Below, one piece after another: positions 1-64,000 of a DNA stretch of 64,000 bases. The DNA comes from an uncultured Spirochaetota bacterium. GTDB taxonomy: Bacteria; Spirochaetota; UBA4802; UBA5550. Position 1 is the first letter of the stretch, and each line of letters opens with the position of its first letter. The notes beneath the pieces are model-generated. The model was not told where the DNA came from. It did no database searches and worked only from the letters and a program-made list of their open reading frames with translations. The position numbers and the translations under genes were made by a program. Where the stretch lies: assembly GCA_963827275.1 (NCBI GenBank), contig CAWHAA010000009.1, forward strand, positions 1 through 64,000. Reading direction: 5' to 3'.

Positions 1-579
1 GAATTTATCAGGGATGAGTACAAAACAAAAGAGAAGGCTCTTGAGGCGTTTCAGATACTTTGTTCTGATTCCGATGCCTCCTATGCAAAAACAGTTCAAC
101 ATGATGTTTCAAGCCTTGAGCCGGTTGCAACATTCGGATACCGGCCCGATAATATCAAACCTGTAAAAGCGATGGAAGGCACGAAAATCGACCAGGTTTA
201 TATAGGCTCGTGCACAAACGGAAGAATAGATGACCTGAGAGTAGCGGCGGAAATATTAAAGGGGAATAAAATAAGCGATTCTCTTCGGGGTGTTGTTTCT
301 CCGGCTACTCCGAAAATCTACCGGCAGGCCCTTGATGAAGGGCTCATTACCGTTTTTCTTGAAGCCGGATTTTGCGTTACAAATCCGACCTGCGGAGCCT
401 GCCTCGGAATGAGCAACGGAGTCCTTGCAGAAGGAGAAGCCTGTGCTTCCACCACAAACAGGAATTTTATCGGGCGGATGGGAAAAGGCGGAATGGTGCA
501 TCTTATGAGCCCGGCCACTGCTGCGGCAACCGCCATAGCAGGTCATATAACAAACTCAAAATTATTTAACGGCAAATAA
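1..579 (+). CDS. leuC: 3-isopropylmalate dehydratase large subunit (5' partial)
   Basis: Frame open from base 1; aconitase-family motifs IGSCTNGR, CGACLG, STTNRNF; followed by leuD. Confidence 0.92.
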   Translation, partial: EFIRDEYKTKEKALEAFQILCSDSDASYAKTVQHDVSSLEPVATFGYRPDNIKPVKAMEGTKIDQVYIGSCTNGRIDDLRVAAEILKGNKISDSLRGVVSPATPKIYRQALDEGLITVFLEAGFCVTNPTCGACLGMSNGVLAEGEACASTTNRNFIGRMGKGGMVHLMSPATAAATAIAGHITNSKLFNGK

Positions 580-580
580 T

Positions 581-706
581 GACGGCTTCGTAAAAAGTCA
601 TTCTGCTGTGTTGCGCTTCATCTTTCGTCATTGCAGCGTACTTATATGTACGCTTCATTCCTCAAGATTCGCGCGCCTTGCATAATGAGCTTTTTACTTT
701 GCCGTC
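581..706. repeat. Palindromic MITE/REP-like intergenic element
   Basis: Imperfect terminal inverted repeats GACGGCTTCGTAAAAAGTCATT / AATGAGCTTTTTACTTTGCCGTC; internal hairpin GCGTAC-TTATAT-GTACGC. Confidence 0.65.
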
Positions 707-737
707 TAAACTTTGACTTTTTAAGGGCATATCAATT

Positions 738-977
738 ATGAAAATTTTCAGCGGAAAAGCACTTTTTCTTGACAGAGATGATATTAATACGGATGAAATA
801 ATTCCTGCAAAATATCTCACTGAAAACACAAAGCAGGCTTTAAAGCCCTATCTTTTTGAAGACATGAACCTTGAAGGTTTCAATAATAAGAAAGATCTTC
901 AGGGAAAGAGCATCATCATAACCCGGGAGAATTTCGGTTGCGGATCATCGAGAGAGCATGCTCCGTGGGCGCTTGAA
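738..977 (+). CDS. leuD: 3-isopropylmalate dehydratase small subunit, truncated at fragment junction
   Basis: DINTDEIIPA and ENFGCGSSREHAPWAL motifs; similarity ends and GC jumps at about 978. Confidence 0.9.
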
Positions 978-3179
978 CGGCCCCTTCCGGGTAGCCCTCG
1001 GGACGGGTGCGCAGCGTGACCTCACCGGGTCCGAGGGCCTCGACCCTGAACTGGCCCGTGGACCAGTGTCTCGACGTTCCAGCGTCCGAGAACGTCTCCG
1101 GCATCCACATCCACCATCGCCCCACCGATCGCCTGCCCCGCGGCGTTGACGACACGGCCGGAGATGACGGCCCCCTTCACCACGGAGATCTCCAGCGAGG
1201 CCGTGGGGCTGCCGCCGATCCGGATCTCCGCCTGGCCTTGCCGGTCGGCCACCCGCGCCCGCAGGCGATAGAGGCCCCGGGGCAGGTTCCCGAAGGCCAC
1301 CGATCCGACCGACTGCCTGAAGATCTCCCTCACCAGGGTGTGCGCATCCCGCGGACCGTCCATGCGCTCGATCTCCACGACGCCGTCCGGATGCTCGGCG
1401 GGGAGTCCGGCGATCCGGACCTCGAGTTGCGCGAGCGGGTACAGGAGGATGTCCAGGTCTTCGGTCCCGGCCTCCACCGTCCGGCGCGCTGTCTCATGGA
1501 CCTGGGAACTGACCATCAGGACGTGACGGCCCGGGGTGAGACCGAACAGCCGGAATGCCCCCTCGCCGTCGATCGGCACCGTGATCGGGGCACCGCCGCC
1601 CTCCGGAGTCAGCTGCAGGAGGACTCCCGCCGCCGAGGTACCCGTGGGATCGACGACCTTCCCGGCGATGGCGAGACCCCGCGGCACGACGACGTCGCCC
1701 ACGTCCGTCATGGGTTTCGGCCTCGATCGTGAAGATCTTCTCGAAATCGATGCGCTGCGGGATGACGACCGTGAGCCGGAAGTCGCCCGCGCGAAGATTC
1801 TGGAGGTCGAGCCGGCCATCGGAGTCCGTGAAGAGAGAAATCCGTCTCCCTTCGAAGGCGGCGATCCCTGCCGGCAGGTCCTCGCTCACCCGATCAAGCG
1901 TCGTGGGCGCATGGGCCCACGCGTCACCCGTCTCGTCCACCACACGACACTTGAAGGCCGAGGGGGCGGACAGGCGCACCATCACTCCGTCACGACGCCC
2001 TCCCGGAGTGAAGTCGATCGGCTCGGAGAACCCCAGTGATGTATCGGGGCGCCTCGACCAGCAGCACGCCCCGCGATCCCTCCGGAGGGCAGGAGCCCCA
2101 GGTGATCGAGAAGGTCCCGTCCTCGCGGGTGAACGGTCCCTTGTTGTAGGGTCCCGGCTTCTCCGGCCGGGGGTGAACGTGGACCCTGACGCCGGCGACC
2201 GGCCTCCCACTTCGCATCCACGACCCGGCCGGTGAAGGACATCGCCGGGGAGAGTTCGATCACGTACCCATCGGGGGGCTGCATCGGGGGGAAGGACCTC
2301 GCGACCTCCCCATAGCCGTCCGCGTGGACGAAGATCCCACCCGAATGGACGCCCTGGAGGACGAACCGACCGTCGTCCCCGGTGAGGACGAACCGCTCGA
2401 TGTAGTCGCCTTTCGACGGCGCCAGGGTTCGGACCACGGCGCGCGGAAATCGGGGCGCCGGTCTTCGCGTCCACGACGCGCCCGGAGGTCGGGGGCGTCG
2501 GCTGGACTTCGACGGTGACCTCCCGGGCCTCCCCGGGAGACAACTCGACGCCCGGGGCCCGACCGACGCGGTCCCCCGGGACCACGAAGATGAGGATCTG
2601 CCCGGGAGGCACCGCATCGAACTGGAACCGCCCCGCGGCGTCGGTCTTCGACTCGGCGAACCAGTCGTTATCCGCGTTCGCCGCCATGATGTCGCAGCCC
2701 GGGACGGGGGCGCTGTCGTTGAGCTGTGCGATGCCGAACACCTTCCCGGCCACGCGGAGCCGGATCCCGACCTCCTCGCCACGAGTCACACCGAGCAGCA
2801 TCGGCGAGATCATCGTCCCGGCGAAGCCGTCCTTCTCCGCCATGAGCCAGCAGTTGAGGGGGAGATCCTTTGCGGTGAACATCCCTTCGGCGTCCGTCGT
2901 CCCGGAAGCGCCGAGGAGGGGGGGCGTGAGCAACCGGCGAGGCATGACGACCCGTCGCACCGCGGCGCCGGGGAGGGGGTTCCCCTCCGGGTCCGTAACC
3001 CGGACCCGCACTATCGGGATCACGTCCGGCGCGAGCTGATACCACTCCCCGGTCGTCAGCAGCACGTCTTCCGGTCGGAAGTCGCTTGCTGCGGGCCCGG
3101 CGGGCCGGGTCGCGGCGGGCCCGCTGTCCCCGCAGGCGGGTAAACCGATCGCCAGAAGGAGCCAGAGACAGTGCTTCAT
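978..3179 (-). CDS. Lipoprotein with repeated carboxypeptidase regulatory-like beta-sandwich domains (frameshifted, 3' truncated)
   Basis: Lipobox-like LPAC after a signal peptide; repeated G-x-V-V-D...G.PV.GA.V and TDxxGxF motifs spread across ORFs 1494-3179, 1982-2782, 1990-2217, 1022-1819 and 916-1155. Confidence 0.75.
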
Positions 3180-3183
3180 CGCG

Positions 3184-5290
3184 CTATCCTCCGGACCGTT
3201 TCAGTCCGTAAATGCTGATCTTGCTGTCGAGCGTCGGCCGGGAGACCCCGAGCCGCCGGGCGGCTTCCGCCTTCTTCCAGCCGGTCTGGCGGAGCACCTC
3301 GCGCACCAGTTCGCGCTCCACCGCCTGCACCGCGTGCGCGGTGGCTTCCTTCAGTGTCTGGCTCCCGAGCGTCCCCGGCGGGAAGCGCGCCTCCGATCCC
3401 TTCTGGACTTCCTCGGAGAGGATGTCCGGCACGATGACCCGATCGGCCAGCGCAATCGCCCGCTGGATCTCGTTTCGGAGCTGCCGCACGTTCCCCGGCC
3501 AGTCGTAGCCCGAGAGCACGCAGAGAGTCTCGTCGGAGATCTCCGGTGCGGGCCGCCCCTTGTCCTCGGCGTAGCGCGCCAGGAAGTGGCCCACGAGGAG
3601 GGGGATGTCCTCCCGGCGGTCCCGCAGCGGCGGCAGGGTGACGCTGATGACCGCGATGCGGTAGTAGAGGTCCTCCCGGAAGGTCCCATCCCCCAGCCGG
3701 CGGCGGACGTCACGGTTCGTCGCCGCCACGACCCGGACGTCCACCTTCTCCAGCGCCTTCCCGCCGAGCGGGCGGATCGCGCCCTCCTCCAGCGCCCGCA
3801 GGAGCTTGCCCTGCATCTCGAGCGACATGTCGGCGATCTCGTCGAGGAAGAGCGTGCCGCCGGTCGCGAGCGAAAGGAGCCCGCGCTTGTCCCGGTCGGC
3901 GCCCGTGAAGGCTCCGCGCACGTAGCCGAACAATTCCGACTCGAGGAGGTTGTCGGGAATCGCCGCGCAGTTTTCCGTGACGAACGGCCCGTCCCGGCGC
4001 GCGCCGTTGAAGTGGATGGCCCGCGCCACGAGTTCCTTGCCCGTGCCCGACTCGCCCTGGATCAGGACCGGTACCTCGCTGTCGGTCACCCGGTCGAGCA
4101 GTCGGAACACGTCCTTCATGCGCGCCGACTCGCCGACGATGTTGTCGTAGGAGTACTTGAACTCCATCTCGTCCTGCTGGGCGCGCAGGATCTGCTTCAC
4201 CTCGTTCAGCTCGGCGCTCTGGCGGCGAACCCGCTCGTTGAGGATCCGGTTCAACTCCTCCACCTTCTCCTTGGCGCTCTTGAGCTCGTCCTGACGGCGC
4301 TGGTTCTCCGCCACGAGGCGCGCGTTCTCCACCGCGATCGCCGCCTGATCCGCGAAGGCCTCGGCGAGAGGGAGGTCCACCTTGCTGAAGACCCCTTCCT
4401 CGAAGCGGTTGTCCACGTAGAGGACGCCGATGATCCGGTCCTTCAGCTTCAGCGCCACGGCCATCACCGATCGGAGCTTCAGGTCCGCCACCGATCCCGA
4501 GGACGCCAGCCGCTCGTCGGTCTGCGCGTTCACGGTGACGAGTGGCCGGCCGGTGGTCGCGACCTCTTCGGTAATGGAGTGGGAGATCTTCTCGCCGGGC
4601 TTCCGGACCACTTCCTTGTCCATGTGGCGCGCGGTGTGGATCTCGAGCCCGCGGCGGGAGCGGAGGAGGAACCCGCGCTCCGCCTTGGTGAGCCGGATCA
4701 CGAAATCGACGATGAGCGTCAGGAGTTTCCCGAGGTTCAGCTCGGAGGTGATGGCCCGGGTGATCTCCTGCAACCGCGCGAGGTTGTCCCTCGTCGTGCC
4801 GCGGCCGGAGATGGCGCTCGACCGCTCCTCCACGAAGTTCTCCACGTACTCGCGGAGTTCGAGCAGGCCGTCGAGGCCATCCTCGTCGAGACCCGCGCGA
4901 GGAGCCGCCCCGCCTTCGCGCGGGGATCGGCGGCGTTACCGGCGCTCCGGCTCGTCCCGGGGCGGCGGCTCCTTCGGGGGCTGCCCCCCGGGCTGCTGAA
5001 CGGGGTCCACGCGGTAGTAGACCACGGTCGACCCCGATCTCGATCCGGTCGCCGCTGTCGAGGACCTTCTTGTCCACTTTCTTCCCGTTGACGCGCGTCC
5101 CGTTGTGGCTCCCGAGGTCCACGAGACGGTAGCCGTTCCGGTACGGCTCCACCCGGCAGTGCCGCCGGGAGGACGCCGGGTCGTCGATGCACACCGCGTT
5201 GTCCTTCGTCCGCCCGATCGTCGCCGGCTCGGTGCCGAGTTGCACCAGACTCACGTCGTTGCCGCTCGTGAGGACGAGGTGCGCCTTCAT
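3184..5290 (-). CDS. FHA-GAF-sigma54 AAA+-Fis HTH enhancer-binding protein (frameshift near 5030)
   Basis: FHA motifs IGR, SRRH, SHNGT from the ATG at 5290; GAF region; GESGTGKE, GAFTGA, LFLDEI and a C-terminal HTH. Confidence 0.85.
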
Positions 5291-7453
5291 CACCTCTGGC
5301 CCTCCACCACCTCGAGCCGCGCGTAGGAGAGGAGCAGCTTCTTCACGCCGTGGCCGGTGAAGTCCACGATGACGCGGGTCGCGGCGCCGGAGCCCGAGAC
5401 CTGGCGGACCCGCCCGAGGCCGAACGTCGAGTGCCGGACGAGCACTCCTTCCCGCACCGCGGGTTCGGGTTCGGGTTCGGGTGCGACGTGGGCGTATTCG
5501 TCCACTTCGAAGTGGAGATCCGGAAACGGGGTGGCGCGGGCGCCTACTCGTCCTCGATCGCTCCGGCGTCGATCTCACCCAGGAAGCTCGACCGCACGCT
5601 GAACGAGAACTCGCCCCAGCGGCGGCGCTGCCGCGCGTGGAGCAGGTGGAGTTCCTCCCTTGCCCGGGTGATCCCCACGAAGAGGAGGCGGCGCTCCTCC
5701 TCCCGCTCCCGTTCCGCCGCCTGGCTCCGCGAGTGCGGCAGGAGCCCCTCCTCGCAGCCGACGATGAACACCACGTGGAACTCGAGGCCCTTGGCGGTGT
5801 GGAGCGTCATGATCGATACGCGGGCCGAGCGCGGATCGTAGCGGTCGACGTCGGTCATGAGCGAGACTTCCTCGAGCCAGCCGACGAGGCCGCGGCCGGG
5901 GTTGCGATCCTCGAATTCCGCGGCGGAGGAGACGAGTTGCTCCACGTTCTCCATCCGTTCCTCGTGGTTGTCCGGGTTGCGGGACTTGAAGTGGGCGCCG
6001 AAGTCGGTGCGCGTCACGATCTCCGCGACCAGCGGGGCCACCGGGCCGTCCCGGCGGGCGGAGAGGTCCCGGAGCAGCGCCGAGAGCGCCCGGACGCCGC
6101 CGCGGGCGCGCCCGGAGACCCCCGGAACCTCGTCCACGCGGTGGAGAGCCTCGAGGAAGGGGATCCCCGCTCGTCCGCGAAGCGGATGAGCCGCTCGCGG
6201 GAGGCGTCCCCGATCCCGCGCGCGGGGACGTTCAGGACCCTGAGGAGAGTCTCGCGATCCTTCGGGTTCGAGACGACCTTCAGGTAGGCGAGGAGGTCCT
6301 GCACTTCGGCCCGGCGGTAGAACTCCGTCCCGCGCACGATCGTGTAGGGCACGCCCCGGTCGAGAAAGGCGAGTTCGAGGGGCCGGCTCAGCGAATGAAC
6401 CCGGTAGAAGATCGCCATCTCCGAGTACGGCACGCCGCGGCCGAGGGCGTCGAGGACCGTCTGCACGACGATCCGCGCCTCCTCCTCCTCGTCGGTGGCC
6501 GGCCGGACCCGGACCTTGAGGCCCCCCTCGCGCGCGGTGAAGAGATCCTTCTGCTTGCGGTCGCGGTTGTGCCGGATCAGGCTGTCGGCGGCTTTCAGGA
6601 TGTGCGGCGTGGAGCGGAAGTTCTCCTCCAGCCGGATCACGCGGGCGTTCGGGTAGTCCTTCTCGAAGTCGAGGATGTTGCGGATGTCGGCGCCGCGGAA
6701 GCCGTAGATGGACTGGTCGGGATCCCCGGTGACGTGGAGGTTCCGCTCCGGACCGGTCAGGGCCTTGAGGAGCAGGAACTGGACGCGATTCGTGTCCTGG
6801 TACTCGTCCACGAGGACGAAGCGGAAACGGCGCTGCCAGTGCTCGCGCACGTCGTCGCAACTGCGCAGCATCTCCAGGTTCTTCACGAGGAGGTCGTCGA
6901 AGTCGAGGCCGTTGAATTCGCGCAGGCGGCGCTCGTAGACCGGGTAGACCCGGCCCACGACCTCCCCGAACCAGTCCTTCGCCTGGCCGGCCGCCTTTTC
7001 CGGCGCGATGAGGTCCGACTTGAGGACGCTGATCCGCGAGGCGACCGCCTCCGGCCGGAACTGCGTCGTGTCGATGTCGAGCGCCTTCATCGCGTCGCGG
7101 ATCACCCGGACCTGGTCCGAGTCGTCGAAGATCGTGAACGCCCGGTCGAGGCCAACCCGATCGGCGCTGACCCGGAGCATCCGCGCGCCCATGGAGTGGA
7201 AGGTGGAGACCCACATCCCGCGGGACGAGACCAGGGAAAGCACCCGCTCCCGCATCTCCTCGGCGGCCTTGTTCGTGAAGGTGATGGCGAGGATGCTCTC
7301 GGGCGGCACCCCCTGCTCCATGAGCCAGGCGATCCGGCGCGTGACGACGCGGGTCTTCCCGCTGCCCGGCCCGGCGAGTACGAGGAGGGGGCCCGCGAGG
7401 TGCGTGATCGCCGCGCGCTGGCTCTCGGTGGCGTCCTTCAGGAATCGGTCCAC
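5290..7453 (-). CDS. pcrA: UvrD/PcrA DNA helicase (frameshifts near 6165 and 5545)
   Basis: AGPGSGKT, VDEYQD, GDPDQSIY, TLHTAKGLEF, FVGITRA; C-terminal Tudor-like domain VRHSTFGLG in ORF 5290-5505. Confidence 0.88.
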
Positions 7454-7554
7454 GGGGGTTTCTCGCGTGTAAAGCGGACTTGACCCGGCGATTGTAACCG
7501 GCCGCGTCACGGAATCTCCTTGCCGACGAACGGCCGGCGCGGTTTCCTGCCTCC

Positions 7555-7933
7555 ATGGCCCGTGGCATCGGCATCGACGCAGTGGAGATCGACCGGATCC
7601 GGAGAGCCCGCGAACGGCTCGGCGCGGACTTCGCGGAGCGGATCCTCTCCCCGGCGGAACTCGCGATCCTCGCCTCGAGTACCGTTCCCGATCAGTTCCT
7701 CGCCGGGCGGTTCGCCTCGAAGGAAGCCGTGATGAAGGTCCTCGGCACCGGTTGGGCGAAGGGCGTGCGCTTCGTCGACATCGAGGTGCTCCGGGATCTC
7801 CGAGGGCATCCCGGTGATCCACCTCGACGGCGCTGCCGCCGAGCGCGCCCGGGCGCTGGGCATCCGTCGCGTCCTCATCTCGATCACCCACACGCGGGAC
7901 ACCGCCCTGGCCCTGGCCGTGGGCGAGGACTGA
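7555..7933 (+). CDS. acpS: Holo-ACP synthase (frameshift near 7810)
   Basis: GIGID, AGRFASKEA; ISITH in the shifted frame ending at TGA 7931-7933. Confidence 0.88.
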
Positions 7934-7935
7934 AG

Positions 7936-8931
7936 TCAGGGCGCCGTCGCCCCGTCTTCCCGTCCGGCCCGGCTCTCCCGTCTCGCCCGCCTGGTTCTGC
8001 GGCGGGCCAGCGCCTCCGGGGTCGTGTCCCATCTCCGGTGGACCCAGACCCAGTGGTCGGGGGCGGCGGCGATCTCCCGCTCGAAGGCCTGGCACCAGCC
8101 GAGGGTCAGTGCGCGGACCCGCTCCTCCCGGTCGCCCCCCGGGTCCTCGAGCGGGGGCCGCACGATCAATCGGTGCCGGCCGGGACCGTCCCGATGGAGG
8201 AACGCGGGCATGAGCGGGGCGCCCGTGGTCACCGCGAGCGACGCCGGCCCGGAGGGAGTCCAGGCCTCGCGGCCGAAGAACGGGACGAAGATCCCCGGCA
8301 GCTTGTCGATGTCCTGATCGGGAAGGATCCCCAGCGAGCGGCCGTCGCGGAGAACCCGCAGCATCTCCCGGGCCTGCCGCTGGAAGACGGTCTCCACGCC
8401 CATGGACCGGCGCATGTCCGTCAGGAGCCCGTCCAGGCCCCGATCGTCGTGCTGGCGGCCCACCACCCTGCCGTCCCCGTCGAAGATGCGGAAGTAGACG
8501 GGCATCAGTTCGAAGAGCCCGAAGTGCGGCGTCACGATGATCAGGCCGCGACCGGCCTCCCGGGCCGTCCGCACGTGTTCCCACCCCTCGACGCTCCGCA
8601 CCATGGCCGTCGCGCGGTGCTTCCCGAGCCGGCAGAGCACGAGCCACTCGAGGAGGGCGGAGGAGAAGAGCACGAAGCTCGCGCGCGCCGTCCGCCGCCG
8701 CTGTGTTTCGTCCATCCGATCGCCGAAGGCGATCCCCAGGTGGCGGACGGCCTGCGCGCGGAGTCGGGCGAAGAGGTGGAAGGCGACGCGCCCGAGGGCG
8801 CTCCCGAAGCGGTCGGCTCCGCGGAGGGACAGACGGCCCAGGAGGGCGAGCGCCGGCGACAGGAAACGCAGCCCCGCCCGCAGGAGGAAGCGCCGCACCG
8901 GTCTCAGTTTCGACTTTCGCCTGCCGCCCAT
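7936..8931 (-). CDS. Lipid A lauroyl/lysophospholipid acyltransferase family protein
   Basis: HFGLFE (HxxxxE), PDQD, PFFG and WVWVHRRW motifs of the LpxL family. Confidence 0.85.
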   Translation of the reverse strand: MGGRRKSKLRPVRRFLLRAGLRFLSPALALLGRLSLRGADRFGSALGRVAFHLFARLRAQAVRHLGIAFGDRMDETQRRRTARASFVLFSSALLEWLVLCRLGKHRATAMVRSVEGWEHVRTAREAGRGLIIVTPHFGLFELMPVYFRIFDGDGRVVGRQHDDRGLDGLLTDMRRSMGVETVFQRQAREMLRVLRDGRSLGILPDQDIDKLPGIFVPFFGREAWTPSGPASLAVTTGAPLMPAFLHRDGPGRHRLIVRPPLEDPGGDREERVRALTLGWCQAFEREIAAAPDHWVWVHRRWDTTPEALARRRTRRARRESRAGREDGATAP

Positions 8932-9019
8932 GTTCCGTTCCGATCTCGAAAATCCTTGGGTCTTCCGCCCGTCTCTCTAGAATCGGGGTTTTCCCCGACG
9001 TTTTCCGCGGAGCTGCACC

Positions 9020-9307
9020 ATGGCGCGCGTCTGCGAATTCTGCAACAAGAGGACCGAAGTCGGAAACCAGATCACCCGGCGTGGTCTCGCCAAGGCGAAA
9101 GGCGGGATCGGCCGCAAGGTGACCGGGCGCAGCAAGCGGACCTTCAAGCCCAACCTCCAGAACGTCCGGGCCGTCGTCAACGGCGCCCCGCAACGGGTCC
9201 GGATCTGCACCCGCTGCCTGAAGGCCGGCAAGGTCGTCAAGGCCAGCCGGGCCGGCAAGGCCGTCAAGGCCGTCAAGGCCGTCAAGGCCGCCAGCGCGGC
9301 GAAGTAG
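9020..9307 (+). CDS. rpmB: 50S ribosomal protein L28 with Lys/Ala-rich tail
   Basis: MARVCEFC...KRTFKPNLQ...ICTRCLK. Confidence 0.95.
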   Translation: MARVCEFCNKRTEVGNQITRRGLAKAKGGIGRKVTGRSKRTFKPNLQNVRAVVNGAPQRVRICTRCLKAGKVVKASRAGKAVKAVKAVKAASAAK

Positions 9308-9341
9308 GCCATCCCCCTTCGCCTTGCTCCCCGCCGGGCGA

Positions 9342-9403
9342 GCGTGATTGTCAAATGGGCGTGATTGTCAAATGGGCGTGATCGTCAAATGGGCGTGATC
9401 GTC
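9342..9403. repeat. 17-bp tandem repeat, about 3.6 copies
   Basis: GCGTGATYGTCAAATGG at 9342, 9359, 9376 and partial at 9393. Confidence 0.9.
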
Positions 9404-9406
9404 GGC

Positions 9407-10303
9407 CTAGAACCGCGGCCGGCGGCGGCGCACGCGGGGAAGCGGGGCCGCGCCGGGGTCTTCCTCGTCGGCTTTTGACAGGGCGTCGATGACTTCCGTT
9501 GGCGCCTGGTACCGGTCCGCGGGATCCTTCGCCATCATCCGGCGGATCGCGACGGCGAGGCGCGCGGGGACGGCGGGGTTCCGGGTGCGGGCGTCCGGGG
9601 CCGGCTCCGTGAGATGCAGGGCCATGACCACGGCCGGCGTCGGACCGATGAACGGCACGCCGCCGGTGACCATGTGGAAGAGGGTGGCCCCGAGGGAGTA
9701 GATGTCCGCCCGGATGTCGATCGCCGCGTCCCCCCGGGCCTGCTCGGGCGCGATGTAGTCCGGCGTGCCGAGGGTCTCCCCCTGCTGCGTGTCGCTCCCC
9801 TCCTTCTCCACCTCCTTCGCGAGTCCGAGGTCGCAGAGCTTCGGCATCCCCGTCTCGGTAAGGATGATGTTCGCCGGCTTCACGTCCCGGTGGACCATGC
9901 CGTTCGCCAGCGCGTGGTCGAGGGCCCGCGCGACCTGGATCACGATCCCCACCGCCCGGTCGGGGGCCATGGGGCCGCCGCGCGCGAGGAGTTCCGCCAC
10001 CGTGGGGCCCTCGACGTACTCCATGACGAAGTACTTGTAGGCCCCGGCCTCGCCCACGTCGATCGCCGACACGACGTTCGGGTGGTTCAGGCGGGCCGCG
10101 GCCTGCGCCTCCCGGAAGAAGCGGCGGACGAAGTTCGCGTTCCGCGCGAACCGGGGCGCGAGCACCTTCACCGCCACGAGGCGGCCGAGGGAGTTCTGAC
10201 GCGCGAGGAGCACCGCGCCCATGCTGCCGCGCCCGATGCGCCGGAGCAGCGTGTAGCCCGGGATCTTCCGGTTCCCCTGGAGGTGGGTTTCGTCGGTGGT
10301 CAA
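9407..10303 (-). CDS. Hanks-type Ser/Thr protein kinase
   Basis: GRGSMG, VAVK, HRDVKPAN, DLG, GTPDYIAPE, DIYSLG. Confidence 0.93.
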   Translation of the reverse strand: MTTDETHLQGNRKIPGYTLLRRIGRGSMGAVLLARQNSLGRLVAVKVLAPRFARNANFVRRFFREAQAAARLNHPNVVSAIDVGEAGAYKYFVMEYVEGPTVAELLARGGPMAPDRAVGIVIQVARALDHALANGMVHRDVKPANIILTETGMPKLCDLGLAKEVEKEGSDTQQGETLGTPDYIAPEQARGDAAIDIRADIYSLGATLFHMVTGGVPFIGPTPAVVMALHLTEPAPDARTRNPAVPARLAVAIRRMMAKDPADRYQAPTEVIDALSKADEEDPGAAPLPRVRRRRPRF

Positions 10304-10743
10304 CGGGAGGCGGCGATCTTATTCCGGTAGCCGAGGAGCCGCAACACATTCAGCGAAGCCTCGTGCATCCGTCGCGCCGCCTCCGGTTCGTGATCGTCGT
10401 GCCCCGCCAGGTGAAGGAGTCCGTGGACCACGTAGAGCATCAGTTCCGCGAGAGGCGTGACCTTCCGCCGGGCGGCCTCCTCCACCGCCCGCTCGGCCGA
10501 GACGGCCACCTCCGGCGGATCGAGCGGGAAGGCCAGCACGTCCGTCTCGAAGTCGTGCCCCAGATAGCGGCGATTCAGTTCGCGGACCGCGGCGTCGTCG
10601 AGCACCGCGACCGAGACCTCGCCGGAGAGACCCGCGAGCTTCGCGGCCGCGGCGACCTCGCGCCGGAAACGCCGGCGGTCGAGGCGGATCGCGTCCTGAC
10701 GGTCAAGGAGGCTCACCTTCACCGCCGCGGGCCGGTCCGCCAT
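10300..10743 (-). CDS. ybeY: rRNA maturation endoribonuclease YbeY
   Basis: LNRRYLGHD..TDVLAF and HGLLHLAGHDDH; directly downstream of phoH. Confidence 0.92.
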   Translation of the reverse strand: MADRPAAVKVSLLDRQDAIRLDRRRFRREVAAAAKLAGLSGEVSVAVLDDAAVRELNRRYLGHDFETDVLAFPLDPPEVAVSAERAVEEAARRKVTPLAELMLYVVHGLLHLAGHDDHEPEAARRMHEASLNVLRLLGYRNKIAASR

Positions 10744-11696
10744 CACGCCTCCTCGGCGGGCGAACCGGGCCGGCCGGCGCGTTCGTAAGCCGTCACGATG
10801 ACCTGCACGAGAGGGTGGCGCACGATGTCGGCCTTGTCGAGGTAGACGAAGTTCACGCCCTCGATCCCCCGGAGCACGCGCTCGGCGTCCTTCAAGCCCG
10901 ACACCTGCCCCTCCGGCAGGTCGATCTGCGTCACGTCTCCCGTGGCGACGATCGTCGAGTTGCGCCCCATCCGGGTGAGGAACATCTTCATCTGGTCGGG
11001 TTTCGTGTTCTGGGCTTCGTCGAGGATGATGAAGGCGTTGTCGAGCGTCCGCCCCCGCATGAAGGCGAGCGGCGCGATCTCGATCACGTCGCGCTCGCGG
11101 TACCGCTGGATCTCCGCGAAGTCGAGGAGGTCGCCGAGGGCGTCGTAGAGCGGGCGCAGGTAGGGGTTCACCTTCTCCTCGAGGTCTCCCGGAAGGAACC
11201 CCAGTCGCTCCCCGGCTTCCACCGCCGGCCGGACGAGGATCAGCTTCCGGAAAAGCGCCTTGCGGAGGGACGAAACGGCCATCGCCACCGCGAGGTAGGT
11301 CTTGCCGGTGCCGGCGGGGCCGATGGCGAGGGTGATCCCGCCCTGCGCGAGCGCCTCCGCATACCGGCGCTGTCCGTCGGTGCGGGGCTTCACCCACGTG
11401 CCGTCGAGCGCCCGCACCACTCCGAGTCCGCCCGACCGCGCGGCGGGGACGTCGTCCACGGCGGCGTCCACGTCCCCCTCGTCGACCTCCCCGCCCGCCC
11501 GGATCCGTTCCAGCAGGCGCCGCACGACCCGCGCCCCTTCCTTCGCCACTTCCGGTTCGCCCTCGACGATGATCTCTCCGTTGCGCACGAGCAGCGTGAC
11601 GCCGAGGGCGTTCCGCAGGCGCCGGACCGTGAAGTCTTTCCTCCCGAGGAGCGAGCGCTCCTCGTCGGGGTTCTCGAGCGGGATGACTTCGCGCAT
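10743..11696 (-). CDS. phoH: PhoH family ATPase
   Basis: GPAGTGKT, RPAVEAGERLGFLPG, MRGRT, DEAQN. Confidence 0.92.
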   Translation of the reverse strand: MREVIPLENPDEERSLLGRKDFTVRRLRNALGVTLLVRNGEIIVEGEPEVAKEGARVVRRLLERIRAGGEVDEGDVDAAVDDVPAARSGGLGVVRALDGTWVKPRTDGQRRYAEALAQGGITLAIGPAGTGKTYLAVAMAVSSLRKALFRKLILVRPAVEAGERLGFLPGDLEEKVNPYLRPLYDALGDLLDFAEIQRYRERDVIEIAPLAFMRGRTLDNAFIILDEAQNTKPDQMKMFLTRMGRNSTIVATGDVTQIDLPEGQVSGLKDAERVLRGIEGVNFVYLDKADIVRHPLVQVIVTAYERAGRPGSPAEEA

Positions 11697-11698
11697 GG

Positions 11699-12541
11699 CT
11701 ACACCAGGATGAGGGCGGCCACCAGGTAGCCGACCGGGGCCGCGAGGAGAAGGCTGTCGAGGACGTCGAGGAAGCCGCCGATCTCCTTGAACAGGGCTCC
11801 GGAGTCCTTCACCCCGGCCCGTCTCTTCAGGAGCAATTCGAGGAGGTCGCCGATCTGGCCGGCGATGCAGGTCAGCACTCCGAAGACCAGCATGCCCCAC
11901 CACGTGAACCCGAACGGGATCCCGAGGCCGAGGCAGACGGCGAGCGAGCCGAGAAGGCACCCCGCGGCGCCCTCCCAGGTCTTCCTGGGGCTGATCCAGG
12001 TCAGCTTGTGCCGGCCTATCGTTCGGCCGACCAGGTAGGCGGTCGAATCCCCGACCTTCACCGAGAGCACGAGGAGGACCGTGAGTTGGAGCCCCTTCGG
12101 CAGGAGGCGGAGTTCGAGGAGGAACGAGAGGAGGAACCAGACGAGGAGGAGCCCGAAGGCGGTCACCGCGGCCCGCTCGAACTCCTCCCGGCCGTCCGCC
12201 TCACGCGCGCCCGCCCGGAACATGCTCGCCACCAGGGGGCCGGCCACGAAGCCCGCGAACAGCGTGAGCACCACGGCCATCGTCCGGAACGGGTCGAGCC
12301 CGGCGAGCGGCAGGAGCCCCCGGGCGAGGAAGAGGAACACGAGACCAGAGACCCCCACCACGGGCCAGGCGCTGAACCCGAGACGGCCGAGGAGCGGGTA
12401 GACCTCGGCCAGGGCGAGCGCGGAGACCGCGGTGAGCAGCAGCAGGGAGCCGAGGTGCGTCGAGAAGTGCCAGTCGACGAAGACCACCCCCAGGACGAAC
12501 GCGAAGACCGCGAGGGCGATGAGGACGCGCTGGAGGCTCAT
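11699..12541 (-). CDS. cdsA: Phosphatidate cytidylyltransferase
   Basis: Hydrophobic; ISPRKTWEG, GDL.E..LKR..GVKDSG, GGFLD; follows uppS. Confidence 0.9.
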   Translation of the reverse strand: MSLQRVLIALAVFAFVLGVVFVDWHFSTHLGSLLLLTAVSALALAEVYPLLGRLGFSAWPVVGVSGLVFLFLARGLLPLAGLDPFRTMAVVLTLFAGFVAGPLVASMFRAGAREADGREEFERAAVTAFGLLLVWFLLSFLLELRLLPKGLQLTVLLVLSVKVGDSTAYLVGRTIGRHKLTWISPRKTWEGAAGCLLGSLAVCLGLGIPFGFTWWGMLVFGVLTCIAGQIGDLLELLLKRRAGVKDSGALFKEIGGFLDVLDSLLLAAPVGYLVAALILV

Positions 12542-13290
12542 GGGGCTTCGGGGATGCCTCCATACCGGCGCTCGCGGCGCGTGAAGTCCCGGAGGGCATC
12601 GTGGAGGTGCTCCACCGTGAAGTCCGGCCAGAACACGGGAGTCACCCACAACTCCGAGTAGGCGATCTGCCAGAGCAGGAAGTTCGAGACGCTCATCTCG
12701 CCGCCCGTGCGGATGAGGAGGTCCGGATCGCTGAAGTCGCGGTCGTAGAGCCGCCGGCGAACCGCCTCCTCGTCCACGGAGGCGGGGTCGAGCCGACCGT
12801 CCCGCACCTCCTCGGCGATGCGGCGGGCGGCGTCGGCGATCTCCGCGCGACCGCCGTAGGCGAGGGCGAGGGTGAGCTTGAGCCCGGGATTCTCCCGGCT
12901 CCCCTCGATGGTCTTCGCGAGTTCTCTCCGCACCGCTTCGGGGAGTTCGGCGAGCCGACCGATCGCCCCGAACCGGATGCCGTTCTTCAGCAGCGTCTTC
13001 CGCTCCTTCACGAGGAACTGCCGGAGGAGTTTCATCAGGGTGCGGATCTCGGCCTTCGGGCGCTTCCAGTTCTCGCTGGAGAAGGCGTAAAGGGTGAGAC
13101 GCTCGAGCCCGATCCGGGCGCACTCGGTGACGATCCGGCGGACCGCGTCGCTGCCCGCCCGGTGGCCGAAGACGCGCCGCATCCCCTTCTGCCGGGCCCA
13201 GCGGCCGTTGCCGTCCATGATGATGGCGACGTGCCGGGGGAGATTCTCCCTCGGGACGGGGAGGTCCACGGGATCGGTAGCCTTCGTCAT
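12538..13290 (-). CDS. uppS: Undecaprenyl diphosphate synthase
   Basis: HVAIIMDGNGRWA, YAFSSENWKRP, IRTGGE, SNFLLWQ. Confidence 0.95.
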   Translation of the reverse strand: MTKATDPVDLPVPRENLPRHVAIIMDGNGRWARQKGMRRVFGHRAGSDAVRRIVTECARIGLERLTLYAFSSENWKRPKAEIRTLMKLLRQFLVKERKTLLKNGIRFGAIGRLAELPEAVRRELAKTIEGSRENPGLKLTLALAYGGRAEIADAARRIAEEVRDGRLDPASVDEEAVRRRLYDRDFSDPDLLIRTGGEMSVSNFLLWQIAYSELWVTPVFWPDFTVEHLHDALRDFTRRERRYGGIPEAP

Positions 13291-14564
13291 CAGGCCCTCC
13301 CGAGGACCTGCCCGCGCTCGGGTCCGACGCTGACGGTCCGGATCGGCACTCCCACGATCCGGGCGAGTTCCGAGAGGTAGTCCCGGGCCTCCACCGGCAG
13401 ATCGTCGAAGTCGCGCACCCCGCAGAGGTCCGCGGAGAAGCCGGGGAAGTCCCGGAAGACCGGCCGCGCGGATCGCTGGGCGGTGAGCGAAGCCGGGAAG
13501 TCCTCGACCCTTCGCCCGTCGATCTCGTACGCCACCGCGACCCGGATCGCGGGCAGGCCGCGGAGGACGTCGAGCTTCGTGATCGCCAGTTCGTCGAAGC
13601 CCGAGATGCGCGCCGCGTACCGCACCGCCACCGCGTCGAACCAGCCGCAGCGGCGGGGCCGGCCCGTCGTCGTCCCGAACTCCCGCCCGGCCTCGCGGAT
13701 CCGCTCCCCGACGGCCCCGGGGTCCTCGGTGGGGAAGGGGCCGTCCCCCACCCGGGTGCAGTAGGCTTTCGCCACGCCCACGAGCCGGTCGAGCCGGCGC
13801 GGGGAGAACCCGGCTCCGGAGCCCAGGCCCAGCACGGAGGCGTTCGACCCGGTCACGAAGGGGTAGGTGCCGGCGTCCACGTCCAGCATGAACCCCTGGG
13901 CGCCCTCGAAGAGCAGGCGCTCCCCGCGGTCGGCGGCCGAAAGGAGCACTCCGATGCCGTCGATCACCAGCGGCCGCAGCCGCTCGCGCCATCCCTCGTA
14001 CTCGGCGAGGACCGCCTCCGCCGAGAGGGGTTCCTGGCCGTAGACCCGGGTGAGGATCTCGTTCTTCGCGGCCAGTTCCGCCCGCAGGCGCTCCTCGAAC
14101 CACGGCGGGTCCATGAGGTCCGAGACCCGGATGCCGCGATAGGAGACCTTGTCCGCGTAGCAGGGGCCGATCCCCCGCCGGGTCGTCCCCGTGGCGCTGT
14201 CGCCCCGGGTCTCCTTCAGACCGTCGAGGAGCCGGTGCCAGGGCATGATCAGGTGCGCCCGGTCGGACACGAACAGCCGCCCCTCGACGGGGATCCCCCG
14301 CGCCGCGATCCCGTCCGCCTCGCGAAACAGGACGGTCGGGTCCACCACGACGCCCTGCGCGACCAGGCAGCGAAGCCCGGGGCGCACGATGCCCGAGGGG
14401 ATGAGGTGGAGCCGGAAGCTCTCCTCCCCCACGACCACGGTGTGGCCGGCGTTCGGACCGCCCTGGAAACGGACCACCCAGTCCGCGTCCGCGGAGAGGA
14501 TGTCCACGATCTTGGCTTTGCCTTCGTCGCCCCACTGGGCGCCTACGACACAGACGCTCGGCAT
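13290..14564 (-). CDS. purA: Adenylosuccinate synthetase
   Basis: GAQWGDEGK, GGPNAGHT, EGAQG, GTTTGRPRRCGW. Confidence 0.96.
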   Translation of the reverse strand: MPSVCVVGAQWGDEGKAKIVDILSADADWVVRFQGGPNAGHTVVVGEESFRLHLIPSGIVRPGLRCLVAQGVVVDPTVLFREADGIAARGIPVEGRLFVSDRAHLIMPWHRLLDGLKETRGDSATGTTRRGIGPCYADKVSYRGIRVSDLMDPPWFEERLRAELAAKNEILTRVYGQEPLSAEAVLAEYEGWRERLRPLVIDGIGVLLSAADRGERLLFEGAQGFMLDVDAGTYPFVTGSNASVLGLGSGAGFSPRRLDRLVGVAKAYCTRVGDGPFPTEDPGAVGERIREAGREFGTTTGRPRRCGWFDAVAVRYAARISGFDELAITKLDVLRGLPAIRVAVAYEIDGRRVEDFPASLTAQRSARPVFRDFPGFSADLCGVRDFDDLPVEARDYLSELARIVGVPIRTVSVGPERGQVLGRA

Positions 14565-14836
14565 TCGGTCGGCCTCTCTCCCCCCGCGACGACCCAGACG
14601 GAGGAGGGTATCCGCCCCATCGCCCCCCGGCACGCTTTTTCGCCCTCCCGGCCGGCAGCCCGTCGCCGGGAGCTTCCGCGCGGTTGGAGGTCTTACGGCG
14701 ACGGGCTGCCGGCATGGAACGACTTGTAACGGCTCACCTTCAGGCCCACCAGACAATGCGAACCGGCGGTCGCCTTCCCACGATCGGGTGCATCGACGGG
14801 CCGCGCCAGCGCTGATGCGGGGATGCGCTCCGCGCG

Positions 14837-15420
14837 TCAGTCCCTTCGGAGCCAGGTGGTGAGCGGGAAGTAGCGGATCGTGCCACGCCGCCCGAACCGC
14901 GACGCCTCCTCCTCGCCCGAGACGTCCCCGGTGAGCACGAGAAGATCGTCGCAGCCGAGTTCCGCGCCCGCCTTCAGTAGGGCGCGCACTTCGCGGGGCC
15001 TGGTCTCCGCCGCCTCGAAGCGCGCGCAGACCTGGATCAGATGAGTCACGCGCGTCCCCTCCTTCACCACGAAGTCCACCTCCGCTCCATCGCTCGAGCG
15101 GTAGAAGAACACCTGGCATCGCCCGGAGAGCGCGCGGCGGTGGAGATCGATCGCCACGAGGTTCTCGTAGAGCTGCCCCGTGCCGGGACTGGCTCGGAAC
15201 GCGGCGGCGGAGATGAAGCCGTTGTCCACGCAGTAGACCTTGCGGTTCGCGGTGCGCTGTTCCCGCACCTTGAACGAGAAATCGAGGCACCCGGAAGAAC
15301 AGGAACGCCTCCTCGAGGTGGCGCAGGTACTTCTCCCCCGTGTGCGGGCTCCGGCACTTCGTCAGCAGAGCGAGCGAGCGTGAGGAGGTCTCGCGGCCGG
15401 CGTTCGCGAGCAGGTAACCT
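14837..15420 (-). CDS. AAA ATPase with DUF4143-like C-terminus (5' truncated)
   Basis: KVYCVDNG, LYENLV, EVDFV, IQVC motifs; ends at the GC junction near 15420. Confidence 0.7.
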
Positions 15421-15554
15421 GTTCGGGGGTCAGTTTCTTGAAATCTACGTCTTTAAGTAATTCCTTGATAATTTCATCTTTGTCCATAGCCATATCATGC
15501 TCCTTGTATATTAAATATTGATATAGCTATTTACACAAATCTTTTTACACTCTC
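15421..15554 (-). mobile_element. Left end and transposase start of an IS256-family element (truncated)
   Basis: Minus-strand end GAGAGTGTAAAAAGATTTGTGTAA, RBS AAGGAG, then MAMDKDEIIKELLKDVDFKKLTPE from 15493. Confidence 0.65.
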
Positions 15555-15746
15555 TACCCGCTCCGCTCCTATGCGGGCTTGGGCCGCCTGCGGTGCGCTG
15601 TGATAGTGTCAATAATCTTTCGCTTTTTTTCTTTGTCCTCTAACTGACGTTACTTCCTATGCTATATCAATTAGTAAATCTTTAAGATGATCCATGTTAA
15701 GATATCTTTTCGCACCCCATGAAGAAGATGTAATGCTCCCCAATTG

Positions 15747-16571
15747 TCAAGCCACTTGACATGATTGTTGATCCCTATATTCTTTCGGACTCATATATCC
15801 CAATGATTGATGCGGACGTCCCGTATTATACCAGTCAATCCACTTTGTAATCACCCGCTTTGCTTCGGCAAATGATGAAAAATTATGCTGCCAGACACAT
15901 TCTTCTTTCAAACTCCGGAAGAACCTTTCAATTATGCCGTTTTGCTCTGGAGTATAAGGTGTAATATATTCCTGGGTCAAATTGTACTGACGGCATGCGG
16001 CACGAAAACGGCGACTCTGGAATATCAAGCCATTATCACTTCTGACTACGGGTGTATCACCTTTCGGGCGAAGAGTACCAAAACGATTCAGACACGCATC
16101 CTCAATGGCGCGTTCCGCCTCCCGAGCTCTGCCGCGCAGAGAGAATTCATTGCCGATCAGCTCGCGGTCATGGCAATCAATGACAGCGGCAAGATGTCCC
16201 CAGCCATCTTGCCCGCAATATACATGCGTTAAATCCATCGCCCAGCGGGTATTACTCTTTTCGCTCCGACTCCTGATTGCCTTGACCCTCGGTTTCGGCG
16301 TAACCGTCCGATGCTGTACGAACCACCGATTTTTCACGAAAATACGATAGATTTTCTTCCTGTTCACAATAATACCCTCTCGAAAATACAACATCGCCCA
16401 GATGCGGCGATATCCAAAGGTCGGATATTCCTTGATCAATTCCTTCATCCTCGATTCAAGGGCGGTATCATCGGGTTTCACTTTCATTACCCGGGACCTT
16501 CGTTTTGTAAGTACCGACCGTGAGACTTCCAGCATGAGGCAGATACGCCGGTATGATGCGCCGGGGATCAT
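15747..16571 (-). CDS. IS3 OrfB (DDE integrase core)
   Basis: GYRRI, WAMD, RSDNG, PEQNGIIERFFRSLKEE, YN..RPH. Confidence 0.93.
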   Translation of the reverse strand: MIPGASYRRICLMLEVSRSVLTKRRSRVMKVKPDDTALESRMKELIKEYPTFGYRRIWAMLYFREGIIVNRKKIYRIFVKNRWFVQHRTVTPKPRVKAIRSRSEKSNTRWAMDLTHVYCGQDGWGHLAAVIDCHDRELIGNEFSLRGRAREAERAIEDACLNRFGTLRPKGDTPVVRSDNGLIFQSRRFRAACRQYNLTQEYITPYTPEQNGIIERFFRSLKEECVWQHNFSSFAEAKRVITKWIDWYNTGRPHQSLGYMSPKEYRDQQSCQVA

Positions 16572-16576
16572 CTCCT

Positions 16577-16906
16577 TTACTCCTCTGATGACCCCGGCGT
16601 CGTAGGGCGGATCTTTTGTGCCGCCTTGAGTATATCCATGTCCATTACCAGCTGGCCGACCTTGCGCTCAAGTTTCTTGATCTGCTCGTCCTTGAGAGCT
16701 TCTTCGTCTTTGGGGCGTATTCTCAATGCGTTTTCCGCACCTAAGAGAAAACGATCTTTCCATTCCTCAATTTCTGCGACGGTTAATCCGTTTTGTCTGG
16801 CTGCTTCCTGGCTTGAGATATCCCCTTTCAGAATGCTCAATACCAGTGCCGTTTTTCTTTTGGTTGTCCATCTCTGGGCACTTTCGTTTTCTTGATCTTT
16901 TTCCAT
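16577..16906 (-). CDS. IS3 OrfA (HTH)
   Basis: HTH plus coiled coil; OrfB lies in the -1 frame. Confidence 0.88.
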   Translation of the reverse strand: MEKDQENESAQRWTTKRKTALVLSILKGDISSQEAARQNGLTVAEIEEWKDRFLLGAENALRIRPKDEEALKDEQIKKLERKVGQLVMDMDILKAAQKIRPTTPGSSEE

Positions 16907-18333
16907 GATATTGCCTCTCTATTGACATTATATCATGTCTTATGGGTGGTTTGTCAAGTCAGGGGAGCAGTATAAAGATGCAATATACCTCAGCCGAGCC
17001 GCGACCAGCATCAAGGCCGATTCGCCATCAGGAAATGCTCCGACAACACGAGTACGTCTTCTCACCTCTTTCAGTATTCGTTCCAATGGATTATTGGTCC
17101 TGATTCTTCTCCTGTGCTCATGGGGAAAATCATAATAACTCAATGTCTCATCGATCGATTCAGCTACCAGTTCCGCTGCTTTTTGCAATTTCATCTCTTT
17201 GAGCTTCTCAACCACCTTCTGGGATTTCTCCCGGGCGGCCTGCTTGTCCTCCTGGGCATGAATGGCTTTCAGCATCGTAGCAACCATCTTTACCTTGCCA
17301 TGAGGCACCATAGTAAATACATTCCGATAGAAATGAACGATACAACGCTGCCATTTCGCTTCAGGATAAAAATGTGCAAGGCTTTCGACAAGACCAAGGC
17401 TTTTATCGGAAACAAACAACCGGACGCCTGTTAAACCCCGATCTTTCAAATACCGCAAGAATCCCTGCCAGCTCTCTTTATCTTCTTTGGCTCCTTCGGC
17501 TACCCCTAAAATCTCTCTGAAACCCTCGGAATTGACCCCAAATGCTATTAACACCGATATATTGCGTACTTCGCCACCCCAGCTTCTCTTAAGCCATATG
17601 CCGTCGAGATATACGTAGGCATAGGATCCTGTAATCTTCCTATTCCGCCATGTCTCAATATGCTGGTATACCTTCTTGTTTAAATTGCTTATGGTGCCTG
17701 GCGAAACCTTTGTTCCCCAGAGTGCTTCAGTAATATCTTCAATCCGCCTTACTGATACCCCGGCCAGATACATTTCTACCAGGGACTCTTCTACGGAGAT
17801 TTCACGCCGTTTATATCGCTCAATGATCGCCGTATCGAATGGCAAAGTCCTCAGTTTGGGCATCTTCAGGCTTACTTCTCCAGCCTTAGTATGAAATTTT
17901 CGCTCATAATAGCCAGCCCTGGTATCTTTTCTCTCAGTTGTATGCTCATACTTCTGGGCATTACAGATTGCATCTGCTTCGGCATCAAGCAGGGTATTGA
18001 GTGTTTCTTCCACAGTTCCTCTGACAAATTCTCCCAAATGTTGCTTGATTTTTTCCTCGTTCACCTCGATAATCTTATCAGCTTTCATAAAAGTCCTCCT
18101 CCTGACGTTTTTAAGTGTGGTAATTTAATTTTCGTCAGTTAGAGGACTTTTTTATTGCATGAAAAATGTGCGAAAGATACTATACGTTATCCTCCTCGGC
18201 GGACTTAGGCCGCCTGCGGTCGCCGCTTCCGTAGCGGAGGGTAAAAGCCGCCTGCTTGCTGCACCCCAAACATAGCGTGATGTTACGCTAATCAGCCATC
18301 AAAAATGTCCGCCCAAAGGGCGGACAGACCTAT

Positions 18334-18460
18334 AGGGGAGGATGTCTGAGCCGAGTCCGGCGAAGCCGGCGAGGCGAGTTCTCCCCGAAGCCCGTCGCGG
18401 CGTTTGAGCGACCACGCGGGGGGTTCATAGGGGGGCCGTCGTGCAACGGCCCCCCTATGC
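18334..18460. repeat. REP-like GC-rich palindromic element downstream of serS
   Basis: GGGGAGGATGTCTGAG...GAGTTCTCCCC and hairpin CATAGGGGGGGCCGT-CGTGCA-ACGGCCCCCCTATG. Confidence 0.55.
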
Positions 18461-18517
18461 CATGCACCCGGCTCCCGGGTACAACCCTCTGCCCCGGGGG
18501 GGGGCATCATCGAACAA

Positions 18518-19776
18518 TCATTCCATGTACTTCTTTAACGCCTGGGGAATATCGATAGTACCGCCTTCGCGGTCTGGTAGTTCTCCATCACCGCCGCGAG
18601 CGTCCTGCCGGCCGCCAGGCCCGACCCGTTCAGGGTGTGCACGAACTCCGGCTTTGCGCCCGCTTCCCTCCGGAAGCGTATCTTCGCGCGCCGCGCCTGG
18701 TAGTCGGTGAAGCAGGAGCAGGAGGATATCTCCACGTACCGGTCAAGGCCGGGCATCCAGACCTCGATGTCGTAGGTCTTGGCGGACGAGGCCGAGGTAT
18801 CGGCACTGCAGAGAAGCACCACGCGGTAGTGGAGGTTCAGCTTCTGGAGCACCTCCTCCGCGTCGCGGGTGAGCGTCTCCAGCTCGTCGAACGATGTTGC
18901 CGGGTCGGCGAACTTGACCATCTCGACCTTCTGGAACTGGTGCACGCGTATCAGGCCGCGGGTGTCCTTGCCCGCGGCCCCCGCCTCGCGGCGGAAGCAG
19001 GACGACTGCATGGTGATCTTTATCGGCAGGGGGCCCTCCAGTATCTCGTCGCGGTAGAGGTTGGTGAGCGGCACCTCCGCCGTGGGGATGAGCGAGAGGC
19101 CGTCGCGCTCGATGCGGTAGTATTCGTCCTTGAATTTCGGGAACTGGCCGGTGCCGGTCATGCTCTCGTCGTTCACGATGAAGGGGCCGAAGACCTCGGT
19201 GTAGCCGTGCTCCTTCGTGTGGAGGTCGAGCATCAGGTTGATGATGGCCCGCTCCATGCGGGCGGCAAGCCCCTTGTACACGTAGAAGCGGGCCCCGGCG
19301 AGCTTCACGCCCCGCTCGAAGTCGAGTATGTCAAGCTCCGTGCCCAGGTCGTAGTGGGGCCTGGGCGCGAACGGGAAGTTCGGCTTTTCGCCCCAGGTGC
19401 GGACCACGGGGTTGTCGGCCTCGCTCGTGCCGGCGGGGACCGACGCGTCCAGAAAGTTCGGGACGGAGAGGTGCAGCTCGGTGAATTCTGCGTCCAGCTC
19501 CGTGAGCCGGTCGTTGCACTGTTTGATCTCCTCGGTGAACCCCTGGGACTGCTTCATCAGATCGTCGGCGTTTTCCTTCTTCGCCTTCTTCTGGCCGATC
19601 TCCTTCGACAGCTTGTTCTTCTTTTCCCGCGCCTCGTCAGATTTCCTGATAAGCGAGCGGCGCTCGTCATTCATGGCCTTGAGCCGGTCGAGGTCAACCG
19701 CGTGCGTCATCCCCCGTACTTCGAGGAGCTTCTTGATGCCTTCGATGTCTTCTTTGATGAATTTTGGGTCGATCAT
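18518..19776 (-). CDS. serS: Serine--tRNA ligase (1-nt indel near 18570)
   Basis: [33 protein letters not shown]; shifted frame gives [15 protein letters not shown]. Confidence 0.95.
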
Positions 19777-20076
19777 GGCCGTACTCCGTGAGCGGTGAGG
19801 GGCGTCCGCGGCGCGCCCTCTGCCGCAGGGATATAAAAAAAGATCACTACCAGAAAATCGGCATTCTGGAATTTGTCAAGAGGGAAAAGGGGGGATGGCG
19901 CGCGGCACGACGGGGCCCTCCCCGGTAAAAAAGGATTGCCTTGTTTTTCTTCCATGATAGGGTGATGGACAGGGAACAGGCGGAGAGTGCATATACGCGC
20001 GTAATGATGTTACTGTGCGCGCATCTCACGGCCACGGGCGTTAATTGATTTGTAACATGCAGGAAAGAAAAATATG

Positions 20077-20149
20077 TGGTCAGGGGCGGAATCGAACCGT
20101 CGACACGTGGATTTTCAGTCCACTGCTCTACCGACTGAGCTACCTGACC
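20077..20149 (-). tRNA. tRNA-Phe(GAA)
   Basis: GGTCAGGTAGCTCAGTCGGTAGAGCAGTGGACTGAAAATCCACGTGTCGACGGTTCGATTCCGCCCCTGACCA; cloverleaf, CCA not encoded. Confidence 0.97.
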
Positions 20150-20187
20150 ACTTGAAAAACGATACACAGATATTATACCGGCGAAAA

Positions 20188-21135
20188 ATGTCAATAATAA
20201 AATACGCATTAATTTTTGCGGCGACCGCGGCGACGCTGGCCGCGGGGGGCAGGGACCAGGCCGGTCACTCATGGGAATACTACTATGAGAAGGCGCAGGT
20301 CCAGTACCGCGGTGAGATGCTGGACTATGCCATCTTCAGCCTGCTGCGCTGCCTTGATCTCAATCCCCGCAGCTTCAAGGCGGCCAACCTCATGGCGGAG
20401 GTCTATGCCCGCAAGAACATGAAGGACCGGGCGCTCGACTACTACCTCGTCTCGCTCGGGATAAACGACCGGCAGGCCGATATACATCATGCCGCGGGCG
20501 AGCTGTATGAATTTTTTGCTGATCGGGACCTTGCCTTCACGCATTACACGAGGGCGGTGGCGATCGAGCCGGACCATATCAGGGCGAACTGCAGCCTGGT
20601 GCGGATCTATTTCGCGAAAAAGGACCCGGGGGCCGCGCGCCGCCATTTCGAGACAAGCTACCGGCTGGGGAAGGCCGCGGCCGGCGCGCTCCTGTCGAAA
20701 GCGGACGAAGCCAGCGCCGGGGGCGATACGGACGGCGCCGCGGCCCTGTACGCGCGGGTGATAGAAGTGGCGCCGGCGACGGTCGAGGCGTACCTCGGCC
20801 TGTACGAGGCGCACCGGCGGAAGAATGAATACGCGAAGGCCGCGGCGGTGATGGAGAAGCTCGCCTTCGTAAAGCCCGACCACGAAAAGGCCTACCTGCT
20901 GCTCGGCTACGTGTATTTCACGCAGAAACTGCCGGGCAGGCGCGCCTACTTCCTTGACCGGGCCGTCGCCTGTTACCGGAAGGCCTTTGACCTGAATCCC
21001 GATAATTACGAGGCCTGCTACAATATCGCCGAGATCTATGAGTATATCGGCCGTGACCTTGACGCGCGCTCGTGGAAGGAGAAGGGCCTGGCGGCCGAGG
21101 ACGCGGTTGAAAAGAAGCGGCAGCGGGGCCGGTGA
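20188..21135 (+). CDS. Secreted TPR protein
   Basis: Signal-like N-terminus and multiple TPR-like repeats; the longer ORF start overlaps the tRNA. Confidence 0.8.
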   Translation: MSIIKYALIFAATAATLAAGGRDQAGHSWEYYYEKAQVQYRGEMLDYAIFSLLRCLDLNPRSFKAANLMAEVYARKNMKDRALDYYLVSLGINDRQADIHHAAGELYEFFADRDLAFTHYTRAVAIEPDHIRANCSLVRIYFAKKDPGAARRHFETSYRLGKAAAGALLSKADEASAGGDTDGAAALYARVIEVAPATVEAYLGLYEAHRRKNEYAKAAAVMEKLAFVKPDHEKAYLLLGYVYFTQKLPGRRAYFLDRAVACYRKAFDLNPDNYEACYNIAEIYEYIGRDLDARSWKEKGLAAEDAVEKKRQRGR

Positions 21136-21305
21136 CCCGGCGGTCAGGCGAGGGTCGCCCAGGACCTGCCGGATTTTTTTATGACGCCGATCTCCCGGGT
21201 TATTTCGTCCAGTATCCGCGGCCCGGAACCCGGATAGAAAAACGAGACGTTCACGAGGTTGATAAGCGCGGTTTTTTCCATTGATGGTGTTTCCGCCGGG
21301 GCGCC

Positions 21306-22184
21306 TTACCGGCCCTCCGCCTTCAGTATGGCATCGCGCCAGGCGCGCGCGCAGAGCTCGAGGCCGCGGTGTGAAAGGTGGACCTTCTCCCAGCTGTTCC
21401 CGCTGTCTCCGTAGAGGATGTCATTATCGGCCCCGGGGAAAATCCCGCGGTCCGGGTCCGCCAGCCCCGTCTGGGCCTCATGGATGTCGGGATTGACGCC
21501 GGCGTGGCTGAAGGTCGCCGGCGCGACGAAGATGGGGGCGTCCACGCCGTTATCGCGTATGCTCTTCAGCATCGCCATGAAATTATTCCGGTACGCGTCC
21601 CTGTTCGCCGCGTCGCCGCGTGTCCTTTGTTCCGAGCCGCCCTGGACCCAGAGCAGGTGCGTGATGCGCAGGCCGCGTGACCGCGCTTCCCCGATCGCGT
21701 TCGTGATGCGCCGGTGCAGGTATCCCCCCGCGGTCCACTGGCTGATCGTCGTCGTGCCCACCCCGATGGGGATGAATACCACCGCGTCATACCGGCCGCT
21801 CGCGACCAGCAGGTCGCCCAGCCGCGACCAGACGCTGCCCCGGTCTCCCGTGGGCCCGAGGAGGGGGTCTTCCGCCTTGTAGCAGCGTCCCCTGAAGAAA
21901 TTGTACACGGGCCGTTCCGGCCTGTAGAGGGTCTCGCCGTGGTTCCCGGAATTCGACTGCCCGAACGCCAGCGCCACCATCGTCCGTTTTCCCGGGGCAG
22001 GCGCGCAGGGCACCTCCGTTTTTCCCGAGGTGTCGCTGAAGCCGATGGAAAGCGGGAAGAGATGGTTCTTGATCGCGAGGAGCTGCGGATAGGGCGGGAG
22101 GTAGTCCCGGTGCGAATAGAGCCCGTACAGGTACCCGGCGGTGAGGGAGAGTAATAATAGTATTATAACAAAGAAATTTTTCAT
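21306..22184 (-). CDS. SGNH/SASA-type acetylesterase
   Basis: GQSN nucleophile motif, WVQG, late His (VHLS). Confidence 0.72.
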   Translation of the reverse strand: MKNFFVIILLLLSLTAGYLYGLYSHRDYLPPYPQLLAIKNHLFPLSIGFSDTSGKTEVPCAPAPGKRTMVALAFGQSNSGNHGETLYRPERPVYNFFRGRCYKAEDPLLGPTGDRGSVWSRLGDLLVASGRYDAVVFIPIGVGTTTISQWTAGGYLHRRITNAIGEARSRGLRITHLLWVQGGSEQRTRGDAANRDAYRNNFMAMLKSIRDNGVDAPIFVAPATFSHAGVNPDIHEAQTGLADPDRGIFPGADNDILYGDSGNSWEKVHLSHRGLELCARAWRDAILKAEGR

Positions 22185-22288
22185 GACTCACCTGACTATT
22201 TTATCATGGCAGGGGATGTTTCTGCTAATCGTTTTTCAATTGTCATGTGCGATCAGGCATCGTTTTGCGCGCCCCCCGGGGACGGGGG

Positions 22289-24304
22289 TTATTCGATTTT
22301 TCTGGCCCGGCGCTTCTTGAGGGGGAGCACGATGTCATTGGAATCGATCGAATCGATGTCAGCTGTCTTCTGCGGTTCGGCATACGATATGATGGTGTCG
22401 GATTCCTTCACGGTAAAGACGATCTTCCTCTTGAGCCTGTCGCCGGCCGACCGCTCGTTCCTGAACTTGTAGATGACCAGGCGGTCCCCTTCGGCAATGC
22501 CGTCGAACAGCCCCACGTTGACGAGGATGCCCTCGTCCTTGATCTTGAGCACGCGGCCGCCGTACGGGACCATGTCGTAGATCCGCTTCGCCGCCCGGAG
22601 CGCTACCTGGGGCAGGCTCTCCTTGCCCGATTCCGAGAGGGTGAACTCGCCGATGATGAAGCCTTTCTTGTAGTCCAGCACCCTGCATTCGAGGGTGACG
22701 GTCCCGGCGTTCTCCGCGTAGGAGCCGTAGACGACGTAATTGACCGGCTCGATTGTCCCGGCCTCGATGTTCGACTCGATGCTCTCCATGCTCTGGTCGA
22801 GGTGCCCGCCGCCGCAGGTGAGGCCGCAGGCGACCGCCGCGCGGTTCCTGATCCCCACCGGCCGCATCCTGCCGAACTGGCCGAGGACGAAGGTCAGGTG
22901 GCTGGCGATCACCTCGCCGGCGTCGGGGTGCGGGCCCATCGCGCCCGCCGGGTCGAACGGGAGGACGAGCACCACGGGCACGTCGCGCGGAGGCGTCTCG
23001 ACCGTGTACCCCTCGCGGTGATAGAGCATGTCGCGCCGCTTCATGATCGCGAGCGAGAGCTTCTCCTGCCACACGGGGTCCGGGTTCAGGCGAAGGATCT
23101 CCTTCATCTCTTCGATGTAGAGGAGGTTGTAGCCCTGCGTGTTGTAGTAGTCCATGAGGAGCTCGCGCGCGCCGGTGTTCATCGGGTTCAGGAGGAGCGT
23201 GCGGCGCAGGTACATGACGGCCTGGTCCGGGAAGCGCTTTTTCTCACGGTTGGCCGCACGCTCGAACTGGTCCTTGCTGAGCGACACCCGCAGGGGGTTG
23301 CCGATCTTGAAGTCGCGGAAGATGACGAAGTCCTCGGCGCGTGCCCGGAGGATCGAGTCAGACGGGTCTTTTTTCAGCGCCTTCTGGAACTCTTCCAGGG
23401 CGGTCTCCCGGTCTCCGGCGCGGTCGTGGGCCACCGCCAGGCTGTAGAGCAGGGCGCCGCTGTCAAGGTCGGTGATGGCGGTCTTGAAATACCCGGCGGC
23501 GTCGCCGTATTGTTTTTCCATGAGGGCGATGAATCCCATCACCCTGTTGGCCCGGAACGCGGACGGCTGGATCGAGATGGCGTTGGCAAGCGCGTGTTTC
23601 GCCTCTTCAAGGAGGTCGTCGTCCTCGCTGTCGAGGAATTCCCGCAGTAATATCTCTCCGTATGCGGTGTATCCCTTCGAGGACTCGGCGTTGGTGTCGA
23701 TGGCCTTCTCGGCGTACCTGCGCGCCTCGCCCAGCCGGTTTTCGGCGCTCTTTATCTCCGCCATGAGCAGGAGCGAGTCGTAATGGTACGGGTCGATGCG
23801 GAGGATCGTGGCGAGCGACCTCTTGGCCCAGATCATTTTCCCCAGGCTGGCGTACACCCGGGCGATGCCGTACCGGGCGTCGAGGTCCTGGCCCGAGATT
23901 GCCAGGGCCCGGTCGAAGTACTCGATCGCCTCCGTGTACCTGCCCATGGCGGCAAGGGTCCTGCCAAGGCCGACGATCGCCGCGGTCGATTTTTTATCGA
24001 TGGCCAGGGCGGCGGTGAACAGGTCGTATGACTGGTCATACGCCTCCACCTCGAAATAGGCCTTGCCCAGGCCGATCAGGGCCTCGCGGTATCGGGGATT
24101 GTCATGCAGGGCGTTCCTGAAGCAGAATATCGCCTTCTTGTAATTTTCCTTCTTGAGGTATTCCCACCCGTCCTTGTTGAAGGAGATGGCGTTTTTCCCC
24201 TGCAGGTGGCCGGGCGACAGCATCACGGACGCGGCAAGCGCGAGCGCGACCAGGGCGGCGTACACGGCGTGCGGGGATGGTATCTGTTTGTTCATCGCTT
24301 TCAT
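22289..24304 (-). CDS. Large secreted TPR protein
   Basis: Signal peptide, many TPR repeats, C-terminal alpha/beta domain. Confidence 0.8.
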   Translation of the reverse strand: MKAMNKQIPSPHAVYAALVALALAASVMLSPGHLQGKNAISFNKDGWEYLKKENYKKAIFCFRNALHDNPRYREALIGLGKAYFEVEAYDQSYDLFTAALAIDKKSTAAIVGLGRTLAAMGRYTEAIEYFDRALAISGQDLDARYGIARVYASLGKMIWAKRSLATILRIDPYHYDSLLLMAEIKSAENRLGEARRYAEKAIDTNAESSKGYTAYGEILLREFLDSEDDDLLEEAKHALANAISIQPSAFRANRVMGFIALMEKQYGDAAGYFKTAITDLDSGALLYSLAVAHDRAGDRETALEEFQKALKKDPSDSILRARAEDFVIFRDFKIGNPLRVSLSKDQFERAANREKKRFPDQAVMYLRRTLLLNPMNTGARELLMDYYNTQGYNLLYIEEMKEILRLNPDPVWQEKLSLAIMKRRDMLYHREGYTVETPPRDVPVVLVLPFDPAGAMGPHPDAGEVIASHLTFVLGQFGRMRPVGIRNRAAVACGLTCGGGHLDQSMESIESNIEAGTIEPVNYVVYGSYAENAGTVTLECRVLDYKKGFIIGEFTLSESGKESLPQVALRAAKRIYDMVPYGGRVLKIKDEGILVNVGLFDGIAEGDRLVIYKFRNERSAGDRLKRKIVFTVKESDTIISYAEPQKTADIDSIDSNDIVLPLKKRRARKIE

Positions 24305-24433
24305 CAGTCGGTATCATACAAACAAAAACAATTTCTTCATAAAGTCAAGTGAAATATGTCTCATTATCAGCGGCGCGCGACTTTATATAAAAAACTGTTG
24401 CAATAATAAAACTGTCATTATGAATATCAAACG

Positions 24434-25093
24434 ATGAAAATAACATCCAGCATATACCTTGTCGGCGGGCCGGGAAAATCGGCCCCGGAGGATGCCGCCA
24501 TCTACCTGATGGTATCTGACGGCGTATCCGCGCTCGTGGACGCCGGCACGGGGGCCGGCGCCGACCGGGTCATGAAAAACATCAGGGCCGCGGGGGCCGA
24601 CCCGTCTTCACTCAAATACCTGTTCCTTACCCACTGCCACTACGACCATACCGGCGGCGCGGAGCGGGTGAGGAAGGATACCGGCTGCACGATCGTCGCC
24701 CACGAGCTGGACGCCGGGTTCCTTGAGGCCGGCGACTCGGAGGTGACTGCCGCGTCGTGGTACCGCGCCTGGATGGACCCGCTCAAGGTGGACATAAAGG
24801 TAGCGGACAAGAAAAAGCTCTTTACCGTCGGGGCGCTCGAGGTCGCTTTTATCCACGCGCCGGGCCATTCGCCCGGCTCTTCCGTACTCACCGTGCGGTC
24901 TGACGGGAAGCTGGTGCTGTTCGGGCAGGACGTGCACGGGCCGCTGAACGATGCCCTGCGCTCGGTGCGCGAGGATTATGAGCGGTCGCTCGAGTTCATG
25001 CTCTCACTCGAGGCCGATATCCTGTGCGAGGGCCATTTCGGCGTCTATGTCGGCAAGGAGAAGGTGCGTGATTTTATCGAGTCTTTTCTGTAA
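24434..25093 (+). CDS. MBL-fold metallo-hydrolase
   Basis: THCHYDH, PGHSPG, CEGH. Confidence 0.9.
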   Translation: MKITSSIYLVGGPGKSAPEDAAIYLMVSDGVSALVDAGTGAGADRVMKNIRAAGADPSSLKYLFLTHCHYDHTGGAERVRKDTGCTIVAHELDAGFLEAGDSEVTAASWYRAWMDPLKVDIKVADKKKLFTVGALEVAFIHAPGHSPGSSVLTVRSDGKLVLFGQDVHGPLNDALRSVREDYERSLEFMLSLEADILCEGHFGVYVGKEKVRDFIESFL

Positions 25094-25111
25094 AAGGGTG
25101 GCCGTGGGGCG

Positions 25112-26008
25112 ATGGCAGATACGATAATTCAGACCCGTAAAACGCAGGCGAGAAAGCCGGGCGTCTCGTTCGTCCTTTCGCTCTTTTTCCCGGGGCTCGG
25201 CCAGGTGTACAACGGCGACCTGGCCGGGGGGATCGCCTTTGCCCTCCTGCGCACCGTCGCGCTCCTGGCCCCTCCCCTGTGGGCGGCGGCAAGCAGGCCC
25301 CTTTCGTGCGTCGATGTCTTCATTGTTTTCTTTTTCATTGTAATTGTGCTGACATTCGCATCCCCGGTTGAGGCTCTCGTGCGCGCGCGCCGGAACCGGG
25401 AGCTGCCGGTACGGCGGTATAATGCCGCCCTCCCGTATATCGTGTTCGCGATCGCCAATACTGTCATTACCTGCATCGCCGTCATGGTAGTGGCGGCGTT
25501 TTTTTCGGTCCAGGTGCCGGATGCGTTCCGGGCCGGTCCCCTCCTTTCCGCAGGGGACATGGTACTGGTGCGGCATTATGTGCCGGAGGGGCCCCGGCGC
25601 GGGGACCTCGCGGTTCTCGATGACGGGTCCGTCGCGCGTATCATCGCCCGCGAAGGCGACCGGGTTGCCTATGTGAACAATGTTTTCTATGTAAACGGCA
25701 GGAACCTGCCTCTCGGCTATCTCGCCGATCATGTCATCGCGCGCTTCACCGCGGACCGTGAGGAAGTCGTATCGGAAGCCGGCGACGTTGTTTCATACCC
25801 GGTGCGGTTCAAGCAGTCGCAGGCCATCACCCTGCGGGGCATCGGCGGCGTCATGCGGAAGGGGACGCTGCTGGTCGCCTCCGATACAAGGCTCGACCGC
25901 GATTTTGCACGGATTATACCCGCGTCGTCACTCCGCGGCAGGGTGGAAGGGGTCCTCTTCTCGACCTTTCTGCGGAAGATCGGAATTAGCCCGTTTGGTG
26001 ACCTGTAA
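25112..26008 (+). CDS. Membrane protein with a degenerate signal peptidase I (S26) domain
   Basis: FFPGLGQVYNG N-terminal TM module; GDMVLV, RRGD, RII..EGD and RD boxes. Confidence 0.7.
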   Translation: MADTIIQTRKTQARKPGVSFVLSLFFPGLGQVYNGDLAGGIAFALLRTVALLAPPLWAAASRPLSCVDVFIVFFFIVIVLTFASPVEALVRARRNRELPVRRYNAALPYIVFAIANTVITCIAVMVVAAFFSVQVPDAFRAGPLLSAGDMVLVRHYVPEGPRRGDLAVLDDGSVARIIAREGDRVAYVNNVFYVNGRNLPLGYLADHVIARFTADREEVVSEAGDVVSYPVRFKQSQAITLRGIGGVMRKGTLLVASDTRLDRDFARIIPASSLRGRVEGVLFSTFLRKIGISPFGDL

Positions 26009-26038
26009 TAAGCGGTGCTTTTATGATTTTACATCCAC

Positions 26039-26274
26039 TACCGATAACTATCGGCGGGATACCGATAACTATCGGGCGGGATACCGATAACTATCGGGCA
26101 GGATACCGATAACTATCGGGCAGGATACCGATAACTATCGGGCAGGATACCGATAACTATCGGGCAGGATACCGATAACTATCGGGCAGGATACCGATAA
26201 CTATCGGGCAGGATACCGATAACTATCGGGCAGGATACCGATAACTATCGGGCGGATCCCGATAACTATCAGGC
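26039..26274. repeat. 22-bp tandem array, 11 copies, with near-palindromic core CCGATAACTATCGG
   Basis: GATAACTATC at 26043, 26064, 26086, 26108, 26130, 26152, 26174, 26196, 26218, 26240, 26261; unit TACCGATAACTATCGGGCAGGA. Confidence 0.97.
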
Positions 26275-26303
26275 GGGGACTCATGCCACTTTCAGATGAA
26301 TGT

Positions 26304-27467
26304 TCATTTTGTTATGCTAAATGTATCAATACTCGTGCCAGCGGGCTTTTCCGCGTAAAAGTTCAGCGTGTTCCCCGCAATTTCAACCTTGCAGAAATGG
26401 TTTGATTCATCAATTACATCGACATTCGTTTCTCCGCTTACCGGTGTGACCAGCGGAGCGCCGCCCCCGCCGGTGGTGATGTGATACACGTTATTGACTT
26501 CCGCGCGTGCATAATAATGGTTATGCCCGGCGAAGACAATTGAAACACCGTACAATTCACAGAGCGGTTGGATGTAATTTTGCACACCGGTATCGTTTGG
26601 GTGCCCACCGGCAGCGGACCAGCCGGGCTGGTGAAGGACGATGAATTTCCATATTTTTGTCGATGCCGACAGGTCGCTTTCAAGCCATGCGTACTGCACG
26701 CTCAGCGGGTCATAGGCGACGTATTGGTCGACTATCGCCACATGTACCGGCCCGTAATCGAAAGACCAATAGCAGCCATCAGCGTCCTGATACGGATAGG
26801 GAAAATATTTTCTAAAAAGCCCCTCTCCAAGGTCGTGGTTCCCGACGGCTGATATGAATGGGACCGAGGCCAGATACTTTCTGACGTTCCCAAGGTTAAA
26901 GAATTCACGCTCCCAGAAATCTTCCAATCCGCCTGATGTCACCAGGTCCCCGACTCCGAGAATAAACGTTTTATATGACGGGTCATCCAGAGTCGATGTG
27001 ATAGCCCCGGCCACTTCGTCATGGATATCGGGAAGGGTTCTCGTGTCGCCATAGACCATGAAATTCAGATTGGTCGCCGTTGCGTCCGGCGCGGTGCGAA
27101 AAGAACCGGTATAGGTCTCCTCGTTGATGGTTACCCTGTAACAATAGATGGCTCCCGGGGCCAGCCCGGTAATGATTTGCGAATGGAGATGCTGGTCCCG
27201 GTTGCTGCTGTTTTCATTCGTGACGGCCGTTCCAATGTCATATAGCGTATTGTCTCCCCATGCGATCGAACACTCGGTTGTTATCGCAGTCTGCCATGCG
27301 ATTTTCATCTCGGTGTTATCGCCGGTCATGATAAGATACGGGTCCTTGAATAGTGTTGATCCTCCGGGTAGCGGGACAGGGATAATTTTTTCTTCATGGC
27401 CGCATGCAGCCATGAAAAGGATCAAGACTCCGAGAACTGACACATGTGCTATTTGTAGTTTCCCCAT
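26304..27467 (-). CDS. Purple acid phosphatase-like metallophosphoesterase lipoprotein
   Basis: Lipobox-like MAAC, FN3-like N-domain, YGD, GDL, GNHD, GHNH. Confidence 0.85.
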   Translation of the reverse strand: MGKLQIAHVSVLGVLILFMAACGHEEKIIPVPLPGGSTLFKDPYLIMTGDNTEMKIAWQTAITTECSIAWGDNTLYDIGTAVTNENSSNRDQHLHSQIITGLAPGAIYCYRVTINEETYTGSFRTAPDATATNLNFMVYGDTRTLPDIHDEVAGAITSTLDDPSYKTFILGVGDLVTSGGLEDFWEREFFNLGNVRKYLASVPFISAVGNHDLGEGLFRKYFPYPYQDADGCYWSFDYGPVHVAIVDQYVAYDPLSVQYAWLESDLSASTKIWKFIVLHQPGWSAAGGHPNDTGVQNYIQPLCELYGVSIVFAGHNHYYARAEVNNVYHITTGGGGAPLVTPVSGETNVDVIDESNHFCKVEIAGNTLNFYAEKPAGTSIDTFSITK

Positions 27468-27702
27468 GTCACATCTCTCCAGTATGTTGGGATTACCGAT
27501 AGTACTGTAGGATACTGTAGTTAAGAATATACTATATATTCCTTTCATCCTGGATCATAAATTATGCATTTGTCATTTTTTCTCCAAACAATGTGCTGGA
27601 CATATGTCATGCGGGCTACTACTATTGCGGAAATATTTGATCGCCGTTATCGGCAATACACTGATAAATACAGGCGCGAGTATATCATTTATACTTTCGT
27701 AG

Positions 27703-29803
27703 ATGGAGCGTATGCACGGAACCAGTAAAATAGCTTTTTTAGTAATCTCCGCGCTTTTCATCGCGTGCGGTAAGGGAGAGTTCATAACCGGCGGCCATGC
27801 CCTTTTTCTGGCGGACGGCCCCACGGTGCGCTATACCGTACTCGGCGGCGAGGGAACGCCGCGGTTTCATTCGATACGGTCGCTCAGGGGACTGCCGGGT
27901 GATGAACCGCCCGAGGTCATCGACGTCACTGCGGCCGGCCGTGAAGAGTGCGTCGTCATCACGCGGAAGCACGGAGTGTACAGGGTCGCCGTCTCTGGCG
28001 GAGCGTATAGAAGAATTGACCGGGGCCTCCCCCCGGAAGTGATCTATCCCTATGACGCTACGGGGATTACCAAGCCCGTGGTCAGTATTTCATCTACAAG
28101 CGGAGCCGGCCGCATCGCGCTGATCGTCCCGACCGAGGCATATTACTCGGACAATGGCGGCCGCACCTTTTCCCGGATGCCGCTTGCGGGCGTGAAGCGC
28201 TACACGGAGCTCACATCGATCGCCCTGCATCCGAAGAATGACCGGCTTGTTGTTGTCGGCACCTCGTCAAACGGCATATACGTCTCGCAGGACGGCGGCA
28301 CAACCGCCCGGCGGATAAGGGCGGGCGTGCCGGGCGAACCGGCCGGCTCCCCGAATTTTCTCGAAGAGGTGCGCTCCCTCTGCTTTGGCGGGGACGAGGA
28401 CACCTTCTACGCGGGACTGGGCAACGGCGGCGGCGTGTACCGCGGCAGTATCGCGCGGGGCAACGTGATGCCGGTACGCGCGCCGGGCTCATTACCTATC
28501 CCGACGGCGATTTTTACCGGGTAACCAGCCTGAACTACTTTGACGGAGCCTGTTAATCGGCACGAACCGGGACTGGCGCAAGATCATAGAGACCGCTGAG
28601 ACGAAAAAACAGGGGGCGGCCGCACGGCAGATCCGCGAGGCCTTCCGGGACGGGGAAGGACTTTGTGCCGCTGATTCCGGCGGGATGCATTTTTCCTTTC
28701 CCCCCGAATACCGGCCGCGGCGGGAGTTTGAGCCGGACCACCGCGCCATGGGAAAGCAGGCCATGTATATCAGCTACTCCTTCACCCAGGGCGGGAATTA
28801 CGGCCGTCTTCTGAAGCTGCTCCGTTATCTCAAGCTGAACGCGGTTGTCATCAACCTGAAGGATGATTACGGCACCATACGGGTGCCGGTATCGGACCCC
28901 CTTGTAACAAAGGTGCCCGGCTCTGTCAGGCCCTACGTGAACGTGCTGGAAACGATCAAGCGTCTCCGCTCCGACGGCATCTACGTGATCGCCCGCCAGG
29001 TCTGCTTCAAGGATGACAAGGTGTACGACTTCCTCGGCGGGAAATACGCGGTGAAGAACCCCGCGGGCCGCCCGTTCCACAAGGGCCCGGAGAAGTGGGT
29101 CGACGGCTTCAGCGAGTTCGTCTGGGATTACAACATCGCGGTGGCGCGGGAGCTGGAGAAGGCGGGCGCTGACGAGGTCCAGTTCGATTATATACGCTTC
29201 CCCGACGTGCGGGGCGAGGCCGACAACAGGCGGTTCGATTTCAAAAAAGAGCACCAGACCATGCGTGAGGCCCTGGTCTCGTTCCTGAAAAAGGCGCGGG
29301 CCTCGCTTGAGGTGCCGATTTCGGTCGATCTCTTCGGCTACACCGCGATATACCAGTGGGGCGACTGGATCGGCCAGGACGTGAGCGAGCTGTCGCGCTA
29401 CGTCGATGTTGTCAGCCCCATGTTCTATCCGTCGCATTATACCGGCGGTTACGCGGCCGGGTACGGGGACAGGCGGATTTATTACACCATCTACCTGAGC
29501 TGCAAGCGCGCCAGGGAGCTTTCCGGCGGGGCGCACCTGCGGCCCTATATCCAGGCCTTTTATTACAAGGACAATTCGGACAACTATTGCGTGGATTACA
29601 TCGGATGGGAGCTCGACGGCCTGAAGGACAGCGGCGTGACGGACTATATCTTCTGGAACGACCTGTCCGAATACACGATCCTGATACGGGGCCTGCGCAA
29701 GTACCGCGGCATGGGGGAGGGTCCGGTGCCCCCGGAGATCAAGGCCTGCGTCCCGAAAAAGCTCCCCTTCAGCACGATGGTCGAGCGGGAGGGCCCTTCA
29801 TAG
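27703..29803 (+). CDS. Lipoprotein: beta-propeller region plus putative glycoside hydrolase (DUF4015-like); frameshifts at about 28490-28560
   Basis: SDNGG and SQDGG Asp-boxes; IARQVCFKD, DEVQFDYIRFPD, PMFYPSH, RPYIQAF. Confidence 0.7.
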
Positions 29804-29935
29804 GACCTGCCCGCGGGATGTATTGTTCTTGACTAAAAAGCCCGATCGATGAATTTTAGTAACTGTCACCATACAGTATGCACGACCGGTCCCTCTCTTC
29901 CGGGGGGATCGATATCAATTCCCGGGGGTATCGAC

Positions 29936-30910
29936 ATGATTCTGGTTACTGGCAGCAACAGTCTGCTGGGCGCACGGCTGGTGAAAAAGCTCGCGGAAAG
30001 CGGCGAGACGCTGCGCTGCGTTGACCTGGAGAAGCCAGCGGAGATGCCGGCCGGCGTCGAATTCATCGAGGGCGATATCCTCGACATGATCCTGCTCGGG
30101 AAGCTGTGCAAGGGAGTGGACGCCATCTTCCATCTCATGGACGTGAAGAGCCCGAAGCATCACGGCAGGCGTTACATGAGAAAGATCAACGTGAAGGGCG
30201 TGCGGATGATCCTCAGGGCGGCCAATGCGGCCGGCGTGAAGAGATTCATATTCCTCTCATCGTATGAAGTGTACGGCTCACCCAAAAACCTGCCCGTCGG
30301 CGAGTATGACATGAAGGTGATGAAGCCGGCGACCCGCTACGGAAAGGACAAGCTCAAAGCGGAGAAGATCTGCCAGGAGTTCATAAAGGCGAACAAGATG
30401 TCGATCGCCATGTTCAGGCCGACGCCGATGCTGGGCCCCGGGACCAGGAACCCCATATCGCTCATCACCCTCCTCATGGCCATGGGAATGGAAGAGGCGA
30501 ACCGGATATACGTCGCCGGCCATGGCGAAAACCGGTTCCAGATGCTCCATCCCGAAGACGCCGCTGGCGCCCTGTTCCAGGCGTACAAAACGGGCGTGGC
30601 GTACGGCAAGGTTTACAACCTGGGATCGGACAATGTCCCCACCCAGATGGAACAGATCACCATGGTGAAGGAAAAGGCGGGGCTTGACGCGACGATCATG
30701 CACCTTTCGACGTCAAAGGCGAAATTCCGCTCCTTCTTCCTGAAGCCGTTCAAGATAGATTACCTCAACAAGGGCCACGTGGTATACCTGCTGACCGATC
30801 TGATCCTGAACTGTGAAGCGGCCAAGGCCGACCTGGGATGGCAGCCGCAGTACGGGAACGTCGATATGATCCTCGAAACTATTGACTGGTACAGGAAGGA
30901 AAAACTGTAG
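29936..30910 (+). CDS. NAD-dependent epimerase/dehydratase
   Basis: ILVTG..S.LG, FLSS..VYG, YxxxK. Confidence 0.85.
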   Translation: MILVTGSNSLLGARLVKKLAESGETLRCVDLEKPAEMPAGVEFIEGDILDMILLGKLCKGVDAIFHLMDVKSPKHHGRRYMRKINVKGVRMILRAANAAGVKRFIFLSSYEVYGSPKNLPVGEYDMKVMKPATRYGKDKLKAEKICQEFIKANKMSIAMFRPTPMLGPGTRNPISLITLLMAMGMEEANRIYVAGHGENRFQMLHPEDAAGALFQAYKTGVAYGKVYNLGSDNVPTQMEQITMVKEKAGLDATIMHLSTSKAKFRSFFLKPFKIDYLNKGHVVYLLTDLILNCEAAKADLGWQPQYGNVDMILETIDWYRKEKL

Positions 30911-30960
30911 GGTACGCCCCCCGGCCGTCCGGAGGGGGGCTTTCGGGACCGCAGGCGGGG

Positions 30961-32673
30961 TTATATCTCGTTCTCGTCCAGCCCGGTCCGGTTGCGCTCC
31001 TGCTCCTCGGCGCGCTTTTTCTTTTTCGCGGCCATGGCGTCGCGTCCCTTCTTCGTGAGGACTTTTTTCAGCAGCTCCCATAACTTGACAAGCAGCAGCG
31101 TGAGAAACTGTCCCCTGCTTCCCTTGCCGGTTTCCGAGGTGAAGATGAGCTGCGCCTTTTTCATCTCCGCGATGCTGAGCTTCCGGTCGTCGAGCTTCAT
31201 CTGCTTCATCATCTGCTTCGCCTGGGTCTTGGCGAGCTTCATCGTCTCCTTGTCGTCGGTCAGCTCTTTTCTTTCAACGAACATGTACACCATGTCCGGA
31301 TTTTTCAGCATTTTCCTCTTGATGCGGACGAGGGTGTCGAGCGCTTCGATGAGCACCTGGTTTTCGGCGTTGCCGTTTTCCATGAGCATCTGGATATACT
31401 GGTAGAAGAACTGCAGCTGGCGGAAGAGCTTTTTCTTCTCTATCAGGGTGAGCTCCTTGAGGTCGATGATGGTGAAGCGCTGGAGCGTGAACTGGATGAA
31501 TTCCAGCTGTTCCGGCCCCAGGTTGTAGAGGAGCTCGCTGTTCAGGTCGCTGATCTCGATGTACTTGTTGGCAACCTCTTTCAGGTCGTTGAACATCTTG
31601 TCGGAAGAGTCCATGATGTTGCGGAACGCGATCTTTTCCGGCGTTGGATGATTTTTGCCTCCGGGCCGAGCTTTTTGTATTCGTCCATCTTTGTCTTGAT
31701 GGTGCGGATGTCCATCGTGTCAGCGTATACCTGGACGTTCTGGCTTCTTCAGCTGCTCCTCCATCTCCATGATGTCGGGCTTGGCGATATCGTCGCCGAT
31801 CTTCAGCACGTTCAGCTTGATGTCGCCGAGCTTGACCTTGAGCTCGTGCTTCTCGATCTTGCTGATGCCGTCGGTGACCACCAGTATCTCGGACTTTGCC
31901 ATCTCCTTGTCGAAGGTGATGTCGCTGATGGCCTGTAAAATGGCCTCGTGGATATTGGTGCTCCTGCCGCCGGTCGTCGTGAGGAGTATCTCCTCGATGA
32001 GCCGGGGGAAATCCTGCTGTTTCTCGACCTTGATGAGGTTCCCGGGCCTGGAATCAAAGGGGCGGAAAAATATCTTCGCGCGGGAGTTGTATTTTCGCCT
32101 CAGGAATTCGGCGATGATGCACTTTGAATAGAAGGTGCGCATCTTCGCCTCCATCGATTTTGAGCGGTCCAGGAGGATGAAAAATTTCTGCTCGTAGCGG
32201 GTCGCTTCCTTCCCCTTCTTGTCGCGGGAGGTGGATATCGGCTTGAAGCTGTCTGCTTCGGTCTCGTAGTGCCGCTGGACCAGCAGGGTCTTCGTGTACA
32301 GCTTCATGTCGAAGACTTCCTGCTCAAGGGCCAGTTCGCGGGGCAGGGCTTTTTTCAGGTCGATGATGTTCCGGTAGCGGTCGATCTCCATCCGGTCGGA
32401 CAGGGGCGAAATTTTTTCAAGGCGGTTGACCTGGATGCTCTCCTTGCGGTCAGGCTTGTAGTCCTTGTCTTCTTTGGATATCTCCTCGATGGCGGTGAAG
32501 GCGTCGTTGAGCCGCTCGTCGGTGAAAATCACGCGCGCGATCTCGAAAAGCGCGAAGAACTGCGGGGGGAGGATGGAGCGCGAATATTCGAAAAAGCCGA
32601 GAGAGTCCCAGTATTCGAAAAAGTCGATGTCTTCGGGGTTGGTTCTTCTGAATCCGACGCTTTCCGGGCTCAC
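30961..32673 (-). CDS. VWA-domain protein (ViaA-like); frameshifts at about 31640-31745
   Basis: MIDAS motif LLDRSKSM, TTGG, VVTDG; bridging frame links ORFs 31720-32673 and 30961-31614. Confidence 0.75.
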
Positions 32674-32685
32674 GGCAGGCCTCTG

Positions 32686-34179
32686 CTAGTAGAGTTCACG
32701 GTAGTCCTGCATGATGCCGTTTTTCAGCTCCTGTACCTCTTCCACCGCGGGGGTGAGATCGAGAATGTTTTTCTTCAAGGACTCGATGGTGAGCTTCTGG
32801 TCGTCTTCCGGCCGCCGGTTGGGGAAGAGCTTCCTCAGGAATTCAAGCACGCTCTGCAGAACGCCCTTGCGGGCCAGGATGGCGTCGCGCCGTTCCGGGT
32901 TCTGCCGTATCTCCTGGAACACCTGGCGGATGTTCAGCAGAAGTTCGATCTGCTGGAACGCCCCGGTTGCCTTGTAGTGCGTCATGGTCTGGTTGAAGGT
33001 GTCGAGATACAGGTCGACCTCGGATTTGTCCTTTGCCTTTACCGATATGTAGCTGTTGAGCGTGGTGAGGCAGAGGAACATCTCTTTCAGGTCGTCGGTC
33101 GTCACCTGGAACCGGTTGTTCAGGAGGGCCGAGGCACGGAGGAAGTCGCCCTGTTTCGCGATTTTCCGCGGTGACAGGAAATAGTTATAGTCGCTCTTGC
33201 GCATTTCGCTCATGAACTTGTCAATCAGCACGTTTTTCATGAAATAGATGAAGTCCGGCGTTTCGATCCTGATGGTGCGGTTCTTGTTCTTGATGATATC
33301 ATACAGGTAGAGTATCTGGTTGAAGAATATCTTTTGTTCGGGCTCCACCGGCTTTCCGCCGCTCATCGAGTAGGTGTGGTCGATGAGGAGCTGGTTGTAG
33401 ACGTTCGTGTTTTCAGGGATAATGGACTTGTAGGTAAAGCGGTCGAGCACCGCTTCGGTGACCTCGTTCATGCGCATGTAGTTCGCGGTGGCGATCGCGG
33501 TATGAACGGCGGTATCGATCTGCTCGGAGCCGTTGATGAATTTCCGCTCGTTCAGTACCGTGAGGAGCGACCGGAGCACCACGTCGCTGGCGTCGAAAAA
33601 TTCGTCCAGGAACACGAGGTTGGCCTCTATGATGGACCCCATGATGTTGTGGCGTATCCGTCCTTTTTTGAATTCTTCGATATTGTACGGGCCGAAATAG
33701 TTGTCCGGGGTCTGGTCCTTGCTGGCCTGCGACGAGAAGATCCGGGCGCCTTCGAAGGTGTTGAATATGTACTGGGCGAGATATGATTTCGCCATCCCGG
33801 TTCGCGACAAAAGCAGCATGTGCTCGCCGGTGAGGATGGCGAACATTGCCTGCCGGACGATTTCGCTGCGGCCGATGACATTTTCGCTGATGCGGTTCAT
33901 GTGCCAGTTCAGGTTTCCCACGATGGTGGGGATGTCGAATTCATCGGACCTGATGGTCGCGAGCTCGCTTTTCTGGTCGGGGATTTTTTCAACCGGAGCC
34001 GCGGGGGTGGCAATCTTTTCCCTGTCACTTTTTTTTGCAAGGAAGTTGAGGTAATCCCGCGCACGCTCGGATTGTTGTGTCGGCACCTGGTCCTGAAGCC
34101 CCTCGGGAAGCTTGGCCTGGTTGATTACATTGAAACCGTCTTCCTCGAGAATTTTCTGTATATCTTGTTGTTTGCTCAT
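32686..34179 (-). CDS. MoxR-family AAA+ ATPase (RavA-like)
   Basis: GEHMLL..RTGMAKS, FLDE, LLTVLNER, AVLDRF; adjacent to the VWA gene. Confidence 0.82.
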   Translation of the reverse strand: MSKQQDIQKILEEDGFNVINQAKLPEGLQDQVPTQQSERARDYLNFLAKKSDREKIATPAAPVEKIPDQKSELATIRSDEFDIPTIVGNLNWHMNRISENVIGRSEIVRQAMFAILTGEHMLLLSRTGMAKSYLAQYIFNTFEGARIFSSQASKDQTPDNYFGPYNIEEFKKGRIRHNIMGSIIEANLVFLDEFFDASDVVLRSLLTVLNERKFINGSEQIDTAVHTAIATANYMRMNEVTEAVLDRFTYKSIIPENTNVYNQLLIDHTYSMSGGKPVEPEQKIFFNQILYLYDIIKNKNRTIRIETPDFIYFMKNVLIDKFMSEMRKSDYNYFLSPRKIAKQGDFLRASALLNNRFQVTTDDLKEMFLCLTTLNSYISVKAKDKSEVDLYLDTFNQTMTHYKATGAFQQIELLLNIRQVFQEIRQNPERRDAILARKGVLQSVLEFLRKLFPNRRPEDDQKLTIESLKKNILDLTPAVEEVQELKNGIMQDYRELY

Positions 34180-34190
34180 CGCGGTGCCTT

Positions 34191-35810
34191 TCAGGATGTT
34201 TTTTCTACTACAGGCAGGACGATCCGGAAGGATGTGCCCTCGCCGGGGGCGCTCTTTACGCCGATAGAGCCGCCGAGGTTCTGGACGATGGCGGAGGCGA
34301 TCATCAGCCCGAGTCCCGTTGCCTGTTTTCCCTTTGTGGTGAAAAAGGGCTGAAATATTTTCTGGAGGTTTTCTTCGGGTATCCCGACGCCGGTATCAGC
34401 AATCGTCAATATCGCGAAAACGCCATCGTTTGATTTCTTGGTGATCACCGAGAGGCGGATTGATCCCTTGTTGGGCATCGCCTCTTCCGCGTTTTCGATG
34501 AACTGGATGAGAAGTTGCTGGAGCTGGTTCTGGTTCGCCCGCACGGCGGCCTCATCCCGGGTGGATTCCACCGTGATTTCAAAACCTTCACTCCTGAGGC
34601 GTTTGAGCATCACCTCGACCTGGTGGCTGGTGAGTATTTTGTTGAGGTCGCAGATGTCCTTTTCATCTTCGTCCGCCGAGGAGAGGCTTGTCAGTTGCTC
34701 GGTGATGTTTTTTATTCTTCCCAGCTCATGGTGAAGGGACACGATGTAGTCGCCCGAGGGGCTTCCTTCTTCAAGGTTGTTGTCGACGAAGTTAAGGTCC
34801 ATCACCATCTTGTTGATGCTGGCTTTAAGCTCCAGTGCCACGCCCGATGCGAGGATCCCGAGGGCGGACAGCTTTTCAGCTTCGAACACGCGGTTGGTGA
34901 TGACGGCCTGCTCGGTATGGTCTTCAACCATAAAAATGATTTTTTCAAAGTTGTTTGCCGAATCGGTCAGTGGGACCAGTGTCGCGTTGATTATCAGGTT
35001 GCGGCCGCTCGTCAGCGCGCGATACGGGATGTTGAAAGCCCTCACGGTTTTCTTTTCATTCTGGCAGTTCTCATATAGCTTCCCGAGTTCGCTGTCGGTG
35101 AAGCCTTTTTCGTTCAACAGGTTGACGCCGACGAGCGTGTCAGTCTGGCTGTGGCCCATTATCTGCTTCAGGGCCGGGTTTTCTGACATGACGATCCCGG
35201 ATGGATCCATTACGAATATCCCGACGGGCGCATGGTTGATGATGTCTTCGTTGAAGTCGCGGAGGCCCTTCAGCTCGGTTGCCTGCGCGAGCTGTTCCTT
35301 GACCTTTATCTCGAGTATCCGGCTGTACTCGTTGGCTTTTTTCTCTGCCAGGTGCTTGTCGGTGATATTTTTCATGATGCCAACAAGCCCGACGATTTCT
35401 CCCTCGTCTGACTTTATCGGCGATAAGCTCGCAGTCAGGTATATCTTCTGCCCCTTTTCGTTATAGGTCTTGAGTATTTCATTCCTGAAGGTCTTTCCAT
35501 TCTTGGTGACCTCATTGAATACAAAAGCGGCGCGGTCCTGCTCGATGCTCGGTATATTCCTGGAATAATGGCTGCCCATCTTGTTATCTTCTGAAGTGGG
35601 GAATAATTCTTTCCATGCTGAATTGATGTAGATAATATTACCCTGCTTGTCGATCACGAAGATAAGATCGGAGGCAGCTTCCAGGAGGGAATAATAATCG
35701 ATCTTTGTTCCCCCGATTTCTCCGGCGCTGCTCTTGTGTTTCTGATGGAGATCCTGAATTTTCCGGATCAGTTCATCTTTTGAGAGATTGTGCAGGTTCG
35801 TGGAATCCAT
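34191..35810 (-). CDS. Dual-PAS histidine kinase-like protein
   Basis: Two PAS domains; N, G1 (DTGVG), F (PFFTTK) and G2 (GLGL) boxes. Confidence 0.88.
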   Translation of the reverse strand: MDSTNLHNLSKDELIRKIQDLHQKHKSSAGEIGGTKIDYYSLLEAASDLIFVIDKQGNIIYINSAWKELFPTSEDNKMGSHYSRNIPSIEQDRAAFVFNEVTKNGKTFRNEILKTYNEKGQKIYLTASLSPIKSDEGEIVGLVGIMKNITDKHLAEKKANEYSRILEIKVKEQLAQATELKGLRDFNEDIINHAPVGIFVMDPSGIVMSENPALKQIMGHSQTDTLVGVNLLNEKGFTDSELGKLYENCQNEKKTVRAFNIPYRALTSGRNLIINATLVPLTDSANNFEKIIFMVEDHTEQAVITNRVFEAEKLSALGILASGVALELKASINKMVMDLNFVDNNLEEGSPSGDYIVSLHHELGRIKNITEQLTSLSSADEDEKDICDLNKILTSHQVEVMLKRLRSEGFEITVESTRDEAAVRANQNQLQQLLIQFIENAEEAMPNKGSIRLSVITKKSNDGVFAILTIADTGVGIPEENLQKIFQPFFTTKGKQATGLGLMIASAIVQNLGGSIGVKSAPGEGTSFRIVLPVVEKTS

Positions 35811-35830
35811 ATGGGGTAACAGGCGTGCGC

Positions 35831-36253
35831 CTATTTGTGTCCTTCCGGGGTTTTTGCCGCAAATTTAAGTTTTCTCTGGAGCTTGTTGGCGGTAATGAGG
35901 AACCATACCTCAACAAAAAGGCTCAATATCGTACCGAGAAGGAAAGAGCCGCCGAAGAATATCTGGTCCATCCCGAGAAAAAATAACCCGCCAAGAGCAA
36001 TGATGGCGAGAAATAGTATTTTGATAGGAAAAGAGGCAAGCGTTACAGTGAACATCACCATTATATTGGAGACGATCGCCTTTCTCGCAATGAAAATCCA
36101 TACCAACGAGAAGAACATGCTCAACATGGTACCGAGGAAGTAGCCCTTGAATTCCGGAAGGCTCCTGTTGAAATAGCAATAAACCGAAATCGCGATATTG
36201 AGGATTATTGGCAGGCAGATAAGAATGGTCGCTTTAATAAATATCTTTTTCAT
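35831..36253 (-). CDS. Hypothetical 4-TM membrane protein
   Basis: Four hydrophobic segments. Confidence 0.7.
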   Translation of the reverse strand: MKKIFIKATILICLPIILNIAISVYCYFNRSLPEFKGYFLGTMLSMFFSLVWIFIARKAIVSNIMVMFTVTLASFPIKILFLAIIALGGLFFLGMDQIFFGGSFLLGTILSLFVEVWFLITANKLQRKLKFAAKTPEGHK

Positions 36254-36319
36254 TGCTACTCTGTCATGGTTACGTTAAATTTTTAATAGTGCATCGAGAG
36301 AAAAAATATGAAGATATCT

Positions 36320-36363
36320 GCGGCAAGGGGAGGTCTGTCTGGTGCAGTCATCCCCTTGCCGCT
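36320..36363. terminator. Hairpin downstream of adk
   Basis: GCGGCAAGGGGA...TCCCCTTGCCGC stem. Confidence 0.5.
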
Positions 36364-36442
36364 AATTTCTATTTTATTACCACCACCCTTGCATGATTCC
36401 GGTGCGGTGTCAAGTCTATTTGTCTATGGACGCAGTCCTGCT

Positions 36443-37135
36443 TTATCCGAGCTTTTTCATCAGATCATCGCTGACTTCTTTCACGCCCGGTTTTCCGTCA
36501 AGTTCAATAATCCGGGGAACACCCTTGTTTTCCGTGGACAGCTTTTTAAAATAGCCCACCGCCGCAAGCGTGCCGGTTTTTGTGTTGTAGTAAATATCAT
36601 GACGCTTGCCGATAGCCGTCTCGTCCTGGTCGTCTGAACGGGCGGAAAGTTTGCCGCCGCATACCCGGCATACCATTTCGCCGTCTTTTTCGGCCGGCTT
36701 GATGGCGTCTATGAAAATATTATTGGGATGGTTGTTGTCGTTCGCGCAGAGCCTTCTTCCCATGATCCGGTTTTTCGCGATTTCCCGGTCAAGTAATATC
36801 TCTATAACGCAGTCGAGCTTTATCCCGGCTTTTTTGAGGGCTTCGTCAAGAGCCTTGGCCTGTTCGTCATTCCGGGGAAAGCCGTCAAGGAGCCATCCTT
36901 TTTTGCAGTCGTCCTTTTGGAGACGGTCAAGGATCATCGGGATGGTAATATCGTCGGGAACAAGGTCCCCGCGATCGATATATACTTTCGCCTTCTTGCC
37001 GAGTTCAGTGCCGCCTTTGATATTTTCCCTGAAAATAACGCCAGATTCGATATGCGTAACATTATACTTTTTTTGAACCACTGCGCCCTGTGTGCCTTTG
37101 CCGCTTCCATTGGGCCCAAATATAAGAATATTCAT
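36443..37135 (-). CDS. adk: Adenylate kinase
   Basis: GPNGSGKGT, GDLVPD, LDGFPR, LID domain, RSDD. Confidence 0.95.
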   Translation of the reverse strand: MNILIFGPNGSGKGTQGAVVQKKYNVTHIESGVIFRENIKGGTELGKKAKVYIDRGDLVPDDITIPMILDRLQKDDCKKGWLLDGFPRNDEQAKALDEALKKAGIKLDCVIEILLDREIAKNRIMGRRLCANDNNHPNNIFIDAIKPAEKDGEMVCRVCGGKLSARSDDQDETAIGKRHDIYYNTKTGTLAAVGYFKKLSTENKGVPRIIELDGKPGVKEVSDDLMKKLG

Positions 37136-37345
37136 GAAAACACCTCTTTTGATAATTTTTTACAGAATGAAAACTTGCTATATAAAAGTAAAGAAAGTTT
37201 TTCTATTAAATCCCTAAAATATTACACTAAATATGGCTTTTTTGGGAGGCTGTGCGGAAAAATTTTTTATGGATCAACTCAGGATTTTCGTTTCATTTCA
37301 TATCGCGACTGTCGCAATTTTGATTTTTTGCTGGTGTCGATTTTC

Positions 37346-37363
37346 AATCGATAGTTATCGGTA
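37346..37363. promoter_or_regulatory. Upstream copy of 18-bp inverted repeat (operator- or recombination-site-like)
   Basis: AATCGATAGTTATCGGTA, exact reverse complement of 37730-37747; next to extended -10-like TGTTATACT (37367-37375) and RBS AAGGAG (37384-37389). Confidence 0.75.
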
Positions 37364-37394
37364 TGCTGTTATACTATGTAATTAAGGAGATTGG

Positions 37395-37859
37395 ATGATG
37401 ATTGAGAGCACGATCAATATGCATGTTGAAATTCTCGGAAAGCTTACACAGGCAGCTCTTGTTACCGGTCAAAGCCGGCAGAAGATCATATCATTCATAT
37501 TGAAAAAGTTTGCCGATGAAACTCGGCTCCCGCTCTCGCCATGGTCAAGAATTAGATATCAGGGCCGGGATAGCAGGGATAACTGGCATAGGCTTCATGT
37601 TGCTTTGTCGCCGGCCGAATATGAGTTGTTGTTGGATTTGAAGAAGGCTTGTAAATTATCTGGTTCAAGGATTATTGCGTATGCGATAGAGAAGTATCTT
37701 TTTGATCTCTTGAACAATTTTACGGAAACTACCGATAACTATCGATTAAACAGTTATATCTTGTTGTATGGGTCGATCGATAATGTGGCTTACTGTGTCC
37801 AGTATTGGGGAATGCCCACACATCCCCCTGCATTTCCATCACGCCACTCCAATATCTGA
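37395..37859 (+). CDS. Orphan 154-aa putative DNA-binding protein (two ribbon-helix-helix-like segments, reminiscent of spirochaete DUF1564-like proteins)
   Basis: Good RBS; strand-helix-helix patterns at the N-terminus and at HRLHVAL...SRIIAYAIEKYL; lower GC than neighbours; family call is from recall. Confidence 0.7.
   Translation: MMIESTINMHVEILGKLTQAALVTGQSRQKIISFILKKFADETRLPLSPWSRIRYQGRDSRDNWHRLHVALSPAEYELLLDLKKACKLSGSRIIAYAIEKYLFDLLNNFTETTDNYRLNSYILLYGSIDNVAYCVQYWGMPTHPPAFPSRHSNI
37730..37747. repeat. Intragenic copy of 18-bp inverted repeat (encodes TDNYR)
   Basis: TACCGATAACTATCGATT. Confidence 0.85.
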
Positions 37860-38077
37860 ATAAAACCAGGCGGGTTTCTACGCATAGATGCAGATATGGA
37901 ATTTGCTTCAGTCAAACAGTCAATAAAAGACTTGCAATATAATTTACTCTGTGGCATTACGACTCAAGTGTTTTTAATACGTATATTTTCGCAGCCCGCA
38001 CGGGCGGTGAAAATTGCCGCTCAGTATATCGCAGCCGGGCGTTCCCGTTTTGCTGTTTCGTAAAATAGAAAGTATCA

Positions 38078-38764
38078 ATGGGCATTATTCAGAATTATAA
38101 CAGGATCCGGGACGAGATCGCGAAGACGGCCATATCCGTTGGAAGAAACCCCGGCGATATACGCATAATAGCCGTTAGTAAGACTTTCGTTGCGGCGGTC
38201 GTCCAGGAGGCGATCGACGAAGGAATCCGGGTTTTCGGCGAGAACAAGGTCCAGGAAGCGAAAAGAAAGATCCCGCAGCTCAAAGGGAGCTTTTCCTTTC
38301 ATATGGTGGGGCACCTTCAAACAAACAAGGCCCACGATGCGGTGAAGATTTTTGACCTTATTCATTCCATCGACAGGGCCGATACCGCTGAAAAGGTGGA
38401 CCTGGAATCAGGCCGTATCGGCAAGATACAGAAGGTCCTCGTGCAGGTGAATGCATCGGGGGAAGAGAGTAAAAGCGGGGTTGCTCCGGAATCAGCGCTC
38501 GCACTGGTTACGCGCGTGCTGGAACTTGAGCACCTGGAGCTCATGGGGCTTATGGCCATGGCGCCGTTTACCGATGACGCGGGCCCGGTGCGGAACGCAT
38601 TCAGGGAGACGCGGCGGTTGCTCGATGATATCAACAACTCCCTGGGGATTGACCTCCGCGAGCTTTCCATGGGGATGTCATCGGATTACCGGATTGCGGT
38701 AGAAGAGGGCGCGACACTGGTGAGAATAGGGACGGCGATTTTCGGAGACAGGAACCAGGAATGA
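38078..38764 (+). CDS. yggS: PLP homeostasis protein
   Basis: AVSK, FGENKVQE, GHLQTNK, LSMGMS.D, VRIGTAIFG. Confidence 0.95.
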   Translation: MGIIQNYNRIRDEIAKTAISVGRNPGDIRIIAVSKTFVAAVVQEAIDEGIRVFGENKVQEAKRKIPQLKGSFSFHMVGHLQTNKAHDAVKIFDLIHSIDRADTAEKVDLESGRIGKIQKVLVQVNASGEESKSGVAPESALALVTRVLELEHLELMGLMAMAPFTDDAGPVRNAFRETRRLLDDINNSLGIDLRELSMGMSSDYRIAVEEGATLVRIGTAIFGDRNQE

Positions 38765-39573
38765 CTGCGGGGAAAAAAACTATAGGCTGTATTGGCGCGG
38801 GCAACATGGGCGGGGCCATCCTGTCACGGTTGGCCGCGGGCATTGACCCGTCACTCATATTGGTGTATGATGCTGATGCCGACAAGGCAAAGAAATTGTC
38901 CCGCGCCACCGGGATAACGGTCGCGGCCACGGCGGAAGACCTGGCCCGCGCGTCGTCGATCATCATTGTCGCGGTGAAGCCTGATACTGTCGCGGCCGTC
39001 CTGGGCGCCATCAAGGGATCAATAGCCGCAGGATCGATTATCGTGTCCATCGCGGCGGGCATAACACTGGCCGCCATGGAGAGGATCATCGGCCCATCGG
39101 CGAAGCTCGTACGGGTTATGCCCAATACCCCGTCCCTGGTCGGCGAGGGAATGTCGGTGCTATCCCCGAACGCGAACGTTGATGGGGATTCACTAATTGA
39201 GGTGGAGCAGATATTTTCGAAGATCGGCAGGGCTATGGTGCTGCCGGAAAAACTGATGGATGCCGTTACCGGCCTGTCGGGCAGCGGCCCGGCGTACGTG
39301 TTCACCTTCATCCAGGCGCTGTCCGATGGCGGCGTCAAGCTGGGGATCCCGCGCGACAAGGCTCTTCTGCTTGCCGCGCAGACGGTGATGGGAGCGGCGA
39401 AATACGTGCTGGAGACCGGCGAGGACCCCATGTCTCTCCGGGGGAAGGTGACATCGCCCGGCGGGACCACCATTGAGGGCATCCATGTGCTCGAGCGGAG
39501 CGGTTTTGCCGGAATCGTCATGGACGCTGTCGAGCATGCCGCGCAAAAATCTCAACGACTTGGAGAAAAATAA
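38761..39573 (+). CDS. proC: Pyrroline-5-carboxylate reductase
   Basis: GAGNMG, RVMPN, SGSGPAY, SPGGTT. Confidence 0.95.
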   Translation: MTAGKKTIGCIGAGNMGGAILSRLAAGIDPSLILVYDADADKAKKLSRATGITVAATAEDLARASSIIIVAVKPDTVAAVLGAIKGSIAAGSIIVSIAAGITLAAMERIIGPSAKLVRVMPNTPSLVGEGMSVLSPNANVDGDSLIEVEQIFSKIGRAMVLPEKLMDAVTGLSGSGPAYVFTFIQALSDGGVKLGIPRDKALLLAAQTVMGAAKYVLETGEDPMSLRGKVTSPGGTTIEGIHVLERSGFAGIVMDAVEHAAQKSQRLGEK

Positions 39574-40550
39574 TGCTGCATTGGCCGCCTTTCAGCAGGT
39601 ATCAGGTCCGTCAGATCAAGACCTACGGGATTATCTTCTCCATCGCCCTTGTCGCTATCATCCTCCTCGGGAATTGCATCACCGCCCTGGTGCGCGACAG
39701 CGTGAAGGTTAAAAAAGGGAGTTACGCGGTCAAGGAGGGGTTCCCCCTCTTCATTGATCAGGCTGAATATATCAAAATGGTAAAGAATTATCCCTATGTC
39801 GCCGGCGTCAGGCTTATGACCCACCGGTTAGTCGGGGGTGAATCATACTGGGATGTCGCGTATCAAAATAATATTTCTGTCGATACCATTATCGCTGCAA
39901 ATCCATTCATTACCACGCTGGTCCCGAAAGACGGGATCGAAATTGTGGTGCCGGCCCAGGATGGCGTCCTGCTTGCCATCGATGACATCCTTGATGTGCG
40001 GCGGATGCGCAATCGACTCGGTTTTACCGGCGAGGTGAGGGGAGACTATCTTCCCACGCCGTTCAAGCTTATTTCAACCGATGACATACGCCTTGTTTTC
40101 TTCAAGGGATCGCGGCCCCTTCTCGTAAACAATGACCTTGAAAAGCTCTATCGCATAAAAAATATTTTCAGGTCACCGATCAAGGGCAATTTTACGTCCC
40201 TGTTCGGTAACCGCGAACATCCCTTCATGATGGACGGATCATTGCGTTATCACAATGGCGTCGATATCATATCTCCCTGGGGGACGCCCGTGCACCCCGC
40301 GCGGGACGGCATGGTCATATTCACCGGGTGGCGCGGGGGCTTCGGCAATACCGTTATGGTCCAGCACTATGAAGGCTACACCACGCTGTACGGGCATCTC
40401 GAATCGATCAGCGTAAAATGCGGGGATTGGATCACCAAGGACCGGCCCCTCGGCAGGGTGGGTTCTACCGGCTGGTCAACCGGGCCGCACCTGCACTTTA
40501 CGGTTATGAAGCACGGCCGCGACCTGGATCCGCTCCTGTTCATCTGGTAG
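39573..40550 (+). CDS. LysM/M23 metallopeptidase
   Basis: HNGVD, YGHL, GSTGWSTGPHLHF. Confidence 0.9.
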   Translation: MLHWPPFSRYQVRQIKTYGIIFSIALVAIILLGNCITALVRDSVKVKKGSYAVKEGFPLFIDQAEYIKMVKNYPYVAGVRLMTHRLVGGESYWDVAYQNNISVDTIIAANPFITTLVPKDGIEIVVPAQDGVLLAIDDILDVRRMRNRLGFTGEVRGDYLPTPFKLISTDDIRLVFFKGSRPLLVNNDLEKLYRIKNIFRSPIKGNFTSLFGNREHPFMMDGSLRYHNGVDIISPWGTPVHPARDGMVIFTGWRGGFGNTVMVQHYEGYTTLYGHLESISVKCGDWITKDRPLGRVGSTGWSTGPHLHFTVMKHGRDLDPLLFIW

Positions 40551-40557
40551 CCATTCG

Positions 40558-42192
40558 ATGCGCCTGGCCGGCATCTCCGCTCTCCTCTTCCTGCTGTCCT
40601 TTCCTGTCGCCTGTTGCGAATTCGCGCCCTGGCCGCTCATTTTTATCGCCCTGGTGCCGTTTTTTATATCGCTTGAACGGGCCGACACCTATGCGCGGTC
40701 ATTCACCGCCGGTGCTCTCTGGGGCGCCGTCATCTCGATCGGCATGGCATACTGGCTTGTCAATGCCATGATCGGGGAGTATGGCGCCTCTGTCCTTACC
40801 GCCGCCGTATTCATGGCGCTGGCATGCGTGCTCCCCCACGGCATCCTGTACGGCATGTTCGGGCTGATGTACCGCTTTTTAAAAAATTCCATCTTCAACC
40901 CGGAGAGACAGCTGCTGTTTTACGCGCTTGCTCTCCCTTCCCTCTGGATAATGCTCGAATATGTCCGCGAGATAGTCCCGGTGATGGTGCCCTGGGGCTC
41001 GCCTGGTTATGCGCTCCAGCCGTGGAACCTCTATATGCAGATGGCAGATATCGCCGGCCTGCACGGCATAACGTTTACCGTGCTAATCGTAAATGCCGTC
41101 ATCGCGTGCCTATGCAGGGACCTGGATTGGATCACGGCATGGCGGGATTTTTCAAAACCGGGCTTTTTCGGACGGGCAGGGACATATATATCACGCAGCC
41201 GTGCCCCCCTGATCCTCCTGCTGTGCGCTATCATTCTCCCCCTGTTGTATGGCGTTGTGCGCCGGCCCCAGGTCCGACAGATGGCTGAACGGGAACATGC
41301 CGCCGGGAAGGAACTGGTTGCGACGATAGTGCAGCCAAACTTCTCGCAGGACGAGCGATGGCAGGACGCCGGCTTCATGGACCGGGTCAATGTCTGCATG
41401 GGGCTGACCGGCAGGTGCGGCGCGCTCGCGGGCACCCGGAATGCCGCTTCCGGCACGGACGGGAACGATGCGGCGGAACGCGATGGTTTCGTGATATGGC
41501 CGGAGACGGTCCTCAATGCCGGGCGCATGGTGAATTCAGGGCTCTTTTCCTTCATAACGTCCCGCCTCTCAGGGTCACGCGTACTCGTTGCCGGCGGCAT
41601 ACGGCGGGAGATCGGCACCGGCGGAGTCTACAACAGCGCATATATTGTGTCGGGCAGGGAAGACGTTACTTTTTATGACAAGAATGTCCTCCTGCCGTAC
41701 TCGGAGACGGCGCCCTTCGGCCGGATATTCGGGGCATACTATACCGCCCCCTCGGAGTTCCTGCAGGGAGCCACGCCGCCGGCGGCCCGCACCGATGCGG
41801 GGATCATCGGCCTCTCGATTTGCTTTGAGGCGGTATATCCCTGGCATGTGCGGCGCTCGGTCCGCGACGGGGCCGGCCTGCTCGTCAATATCTCAAATGA
41901 CGGCTGGTTCGGAAGGACCTCTGAGCCGGTGATGCACCTCCGCCAGGCTTCCGTTCGCGCCATTGAAAACAGGCGCTTCATGGTGCGCGCTTCCAACAAC
42001 GGGTACTCGGCGATTATCACCCCCGCGGGTGAAGTCATCGCGAAATCACGACTGTTCACCAGGGAATGCATCAATGGCGGGATCGTCATGCTCCGGTCGA
42101 TGACGCCGTTTACGCTGCTGGGAGAATGGATCATCTACGCCGCGGCAGGTGTGCTTGTGGCGATGCTTGCGGTTTTCATCGTGAAAAAATAG
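40558..42192 (+). CDS. lnt: Apolipoprotein N-acyltransferase
   Basis: TM region; WPE, YDK..LLP, ICFE, SNDGWF, RAIEN. Confidence 0.92.
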   Translation: MRLAGISALLFLLSFPVACCEFAPWPLIFIALVPFFISLERADTYARSFTAGALWGAVISIGMAYWLVNAMIGEYGASVLTAAVFMALACVLPHGILYGMFGLMYRFLKNSIFNPERQLLFYALALPSLWIMLEYVREIVPVMVPWGSPGYALQPWNLYMQMADIAGLHGITFTVLIVNAVIACLCRDLDWITAWRDFSKPGFFGRAGTYISRSRAPLILLLCAIILPLLYGVVRRPQVRQMAEREHAAGKELVATIVQPNFSQDERWQDAGFMDRVNVCMGLTGRCGALAGTRNAASGTDGNDAAERDGFVIWPETVLNAGRMVNSGLFSFITSRLSGSRVLVAGGIRREIGTGGVYNSAYIVSGREDVTFYDKNVLLPYSETAPFGRIFGAYYTAPSEFLQGATPPAARTDAGIIGLSICFEAVYPWHVRRSVRDGAGLLVNISNDGWFGRTSEPVMHLRQASVRAIENRRFMVRASNNGYSAIITPAGEVIAKSRLFTRECINGGIVMLRSMTPFTLLGEWIIYAAAGVLVAMLAVFIVKK

Positions 42193-42299
42193 CGGATAGC
42201 TAATTATTGTGTTAATATCATAATCATAAATGACATTTTTTTGAATAAAAAAATCCGACTGGACGGTAAACTGGTGTTGGTAAAATTTAACTCGAATTG

Positions 42300-42381
42300 T
42301 TACTCTGACCCCCTGACCCCCGACTTTTTACTCTGACACCATATATCTGGCACCAAATTGCCTGTTATTTACTCTGACCCC
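42300..42381. repeat. Three copies of TTACTCTGAC(C/A)CC
   Basis: Copies at about 42300, 42328 and 42369 in an AT-rich intergenic region. Confidence 0.75.
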
Positions 42382-42511
42382 GGTTAGAATAAAAAAATTA
42401 TTTGAATTTTTTCATGTGACTTAAAAGATGTACAAATTGTCCAAAAAATAGTATATTAAATAATAAATAATATGTCATATTACAAGGGCTATCAGGAAGT
42501 CTCATGACGTC

Positions 42512-43348
42512 TTGGTGACAGCGTCTTCGGTCATAAAAATACAAATAGATCATACAATCATCGCGCCCAGGAGCAATACTATAAAACGCTATGGCATCAT
42601 ATGCCTTGTGCTCGCCTCGCTTTTTGCTTTCAACACTGAGTCGATATCCCAGGAGGACAGAAAGATCGAACTGAACGCCCAGGGGATCCTGGCGCGCGTC
42701 GACAAGATGTTCGAATATCCGCAGGGGCACCTCAAGGGAATAATGAAGCATATCAGGCCGGACGGGTCGGCCACCACCATCAACGTTAACGGCTGCATCG
42801 CCCAGGAGGATTACCTCTTCACCTTCAGCAGCAGGGAGCGCGGGGACCAGCTCAAGGTGCTCTACAATCTCGGCGGTGAGGACATCTGGGTCTATAACAT
42901 CCACTCGCTGAAGCTGTTCCACAAGCTGAGCATCGACAAGTATGATGAGATCCTCTCAACGAACTTCACGTTTCTGGACATGTCCAACGCGGACTTCCAG
43001 AGCAACTATACCGCCACCATCAGCGGTGATGCCTTCGTCAAGGGTAACGATGTCTGGAAGCTGGTGCTGAAGCCGATCGCCAAGGGCGGCGAGTACGGCC
43101 TGCTCACCCTGTACGTGACCAAGGACCGCTTCATCCCCATCAGGATCGATTACCATGACCGCGATAAGGCGATTTTCAAGTTTATGACGCTGGTCAGGAT
43201 TAAGGAAAACAACGGCCGGATCATCCCCCTCCGGTATGACATGATGAATATCCGCCAGGGAACGGTCACCATCATCAGCTTTAGCGAAATGGAGGACGGG
43301 GCGGTATTTGACAAGGAGATTTTCCGTTCGGAAAAGCTGGGCGGCTGA
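42512..43348 (+). CDS. Outer-membrane lipoprotein-sorting (LolA-like) protein; start uncertain
   Basis: Signal-like segment, DIWVY, TNFTFLD, L.LKP, RIDYHD pattern. Confidence 0.7.
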   Translation: MVTASSVIKIQIDHTIIAPRSNTIKRYGIICLVLASLFAFNTESISQEDRKIELNAQGILARVDKMFEYPQGHLKGIMKHIRPDGSATTINVNGCIAQEDYLFTFSSRERGDQLKVLYNLGGEDIWVYNIHSLKLFHKLSIDKYDEILSTNFTFLDMSNADFQSNYTATISGDAFVKGNDVWKLVLKPIAKGGEYGLLTLYVTKDRFIPIRIDYHDRDKAIFKFMTLVRIKENNGRIIPLRYDMMNIRQGTVTIISFSEMEDGAVFDKEIFRSEKLGG

Positions 43349-43371
43349 TATATTTCTTTCGGGGACGGTGC

Positions 43372-44101
43372 ATGCCTCAATTCTTCATTACCTCATCGGA
43401 CGTCGTGCATAACAGGTGCCGTATCGGGGGCGAAGATTTTCGCCACCTGGTCACGGTGCGTCGCGCGAAGCCCGGCGACCGCCTCCTGCTCCGCGACGAG
43501 AAGGGCGCCTCGCTCACGGCGCGGATCGCCCGCATTACCGGGGAGTTCATCGAGGCGGATATCCTCGGCGGGGGTGCGCCGCGGCCGCTCCCTGTCGAGA
43601 TCACGCTCTGCATGTGCCTGTTAAAGGGAAAGAACTTCGATTCCGTCCTTGAAAAAGCGGTGGAGGTCGGGGTCACGCGGATCATCCCGGTGGTATCGGA
43701 GCGGACAATCCCCCATCCCGCTGACGAGACGGGGCGGACTGACCGGTGGCGGAGGAAGGCGGAGGAGGCGGCCAAGCAGTCGCTGCGCGAATCGGTCCCG
43801 CGCGTTGAGCGGACCGTCGCGTTCCGCGACCTGATCGTTTCACGCCGCGATCCCGCGCTGATCATCGCCCATCCCGGGGCGGCCCTGCCGATGAAGGAGT
43901 ACCTGCGCGGCAGCGCGGCCCGGCGCGGTGAGCCTCCTGGTGGGGCCCGAGGGGGGCTTCAGCCCGGGGGAGACCGGGGCGGCTGCGGCGGCGGGGTGGA
44001 CGGCGGTCAACCTCGGGTCATCGCACCTGCGGGCCGGCACCGCGGCGACGGTCCTCTGCGGCATCATCATGTACGAGTGGGGAGACGGGGCCCCGGAATA
44101 A
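43372..44101 (+). CDS. rsmE: 16S rRNA m3U1498 methyltransferase (frameshift near 43920)
   Basis: HLVTVRR, EKAVEVG, EAAKQS.R; shifted frame VGPEGGFS...LG..HLR. Confidence 0.88.
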
Positions 44102-45411
44102 TGGAAAAACAGGTATACACGGCCATTGACGCGAACATCAACCGCGCGCAGGAGGGACTTCGCGTGTGCGAGGACATCATGCGCTTCTGCCTTCACCGGA
44201 CCGATTTCTCCGCGCGCCTCAAGGAGGCGCGCCACCGGGTCGCCGATGCCGCGCGCTCCTTCCCGCCGCACCGTTCCCTGTACGGCCGTGATGTCGGGGC
44301 AGACGCGCAGAAGTTCATCGACCTGGAGGGCGAAAAGACCCGCAACTCTCTCGCCGACATGTTTTCATCGAACCTGCACCGCGCGACCGAGGCAGTCAGG
44401 TCGCTCGAGGAATTCGGGAAGCTCGCGGGGATCGGCGGGGAGGCCTTCCAGTCGATACGTTTCGAGCTGTATGCGCTTGAGCGCGATGCCGTTTCCGCGC
44501 TGCTGCGCCGCGCCGCGGCCGGGCGTTTCAACCGGGGGCTCTACGCGGTGCTCGATTCCGCCTTCGTGCCCGCCGGTGGTTTTTCCGCGGCGGCGGGCGA
44601 CATGATAAAGGGGGGCGCGTCCGTCATACAGCTCAGGATGAAGGCCCCGTCGCAAAATGAGATTCTTGAAACGGCGAAGGAGATCGCGGAACTATGCCGG
44701 CGTGAAAATGTTCTTTTCATCCTTAACGGCCACGCCGACATCGCGCTCCTCGCGGGGGCCGACGGGGTGCACCTGGAGATGAACGACCTCTGCGTTCGCG
44801 ACGTGCGCGGGTTCGTCCCTCCGGATATGATCATCGGCCAGACAATCTTTTCGCCCGACGAGATCGGCCGGGCCGAGCGCGACGGGGCCGACTATATTGT
44901 CGTGGGCCCGGTGTACGCCACTGTCTGGCATACCGATGCCGGCGCCATGGAGTTGCGGGGATCGGGGATCGCGATCATCGCCCGGGCGCACGGGATGACC
45001 TCCCTGCCCGTGGTGGCGACCGGCGGGATCACGCCTGAGAACGCCGGCGCGGTCATGGCCGCGGGCGCCAGCGCCGTGCTGGCCACGACCTTCCTCTTCC
45101 GGGACGGGAACCAGGAAGGAAACTGCAGGGCGCTTGCGGCAGCGATACAATCCTCCGTCCGGCGTCGACTAATGAAGAAGGAACAATCGCCCGGTGCGGC
45201 CCTCGAAGCGATGCGGGAGCTCTGGCGCGCCGCCAGGTCCGCGAAGCTCTCCCGGAGGGATGAACTGCTCGCCGCCGGGTGCGGCATGGCGGCAGTGCGG
45301 CGGGACAGGGCGTTCCGCGCAAGCAGAAAGATGCAGCGGCGGTATGCAGGGATGATACGCCACGTCGAACGGACCATGAACAGGAAACGCGCTCGTGAAA
45401 AAAAGGGATAA
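44101..45411 (+). CDS. thiE: Long-form thiamine-phosphate synthase-like protein; the tail from 45172 may be a separate small gene
   Basis: DANINRAQEGLRVCED N-domain, QLRMK, ADGVHL, ATGGI. Confidence 0.7.
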   Translation: MEKQVYTAIDANINRAQEGLRVCEDIMRFCLHRTDFSARLKEARHRVADAARSFPPHRSLYGRDVGADAQKFIDLEGEKTRNSLADMFSSNLHRATEAVRSLEEFGKLAGIGGEAFQSIRFELYALERDAVSALLRRAAAGRFNRGLYAVLDSAFVPAGGFSAAAGDMIKGGASVIQLRMKAPSQNEILETAKEIAELCRRENVLFILNGHADIALLAGADGVHLEMNDLCVRDVRGFVPPDMIIGQTIFSPDEIGRAERDGADYIVVGPVYATVWHTDAGAMELRGSGIAIIARAHGMTSLPVVATGGITPENAGAVMAAGASAVLATTFLFRDGNQEGNCRALAAAIQSSVRRRLMKKEQSPGAALEAMRELWRAARSAKLSRRDELLAAGCGMAAVRRDRAFRASRKMQRRYAGMIRHVERTMNRKRAREKKG

Positions 45412-46702
45412 GGGCCTCTGCCTGGCATATGCCGACGCTGATGGCAACGTATGGGATTTCCCCGACCTGGAGCCCGCCTTCCGGACCGGGCGGCGCTTCG
45501 TCAGGGTCGATCCCGCCGAACTGATCCCGCTCCCGTACGGGAGCTATCTCTTTTCGCTGCCCGGCCGCTACCCGGTCTTCTACAATCACAGGAACGGCGA
45601 CTTCAACCATATCGAGGTATCGTACCGCGGCGACGGGGTGACCGCCGCGTCCGCATTTCTCGCGTCCGCGTACCTCAGGACCTATCTTCCCGCGTTTATC
45701 AGGAGAGACGACGCGCCCGTGCTTCCCCTCTGGGCCTATGCCGGCCTCGCCGTCATTGACGGCGATTTTTACGTGCCGGGTATCAGGATCGACGATGACC
45801 CCCGCTCTGACCCGGCGATCCACGAGAATGACGACGAATTGCGGCCGGCGATCACCGCGGAGAAAAAGCGGCATCCCGACAACCGCCTCGTGCGGCAGCT
45901 GGCGCGGTGCGCGACCCGCTACCGCTGCCTGTGCGCCAGGAACTTTTTCCTGGGCAGGCACGAGGCGCCGCTCCCCACGACCATCGCCTGCAACGCCCGG
46001 TGCGCCGGGTGCCTGTCGCTCCAGGAGGAGGGCGCCCCCTTTCCCGCTTCGCAGCCGCGCCTGGATTTCAGCCCCTCGCCGGCGGAGATCGCGCAGGTGA
46101 TCCTGCGCCATTTCTCCCGCGTGGACCGCGCGGTGGCCAGCTTCGGCCAGGGGTGCGAAGGGGAGCCGCTTTTGCGGGCGGACGACCTTGCCGCGGCGGT
46201 ACGCCTGGTGCGCGAGTCAACCGGCGCCGGCACCATCAACATCAATACAAACGGCTCGCGACCGGAGGGAGTGGGCGCGCTCATCGCCGCCGGGATCGAT
46301 TCCATACGGATCAGCCTGAATTCCCCGACGCCGGACTATTACGCGCGCTACCACCGGCCGGTCAATTATTCCTTCGACGACGTGCTTCGCTCGCTCGATG
46401 CCGCCCTGAACGCCGGGATATTCGTGTCGATCAACCTGTTTTTCCTGCCCGGATTCACCGACTCGGAGGCCGAGGTCGGGGCGCTCCGCGGGTTCCTTTC
46501 CCGGTTCCCGGTGAACATGATCCAGACCAGAAACCTGAACCTCGACCCCGACTACTATTTCGACATGATCGGGTTCAGGGATTCGGAGCCGGTCGGTGTC
46601 GCGAACCTCCTGCGCCTGCTCCGTGAAGAAAACCCGGGAATGCGGCTCGGGTATTACAACCCGCCGAAGGAGAAGTTCACCGCCGTCCAAGAAATATCTT
46701 GA
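45395..46702 (+). CDS. Radical SAM protein
   Basis: CNARCAGC (CxxxCxxC), GQGCEGEP, NTNG. Confidence 0.88.
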   Translation: MKKRDKGLCLAYADADGNVWDFPDLEPAFRTGRRFVRVDPAELIPLPYGSYLFSLPGRYPVFYNHRNGDFNHIEVSYRGDGVTAASAFLASAYLRTYLPAFIRRDDAPVLPLWAYAGLAVIDGDFYVPGIRIDDDPRSDPAIHENDDELRPAITAEKKRHPDNRLVRQLARCATRYRCLCARNFFLGRHEAPLPTTIACNARCAGCLSLQEEGAPFPASQPRLDFSPSPAEIAQVILRHFSRVDRAVASFGQGCEGEPLLRADDLAAAVRLVRESTGAGTININTNGSRPEGVGALIAAGIDSIRISLNSPTPDYYARYHRPVNYSFDDVLRSLDAALNAGIFVSINLFFLPGFTDSEAEVGALRGFLSRFPVNMIQTRNLNLDPDYYFDMIGFRDSEPVGVANLLRLLREENPGMRLGYYNPPKEKFTAVQEIS

Positions 46703-46799
46703 CGAAAAAATATTTCATGCTGTAGATGTTCTTCTGTAAGCCCCGGTTCCGCGTGGGGCTTTTATTCATTATATAATATGGCCGCTCCCGGAGAAAACA

Positions 46800-47414
46800 A
46801 TGCCTGATACCCTTATACACGCGCTCGTCCTGATGAAGAACTGGGGAGAGGACGGGGAAATTGTTTCGATTTTGAAGAACAATAACCATGTCATTTCGCT
46901 GTTTCACATCATGGGCAAATACAGCTATCTTCTCGACGCGAATTTCGACGACAAGGCCCAGCTCGCCGGCTGGATCAGCTCGATGAAGGCGATCAAGCTG
47001 CCGTCGGGTATGCCCGCGATCATATCATTGCAGACGCAGCGGATCATCGATGTCCACAAGAAGAAGGAGGACTTCACCCTGGCGGACTACCTGGGGATGA
47101 AGGAGCCGTACCATTTTTTCGTCAAGATCGACCACCCGCACCATGATGACGCCCTGATCAGGCTCATGTCAAAGAGCCCGATCGTGCATTCGATCCTGCA
47201 CGTGCAGGGGGAAAATTCGTTCACCATCGAGGTCATTGTCGGCGATTACGGCGAGTACCGGAAGCTCCTGACGGAGATGAAGAAGCTTAAAACCATTCAT
47301 CATATCGAAACGCAGGAAGTGATATCCGTCATAAAGTACCGCAACCAGGTGATCGGCGAGGGCGGCCGGACCGTTACCCGGACGGAAGATATCAGGGAAT
47401 TGTATACGCTGTAG
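46800..47414 (+). CDS. Protein with two Lrp/AsnC ligand-binding-like domains
   Basis: Two repeats H..G.YSYLL / H..G.NSFTI; no HTH seen. Confidence 0.55.
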   Translation: MPDTLIHALVLMKNWGEDGEIVSILKNNNHVISLFHIMGKYSYLLDANFDDKAQLAGWISSMKAIKLPSGMPAIISLQTQRIIDVHKKKEDFTLADYLGMKEPYHFFVKIDHPHHDDALIRLMSKSPIVHSILHVQGENSFTIEVIVGDYGEYRKLLTEMKKLKTIHHIETQEVISVIKYRNQVIGEGGRTVTRTEDIRELYTL

Positions 47415-47448
47415 GCCCATCGTCTCCGCGGGGGCTTAAGGAGAAGCC

Positions 47449-47862
47449 ATGTCACAGGTGCATACCGTCGAAAATCCGATTGAGTACGCCCGCGAGGTTG
47501 TCGGGAAAGATCCCTTCGCGACGTTTCTCGGCATCGAGGTGGAAGAGGTGCGCGAAGGATATGCCCGGTGCGGTATAACCGTCAAACCCGAATTCATGAA
47601 CGCGGTGGAGCGCGCCCACGGCGCTTTTATCCACGCCCTGTCGGACCAGGCGTTCGCCGTGGCCTGCAACAGCACCGGCGTGATGGCCATCGCGGTGAGC
47701 TTCAATATCAACTATCTCGCCTCCGCGGTGGACGGTGAAAAGATCTTCGCCGAGGCGGTCCCCATCAATATCGGCAGGAAGCTTTCCACCTGGAGCATCC
47801 AGGTGCGGGGGGCGGGGGACAAGCTGATCGCGACCGGGACCGGCACCGCATATCACAAGTAG
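47449..47862 (+). CDS. PaaI-family hotdog thioesterase
   Basis: FLGIE, N...RAHG...LSD.AFA.ACN. Confidence 0.88.
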   Translation: MSQVHTVENPIEYAREVVGKDPFATFLGIEVEEVREGYARCGITVKPEFMNAVERAHGAFIHALSDQAFAVACNSTGVMAIAVSFNINYLASAVDGEKIFAEAVPINIGRKLSTWSIQVRGAGDKLIATGTGTAYHK

Positions 47863-47913
47863 GGCGCCGCGGTCAAATAAAGTGTTGACAACGCCGTTCC
47901 GTGTCCGATTCTG

Positions 47914-48342
47914 ATGGACATGGCATTTCAATCACGCAGGGAGAATAATGTATTGAGAACGATACTGGCGTCGATGGTCGCGCTGACGGTCGTGCTTACG
48001 GCCTGCGACGTTTTTGTGAGCAAGTCGGATGCCGACCGGCTCAAGGAAAAGGAAAAGTACACCTATACGTTAAAGAAGGATATCGATATAGACGGCAAAA
48101 AGCTGGGCCGGGGCGAACGGGTGAAGATCGTCATCACCGGCGTCAAGGAGTGGATCAAGGTCCATGCCTATCCCGCGCAGTCGGACGCGCTGAAGGCGGA
48201 GCGCTACCTGGTCCTCTATCTCTTTGCCGAAGATTTTCCGGACGGCAGGTTCAGCATGAGCTTTTTCGAAGAGCAGCTTAACGCGGCGGTGGCGGCGGGA
48301 AGCGGGGCCGCGGCGCCGGAAAAGAACAAAAGAAGAAAATAA
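47914..48342 (+). CDS. Hypothetical lipoprotein
   Basis: Lipobox LTAC. Confidence 0.65.
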   Translation: MDMAFQSRRENNVLRTILASMVALTVVLTACDVFVSKSDADRLKEKEKYTYTLKKDIDIDGKKLGRGERVKIVITGVKEWIKVHAYPAQSDALKAERYLVLYLFAEDFPDGRFSMSFFEEQLNAAVAAGSGAAAPEKNKRRK

Positions 48343-48361
48343 ACCTGGTACGGGTGGAGCC

Positions 48362-49243
48362 ATGTTCGAGGGAGTCTTTACAGCATTAATCACGCCATTC
48401 AGGAACGGGGGCATCGATTACGGGGCCCTGGAAAAGCTGGTGGCATTCCAGATCGAGAACGGGATCGACGGTGTCGTCCCGATGGGGACGACGGGCGAAT
48501 CCCCCACCGTCTCATTCGAGGAGCACAAGGAATTCATCCGGCGGGTCGTGAAGCTGGTGAACGGCAGGGTGAAAGTTATCGCCGGGACCGGGGCCAATTC
48601 CACGGAGGAGGCCATCTGGCTGTCGCGGGAAGCCGAGGAAGCGGGCGTGGACGGCGTGCTCCAGGTCAATCCCTATTATAACAAGCCGACCCAGCGCGGC
48701 CTGATCGCCCATTTCGAGAGCGTGGCAAAATCGATCGGGATCCCCGTGGTCCTGTACAATATACCCGGCCGCACCGGGGTGAATTTTCTCCCGGCGTCGG
48801 TGAACGAGCTGCTGAACCGCGTCGGCAATGTCGTGGCCATGAAGGAGGCCTCGGGCGATATCCAGCAGATGATGGAGCTCTACGAGCTCTGCGGCGGGCG
48901 CCTTACCCTTCTTTCCGGCGACGATAACATCCTCCTTCCCTTCCTCTCGATCGGCGGCAAGGGGGTCATCAGCGTGCTCTCGAACCTCCTCCCGGCCGAC
49001 GTGAAGAAGGTGGTGACCTTGTACAATGAAGGGCGCATCGACGAGGCGCGGAAGCAGTTCTACCGCCTCCTTCCCCTCTGCCGGGCCATGTTCCTCGAGA
49101 CGAACCCCATCCCCGTGAAGGCGGCGATGGCCATGGCCGGGTTCTGCGCCGACGGCCTGCGGCTCCCCCTGGTGCCGCTTGCCGACGACAACAGGGCGAG
49201 GCTCAGGAAGGCGCTCCTGGACTACGGGGTGGCGCTTCCATGA
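48362..49243 (+). CDS. dapA: 4-hydroxy-tetrahydrodipicolinate synthase
   Basis: GTTGES, PYYNKP, YNIPGRT, KEASG. Confidence 0.96.
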   Translation: MFEGVFTALITPFRNGGIDYGALEKLVAFQIENGIDGVVPMGTTGESPTVSFEEHKEFIRRVVKLVNGRVKVIAGTGANSTEEAIWLSREAEEAGVDGVLQVNPYYNKPTQRGLIAHFESVAKSIGIPVVLYNIPGRTGVNFLPASVNELLNRVGNVVAMKEASGDIQQMMELYELCGGRLTLLSGDDNILLPFLSIGGKGVISVLSNLLPADVKKVVTLYNEGRIDEARKQFYRLLPLCRAMFLETNPIPVKAAMAMAGFCADGLRLPLVPLADDNRARLRKALLDYGVALP

Positions 49244-50034
49244 AAATCGGCATTTGCGGGATATGCGGCAGGATGGGCGTTTCGGTCTTGAAGGTCCTTA
49301 CCGGGCGGGGCCATTCCCTCGGCGCGGCCTTCGACCATGACGGCGCCCCCTCCTTCGGCTGCGACGCCGGGACCCTGGTCCAGGCGGAGAAGATGCATGT
49401 CACGGTCGCCGGCATCAACGCGGACGATGTCGCCAGGACCGACGGCATCATTGATTTTTCCTCGCCGGCGGCGACGGCGCGGCTCATCGGGTTCGCGCTG
49501 GAGAAAAAGAAGCCGCTGGTGATCGGCACCACCGGATTGTCCGATGACGGCAAGCGGGAGATCACGCGGGCGTCGAAGGAAATCCCGGTCATTTTTTCAC
49601 CGAACATGTCGCTGGGCGTGAACATCCTGTTCAAGCTCACCGAGATCGCGTCGCGGGCGCTCACGAACGAGTACGACGTCGAAATTTTAGAGATGCACCA
49701 CCGGTTCAAGAAAGACGCCCCCTCCGGCACCGCGAACCGGCTCCTTGAAATCGTCAGGGAATCCATGCGGGACATGGACGGCGCGAAAGTGGTCACCGGC
49801 CGCGAGGGGATCATCGGCGAGCGGACGAAGAACGAAATCGGCGTCCTGTCGATGAGGGGCGGCGATATCGTGGGCGAGCACACGGTCTTTTTCACCGCCA
49901 TGGGCGAGCGCATCGAGCTGTCCCACCGCGCATCGAGCCGGGACATATTGGCCAGGGGCGCGGTCACCGCAATGGAGTTCCTCGCGGGGAAGCCGGCCGG
50001 CCTCTACTCTATGTATGACGTGCTGGGGTTGTAA
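49240..50034 (+). CDS. dapB: 4-hydroxy-tetrahydrodipicolinate reductase
   Basis: GRMG, GTTG, EMHHRFKKDAPSGTA. Confidence 0.96.
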   Translation: MKIGICGICGRMGVSVLKVLTGRGHSLGAAFDHDGAPSFGCDAGTLVQAEKMHVTVAGINADDVARTDGIIDFSSPAATARLIGFALEKKKPLVIGTTGLSDDGKREITRASKEIPVIFSPNMSLGVNILFKLTEIASRALTNEYDVEILEMHHRFKKDAPSGTANRLLEIVRESMRDMDGAKVVTGREGIIGERTKNEIGVLSMRGGDIVGEHTVFFTAMGERIELSHRASSRDILARGAVTAMEFLAGKPAGLYSMYDVLGL

Positions 50035-50987
50035 TGTCAGAAAAAAAAGAACATCCGGCCGACGGGAAAAAGGCCTTCGAGGAAAATCCGTTTAACCCCG
50101 ACAACCGGCGGCCCGAGGACATCGTGCGCCTCTTTTACTCCTACAACGTGCCCATTATCCCCGTGGTTTCAAAGCGGGGGATCCTTCTCGGGATACTCAG
50201 GAAAGACGATGTCGTTTCCGAGCTTTCCGATATCGAGCGCGTCGAACGACTGAAGATCGATGAATTCGTGACCCGGCTCGCCAGGAAGCTCACCCTGGAC
50301 GAGCTGCTTCCCTACGGCGAAATCAAGGAGTTCACCGTCATCAACCTGTTCGGGGAGGTCCAGGGGCGCTGGTCGCGTCTCCAGCTCTTTACCGCTTCCG
50401 AGGCGCCGGAGAAGGCCCCCGTGTCGGCGGAGAGCGAAACGGACCATCAGAAGGAAGAACAGGTGCTGGAATGGATGATATACCTCATCCTGGAGCACAT
50501 CCCGCGCCCCCTGTACGCGCTCAACATAAAGGGAAAGACCATTTTTTACAACAGCCATTTCGAGGACCTCTACCGGCGGCATTTCAAGAAAGACGTTGAT
50601 GTGGAGTTCGTGGAGAAGACCGTCGGCGACGCGGAAAAAAACGAGCTCATGCCCGGCAGGAAAAACGACGAGCTGATGTTCTTTAACGGCGAGCTCGCGC
50701 TGCATTACGAGAAAATCCCGCTCATGAGCAAGCGGAAAAAAGTCGGCTACCTCCTGTTCTGCTCGAAGGAGGCGGACGATGGCGTCGGGTCCCTGATCCC
50801 CGGTGTGGACATTACGGCGAAATCGCTTGATGACATCCTGGGCGCGGCGGAGCGCCTGGTGCTTGTTGACCTCCTGAGGGACAAGAATAACCCTGCCGCC
50901 GTTGCGAAGTCGCTGAAAATCAGCCAGAAATCCCTTGCCCACAAGATAAAAAAGCACGGCATTAAGTGGAAAAAGCAGGGGTCGTGA
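50034..50987 (+). CDS. CBS-like / PAS-like / Fis-HTH protein
   Basis: IPVV..G.LLGIL CBS-like motif; C-terminal VAKSLKISQKSL..KIKKHGI. Confidence 0.65.
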   Translation: MSEKKEHPADGKKAFEENPFNPDNRRPEDIVRLFYSYNVPIIPVVSKRGILLGILRKDDVVSELSDIERVERLKIDEFVTRLARKLTLDELLPYGEIKEFTVINLFGEVQGRWSRLQLFTASEAPEKAPVSAESETDHQKEEQVLEWMIYLILEHIPRPLYALNIKGKTIFYNSHFEDLYRRHFKKDVDVEFVEKTVGDAEKNELMPGRKNDELMFFNGELALHYEKIPLMSKRKKVGYLLFCSKEADDGVGSLIPGVDITAKSLDDILGAAERLVLVDLLRDKNNPAAVAKSLKISQKSLAHKIKKHGIKWKKQGS

Positions 50988-51408
50988 CAGGGGCGTTGCA
51001 GTATAATTTTAAAAAATTACTTGAAAGGAAATAATTTATTTAGTATATTGATTTACGGAAATGATGATTTTTTCTTGACTTAAAGCGGCCGTACCTTACA
51101 TTGTCCGAGTCTGAACAGATCTGGCACCTCCGTACCATCATTAGGTATAATATCCCGGAATACATTGAAGGGCGTTTTAGGGACTTTGCATTAACATCCT
51201 GCATAATAAACAATAACAAGTGCTGATTGACTTTTATTTTCTCAACCGCACTCATTAATATGTAATGAAAATACATAAATAACGACAACATTTTGCAGGT
51301 AAATTTCACTTCCGCCACCGGCCATAGGTGAAAATCGAACTATTTTTTCGTATACATTTCACGAGTAACGAGATTCTGAAAAAAATTAAATAACCACAGG
51401 GAACAGGT

Positions 51409-52797
51409 ATGGCACGAACCACCGAATCCGCAAAATCCAGCAAGGCCGAAAATCAAGAGGTCAACGCAACCGAAATCACAGAGAGCAATGGCGCCGCTCC
51501 GGAGGCTCCTGCCGCCGCTGCGAACGGGAAGACCACCCCGGAAACCTGGCTTGACCTGGGAGAGCTGAAAACCAAGAAGATAAACGATCTGGTCAATATC
51601 GCCAAGGAGATGGGGATTGAGCGGATCTACGGCATGAAAAAGCAGGACCTGATCCTGGAGATACTGAAATCGCAGACGGAGCAGAAGGGGCTCATCTTTT
51701 CGAGCGGTGTCCTTGAAATACTGGCCGATGGATACGGATTTCTCCGCTCGCCGAACTACAACTACCTGCCGGGCCCGGACGACATATACGTGTCCCCCTC
51801 GCAGATCCGCCTGTTCGGCCTGAAGACCGGCGACACCATCGCCGGCCAGATCAGGCCGCCGAAGGACAACGAGCGGTTTTACGCCCTCCTCAGGATCGAG
51901 GCGGTCAATTTCGAGAACCCGGACCAGCTGCAGAAGCGGGTCCTGTTTGACAACCTGACGCCCCTCTACCCGGAGGAGCGGATCAACCTTGAGACCCTTT
52001 CCGAGAACGTGGACATGCGCATCGTCAACATCATCACCCCGATCGGCAAGGGACAGCGGGCGCTTATCGTCGCGCCGCCGCGTACCGGTAAAACCATACT
52101 GCTCCAGAAAATTGCGAACTCCATAACAACGAACCACCCGGAGATCTACCTCATCGTGCTCCTCATCGACGAGCGTCCTGAGGAGGTCACCGATATGCAG
52201 CGCACGGTCAAGGGAGAGGTCATCTCCTCGACCTTCGATGAACCGGCAAGCCGGCACGTGCAGGTAACCGAGATGGTGCTGGAAAAGGCGAAACGCCTGG
52301 TCGAGCACAAGATGGACGTGGTGATCCTGCTCGATTCGATCACCAGGCTGGCGCGCGCCTATAACCAGGTGGTCCCGACCAGCGGGAAGATACTCTCCGG
52401 CGGGGTCGATTCCAACGCCCTGCACCGGCCCAAGCGCTTTTTCGGGGCCGCCCGGAACATAGAGGAGGGCGGGAGCCTTACCATCCTGGCCACGGCCCTC
52501 GTCGATACCGGGAGCCGCATGGACGAGGTCATTTTCGAGGAGTTCAAGGGCACCGGCAACAGCGAGCTGCACCTTGACCGCAAACTCGTGGACCGGCGCA
52601 TATTCCCGGCCATCGACATGAGCCGCTCGGGGACGCGGAAAGAAGAATTATTGCTTGACACGGAAGAGCTGAATAAACTATGGGTCTTGAGGAAGGCCCT
52701 CTCATCCATGAGCGGCACCGAGGCGATGGAGCTCCTTGTCGAGAAGATGAAAGCGACCAAGAACAATAAAGCGTTTTTTAAAGCTATGAATTCGTAA
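51409..52797 (+). CDS. rho: Transcription termination factor Rho
   Basis: [36 protein letters not shown]. Confidence 0.98.
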
Positions 52798-52814
52798 GCG
52801 GAGGAATTTTTTCA

Positions 52815-53015
52815 ATGAAGGCGAAGATACATCCGGAATACAAAGAAACAGTAATCAAGTGCGCCTGCGGCAACGAGATAAAGACCAAGTCGACCGCGAA
52901 GGACCTCCACGTGGAAATTTGCTCAAACTGCCATCCCTTCTTCACCAAAAAACAGAAGATCATGGATACGGCGGGCCGGGTCGAGAAATTCAAGAAAAAA
53001 TACAATATCAAGTAG
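52815..53015 (+). CDS. rpmE: 50S ribosomal protein L31 (Zn-binding type)
   Basis: IHPEY, CACG, CSNCHPF, GRVEKF. Confidence 0.97.
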
Positions 53016-53043
53016 GCCTGGTGCGGCGATCGCGCGTGGAACG

Positions 53044-53079
53044 GAAGAGGCTGGCCCGGGTGGACCGGCCTCTTTTTTT
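53044..53079 (+). terminator. Intrinsic terminator after rho-rpmE
   Basis: AAGAGGCTGG...CCGGCCTCTT followed by a T-run. Confidence 0.75.
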
Positions 53080-53191
53080 CCGCTCACACCCGGCGGCCGG
53101 CGCCGACCGGTCCGCATGCCCGGAATAATTGTAAAGCCTGATTTGTCATGGCGCCGATATAGTAAGAATACAACGCGGAAAGGATGATACA

Positions 53192-53374
53192 ATGGCATCG
53201 AAAAGACTTGGCGAGATCCTCATGGAAAACGGCATTATCACCCAGAAACAGCTCGATGAAGCGCTTACGATGCAGACGTCCAAAGGCGGCCTTCTCGGGA
53301 TCATCCTGGTTGAGATGGGCCACCTGAAGCCGAAGGCGCTTTCAGAGTTCCTGGAGGCCCAGCGGGGGCTGTAG
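53192..53374 (+). CDS. Stand-alone MshEN-type c-di-GMP-binding protein
   Basis: RLGEILMENGIITQKQLDEALTMQ, 5-aa linker, LLGIILVEMGHLKPKALSEFLEAQ. Confidence 0.8.
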   Translation: MASKRLGEILMENGIITQKQLDEALTMQTSKGGLLGIILVEMGHLKPKALSEFLEAQRGL

Positions 53375-53428
53375 CCCCGCGGCCCCGCCCGACGCACCCT
53401 TCCTCCGCGCGCGGGCACGACCGGAGAC

Positions 53429-54184
53429 TCACACCGCGCGGCGCGCCTGTTTCTCCACCAGAACCCAGCCGATGATCCCGGTCAGGATAAAGCATACGCC
53501 CAGGACCTGCGAATGCGTGAGGCCGAGCGCGACCTTCGGGTTCAGCCTGATGAATTCGACCATGAACCGCGCCGATCCGTTCAGTATCATGTAGATGAAG
53601 AACAGCTTGCCCGCCGGCATCTCCCGCTTGCGCAGTTTCATCAGCAGCACGAAAAACATGAAGGACACGAACGACTCGAACAGGGGCGTCGGGAAGACCG
53701 CCGCGGTCGACGGCACGATCCCGTTCGGGTACGGCGTGCCGAGGAAGGACGAGGTCGCGATGCCGTAGCAGCCGTCGCCCGAGACGTGGCACCCGAGCCG
53801 CCCCACGCCGTAGGCCAGCGCGACCGAGGGCGCGGTGATGTCGAATATCTCGAGGATGCTCTCCTTGCTTTTTCGAATCAGTATCATGCTCAGCAAAAAC
53901 GCCAGGATGAAGCCGCCGTACACGGAGAGCCCCGCACCGGAGAAAATCATCCCCTTCGGGTCGCGGAGGAATTCGTCAAGGTTTTCGAAGATATGGAATA
54001 TCTTGGCGCCGATGATGGCGCTGGGGATGATGATGAGGAGCAGCTTGTACGCGAGCTCCGGGTCCTTTTCACGGATAAGGAGCTCGCGCTCGGTAAGCAG
54101 GAAGGCAAGGTAGAACGCCAGGCCCAGCATGAGGCCGTAACTGCCTATATTGATGAACTTGTAGCTGAATAATATCGGATACAT
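53429..54184 (-). CDS. lgt: Prolipoprotein diacylglyceryl transferase
   Basis: SYG, GLSVYGG, GRLGC, PTPLFE, RFMVEFIR. Confidence 0.9.
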   Translation of the reverse strand: MYPILFSYKFINIGSYGLMLGLAFYLAFLLTERELLIREKDPELAYKLLLIIIPSAIIGAKIFHIFENLDEFLRDPKGMIFSGAGLSVYGGFILAFLLSMILIRKSKESILEIFDITAPSVALAYGVGRLGCHVSGDGCYGIATSSFLGTPYPNGIVPSTAAVFPTPLFESFVSFMFFVLLMKLRKREMPAGKLFFIYMILNGSARFMVEFIRLNPKVALGLTHSQVLGVCFILTGIIGWVLVEKQARRAV

Positions 54185-54533
54185 CGGATTTTCCCCTGGG
54201 TTGAGTTGCTTTTTTATATTGCATTATGTAACAGGATGGAGAAGATATTTGTCAACATATTTTGATGAGGCTAGTTATCCCCTCGTCCGCCTCTATGCCT
54301 TGACAGGCTCAACCTTGAGCTTCCTGCGAACGTATCTTTACGGTAGGAGAGCCTGTCGGACTATGAGAAATCAGCCTTCATGGCACCTTCCCCCACTCCA
54401 GCCTGAGAAAAATGATTTATCTAATAGTATGAGCGGTTATCTGATGACGAAATTAGTGCACATATGCCATAGTGGTTTTAATCGATATCTATTGAACAGT
54501 ATACTGTAGTCATGAGATAGAAGCGAGGGAGCA

Positions 54534-54896
54534 ATGGACGATAAGGAACGCGTTGAGCTCATCCGCAAGGGCAACGAATATTTCAACAACGGCGACATGA
54601 CAAAGGCCGAGGCCCTGTTCGTGAAAACCGGCTACCGTGACGGCCTCACCCGGCTCGCGGATTACCTGTTCTATGAGAAGAAACAACCCCTGTTCGCGCT
54701 GAAGTACTACCGCATGGTGAACCGCCAGGACAGGGTGAACGAAATTTTCGAGCGCATGGTGTTCGCGTTCGGCAAGCTCCTGGGCAAGGAACCGCCGAAG
54801 CAAAAGGTGGAGCTGCCCCCCCTCAAGGTGTCCCCCAAGCTCAAGATCCTGGCGGAGGAGATACTGCGCAATAATCAGGCCGCGGGGGAGAAGTAA
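54534..54896 (+). CDS. Hypothetical helical protein
   Basis: RBS GGGAG; codon pattern like neighbouring genes. Confidence 0.7.
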   Translation: MDDKERVELIRKGNEYFNNGDMTKAEALFVKTGYRDGLTRLADYLFYEKKQPLFALKYYRMVNRQDRVNEIFERMVFAFGKLLGKEPPKQKVELPPLKVSPKLKILAEEILRNNQAAGEK

Positions 54897-54979
54897 TACA
54901 TACAAGGGGGAGGGCGGCACCGCGGCCGGCCCTCCCCCTTAAACCCCCTCCCCGCGCCGCCTCGCCCACGCGCGGAACT

Positions 54980-55282
54980 TTCAATTATAACGCAGAGTCC
55001 ATCCCCTCAGGTTTATTGCGCGGCGGAAAAAAGCTTCGCGGCCTGCGGAACTCGGACAAAGACGCTGAAGACTCAGACAGTCCTCGGCCGCTCAGCTCTT
55101 TTTTCCGCCGCTTCACTGGCATCCGTGCCGGCACGCTTAATGTTCAATTGTAACGCAGAGTCTTTCTCCTCGGGTTTATTGCGCGGCGTAAAAAAGCTTC
55201 GCGGCCTGCGGAACTCGGACAAAGACACTGAAGACTCAGACAGTCCTCGGCCGCTCAGCTCTTTTTTCCGACGCTTTATTGG
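54980..55282. repeat. Two direct copies (period 163) of a roughly 140-bp palindromic element
   Basis: Copies at 54980-55119 and 55143-55282; arms GCGGCGGAAAAAAG...CTTTTTTCCGCCGC. Confidence 0.9.
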
Positions 55283-55481
55283 TTTGTCGGATAAAATTAT
55301 TACTATACATGTGTCGATGTCGCTATTTGTCATATCCGGTTTGTTAAACGTTTTTTGCGTCCGCGCCCCGCGTGGGCGCCTGGATCAAAGCATTTTCTGA
55401 ATTTTATTTACACAAAATGCTTGTTAGATTGCACAATCTCGTATACAATGGTATGATACACATGCGGTTTGTGCGAAAAAC

Positions 55482-57525
55482 ATGGAAAATATATCGATTC
55501 TTCATTACAGCCTGAAGCTGTTTTTTTGCGGATTTATTGTTTTTGCGACAATTCAGTCCGCGGTCATGTATATAAAATTACCGGCAAAAGAGACCCGCGC
55601 GTTATTCGTTATCAGCGTTGCCTCTTTTCTCTTTATATTATGCGATGTCCTTAATTCGATCTTTACGTATCTGGTGGTGCGGCATGACGCCGCCTACTTC
55701 TTCCTGGTGGCCAGGGAATTGATGCCCGTGTTTTTCTACTTTCTTGCCCCGTATTACCTTGACCGTGTATTAGACATTAAAACCCATGTAAAAAAAATAA
55801 ACCGGATTGTTGTCCTGGCGGGAATTGCAATCGCGGTGGCGATAATTGCCGGCGCTCTTATGGTTCCTGACTTATTATTACAGCATGGCTGGTCCCGGCC
55901 CCGTCAGCGGCGGCATGCATATGGAGACCAAGGGGCCCTTGACCATTATACGGGACATTTTTATCTTTGTTTTTCTCATATATTCAATAATTTTTGTTCT
56001 GATGGCTTTCTTACAGAAAGAAAGCAGGTTTTCCGGGAAATACATACTGGCGGGCCTTGTCGTCCTCGGTTATTTCGCGTTCAGCAGCTTTTATGCGCTC
56101 CTGTTTGTCGGTGATGAGATAAGGATTTTTAATAATCACTTTCCCTACCTGGGGCTCGGCATTGCCATACTGATATTGTTCACCAGCCTGGGGGTGCTTG
56201 AGCTCTATATCGACACCTTCGACCAGGTTGAAAACATGACGAAAAATTTAAGAAGCGAGCTCTATTATGATGCCGAGCTGGAGATATTAAATAAAATCAG
56301 CTTCAGACATGACCTGGAGACCGGGCTGGATGCGTCCGCGAAAAACGGCGATGTCTTTTCCCTGATCTATCTTGATATCGATGATTTCAAGAGCGTCAAC
56401 GAGTCATACGGCGAAGGCTTCGGCGATGATATCCTGAGGCTGCTCGCGCAAAGGCTGAAGGATGATTTTTCCGATGCCGGGAGATTGTACCGGGTGGGTG
56501 CGGATGAATTTTCATTTGTATCGAGGGAGATTCGCACCGAGGATGAAGCGGCGCGCTTTGCCTCAAGAATCATAACAAGCCTGAAAAACCCCTTTGTGGT
56601 CTCCGGTATTCCGTACACGGTCACGGTAAGCATCGCCGTCCTGTTCCTGCCGCGCGACGGGAACGACATGACCACCATCATGGGCAATGTGTACACCACA
56701 ATCCACAATGTAAAAAGGGCGAAAAACTCCTATGGCTTTTTCAGCAGGGACCTGCTGGAACGGGCCTCGAAAAAAATTTATACGGTCGATCTTCTCAGGA
56801 ACTGCCTTTCCCGGGATGAATTTATCCTGCATTACCAGCCGGTCATGGATGCGGGCGGAAGGCTGGTGTACGTGGAGGCCCTGTTGCGGTGCACCAACAA
56901 CGATCCGGCGATCGGCGGCCCGGGACATTTTATCCCTATTATTGAAAGCATGGGCATGATGAAAGACCTGGATAATCTCGTTGTCAGGAAGTCTTTCTAT
57001 GACATCGAGATGAAAATGAAACGGAGGTCCAGGGTCAGCATCAACATGTCCGCCAGCCAGTTAGTGGACCCCTCGTACGGCGATTTCCTTTTTTCATTCG
57101 CGAAACAGCACGGGATTGAACCCGGGGACCTTATCCTGGAGATCACTGAAAATATCCTCGTGGAAAACATGCTCCTCGGGCGCCAGAGCCTTGCGGAGCT
57201 CAAGAAAAACGGTTTCATGCTCGCCATCGATGACTTCGGGAAGGGGTTTTCCTCGCTGTCATACCTGACCGAGCTCCCCGTGGATATCATCAAAATCGAC
57301 AAGGCCTTTGTCGATGCCGTCCCCGGAGACGCGAAGAAGGAGACCATGGCCAGGTATATTATCGACCTGGGGCATTCTCTTGACCTCAAGGTCGTGGCGG
57401 AAGGCTTTGAGTTCTCCGGGCAGGTTGATTTTTTCAAGGGACTCGGGTGCGATTTTTTCCAGGGCTATTATTTCCAGCCCCCGGTGCCGCTTAAGGAGCT
57501 GCTGGAAAAATATTTTCCCGGTTGA
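55482..57525 (+). CDS. Membrane-bound GGDEF-EAL protein (frameshift near 55880)
   Basis: Multi-TM N-terminus; DIDDFK.VN and GADEF; EALLR, EITE, DDFGKGFSS, KIDK, AEG, QGYY. Confidence 0.88.
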
Positions 57526-57598
57526 TTGCGGCGCGGCGCAGCGAAACAGCCGGTACCTGCCGGCCATGATAATCCGGCGAATTGAATTTTTAAATATA

Positions 57599-58651
57599 TT
57601 AATGCGATACGGCGATCCCGGTTGGCCTTCCGGACAACGACCGGAACATCTCGATGCCTGTTTCGGGCTGTTCTATGTCCGCGCGGTAAATGCCGTTGGG
57701 TGAATACGATGTCCAGTATATTTTTCTTTCGGTCAGGTCCAGGGCGAGCTTCTGGATGTCGAACCCGCCGGCGGTGATCCACACGGCCGGGTCCTCGAAT
57801 AGCAGGCCCGCCCTGATAATAAAAAGCCCCGCGGCGGTATTGCTTGCATAATACAGGCGCCCTCCCGCGCCGTCAACCGCGATGTCCCTGATGGGAACGC
57901 TGGGGGCGGCGGGTCCTGACGCGGTAACCTGGTACGGCAGGTACGTGTTCATGGTATCCAGCTCGGCGATGTACAGGCCGCCGGCCTGCCCGCTCCCGTA
58001 TGCTGTTGTCATGTCCCAGTAGGTATTGGCGCTGACGTATATTTTCCTGTTAACGGTATCAAGGGCCATGGAATAGGTGTATGGATAGGATAACTCGTTA
58101 ATCCATTTTTCCTGAGAAAATCCGGAAAGAGGCGACCGCCAGATATCATTGTGCCCTGTAATGCTTTGATATCTGCTATAGTAAATTATTGCGGCCGCCG
58201 GATCAATTGCGATCTCATAAAAACCATGATCACCCGCTGCCGGCACGTCAAAGGCGAATACGGCCGGTTCCGTTCCATCAAGCCTGGAATTGTTAATCGT
58301 AGCAAAACCATCATCCGCCTCCGCCCAATAGATCCTCTGCCCGGGCAGGTCCAGGGCGATGTCCACGGGCGTTCCGGTCGTAGAGAGCAGGGTGATGTCC
58401 CCGGCCCCCCGCGAGGGTGCTTTCCTGATGCTGCCGGTCTGTTCCGACCAGTACACCGTGCTGGGAGCCGGGCCGTATACGGCGCTGATAATAACCGCGG
58501 GAAGGGATTGGTCCTTATCGAGCAGCACTTCGAATTCCGAACCGCAGCCGGAGAAGAAAAAAACAGCAAGGCACGCGGGCAGGGCCGGGAATATCCTCCG
58601 CAGCAGGCGGGCCAATCCGGAAGGAACGATGTCGGGTGATATGTTCGTCAT
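57599..58651 (-). CDS. Lipoprotein with YWTD-type beta-propeller
   Basis: FSGC lipobox-like; repeated IALD...IYW motifs. Confidence 0.75.
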   Translation of the reverse strand: MTNISPDIVPSGLARLLRRIFPALPACLAVFFFSGCGSEFEVLLDKDQSLPAVIISAVYGPAPSTVYWSEQTGSIRKAPSRGAGDITLLSTTGTPVDIALDLPGQRIYWAEADDGFATINNSRLDGTEPAVFAFDVPAAGDHGFYEIAIDPAAAIIYYSRYQSITGHNDIWRSPLSGFSQEKWINELSYPYTYSMALDTVNRKIYVSANTYWDMTTAYGSGQAGGLYIAELDTMNTYLPYQVTASGPAAPSVPIRDIAVDGAGGRLYYASNTAAGLFIIRAGLLFEDPAVWITAGGFDIQKLALDLTERKIYWTSYSPNGIYRADIEQPETGIEMFRSLSGRPTGIAVSH

Positions 58652-58663
58652 GTCACTGCGCGC

Positions 58664-59491
58664 TCATATTTTAAAAAGATACCCCGCTCCGATTGAAAAC
58701 CCGAGGCCGAATAACGGCATGGCCCCGTCGTAGATATAATCAAACTTCACCTGGGGGGAAATCACCCATGAAGAGATGGGGAACTCCAGACCGGCCGCCA
58801 TTGAAACGTGCCATTTAAAATTCGCGGCCTTCTCGCATCTCCCCGTCACCGCGTAATAGCCGCCGCCGAACCCCGGGGAGAGCGCCAGGTTGAATGAAAC
58901 GCCGCGGACCTCGAAAGGGATGATCCATGCAGTGCCAATCCCGAACCGGAACGCGGATATTTTTTTCATTCCTTTTTCGGAATGGAAATAGTGCAGGTCC
59001 AGCCTGATTGTTCCGGGTAGATAGTTATACCTGCTCCTGAACCGGACATCGCCGAGGAGGGACGCGCCGCAGCTGTACGGGAGAAGGGGGCGCATTTTCC
59101 CCAGGTTGAACAGGAAAAACGGCGAAGCGGACAACAGGAATTCCGCCGGCGCCGCATCGGTCCCGCTGTCGCCGCTGATTCTCCTCTCCTCGAGTTTTTT
59201 TACGCCGGCCTGGAAATTGTTTCTTATATCGGATTCGCTGACTGCCTTGCCCATCTGCCTGAAAATCTTTATATCTTCCTGGTAATTTTCGGTTTTATGT
59301 ATCTCTTTCACGAGCGAGTTTTGTATTGTGAAGGTGCCGTGGTAGTTGCCGAACTTGACATGTTCATCCTTCATCTCGATTATTTTCCCGTTGAGGGTCA
59401 TGCCGTCTTTCGTAACAATGATGTCGCTGAAACAGATATGAGGCAGGAGAAGAATATATGCGGTAATAAATAATAACCTGAGTTTGCCCAT
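58664..59491 (-). CDS. Secreted protein: small N-terminal beta domain plus probable OM beta-barrel
   Basis: Signal peptide; alternating strands ending in GAGYLF. Confidence 0.65.
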   Translation of the reverse strand: MGKLRLLFITAYILLLPHICFSDIIVTKDGMTLNGKIIEMKDEHVKFGNYHGTFTIQNSLVKEIHKTENYQEDIKIFRQMGKAVSESDIRNNFQAGVKKLEERRISGDSGTDAAPAEFLLSASPFFLFNLGKMRPLLPYSCGASLLGDVRFRSRYNYLPGTIRLDLHYFHSEKGMKKISAFRFGIGTAWIIPFEVRGVSFNLALSPGFGGGYYAVTGRCEKAANFKWHVSMAAGLEFPISSWVISPQVKFDYIYDGAMPLFGLGFSIGAGYLFKI

Positions 59492-59492
59492 G

Positions 59493-60791
59493 TTATTTTT
59501 CGGTGACCCTGATGATCCTGTCCTTTTTCACGTCAATCCTGCCGATTAATGTCTCGATGGCTATATGGTCCGCCGTCTTTTCAATCAAGGTGCCTTTGAA
59601 AATGTTCCCGTCACTTGTAAATATAACAAGGTATCTGCCTTTTTTCAACCCGGAAGCTTTTTCCTTTGCAACCATAGTATCGACGCTGGCTTTTAAATCT
59701 GGAGAAATGCGTATTTTAATCGGCATTTCATCCTTTTTTATGTCAGCGCGCATCCCTTCCCCGTCCTCAATCATCCGGTCCATCAGCGGGTCGTTATATA
59801 TCCTGTTCAGGCCGATTGACAGGTTTTTAAGCGCGGCGTCTCCCGCGGACGAACCTGTCATAAAAAGCCTGCGGTTGGAAAATATGGCATATTTCGATGA
59901 CGGGGACGAGGTTATCACATTCAGATAGCTCTCGACCGCCTTGTCGGTATCGCCCATGCCGGCAAAGCATCTCCCCATATAATATTGTATGCCGGGAAGG
60001 TCCCGGGGCCCTGCGGTGCGCTCCGCTTTTTCAAGGATCAAAAGGGCCTGCTGGTAGGCAAGAAGGGTAACAAGCTTCTGGCCTTTCAGCAGGGGGTTGG
60101 CCTCTTGCTCCATCACCCGTTCCCGGGCGAGCCCGTATCCTTCGAGATATTTGAGCAGGATCGTCGCGGTTATCGCGCTGCTCTCCTGGCTGTATTTTTC
60201 AATGACCGTTAGATAGTCCCTGCGGGCCAGGTCGTTATGGCCCAGTAATGCGTGACAGTACCCTTTGTGAAGAAAAATGCCGGCCATGAGGCCGCTGGTC
60301 ACATCCATGGTCGCGAGGATGTCATCGTAGATCTCTATGGCCCGCTTGAAGTGGAAGTTCCTTTCATAATAATATGCCAGGTCTATTTTTACATGCCACG
60401 GGTCCTTTCCGGGCCTGTAGGCGAGGGGCGCTTTCCCGAGGACCATGCGGTTGAAGTTGATCACGGTAAGAGCGGGGTAGGCGAGAATGGCATACACCGC
60501 TTCGGTCCGCGGCGTGACGCCCGCTCCCGGGGCCGCCAGGGAAATTATTCTGTGCTCAATGGCGTCCGCGTCATCCTGCGTAATCCGGTTCTCGAACAAT
60601 TTCTTGTGGAGCTCGTAGGTGGCCACCAGGCCGATATTGTCAATGCTCCCCTCGCTGCTGTCCATGTTCTGCAGGCTTGATTTCAGCTCGTTGAGCCGTA
60701 TCGAAATCATGATGTCGTTCATCAGGAGCAGGAACAGGGTGATTGTCAGGGATGCGAGCACGGTTATGGCGGTGAGGTTGATTTTTTTCAC
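59493..60791 (-). CDS. Membrane-anchored TPR protein
   Basis: GTG start, N-terminal TM, TPR-like helices, C-terminal small beta domain. Confidence 0.7.
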   Translation of the reverse strand: MKKINLTAITVLASLTITLFLLLMNDIMISIRLNELKSSLQNMDSSEGSIDNIGLVATYELHKKLFENRITQDDADAIEHRIISLAAPGAGVTPRTEAVYAILAYPALTVINFNRMVLGKAPLAYRPGKDPWHVKIDLAYYYERNFHFKRAIEIYDDILATMDVTSGLMAGIFLHKGYCHALLGHNDLARRDYLTVIEKYSQESSAITATILLKYLEGYGLARERVMEQEANPLLKGQKLVTLLAYQQALLILEKAERTAGPRDLPGIQYYMGRCFAGMGDTDKAVESYLNVITSSPSSKYAIFSNRRLFMTGSSAGDAALKNLSIGLNRIYNDPLMDRMIEDGEGMRADIKKDEMPIKIRISPDLKASVDTMVAKEKASGLKKGRYLVIFTSDGNIFKGTLIEKTADHIAIETLIGRIDVKKDRIIRVTEK

Positions 60792-60804
60792 ACGGCGGGT
60801 CCCC

Positions 60805-62133
60805 TTACGGTATAATCTCCACCCTGTTTTTGCCCTTGTACCTCGCCTGGGCCAGCGCCGTCCCGGCGGAGAAAATAAGGTCATTGCCGTCTTCGTGGCC
60901 TTCCCCGGACCCGGAGCTTCTGAATGAAACGCCGATGCTCGCCGTGACGGAGAATGTCCCGTCAGGGGTAATGATCGTGCCGTGCTCAATTTCATGCCTG
61001 ATCTTTTCGGCAAGGTCGTTTATCTGTTCAACCGGCCGGCCGATCGTTAAAACGGCGATGCTTTCGCCGCTGAACCGGGAGACAACATCGGTGTCGGAGA
61101 AGTTCCGCATGATAATTTTCGAAACTTCCAGTACTAGTATATCCCCTGAATTATTGCCGTATATCTTGATGATATCAGTAAATGTATCGATTTCAATGAG
61201 GATAAGGGCCATGGAGCTTTTATTATCGAGCGTTTTTTTTATTTCTTCATTGATGCGCTCGATCATGTATATGCGGCTGAACAGGCCGGTAAGTTCGTCT
61301 TTCACCGTCAGGATGTCAGTCCTGTTTTTTGTTTCAATCGCCCATTTTACCTTGCCTGTCAGGGCGCCCATGTTTGCAGCTATCGAGTCGGCCATTTTGT
61401 TGAACGATGCCGCGAGGGACCCGAATTCATCATCCTGATCGGTCAAAGATATCCGCGCGCCCAGGTCGCCTTCCGCTAATTTATGCGCCCCCTGCCTGAG
61501 GAGTTTTATGGGGGTGATGAGGTATCTGAACAGGATCAGGGCGAAGACCGCATGGAAAAAGAGGACCACGAAAATGACATAGAGGGCCTGGTAATACAGA
61601 GTTCTCAGTGACGCGTCAACGCCGCTTATGTCTTTCTGCACAAGGAGGACTGATTTCCCCAGTCGGAACTCGTGGAGGGGGATATAGCAGTACATGATCC
61701 GCTTCCTGTCGTCTATCCTCAGGTAATAGTCTTTTCCGGAAAAATTTTCCGTGGTAATGGATCGCAGGATGTCTTCGGCGATGGTCGGCGGCGGTTCCAG
61801 CGAGCTGTCCGATTTATAGCGCGTCCTGTTGTCTTCGGTTACAATATAAAACGACGACGCGTGGGGCCTGATCAGATTCACAAATTGGTCCAGGGAGCCC
61901 GGGTCTGTGTCGTACGCGAAGAGCGTCCCTTTTTTTATTTCGGATGAGAATTTTTTTAACGAGCCGATAAGGTTCGATATCTGCTGTTCGGACTCAAGCT
62001 TTGAATTTTTTGTGATCAGATCGACCTGGTTTTCGAAGATGATGGAAATAACAAACGACACGTTTATCATCGTGAGCAGTATGTAAAAAAATATTATCTT
62101 AAAACCTATTGATTGAAAAATACTGTTTTTCAT
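60805..62133 (-). CDS. Sensor-HAMP-GGDEF protein with degenerate active site
   Basis: Two TMs, HAMP (DEFGSLAASFNKM), DELTGL, RFSGES, VTASIG, KGKNR. Confidence 0.85.
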   Translation of the reverse strand: MKNSIFQSIGFKIIFFYILLTMINVSFVISIIFENQVDLITKNSKLESEQQISNLIGSLKKFSSEIKKGTLFAYDTDPGSLDQFVNLIRPHASSFYIVTEDNRTRYKSDSSLEPPPTIAEDILRSITTENFSGKDYYLRIDDRKRIMYCYIPLHEFRLGKSVLLVQKDISGVDASLRTLYYQALYVIFVVLFFHAVFALILFRYLITPIKLLRQGAHKLAEGDLGARISLTDQDDEFGSLAASFNKMADSIAANMGALTGKVKWAIETKNRTDILTVKDELTGLFSRIYMIERINEEIKKTLDNKSSMALILIEIDTFTDIIKIYGNNSGDILVLEVSKIIMRNFSDTDVVSRFSGESIAVLTIGRPVEQINDLAEKIRHEIEHGTIITPDGTFSVTASIGVSFRSSGSGEGHEDGNDLIFSAGTALAQARYKGKNRVEIIP

Positions 62134-62449
62134 CGCCTGTGCGCTGATTGTATCAGATTTTGCGGTAACATTAATTATAAATCCATCTCTATTGTGGATA
62201 AGCATCCACCCGGCCGGACCGCTCGGATATGATCGCACTGATTTGCTTAAATATCAAGAAAAAAAAGGTCCGCGCCGGGACGGCCGGCATCACGTGGTGC
62301 TGTTTCAGCGGATTACTCCCGGGCCGCATCTGGCCGGCACGATGAAGAGCGTGCCCCGGGCATGTCCGATCCGCAAATTATTCTTGATTTGCCTGCGGGT
62401 ATACCGTCATTATTGACCTCTTCCCATTACAACAGTCCAGGAGCCGTAC

Positions 62450-63964
62450 ATGAAAAAATACCTGCTCATGATCCCGCTTCTTTCGCTCATGGCGATGGCC
62501 GCGGCGCCTGACCGCGCCGCGATCCGCGATGCGGGGGAATATCTGAAGAAGAACGTTGTCACGAAGAAGCTGAAAAACGGCATCACCGTGATCATGCTGA
62601 ACCGGGGCTACGCGCCGGTGCTGGCCTTCGAGATATCCTTCAGGGTCGGCTCGGCGGACGAGGGCTACCGGACCGCCGGGGCCGCGCACCTGCTCGAGCA
62701 CATGCTCTTCAAGGGGACCGACACCATCGGCACCAGGGACTGGAAGAAGGAGCGCGTCATCCAGGCCCGGATCGAGGCGGTGGGCGAGGCCATCGACCGC
62801 ATGGCCATCGAGGACCCGGCGAACACCCGCCTGCCCGCGCTCCGCGGCGAGCTGAAGCGCCTCCAGGGCGAGCAGGCCGCGCTGGTCGAGAACTCGCCCT
62901 ATGACGCCATCTATACCGGGAACGGCGGCGTCGGGTTCAACGCGTCCACCTCGCGGGACAAGACGGGGTATTACATCGAGCTCCCCGCGTCGAAGCTCGA
63001 GATGTGGGCGAAGATGGAATCGGAGCGCCTGATGAACCTTGTCCTGCGCGAATACTACCTGGAGCGGAACAACGTGTTGCAGGAGCGGCTCATGAACTAC
63101 GACTCGATCGGGACCGGGCTCCTGTTCGAGACCTTCATGGCCACCGCCTTCATCGCGCACCCCTACCGGCACCCCATCATCGGGTGGCGCTCCGGCATCC
63201 CCTATCTTTCACTCGGGGACATCCGCAGGTTTTTCCGCGACCATTACATCCCCTCGCGCATGACCATCACCGTGGTGGGCATGCAGGACACGGACAGGAC
63301 GTTCGGGGTCATCGGGAAGTATTTCGGGCGGATCGAACCGCGCCCGTCGCCCCCGCCGGTGACCGTCGCCGAGCCGCCCCAGGGCGGGGAGCGGCGCTTC
63401 ACCCTGGATTTCGAGGCCAGCCCCTATCTCATCATCGGCTGGCACAAGCCGGCCTACCCGTCGCGCGATGATTACACCTGCGACGTCATTGCCGAGCTCC
63501 TCGCCGGCGGCAAGTCTTCGCGCCTCTACCGCGCGCTGGTGATCGAGAAGAAGGTGGCGACGTCGGTGAGCGCGTGGAGCAGCGCCCCCGGCTCGCGCTA
63601 CGACAACCTCTTCACGATATTCGCCGCTCCGCGGCCCCCGCACACGGCGGAAGCGCTTGAACGGGCCGTGTACGACGAGATGGAGACGTTTTTCCGTGAG
63701 GTCGTCGAGGGGGAGCTCGGCAAGGTCGTGAACGGCATCGAGTCGGGCATGGTCTTCGACCTGGAGACCAACAAGGGGATCGCCGGGATACTGAGCTATT
63801 ACCAGACGGTCTTCGGCAACTGGCGGTACGCGACGGAATACCTGCCCATGATAAAGCGGGTCACGGTGAAGGAGATACGTGAGATGAAAGACAGGTATTT
63901 CACCGCAAAGAACCGGACCGTCGGCATCCTGAGGGACAGCCGCCCCGCTGGAGGAAATAAATGA
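62450..63964 (+). CDS. M16 family zinc peptidase
   Basis: HLLEH (HxxEH), NASTS.D.T.Y, HPY..PIIG. Confidence 0.92.
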   Translation: MKKYLLMIPLLSLMAMAAAPDRAAIRDAGEYLKKNVVTKKLKNGITVIMLNRGYAPVLAFEISFRVGSADEGYRTAGAAHLLEHMLFKGTDTIGTRDWKKERVIQARIEAVGEAIDRMAIEDPANTRLPALRGELKRLQGEQAALVENSPYDAIYTGNGGVGFNASTSRDKTGYYIELPASKLEMWAKMESERLMNLVLREYYLERNNVLQERLMNYDSIGTGLLFETFMATAFIAHPYRHPIIGWRSGIPYLSLGDIRRFFRDHYIPSRMTITVVGMQDTDRTFGVIGKYFGRIEPRPSPPPVTVAEPPQGGERRFTLDFEASPYLIIGWHKPAYPSRDDYTCDVIAELLAGGKSSRLYRALVIEKKVATSVSAWSSAPGSRYDNLFTIFAAPRPPHTAEALERAVYDEMETFFREVVEGELGKVVNGIESGMVFDLETNKGIAGILSYYQTVFGNWRYATEYLPMIKRVTVKEIREMKDRYFTAKNRTVGILRDSRPAGGNK

Positions 63965-64000
63965 AACGATTCGTGAACATTGCGTGCTGTGCGCTGCTTG
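63961..64000 (+). CDS. Start of next gene (signal-peptide-like, 3' partial)
   Basis: RBS GGAGG, ATGA overlap, MKRFVNIACCALL. Confidence 0.5.
   Translation, partial: MKRFVNIACCALL

Follow-up and report, generated by a model that had tools for sequence, protein, structure and literature searches.

MatP with matS, SlmA and Noc are sequence-specific nucleoid proteins encoded by conserved single-copy genes, and their many zoned chromosomal sites also occur in coding DNA. Networks, whether regulatory or structural, that are built via transposons are familiar from eukaryotes, where CENP-B is a transposon-derived satellite binder. TraY and IHF are both known to bend DNA. TraY of the F plasmid has been described as a monomer folded like a ribbon-helix-helix (RHH) dimer, binding DNA as a train of three (PMC12117103), and CdbA is a further sequence-specific nucleoid protein for comparison (PMC7156744). 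The locus described here lies in a 64-kb stretch of DNA from an uncultured Spirochaetota bacterium (the window). It resembles MatP/matS, SlmA, Noc and, judging from the available part of its description, CdbA in having many zoned chromosomal sites, some of them in coding DNA, but differs in its many paralogs, its patchy presence and the thinning of sites at both origin and terminus. We propose that the locus encodes a member of a family of predicted single-chain double RHH proteins, likely spread inside small ISKra4-type transposons, and that a 14-bp palindrome, carried in the gene itself and scattered along both chromosome arms, is the likely binding site of this protein. As a whole (transposon-spread RHH family, predicted site binding and phased site network), this is the best explanation available, and we hold it with slightly better than even confidence. 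A literature search, with most subscription papers outside its scope, found no prior description of such a gene-site system.

The 154-aa gene (P0001; 37395..37859, plus strand) is predicted to encode a single-chain double RHH protein with a C-terminal beta hairpin. The structural model (pLDDT 92) contains the beta-alpha-alpha unit twice, in residues 3-40 (strand 3-10, helices 11-24 and 28-40) and 64-107 (strand 64-71, helices 73-86 and 90-107), and these units with their predicted two-stranded recognition sheet would place the protein in the RHH superfamily. The top structural match is chain 9f0x_E of the F-plasmid relaxosome (Z 9.8, rmsd 3.3, 104 aligned residues), which we take to be TraY from its chain size. 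Together with a match to the CopG profile (E 7e-4) and a Foldseek E-value of 7.9e-4, the model bears out the RHH fold anticipated in the preliminary description of this DNA. The likeness to TraY includes the two RHH units per chain, but the extra C-terminal hairpin, the chromosomal location, the multiple copies and the site within the gene itself are unlike TraY, and no relaxase or transfer genes of a TraY-type oriT context were found among the 75 neighbors scanned. The neighbors are unrelated housekeeping genes, and a fixed functional partner gene was rejected on these grounds. The divergent adenylate kinase gene (36443..37135, minus strand) lies outside the system, and anchors the synteny that marks the window's gene copy as an old insertion.

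Allowing one mismatch, CGATAACTATCG has 13 matches in the window against 0.24 expected, and none of 100 shuffles reached this number. Eleven matches form an array at 26039-26274, one is inverted upstream of the gene (37349-37360) and one is intragenic. The three settings reported earlier for the site are hence all present, but the site is far from restricted to them: exact copies number 185 for CGATAACTATCG and 232 for CCGATAACTATC across the genome (Markov-5 expectation 1.46), making it the most frequent 12-mer, and the array is one of 117 clusters. The palindrome consists of two 7-bp halves, and a long hairpin or terminator was rejected because complementarity ends at 7 bp. Sites in unrelated genes arise via synonymous codon choice, with 8 of 24 PITI peptides encoded by the exact motif against 0.08 expected. 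The upstream copy (TACCGATAACTATCG on the minus strand, 37349..37363) overlaps a weak sigma70-like match at 37348-37375, a kind of match found at chance level (1 found, 1.7 in shuffles), and two orthologs of 70% identity retain this copy with a single mismatch. Upstream copies accompany 3 of the 10 paralogs in the source genome and 20 of 101 family genes, so that the suggested promoter autoregulation could hold for a minority of genes. A wider promoter regulon was rejected, as single intergenic sites (20 tandem, 11 divergent, 4 convergent) match the background and show no promoter bias.

Nearly every family copy keeps the palindrome inside its own coding sequence. In the window, the in-gene site (37730..37744, plus strand; CGATAACTATCG match at 37733-37744) spans codons T113-D114-N115-Y116-R117, which in the model encode the loop linking the second RHH to the C-terminal hairpin. 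Among 48 family genes of less than 50% identity, the codons are ACC in 19/25, GAT in 37/37, AAC in 38/40 and TAT in 44/46 cases, with AAC at 33% in background use and control columns unbiased. The synonymous positions of the TDNY peptide are thus frozen in the DNA-level alignment, as had been predicted, and the in-gene copy is constrained as DNA across the family. Genes of G021, G026, G035 and G030 carry the site in frame and inverted. Both arms change together where they vary (CATA.AC.TATG in G037, GGATA.AC.TATCC in G032), the arm variants occur in clades in which H68 is often replaced, and they are overrepresented in their own genomes (35 against 5 in the control; 15 and 16 against 0). The change is H68P in G037 proteins and H68K in those of G030. 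One exception, L030 of G027, has a changed H68 and a canonical site. It is probable that two protomers contact the two 7-bp halves via the strand residues T6 and H68. The odds are balanced on the further idea that the in-gene copy acts as a built-in operator, by which the pooled protein would restrain every new copy. Variant proteins carrying variant sites amount to a built-in specificity test, and a candidate DNA target can be assigned, from sequence alone, to two unannotated paralog families. No inversion between the upstream and in-gene sites was seen in four public runs over 36400-38800 (contigs only).

In two relatives (G023 and G037), the gene lies within an element of 660-690 bp that has inverted ends of ISKra4 type and is flanked by 8-bp target duplications. 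An initial search for such ends gave noisy results, with chance matches in most groups, and a matrix scan with a cross-pair control was used instead. Both ends were recovered around 12/20 genes in G023 and 10/24 in G037, and 8 and 7 of these two-ended copies, respectively, also have target duplications that agree at about 7 of 8 bases or more; the cross-pair control gave 8/20 against 6/60 for G023 and 6/24 against 0/60 for G037. The same ends bound an element whose transposase belongs to ISKra4 (281.8 bits, cut-off 205). With inverted repeats and duplications in the expected 8-9 bp range, the gene-bearing elements would qualify as non-autonomous elements of ISKra4 type. They share inverted ends and 8-bp duplications with ISKra4-family (p-MULT 4) insertion sequences and passenger-bearing non-autonomous elements, but contain no transposase and carry one fixed passenger with purifying selection and an internal frozen site, and their ends are undetected in the window's genus. 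Of the element copies, 39/51 are divergent to the upstream gene, in agreement with the insertion upstream of sigma-A promoters described for ISKra4 elements in the available part of PMC3942029. The window's own copy lacks ends and duplication, none of the 10 paralogs of the source genome has both ends in the matrix scan, and ends and duplications are at control level in the window's genus (6/60 against 4/60), in g14 (4/34 against 13/60) and in G030 (1/26 against 2/60), as judged by a matrix derived from the G023 and G037 ends and blind to other end types. As the genus shows no ends above control and the source genome (92% complete) yielded no ISKra4 transposase, to ascribe the window's copy to a mobile origin is to extrapolate. 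Element geometry is alike in two clades of 24-30% identity, and two separate captures by transposons are possible.

Such elements could also reflect a selfish transposition helper, with the protein, bound at the in-gene site, bending the element or recruiting the ISKra4 transposase, elements with an intact gene and site jumping more often, and the genome-wide sites and arrays being by-products of protein-promoted duplication, not of any benefit to the host. Dozens of redundant young copies are under purifying selection (dN/dS 0.10-0.15), elements that have no upstream copy still retain the internal site, and the shared geometry, the relaxosome accessory protein as closest fold match and the patchy presence among sister genera all fit a helper. 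However, 160-bp MITEs with the same ends (L349, L350) have moved despite lacking both gene and site, site numbers peak where the ends have been lost and are lowest alongside young elements, and sites arise in unrelated genes through synonymous choice. We consider a selfish helper unlikely. The proposed transposon-spread family would instead have its stages on view, from young passenger transposons, outside which sites are still few, to old copies amid a phased network that spans the genome.

The gene is no orphan, as had been assumed, but one of 10 paralogs in the source genome, and the family occurs in 32 of 41 relatives with 1-78 copies each. Co-occurrence of gene and motif, also foreseen earlier, was found across these genomes, which include kin and are thus not independent: each of the nine genomes that lack the gene has 0-1 site, and 25 of the 32 that carry it have 14-232. 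The remaining seven, including G019 and G030, carry 0-6 canonical sites. If the palindrome were instead bound by a different, conserved host protein that regulates the RHH genes, a single site shared by many divergent paralogs would be expected, as would a genome such as G030 with 78 genes and no genome-wide site, and binding by P0001 is itself a prediction. That reading is improbable, given that the site is missing from 9/9 gene-less relatives and from four f15 genomes without DUF1564 (PF07600), and that variation in the site goes together with changes in the recognition strand.

Where spacings exceed 48 bp, sites follow a 10.5-bp phase in the source genome (n=15, p=0.0004) and in relatives (n=31, p=0.0025); in the four genomes from outside the genus, the phasing falls short of significance (n=19, p=0.13). 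By distance from the origin, on an inferred contig order, 11 clusters lie within 0.6 Mb, 90 at 0.6-1.8 Mb and none beyond, with flat intergenic counts. Many zoned chromosomal sites, as seen here in the sequence, would be in keeping with a sequence-specific nucleoid protein, and since a second motif (motif B) partly has the same mid-arm bias, the zoning may be a regional property. Clusters show no strong strand polarity (46 leading, 67 lagging, 4 mixed, of 117), and a KOPS- or Chi-like role was rejected. We rate it at a little under even that the window's genus carries old, end-less, domesticated elements whose product acts as a DNA-bending, sequence-specific nucleoid protein at mid-arm sites.

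The motif recalls REP/BIME sequences with RAYT/TIRYT in being an abundant short palindrome that forms arrays and alternates with motif B, the latter a fit to the TIRYT consensus GGGG[AT][CG]A[CG] (from the available parts of PMC6006769 and PMC3733652). It might then be a single-strand hairpin of REP type that Y1 transposases have spread, with the RHH protein uninvolved; many clusters do alternate with motif B at fixed spacing, and arrays prefer convergent intergenic gaps (14/43 against 11% in the background). But the partner here is a predicted DNA-binding protein without HUH motif and the repeat lies inside its gene. None of six Y1 genes has the site within 1.5 kb whereas five have motif B, the motif-B composite occurs in 1/20 genera, and G021, G032 and G038 have gene and site without a Y1 match. 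Complementarity stops at 7 bp, and neither helical phasing nor in-frame freezing would be expected of such a hairpin. Mobilization of the site by Y1/RAYT was rejected on the Y1 flanks, the composite range and the Y1-less genomes, leaving this reading slightly less probable still than a different host protein.

The array (26039..26274, plus strand) has 11 sites at a 22-bp period (10.8 copies, 97% match) and lies between two convergent genes, a signal peptidase I-like gene (25112-26008, plus strand) and a metallophosphoesterase gene (26304-27548, minus strand). Its orthologous place in five relatives holds 2, 3, 2, 2 (about 300 bp off) and 0 sites with unrelated spacers, and the array thus appears to be a recent local, slippage-type expansion of a small phased cluster of 2-3 sites. 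The preliminary description had viewed it as a dedicated centromere-like or decoy platform for one gene 11 kb away; the period, the RHH fold and the distance agree with this, but as one of 117 clusters beside three other pure arrays (5-9 copies each) and 10 paralogs, not conserved in relatives, in a window that the inferred contig order places about 1 Mb from dnaA and with no partition ATPase of a type Ib/II system (ParG, ParR, centromere) among the 49 window proteins scanned, a dedicated centromere role is not supported and the private platform is very improbable. The first array copy and the in-gene copy are indeed identical over 17 bp, yet this stretch barely exceeds the genome-wide consensus TACCGATAACTATCG and does not tie the array to the 154-aa gene.

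DUF1564 genes of Leptospira-type genomes are likewise dispersed paralogs, with the same predicted topology as the RHH family and, for the model, the same best structural match (9f0x_E, Z 5.9). GGA GTT codons are frozen in the equivalent loop and form the core of a genome-wide palindrome, which shares the central AACT/AGTT with the RHH-family palindrome; GTRGGAGTTCCYAC is the candidate site of DUF1564 proteins. Strand residues and palindrome arms differ between the two families, and no protein in the window's order passes the Pfam DUF1564 cut-off. Homology is likely; the profile-profile match is weak in hhalign (probability 18.6, E 0.0013), a cross hmmsearch gave E 5e-4 in 105 sequences, and the atlas value is 0.90. 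Leptospira satellites serve strain typing, and if the assignment is true, the non-coding satellites and tandem repeats of Leptospira gain a candidate binding protein. More speculatively, and with clear doubt on our part, a transposon-borne DNA-bending gene with its binding site in its coding sequence may have seeded hundreds of phased sites, and satellites, in host chromosomes across spirochetes and been domesticated as a mid-arm organizer, with DUF1564 as the missing binder of Leptospira VNTR satellites; CENP-B would be the eukaryotic counterpart of such an organizer. The spread of satellites in Leptospira has been called rare and unexplained in the available part of PMC6749651. The available part of PMC3493377 does not mention the gene family, and a mostly open-access literature contained no earlier description of a DUF1564 function or of GGAGTTCC in Leptospira. 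The core of the DUF1564 palindrome occurs in 46-nt satellite consensus sequences (PMC6749651) and in VNTR units (PMC1185519) of Leptospira, as given in the available parts of both sources. In G153, a genome of f15, no listed site falls within the first 515 kb after dnaA, and listed sites lie near the opposite pole.

The preliminary description of an orphan DNA-binding gene with a private array of its palindromic site captured a real pattern, but one wider in extent than was thought. The 13 site copies reported for the window are correctly placed (13 matches against 0.24 expected), and the array at 26039-26274 has a period of 22 and 10.8 copies. The whole genome assembly (4.13 Mb, 11 contigs) contains 185 copies of CGATAACTATCG, and the centre is AC/GT in 185 of its 197 CGATA-NN-TATCG words. 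The top 12-mer of the genome is CCGATAACTATC, with 232 copies against 1.46 expected, grouped into 117 clusters; three more pure arrays hold 5-9 copies each with periods of 19-22 bp. The 11-copy array is a recent amplification, because four of five relatives carry 2-3 sites at the same signal peptidase gene 3' end, with unrelated spacers and in either orientation. A third repeat family, CCCCTGTCCCCC, has 52 copies genome-wide, and a 163-bp repeat unit occurs at window 54980-55276 (1.8 copies, 94% match).

The gene itself is no orphan. Its 154-aa product P0001 (window 37395..37859, + strand) has no Pfam or NCBIfam match; the genome encodes 10 paralogues at 29-43% identity to it, and the named homologues are from Spirochaetes. 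The family profile is matched by 748 representatives. Members were found in 32 of 41 relatives (1-78 matches per genome) and in 14 of 151 genomes of the phylum, only two of the 14 lying outside the order. One genome outside the order, G056 of family f8, has at least 25 family matches. An ESM Atlas search with locus L264:1501-2025 retrieved, at a score of 0.89, a cluster without a name made up largely of Thermodesulfobacteriota, which hints that the superfamily may extend past spirochaetes. As the preliminary description had anticipated, the motif tracks the gene: counting in-gene copies, and among kin that are not independent, the site occurs 14-232 times in 25 of the 32 relatives that have the gene and 0-6 times in the other seven, against 0-1 times in the nine that lack it.

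The suspected ribbon-helix-helix (RHH) fold is borne out by the structural model of P0001 (pLDDT 92), with two predicted RHH units and a C-terminal hairpin. In structural comparison it resembles most closely a chain from a relaxosome, which we take to be TraY. By alignment with CopG, T6 and H68 are the central recognition residues, kept in 97/105 and 94/105 genes. The TDNY residues encoded by the in-gene site lie in the modelled linking loop. Across 105 genes (median 33% identity; best-scoring loci of ~30 genomes, a subset of all matches), the in-gene codons are GAT in 97/97, AAC in 89/92, TAT in 89/91 and ACC in 59/63 cases, against background usage of 77%, 33%, 75% and 27%, respectively. This freezing of codons persists in 48 representatives below 50% identity, and control columns show no deviation. 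Residue 113 varies among T, P, A and S, yet CC is kept. Several lineages carry the site inverted in frame, with N replaced by S or T. In G037 and G032 the two arms are altered together, and each variant is over-represented in the genome it comes from, although many of the G037 matches fall in the genes themselves. Judged from such sequence patterns, the in-gene site is under selection as DNA. The upstream copy is a partial feature of the family, present in 3 of 10 paralogues in the genome and in 20 of 101 genes (a count omitting G023, G030, G032 and G037).

A parallel is found in DUF1564, detected in 12 of the 16 f15-family genomes; going by the Pfam description, we take this family to comprise Leptospira and its kin. 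The equivalent loop in 29 genes uses GGA in 27/27 and GTT in 23/23 cases, yielding GGAGTTCC, a weaker test because many of these genes are closely related. In 11 of the 12 genomes with DUF1564 the palindrome RGGAGTTCCYAC occurs 60-234 times, compared with 1-5 times in the four f15 genomes that lack DUF1564. The twelfth, G179, has at least 22 DUF1564 matches yet only 7 copies; a variant site may be in use, or the expansion may be young. The DUF1564 model (pLDDT 67) shares its topology and top structural match with that of P0001, but the profile match is weak. The RGGAGTTCCYAC core also occurs within L. interrogans 46-nt satellites (PMC6749651) and VNTR units (PMC1185519).

Elsewhere the gene appears to have spread by transposition. 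Copies in young clades have dN/dS values of 0.15 (G037), 0.10 (G030) and 0.10 (G035) and unrelated neighbours, and similarity between G037 copies stops sharply at inverted repeats. Both inverted ends surround the gene in 12/20 copies in G023 and 10/24 in G037, mostly as elements of 660-690 bp; eight G023 and seven G037 copies have near-perfect 8-bp duplications, and an independent test with a cross-pair control agrees. A metagenome scan with this type of end found eight loci, none with an RHH gene: one is a complete IS of 1.5 kb that encodes an ISKra4 transposase, and two are MITEs of 160 bp (L349:2361-2521, L350:2501-2663), which have ISKra4-type ends and are flanked by perfect duplications of 8-9 bp. 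Insertion upstream of promoters is described for ISKra4-group elements (PMC3942029), and 39 of 51 gene copies point away from the gene upstream of them. The proteins of G023 share only 24-30% identity with those of G037, so the element layout either goes back to a common ancestor or arose by two captures. A selfish role as transposition helper is the main rival explanation, and we regard it as rather improbable. In the window's genus, inverted ends occur at no more than control level, and the genome has no ISKra4 match. The gene copy of the window also stands beside adk at 10 other loci, and G014 lacks it at that place; it would be an old, domesticated insertion. Window 15747-18191 holds an IS3-type integrase-core ORF beside a Mutator/IS256 transposase, the IS256 stretch having copies on contigs C4 and C8 (96-100% identical).

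We lean, with reservation, towards a joint reading from sequence: a transposon-borne RHH gene whose protein would bind the site, with the in-gene copy acting as a putative built-in operator, would in this genus have been domesticated into a DNA-bending nucleoid factor acting on phased mid-arm sites. The scattered copies look like candidate binding sites on double-stranded DNA. They lie within unrelated genes in several frames, and the exact motif encodes 8 of 24 PITI peptides against 0.08 expected, leaving out two repeat proteins. Two large repeat proteins (C7:270754-283704) use the site as PITI codons once in each 96-aa repeat, in 16 copies. Neighbour spacings above 48 bp, each period being counted once in a cluster, follow a 10.5-bp phase both in the genome (n=15, p=0.0004) and in a pool of other genomes (n=31, p=0.0025); outside the genus phasing is not significant (n=19, p=0.13). 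With contigs ordered by 20 sampled stretches of the near-closed G016 (C7 ambiguous, C3 and C11 unplaced), 90 clusters lie 0.6-1.8 Mb from dnaA, compared with 11 closer to it than 0.6 Mb and none farther away than 1.8 Mb, while intergenic counts are flat. G016 has a single site in 0.71-1.92 Mb (dnaA at 1.42 Mb); among the listed part of its 143 sites beyond 3.03 Mb, none falls in 3.59-4.33 Mb, where skew turns. Origin gaps also occur in G008 and G013.

Many site clusters of the genome alternate, at a spacing of 42-44 bp, with a second repeat, motif B, which agrees with the TIRYT consensus in PMC6006769 and PMC3733652 and flanks five of six Y1 transposase genes. Motif B is separable from the site: a single genus accounts for all occurrences of the composite, and Y1 matches are lacking in three genomes that have both the gene and the site. 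Three copies of motif B without the RHH site lie at window 42303-42383, upstream of a LolA-like gene. At 43372-45411, a 679-aa ORF joins RsmE-type RNA methyltransferase, ThiD2 and thiamine-phosphate synthase domains, through fusion or a lost stop. At 13290-15290, the domain of a 666-aa adenylosuccinate synthetase ORF begins only at residue 248.
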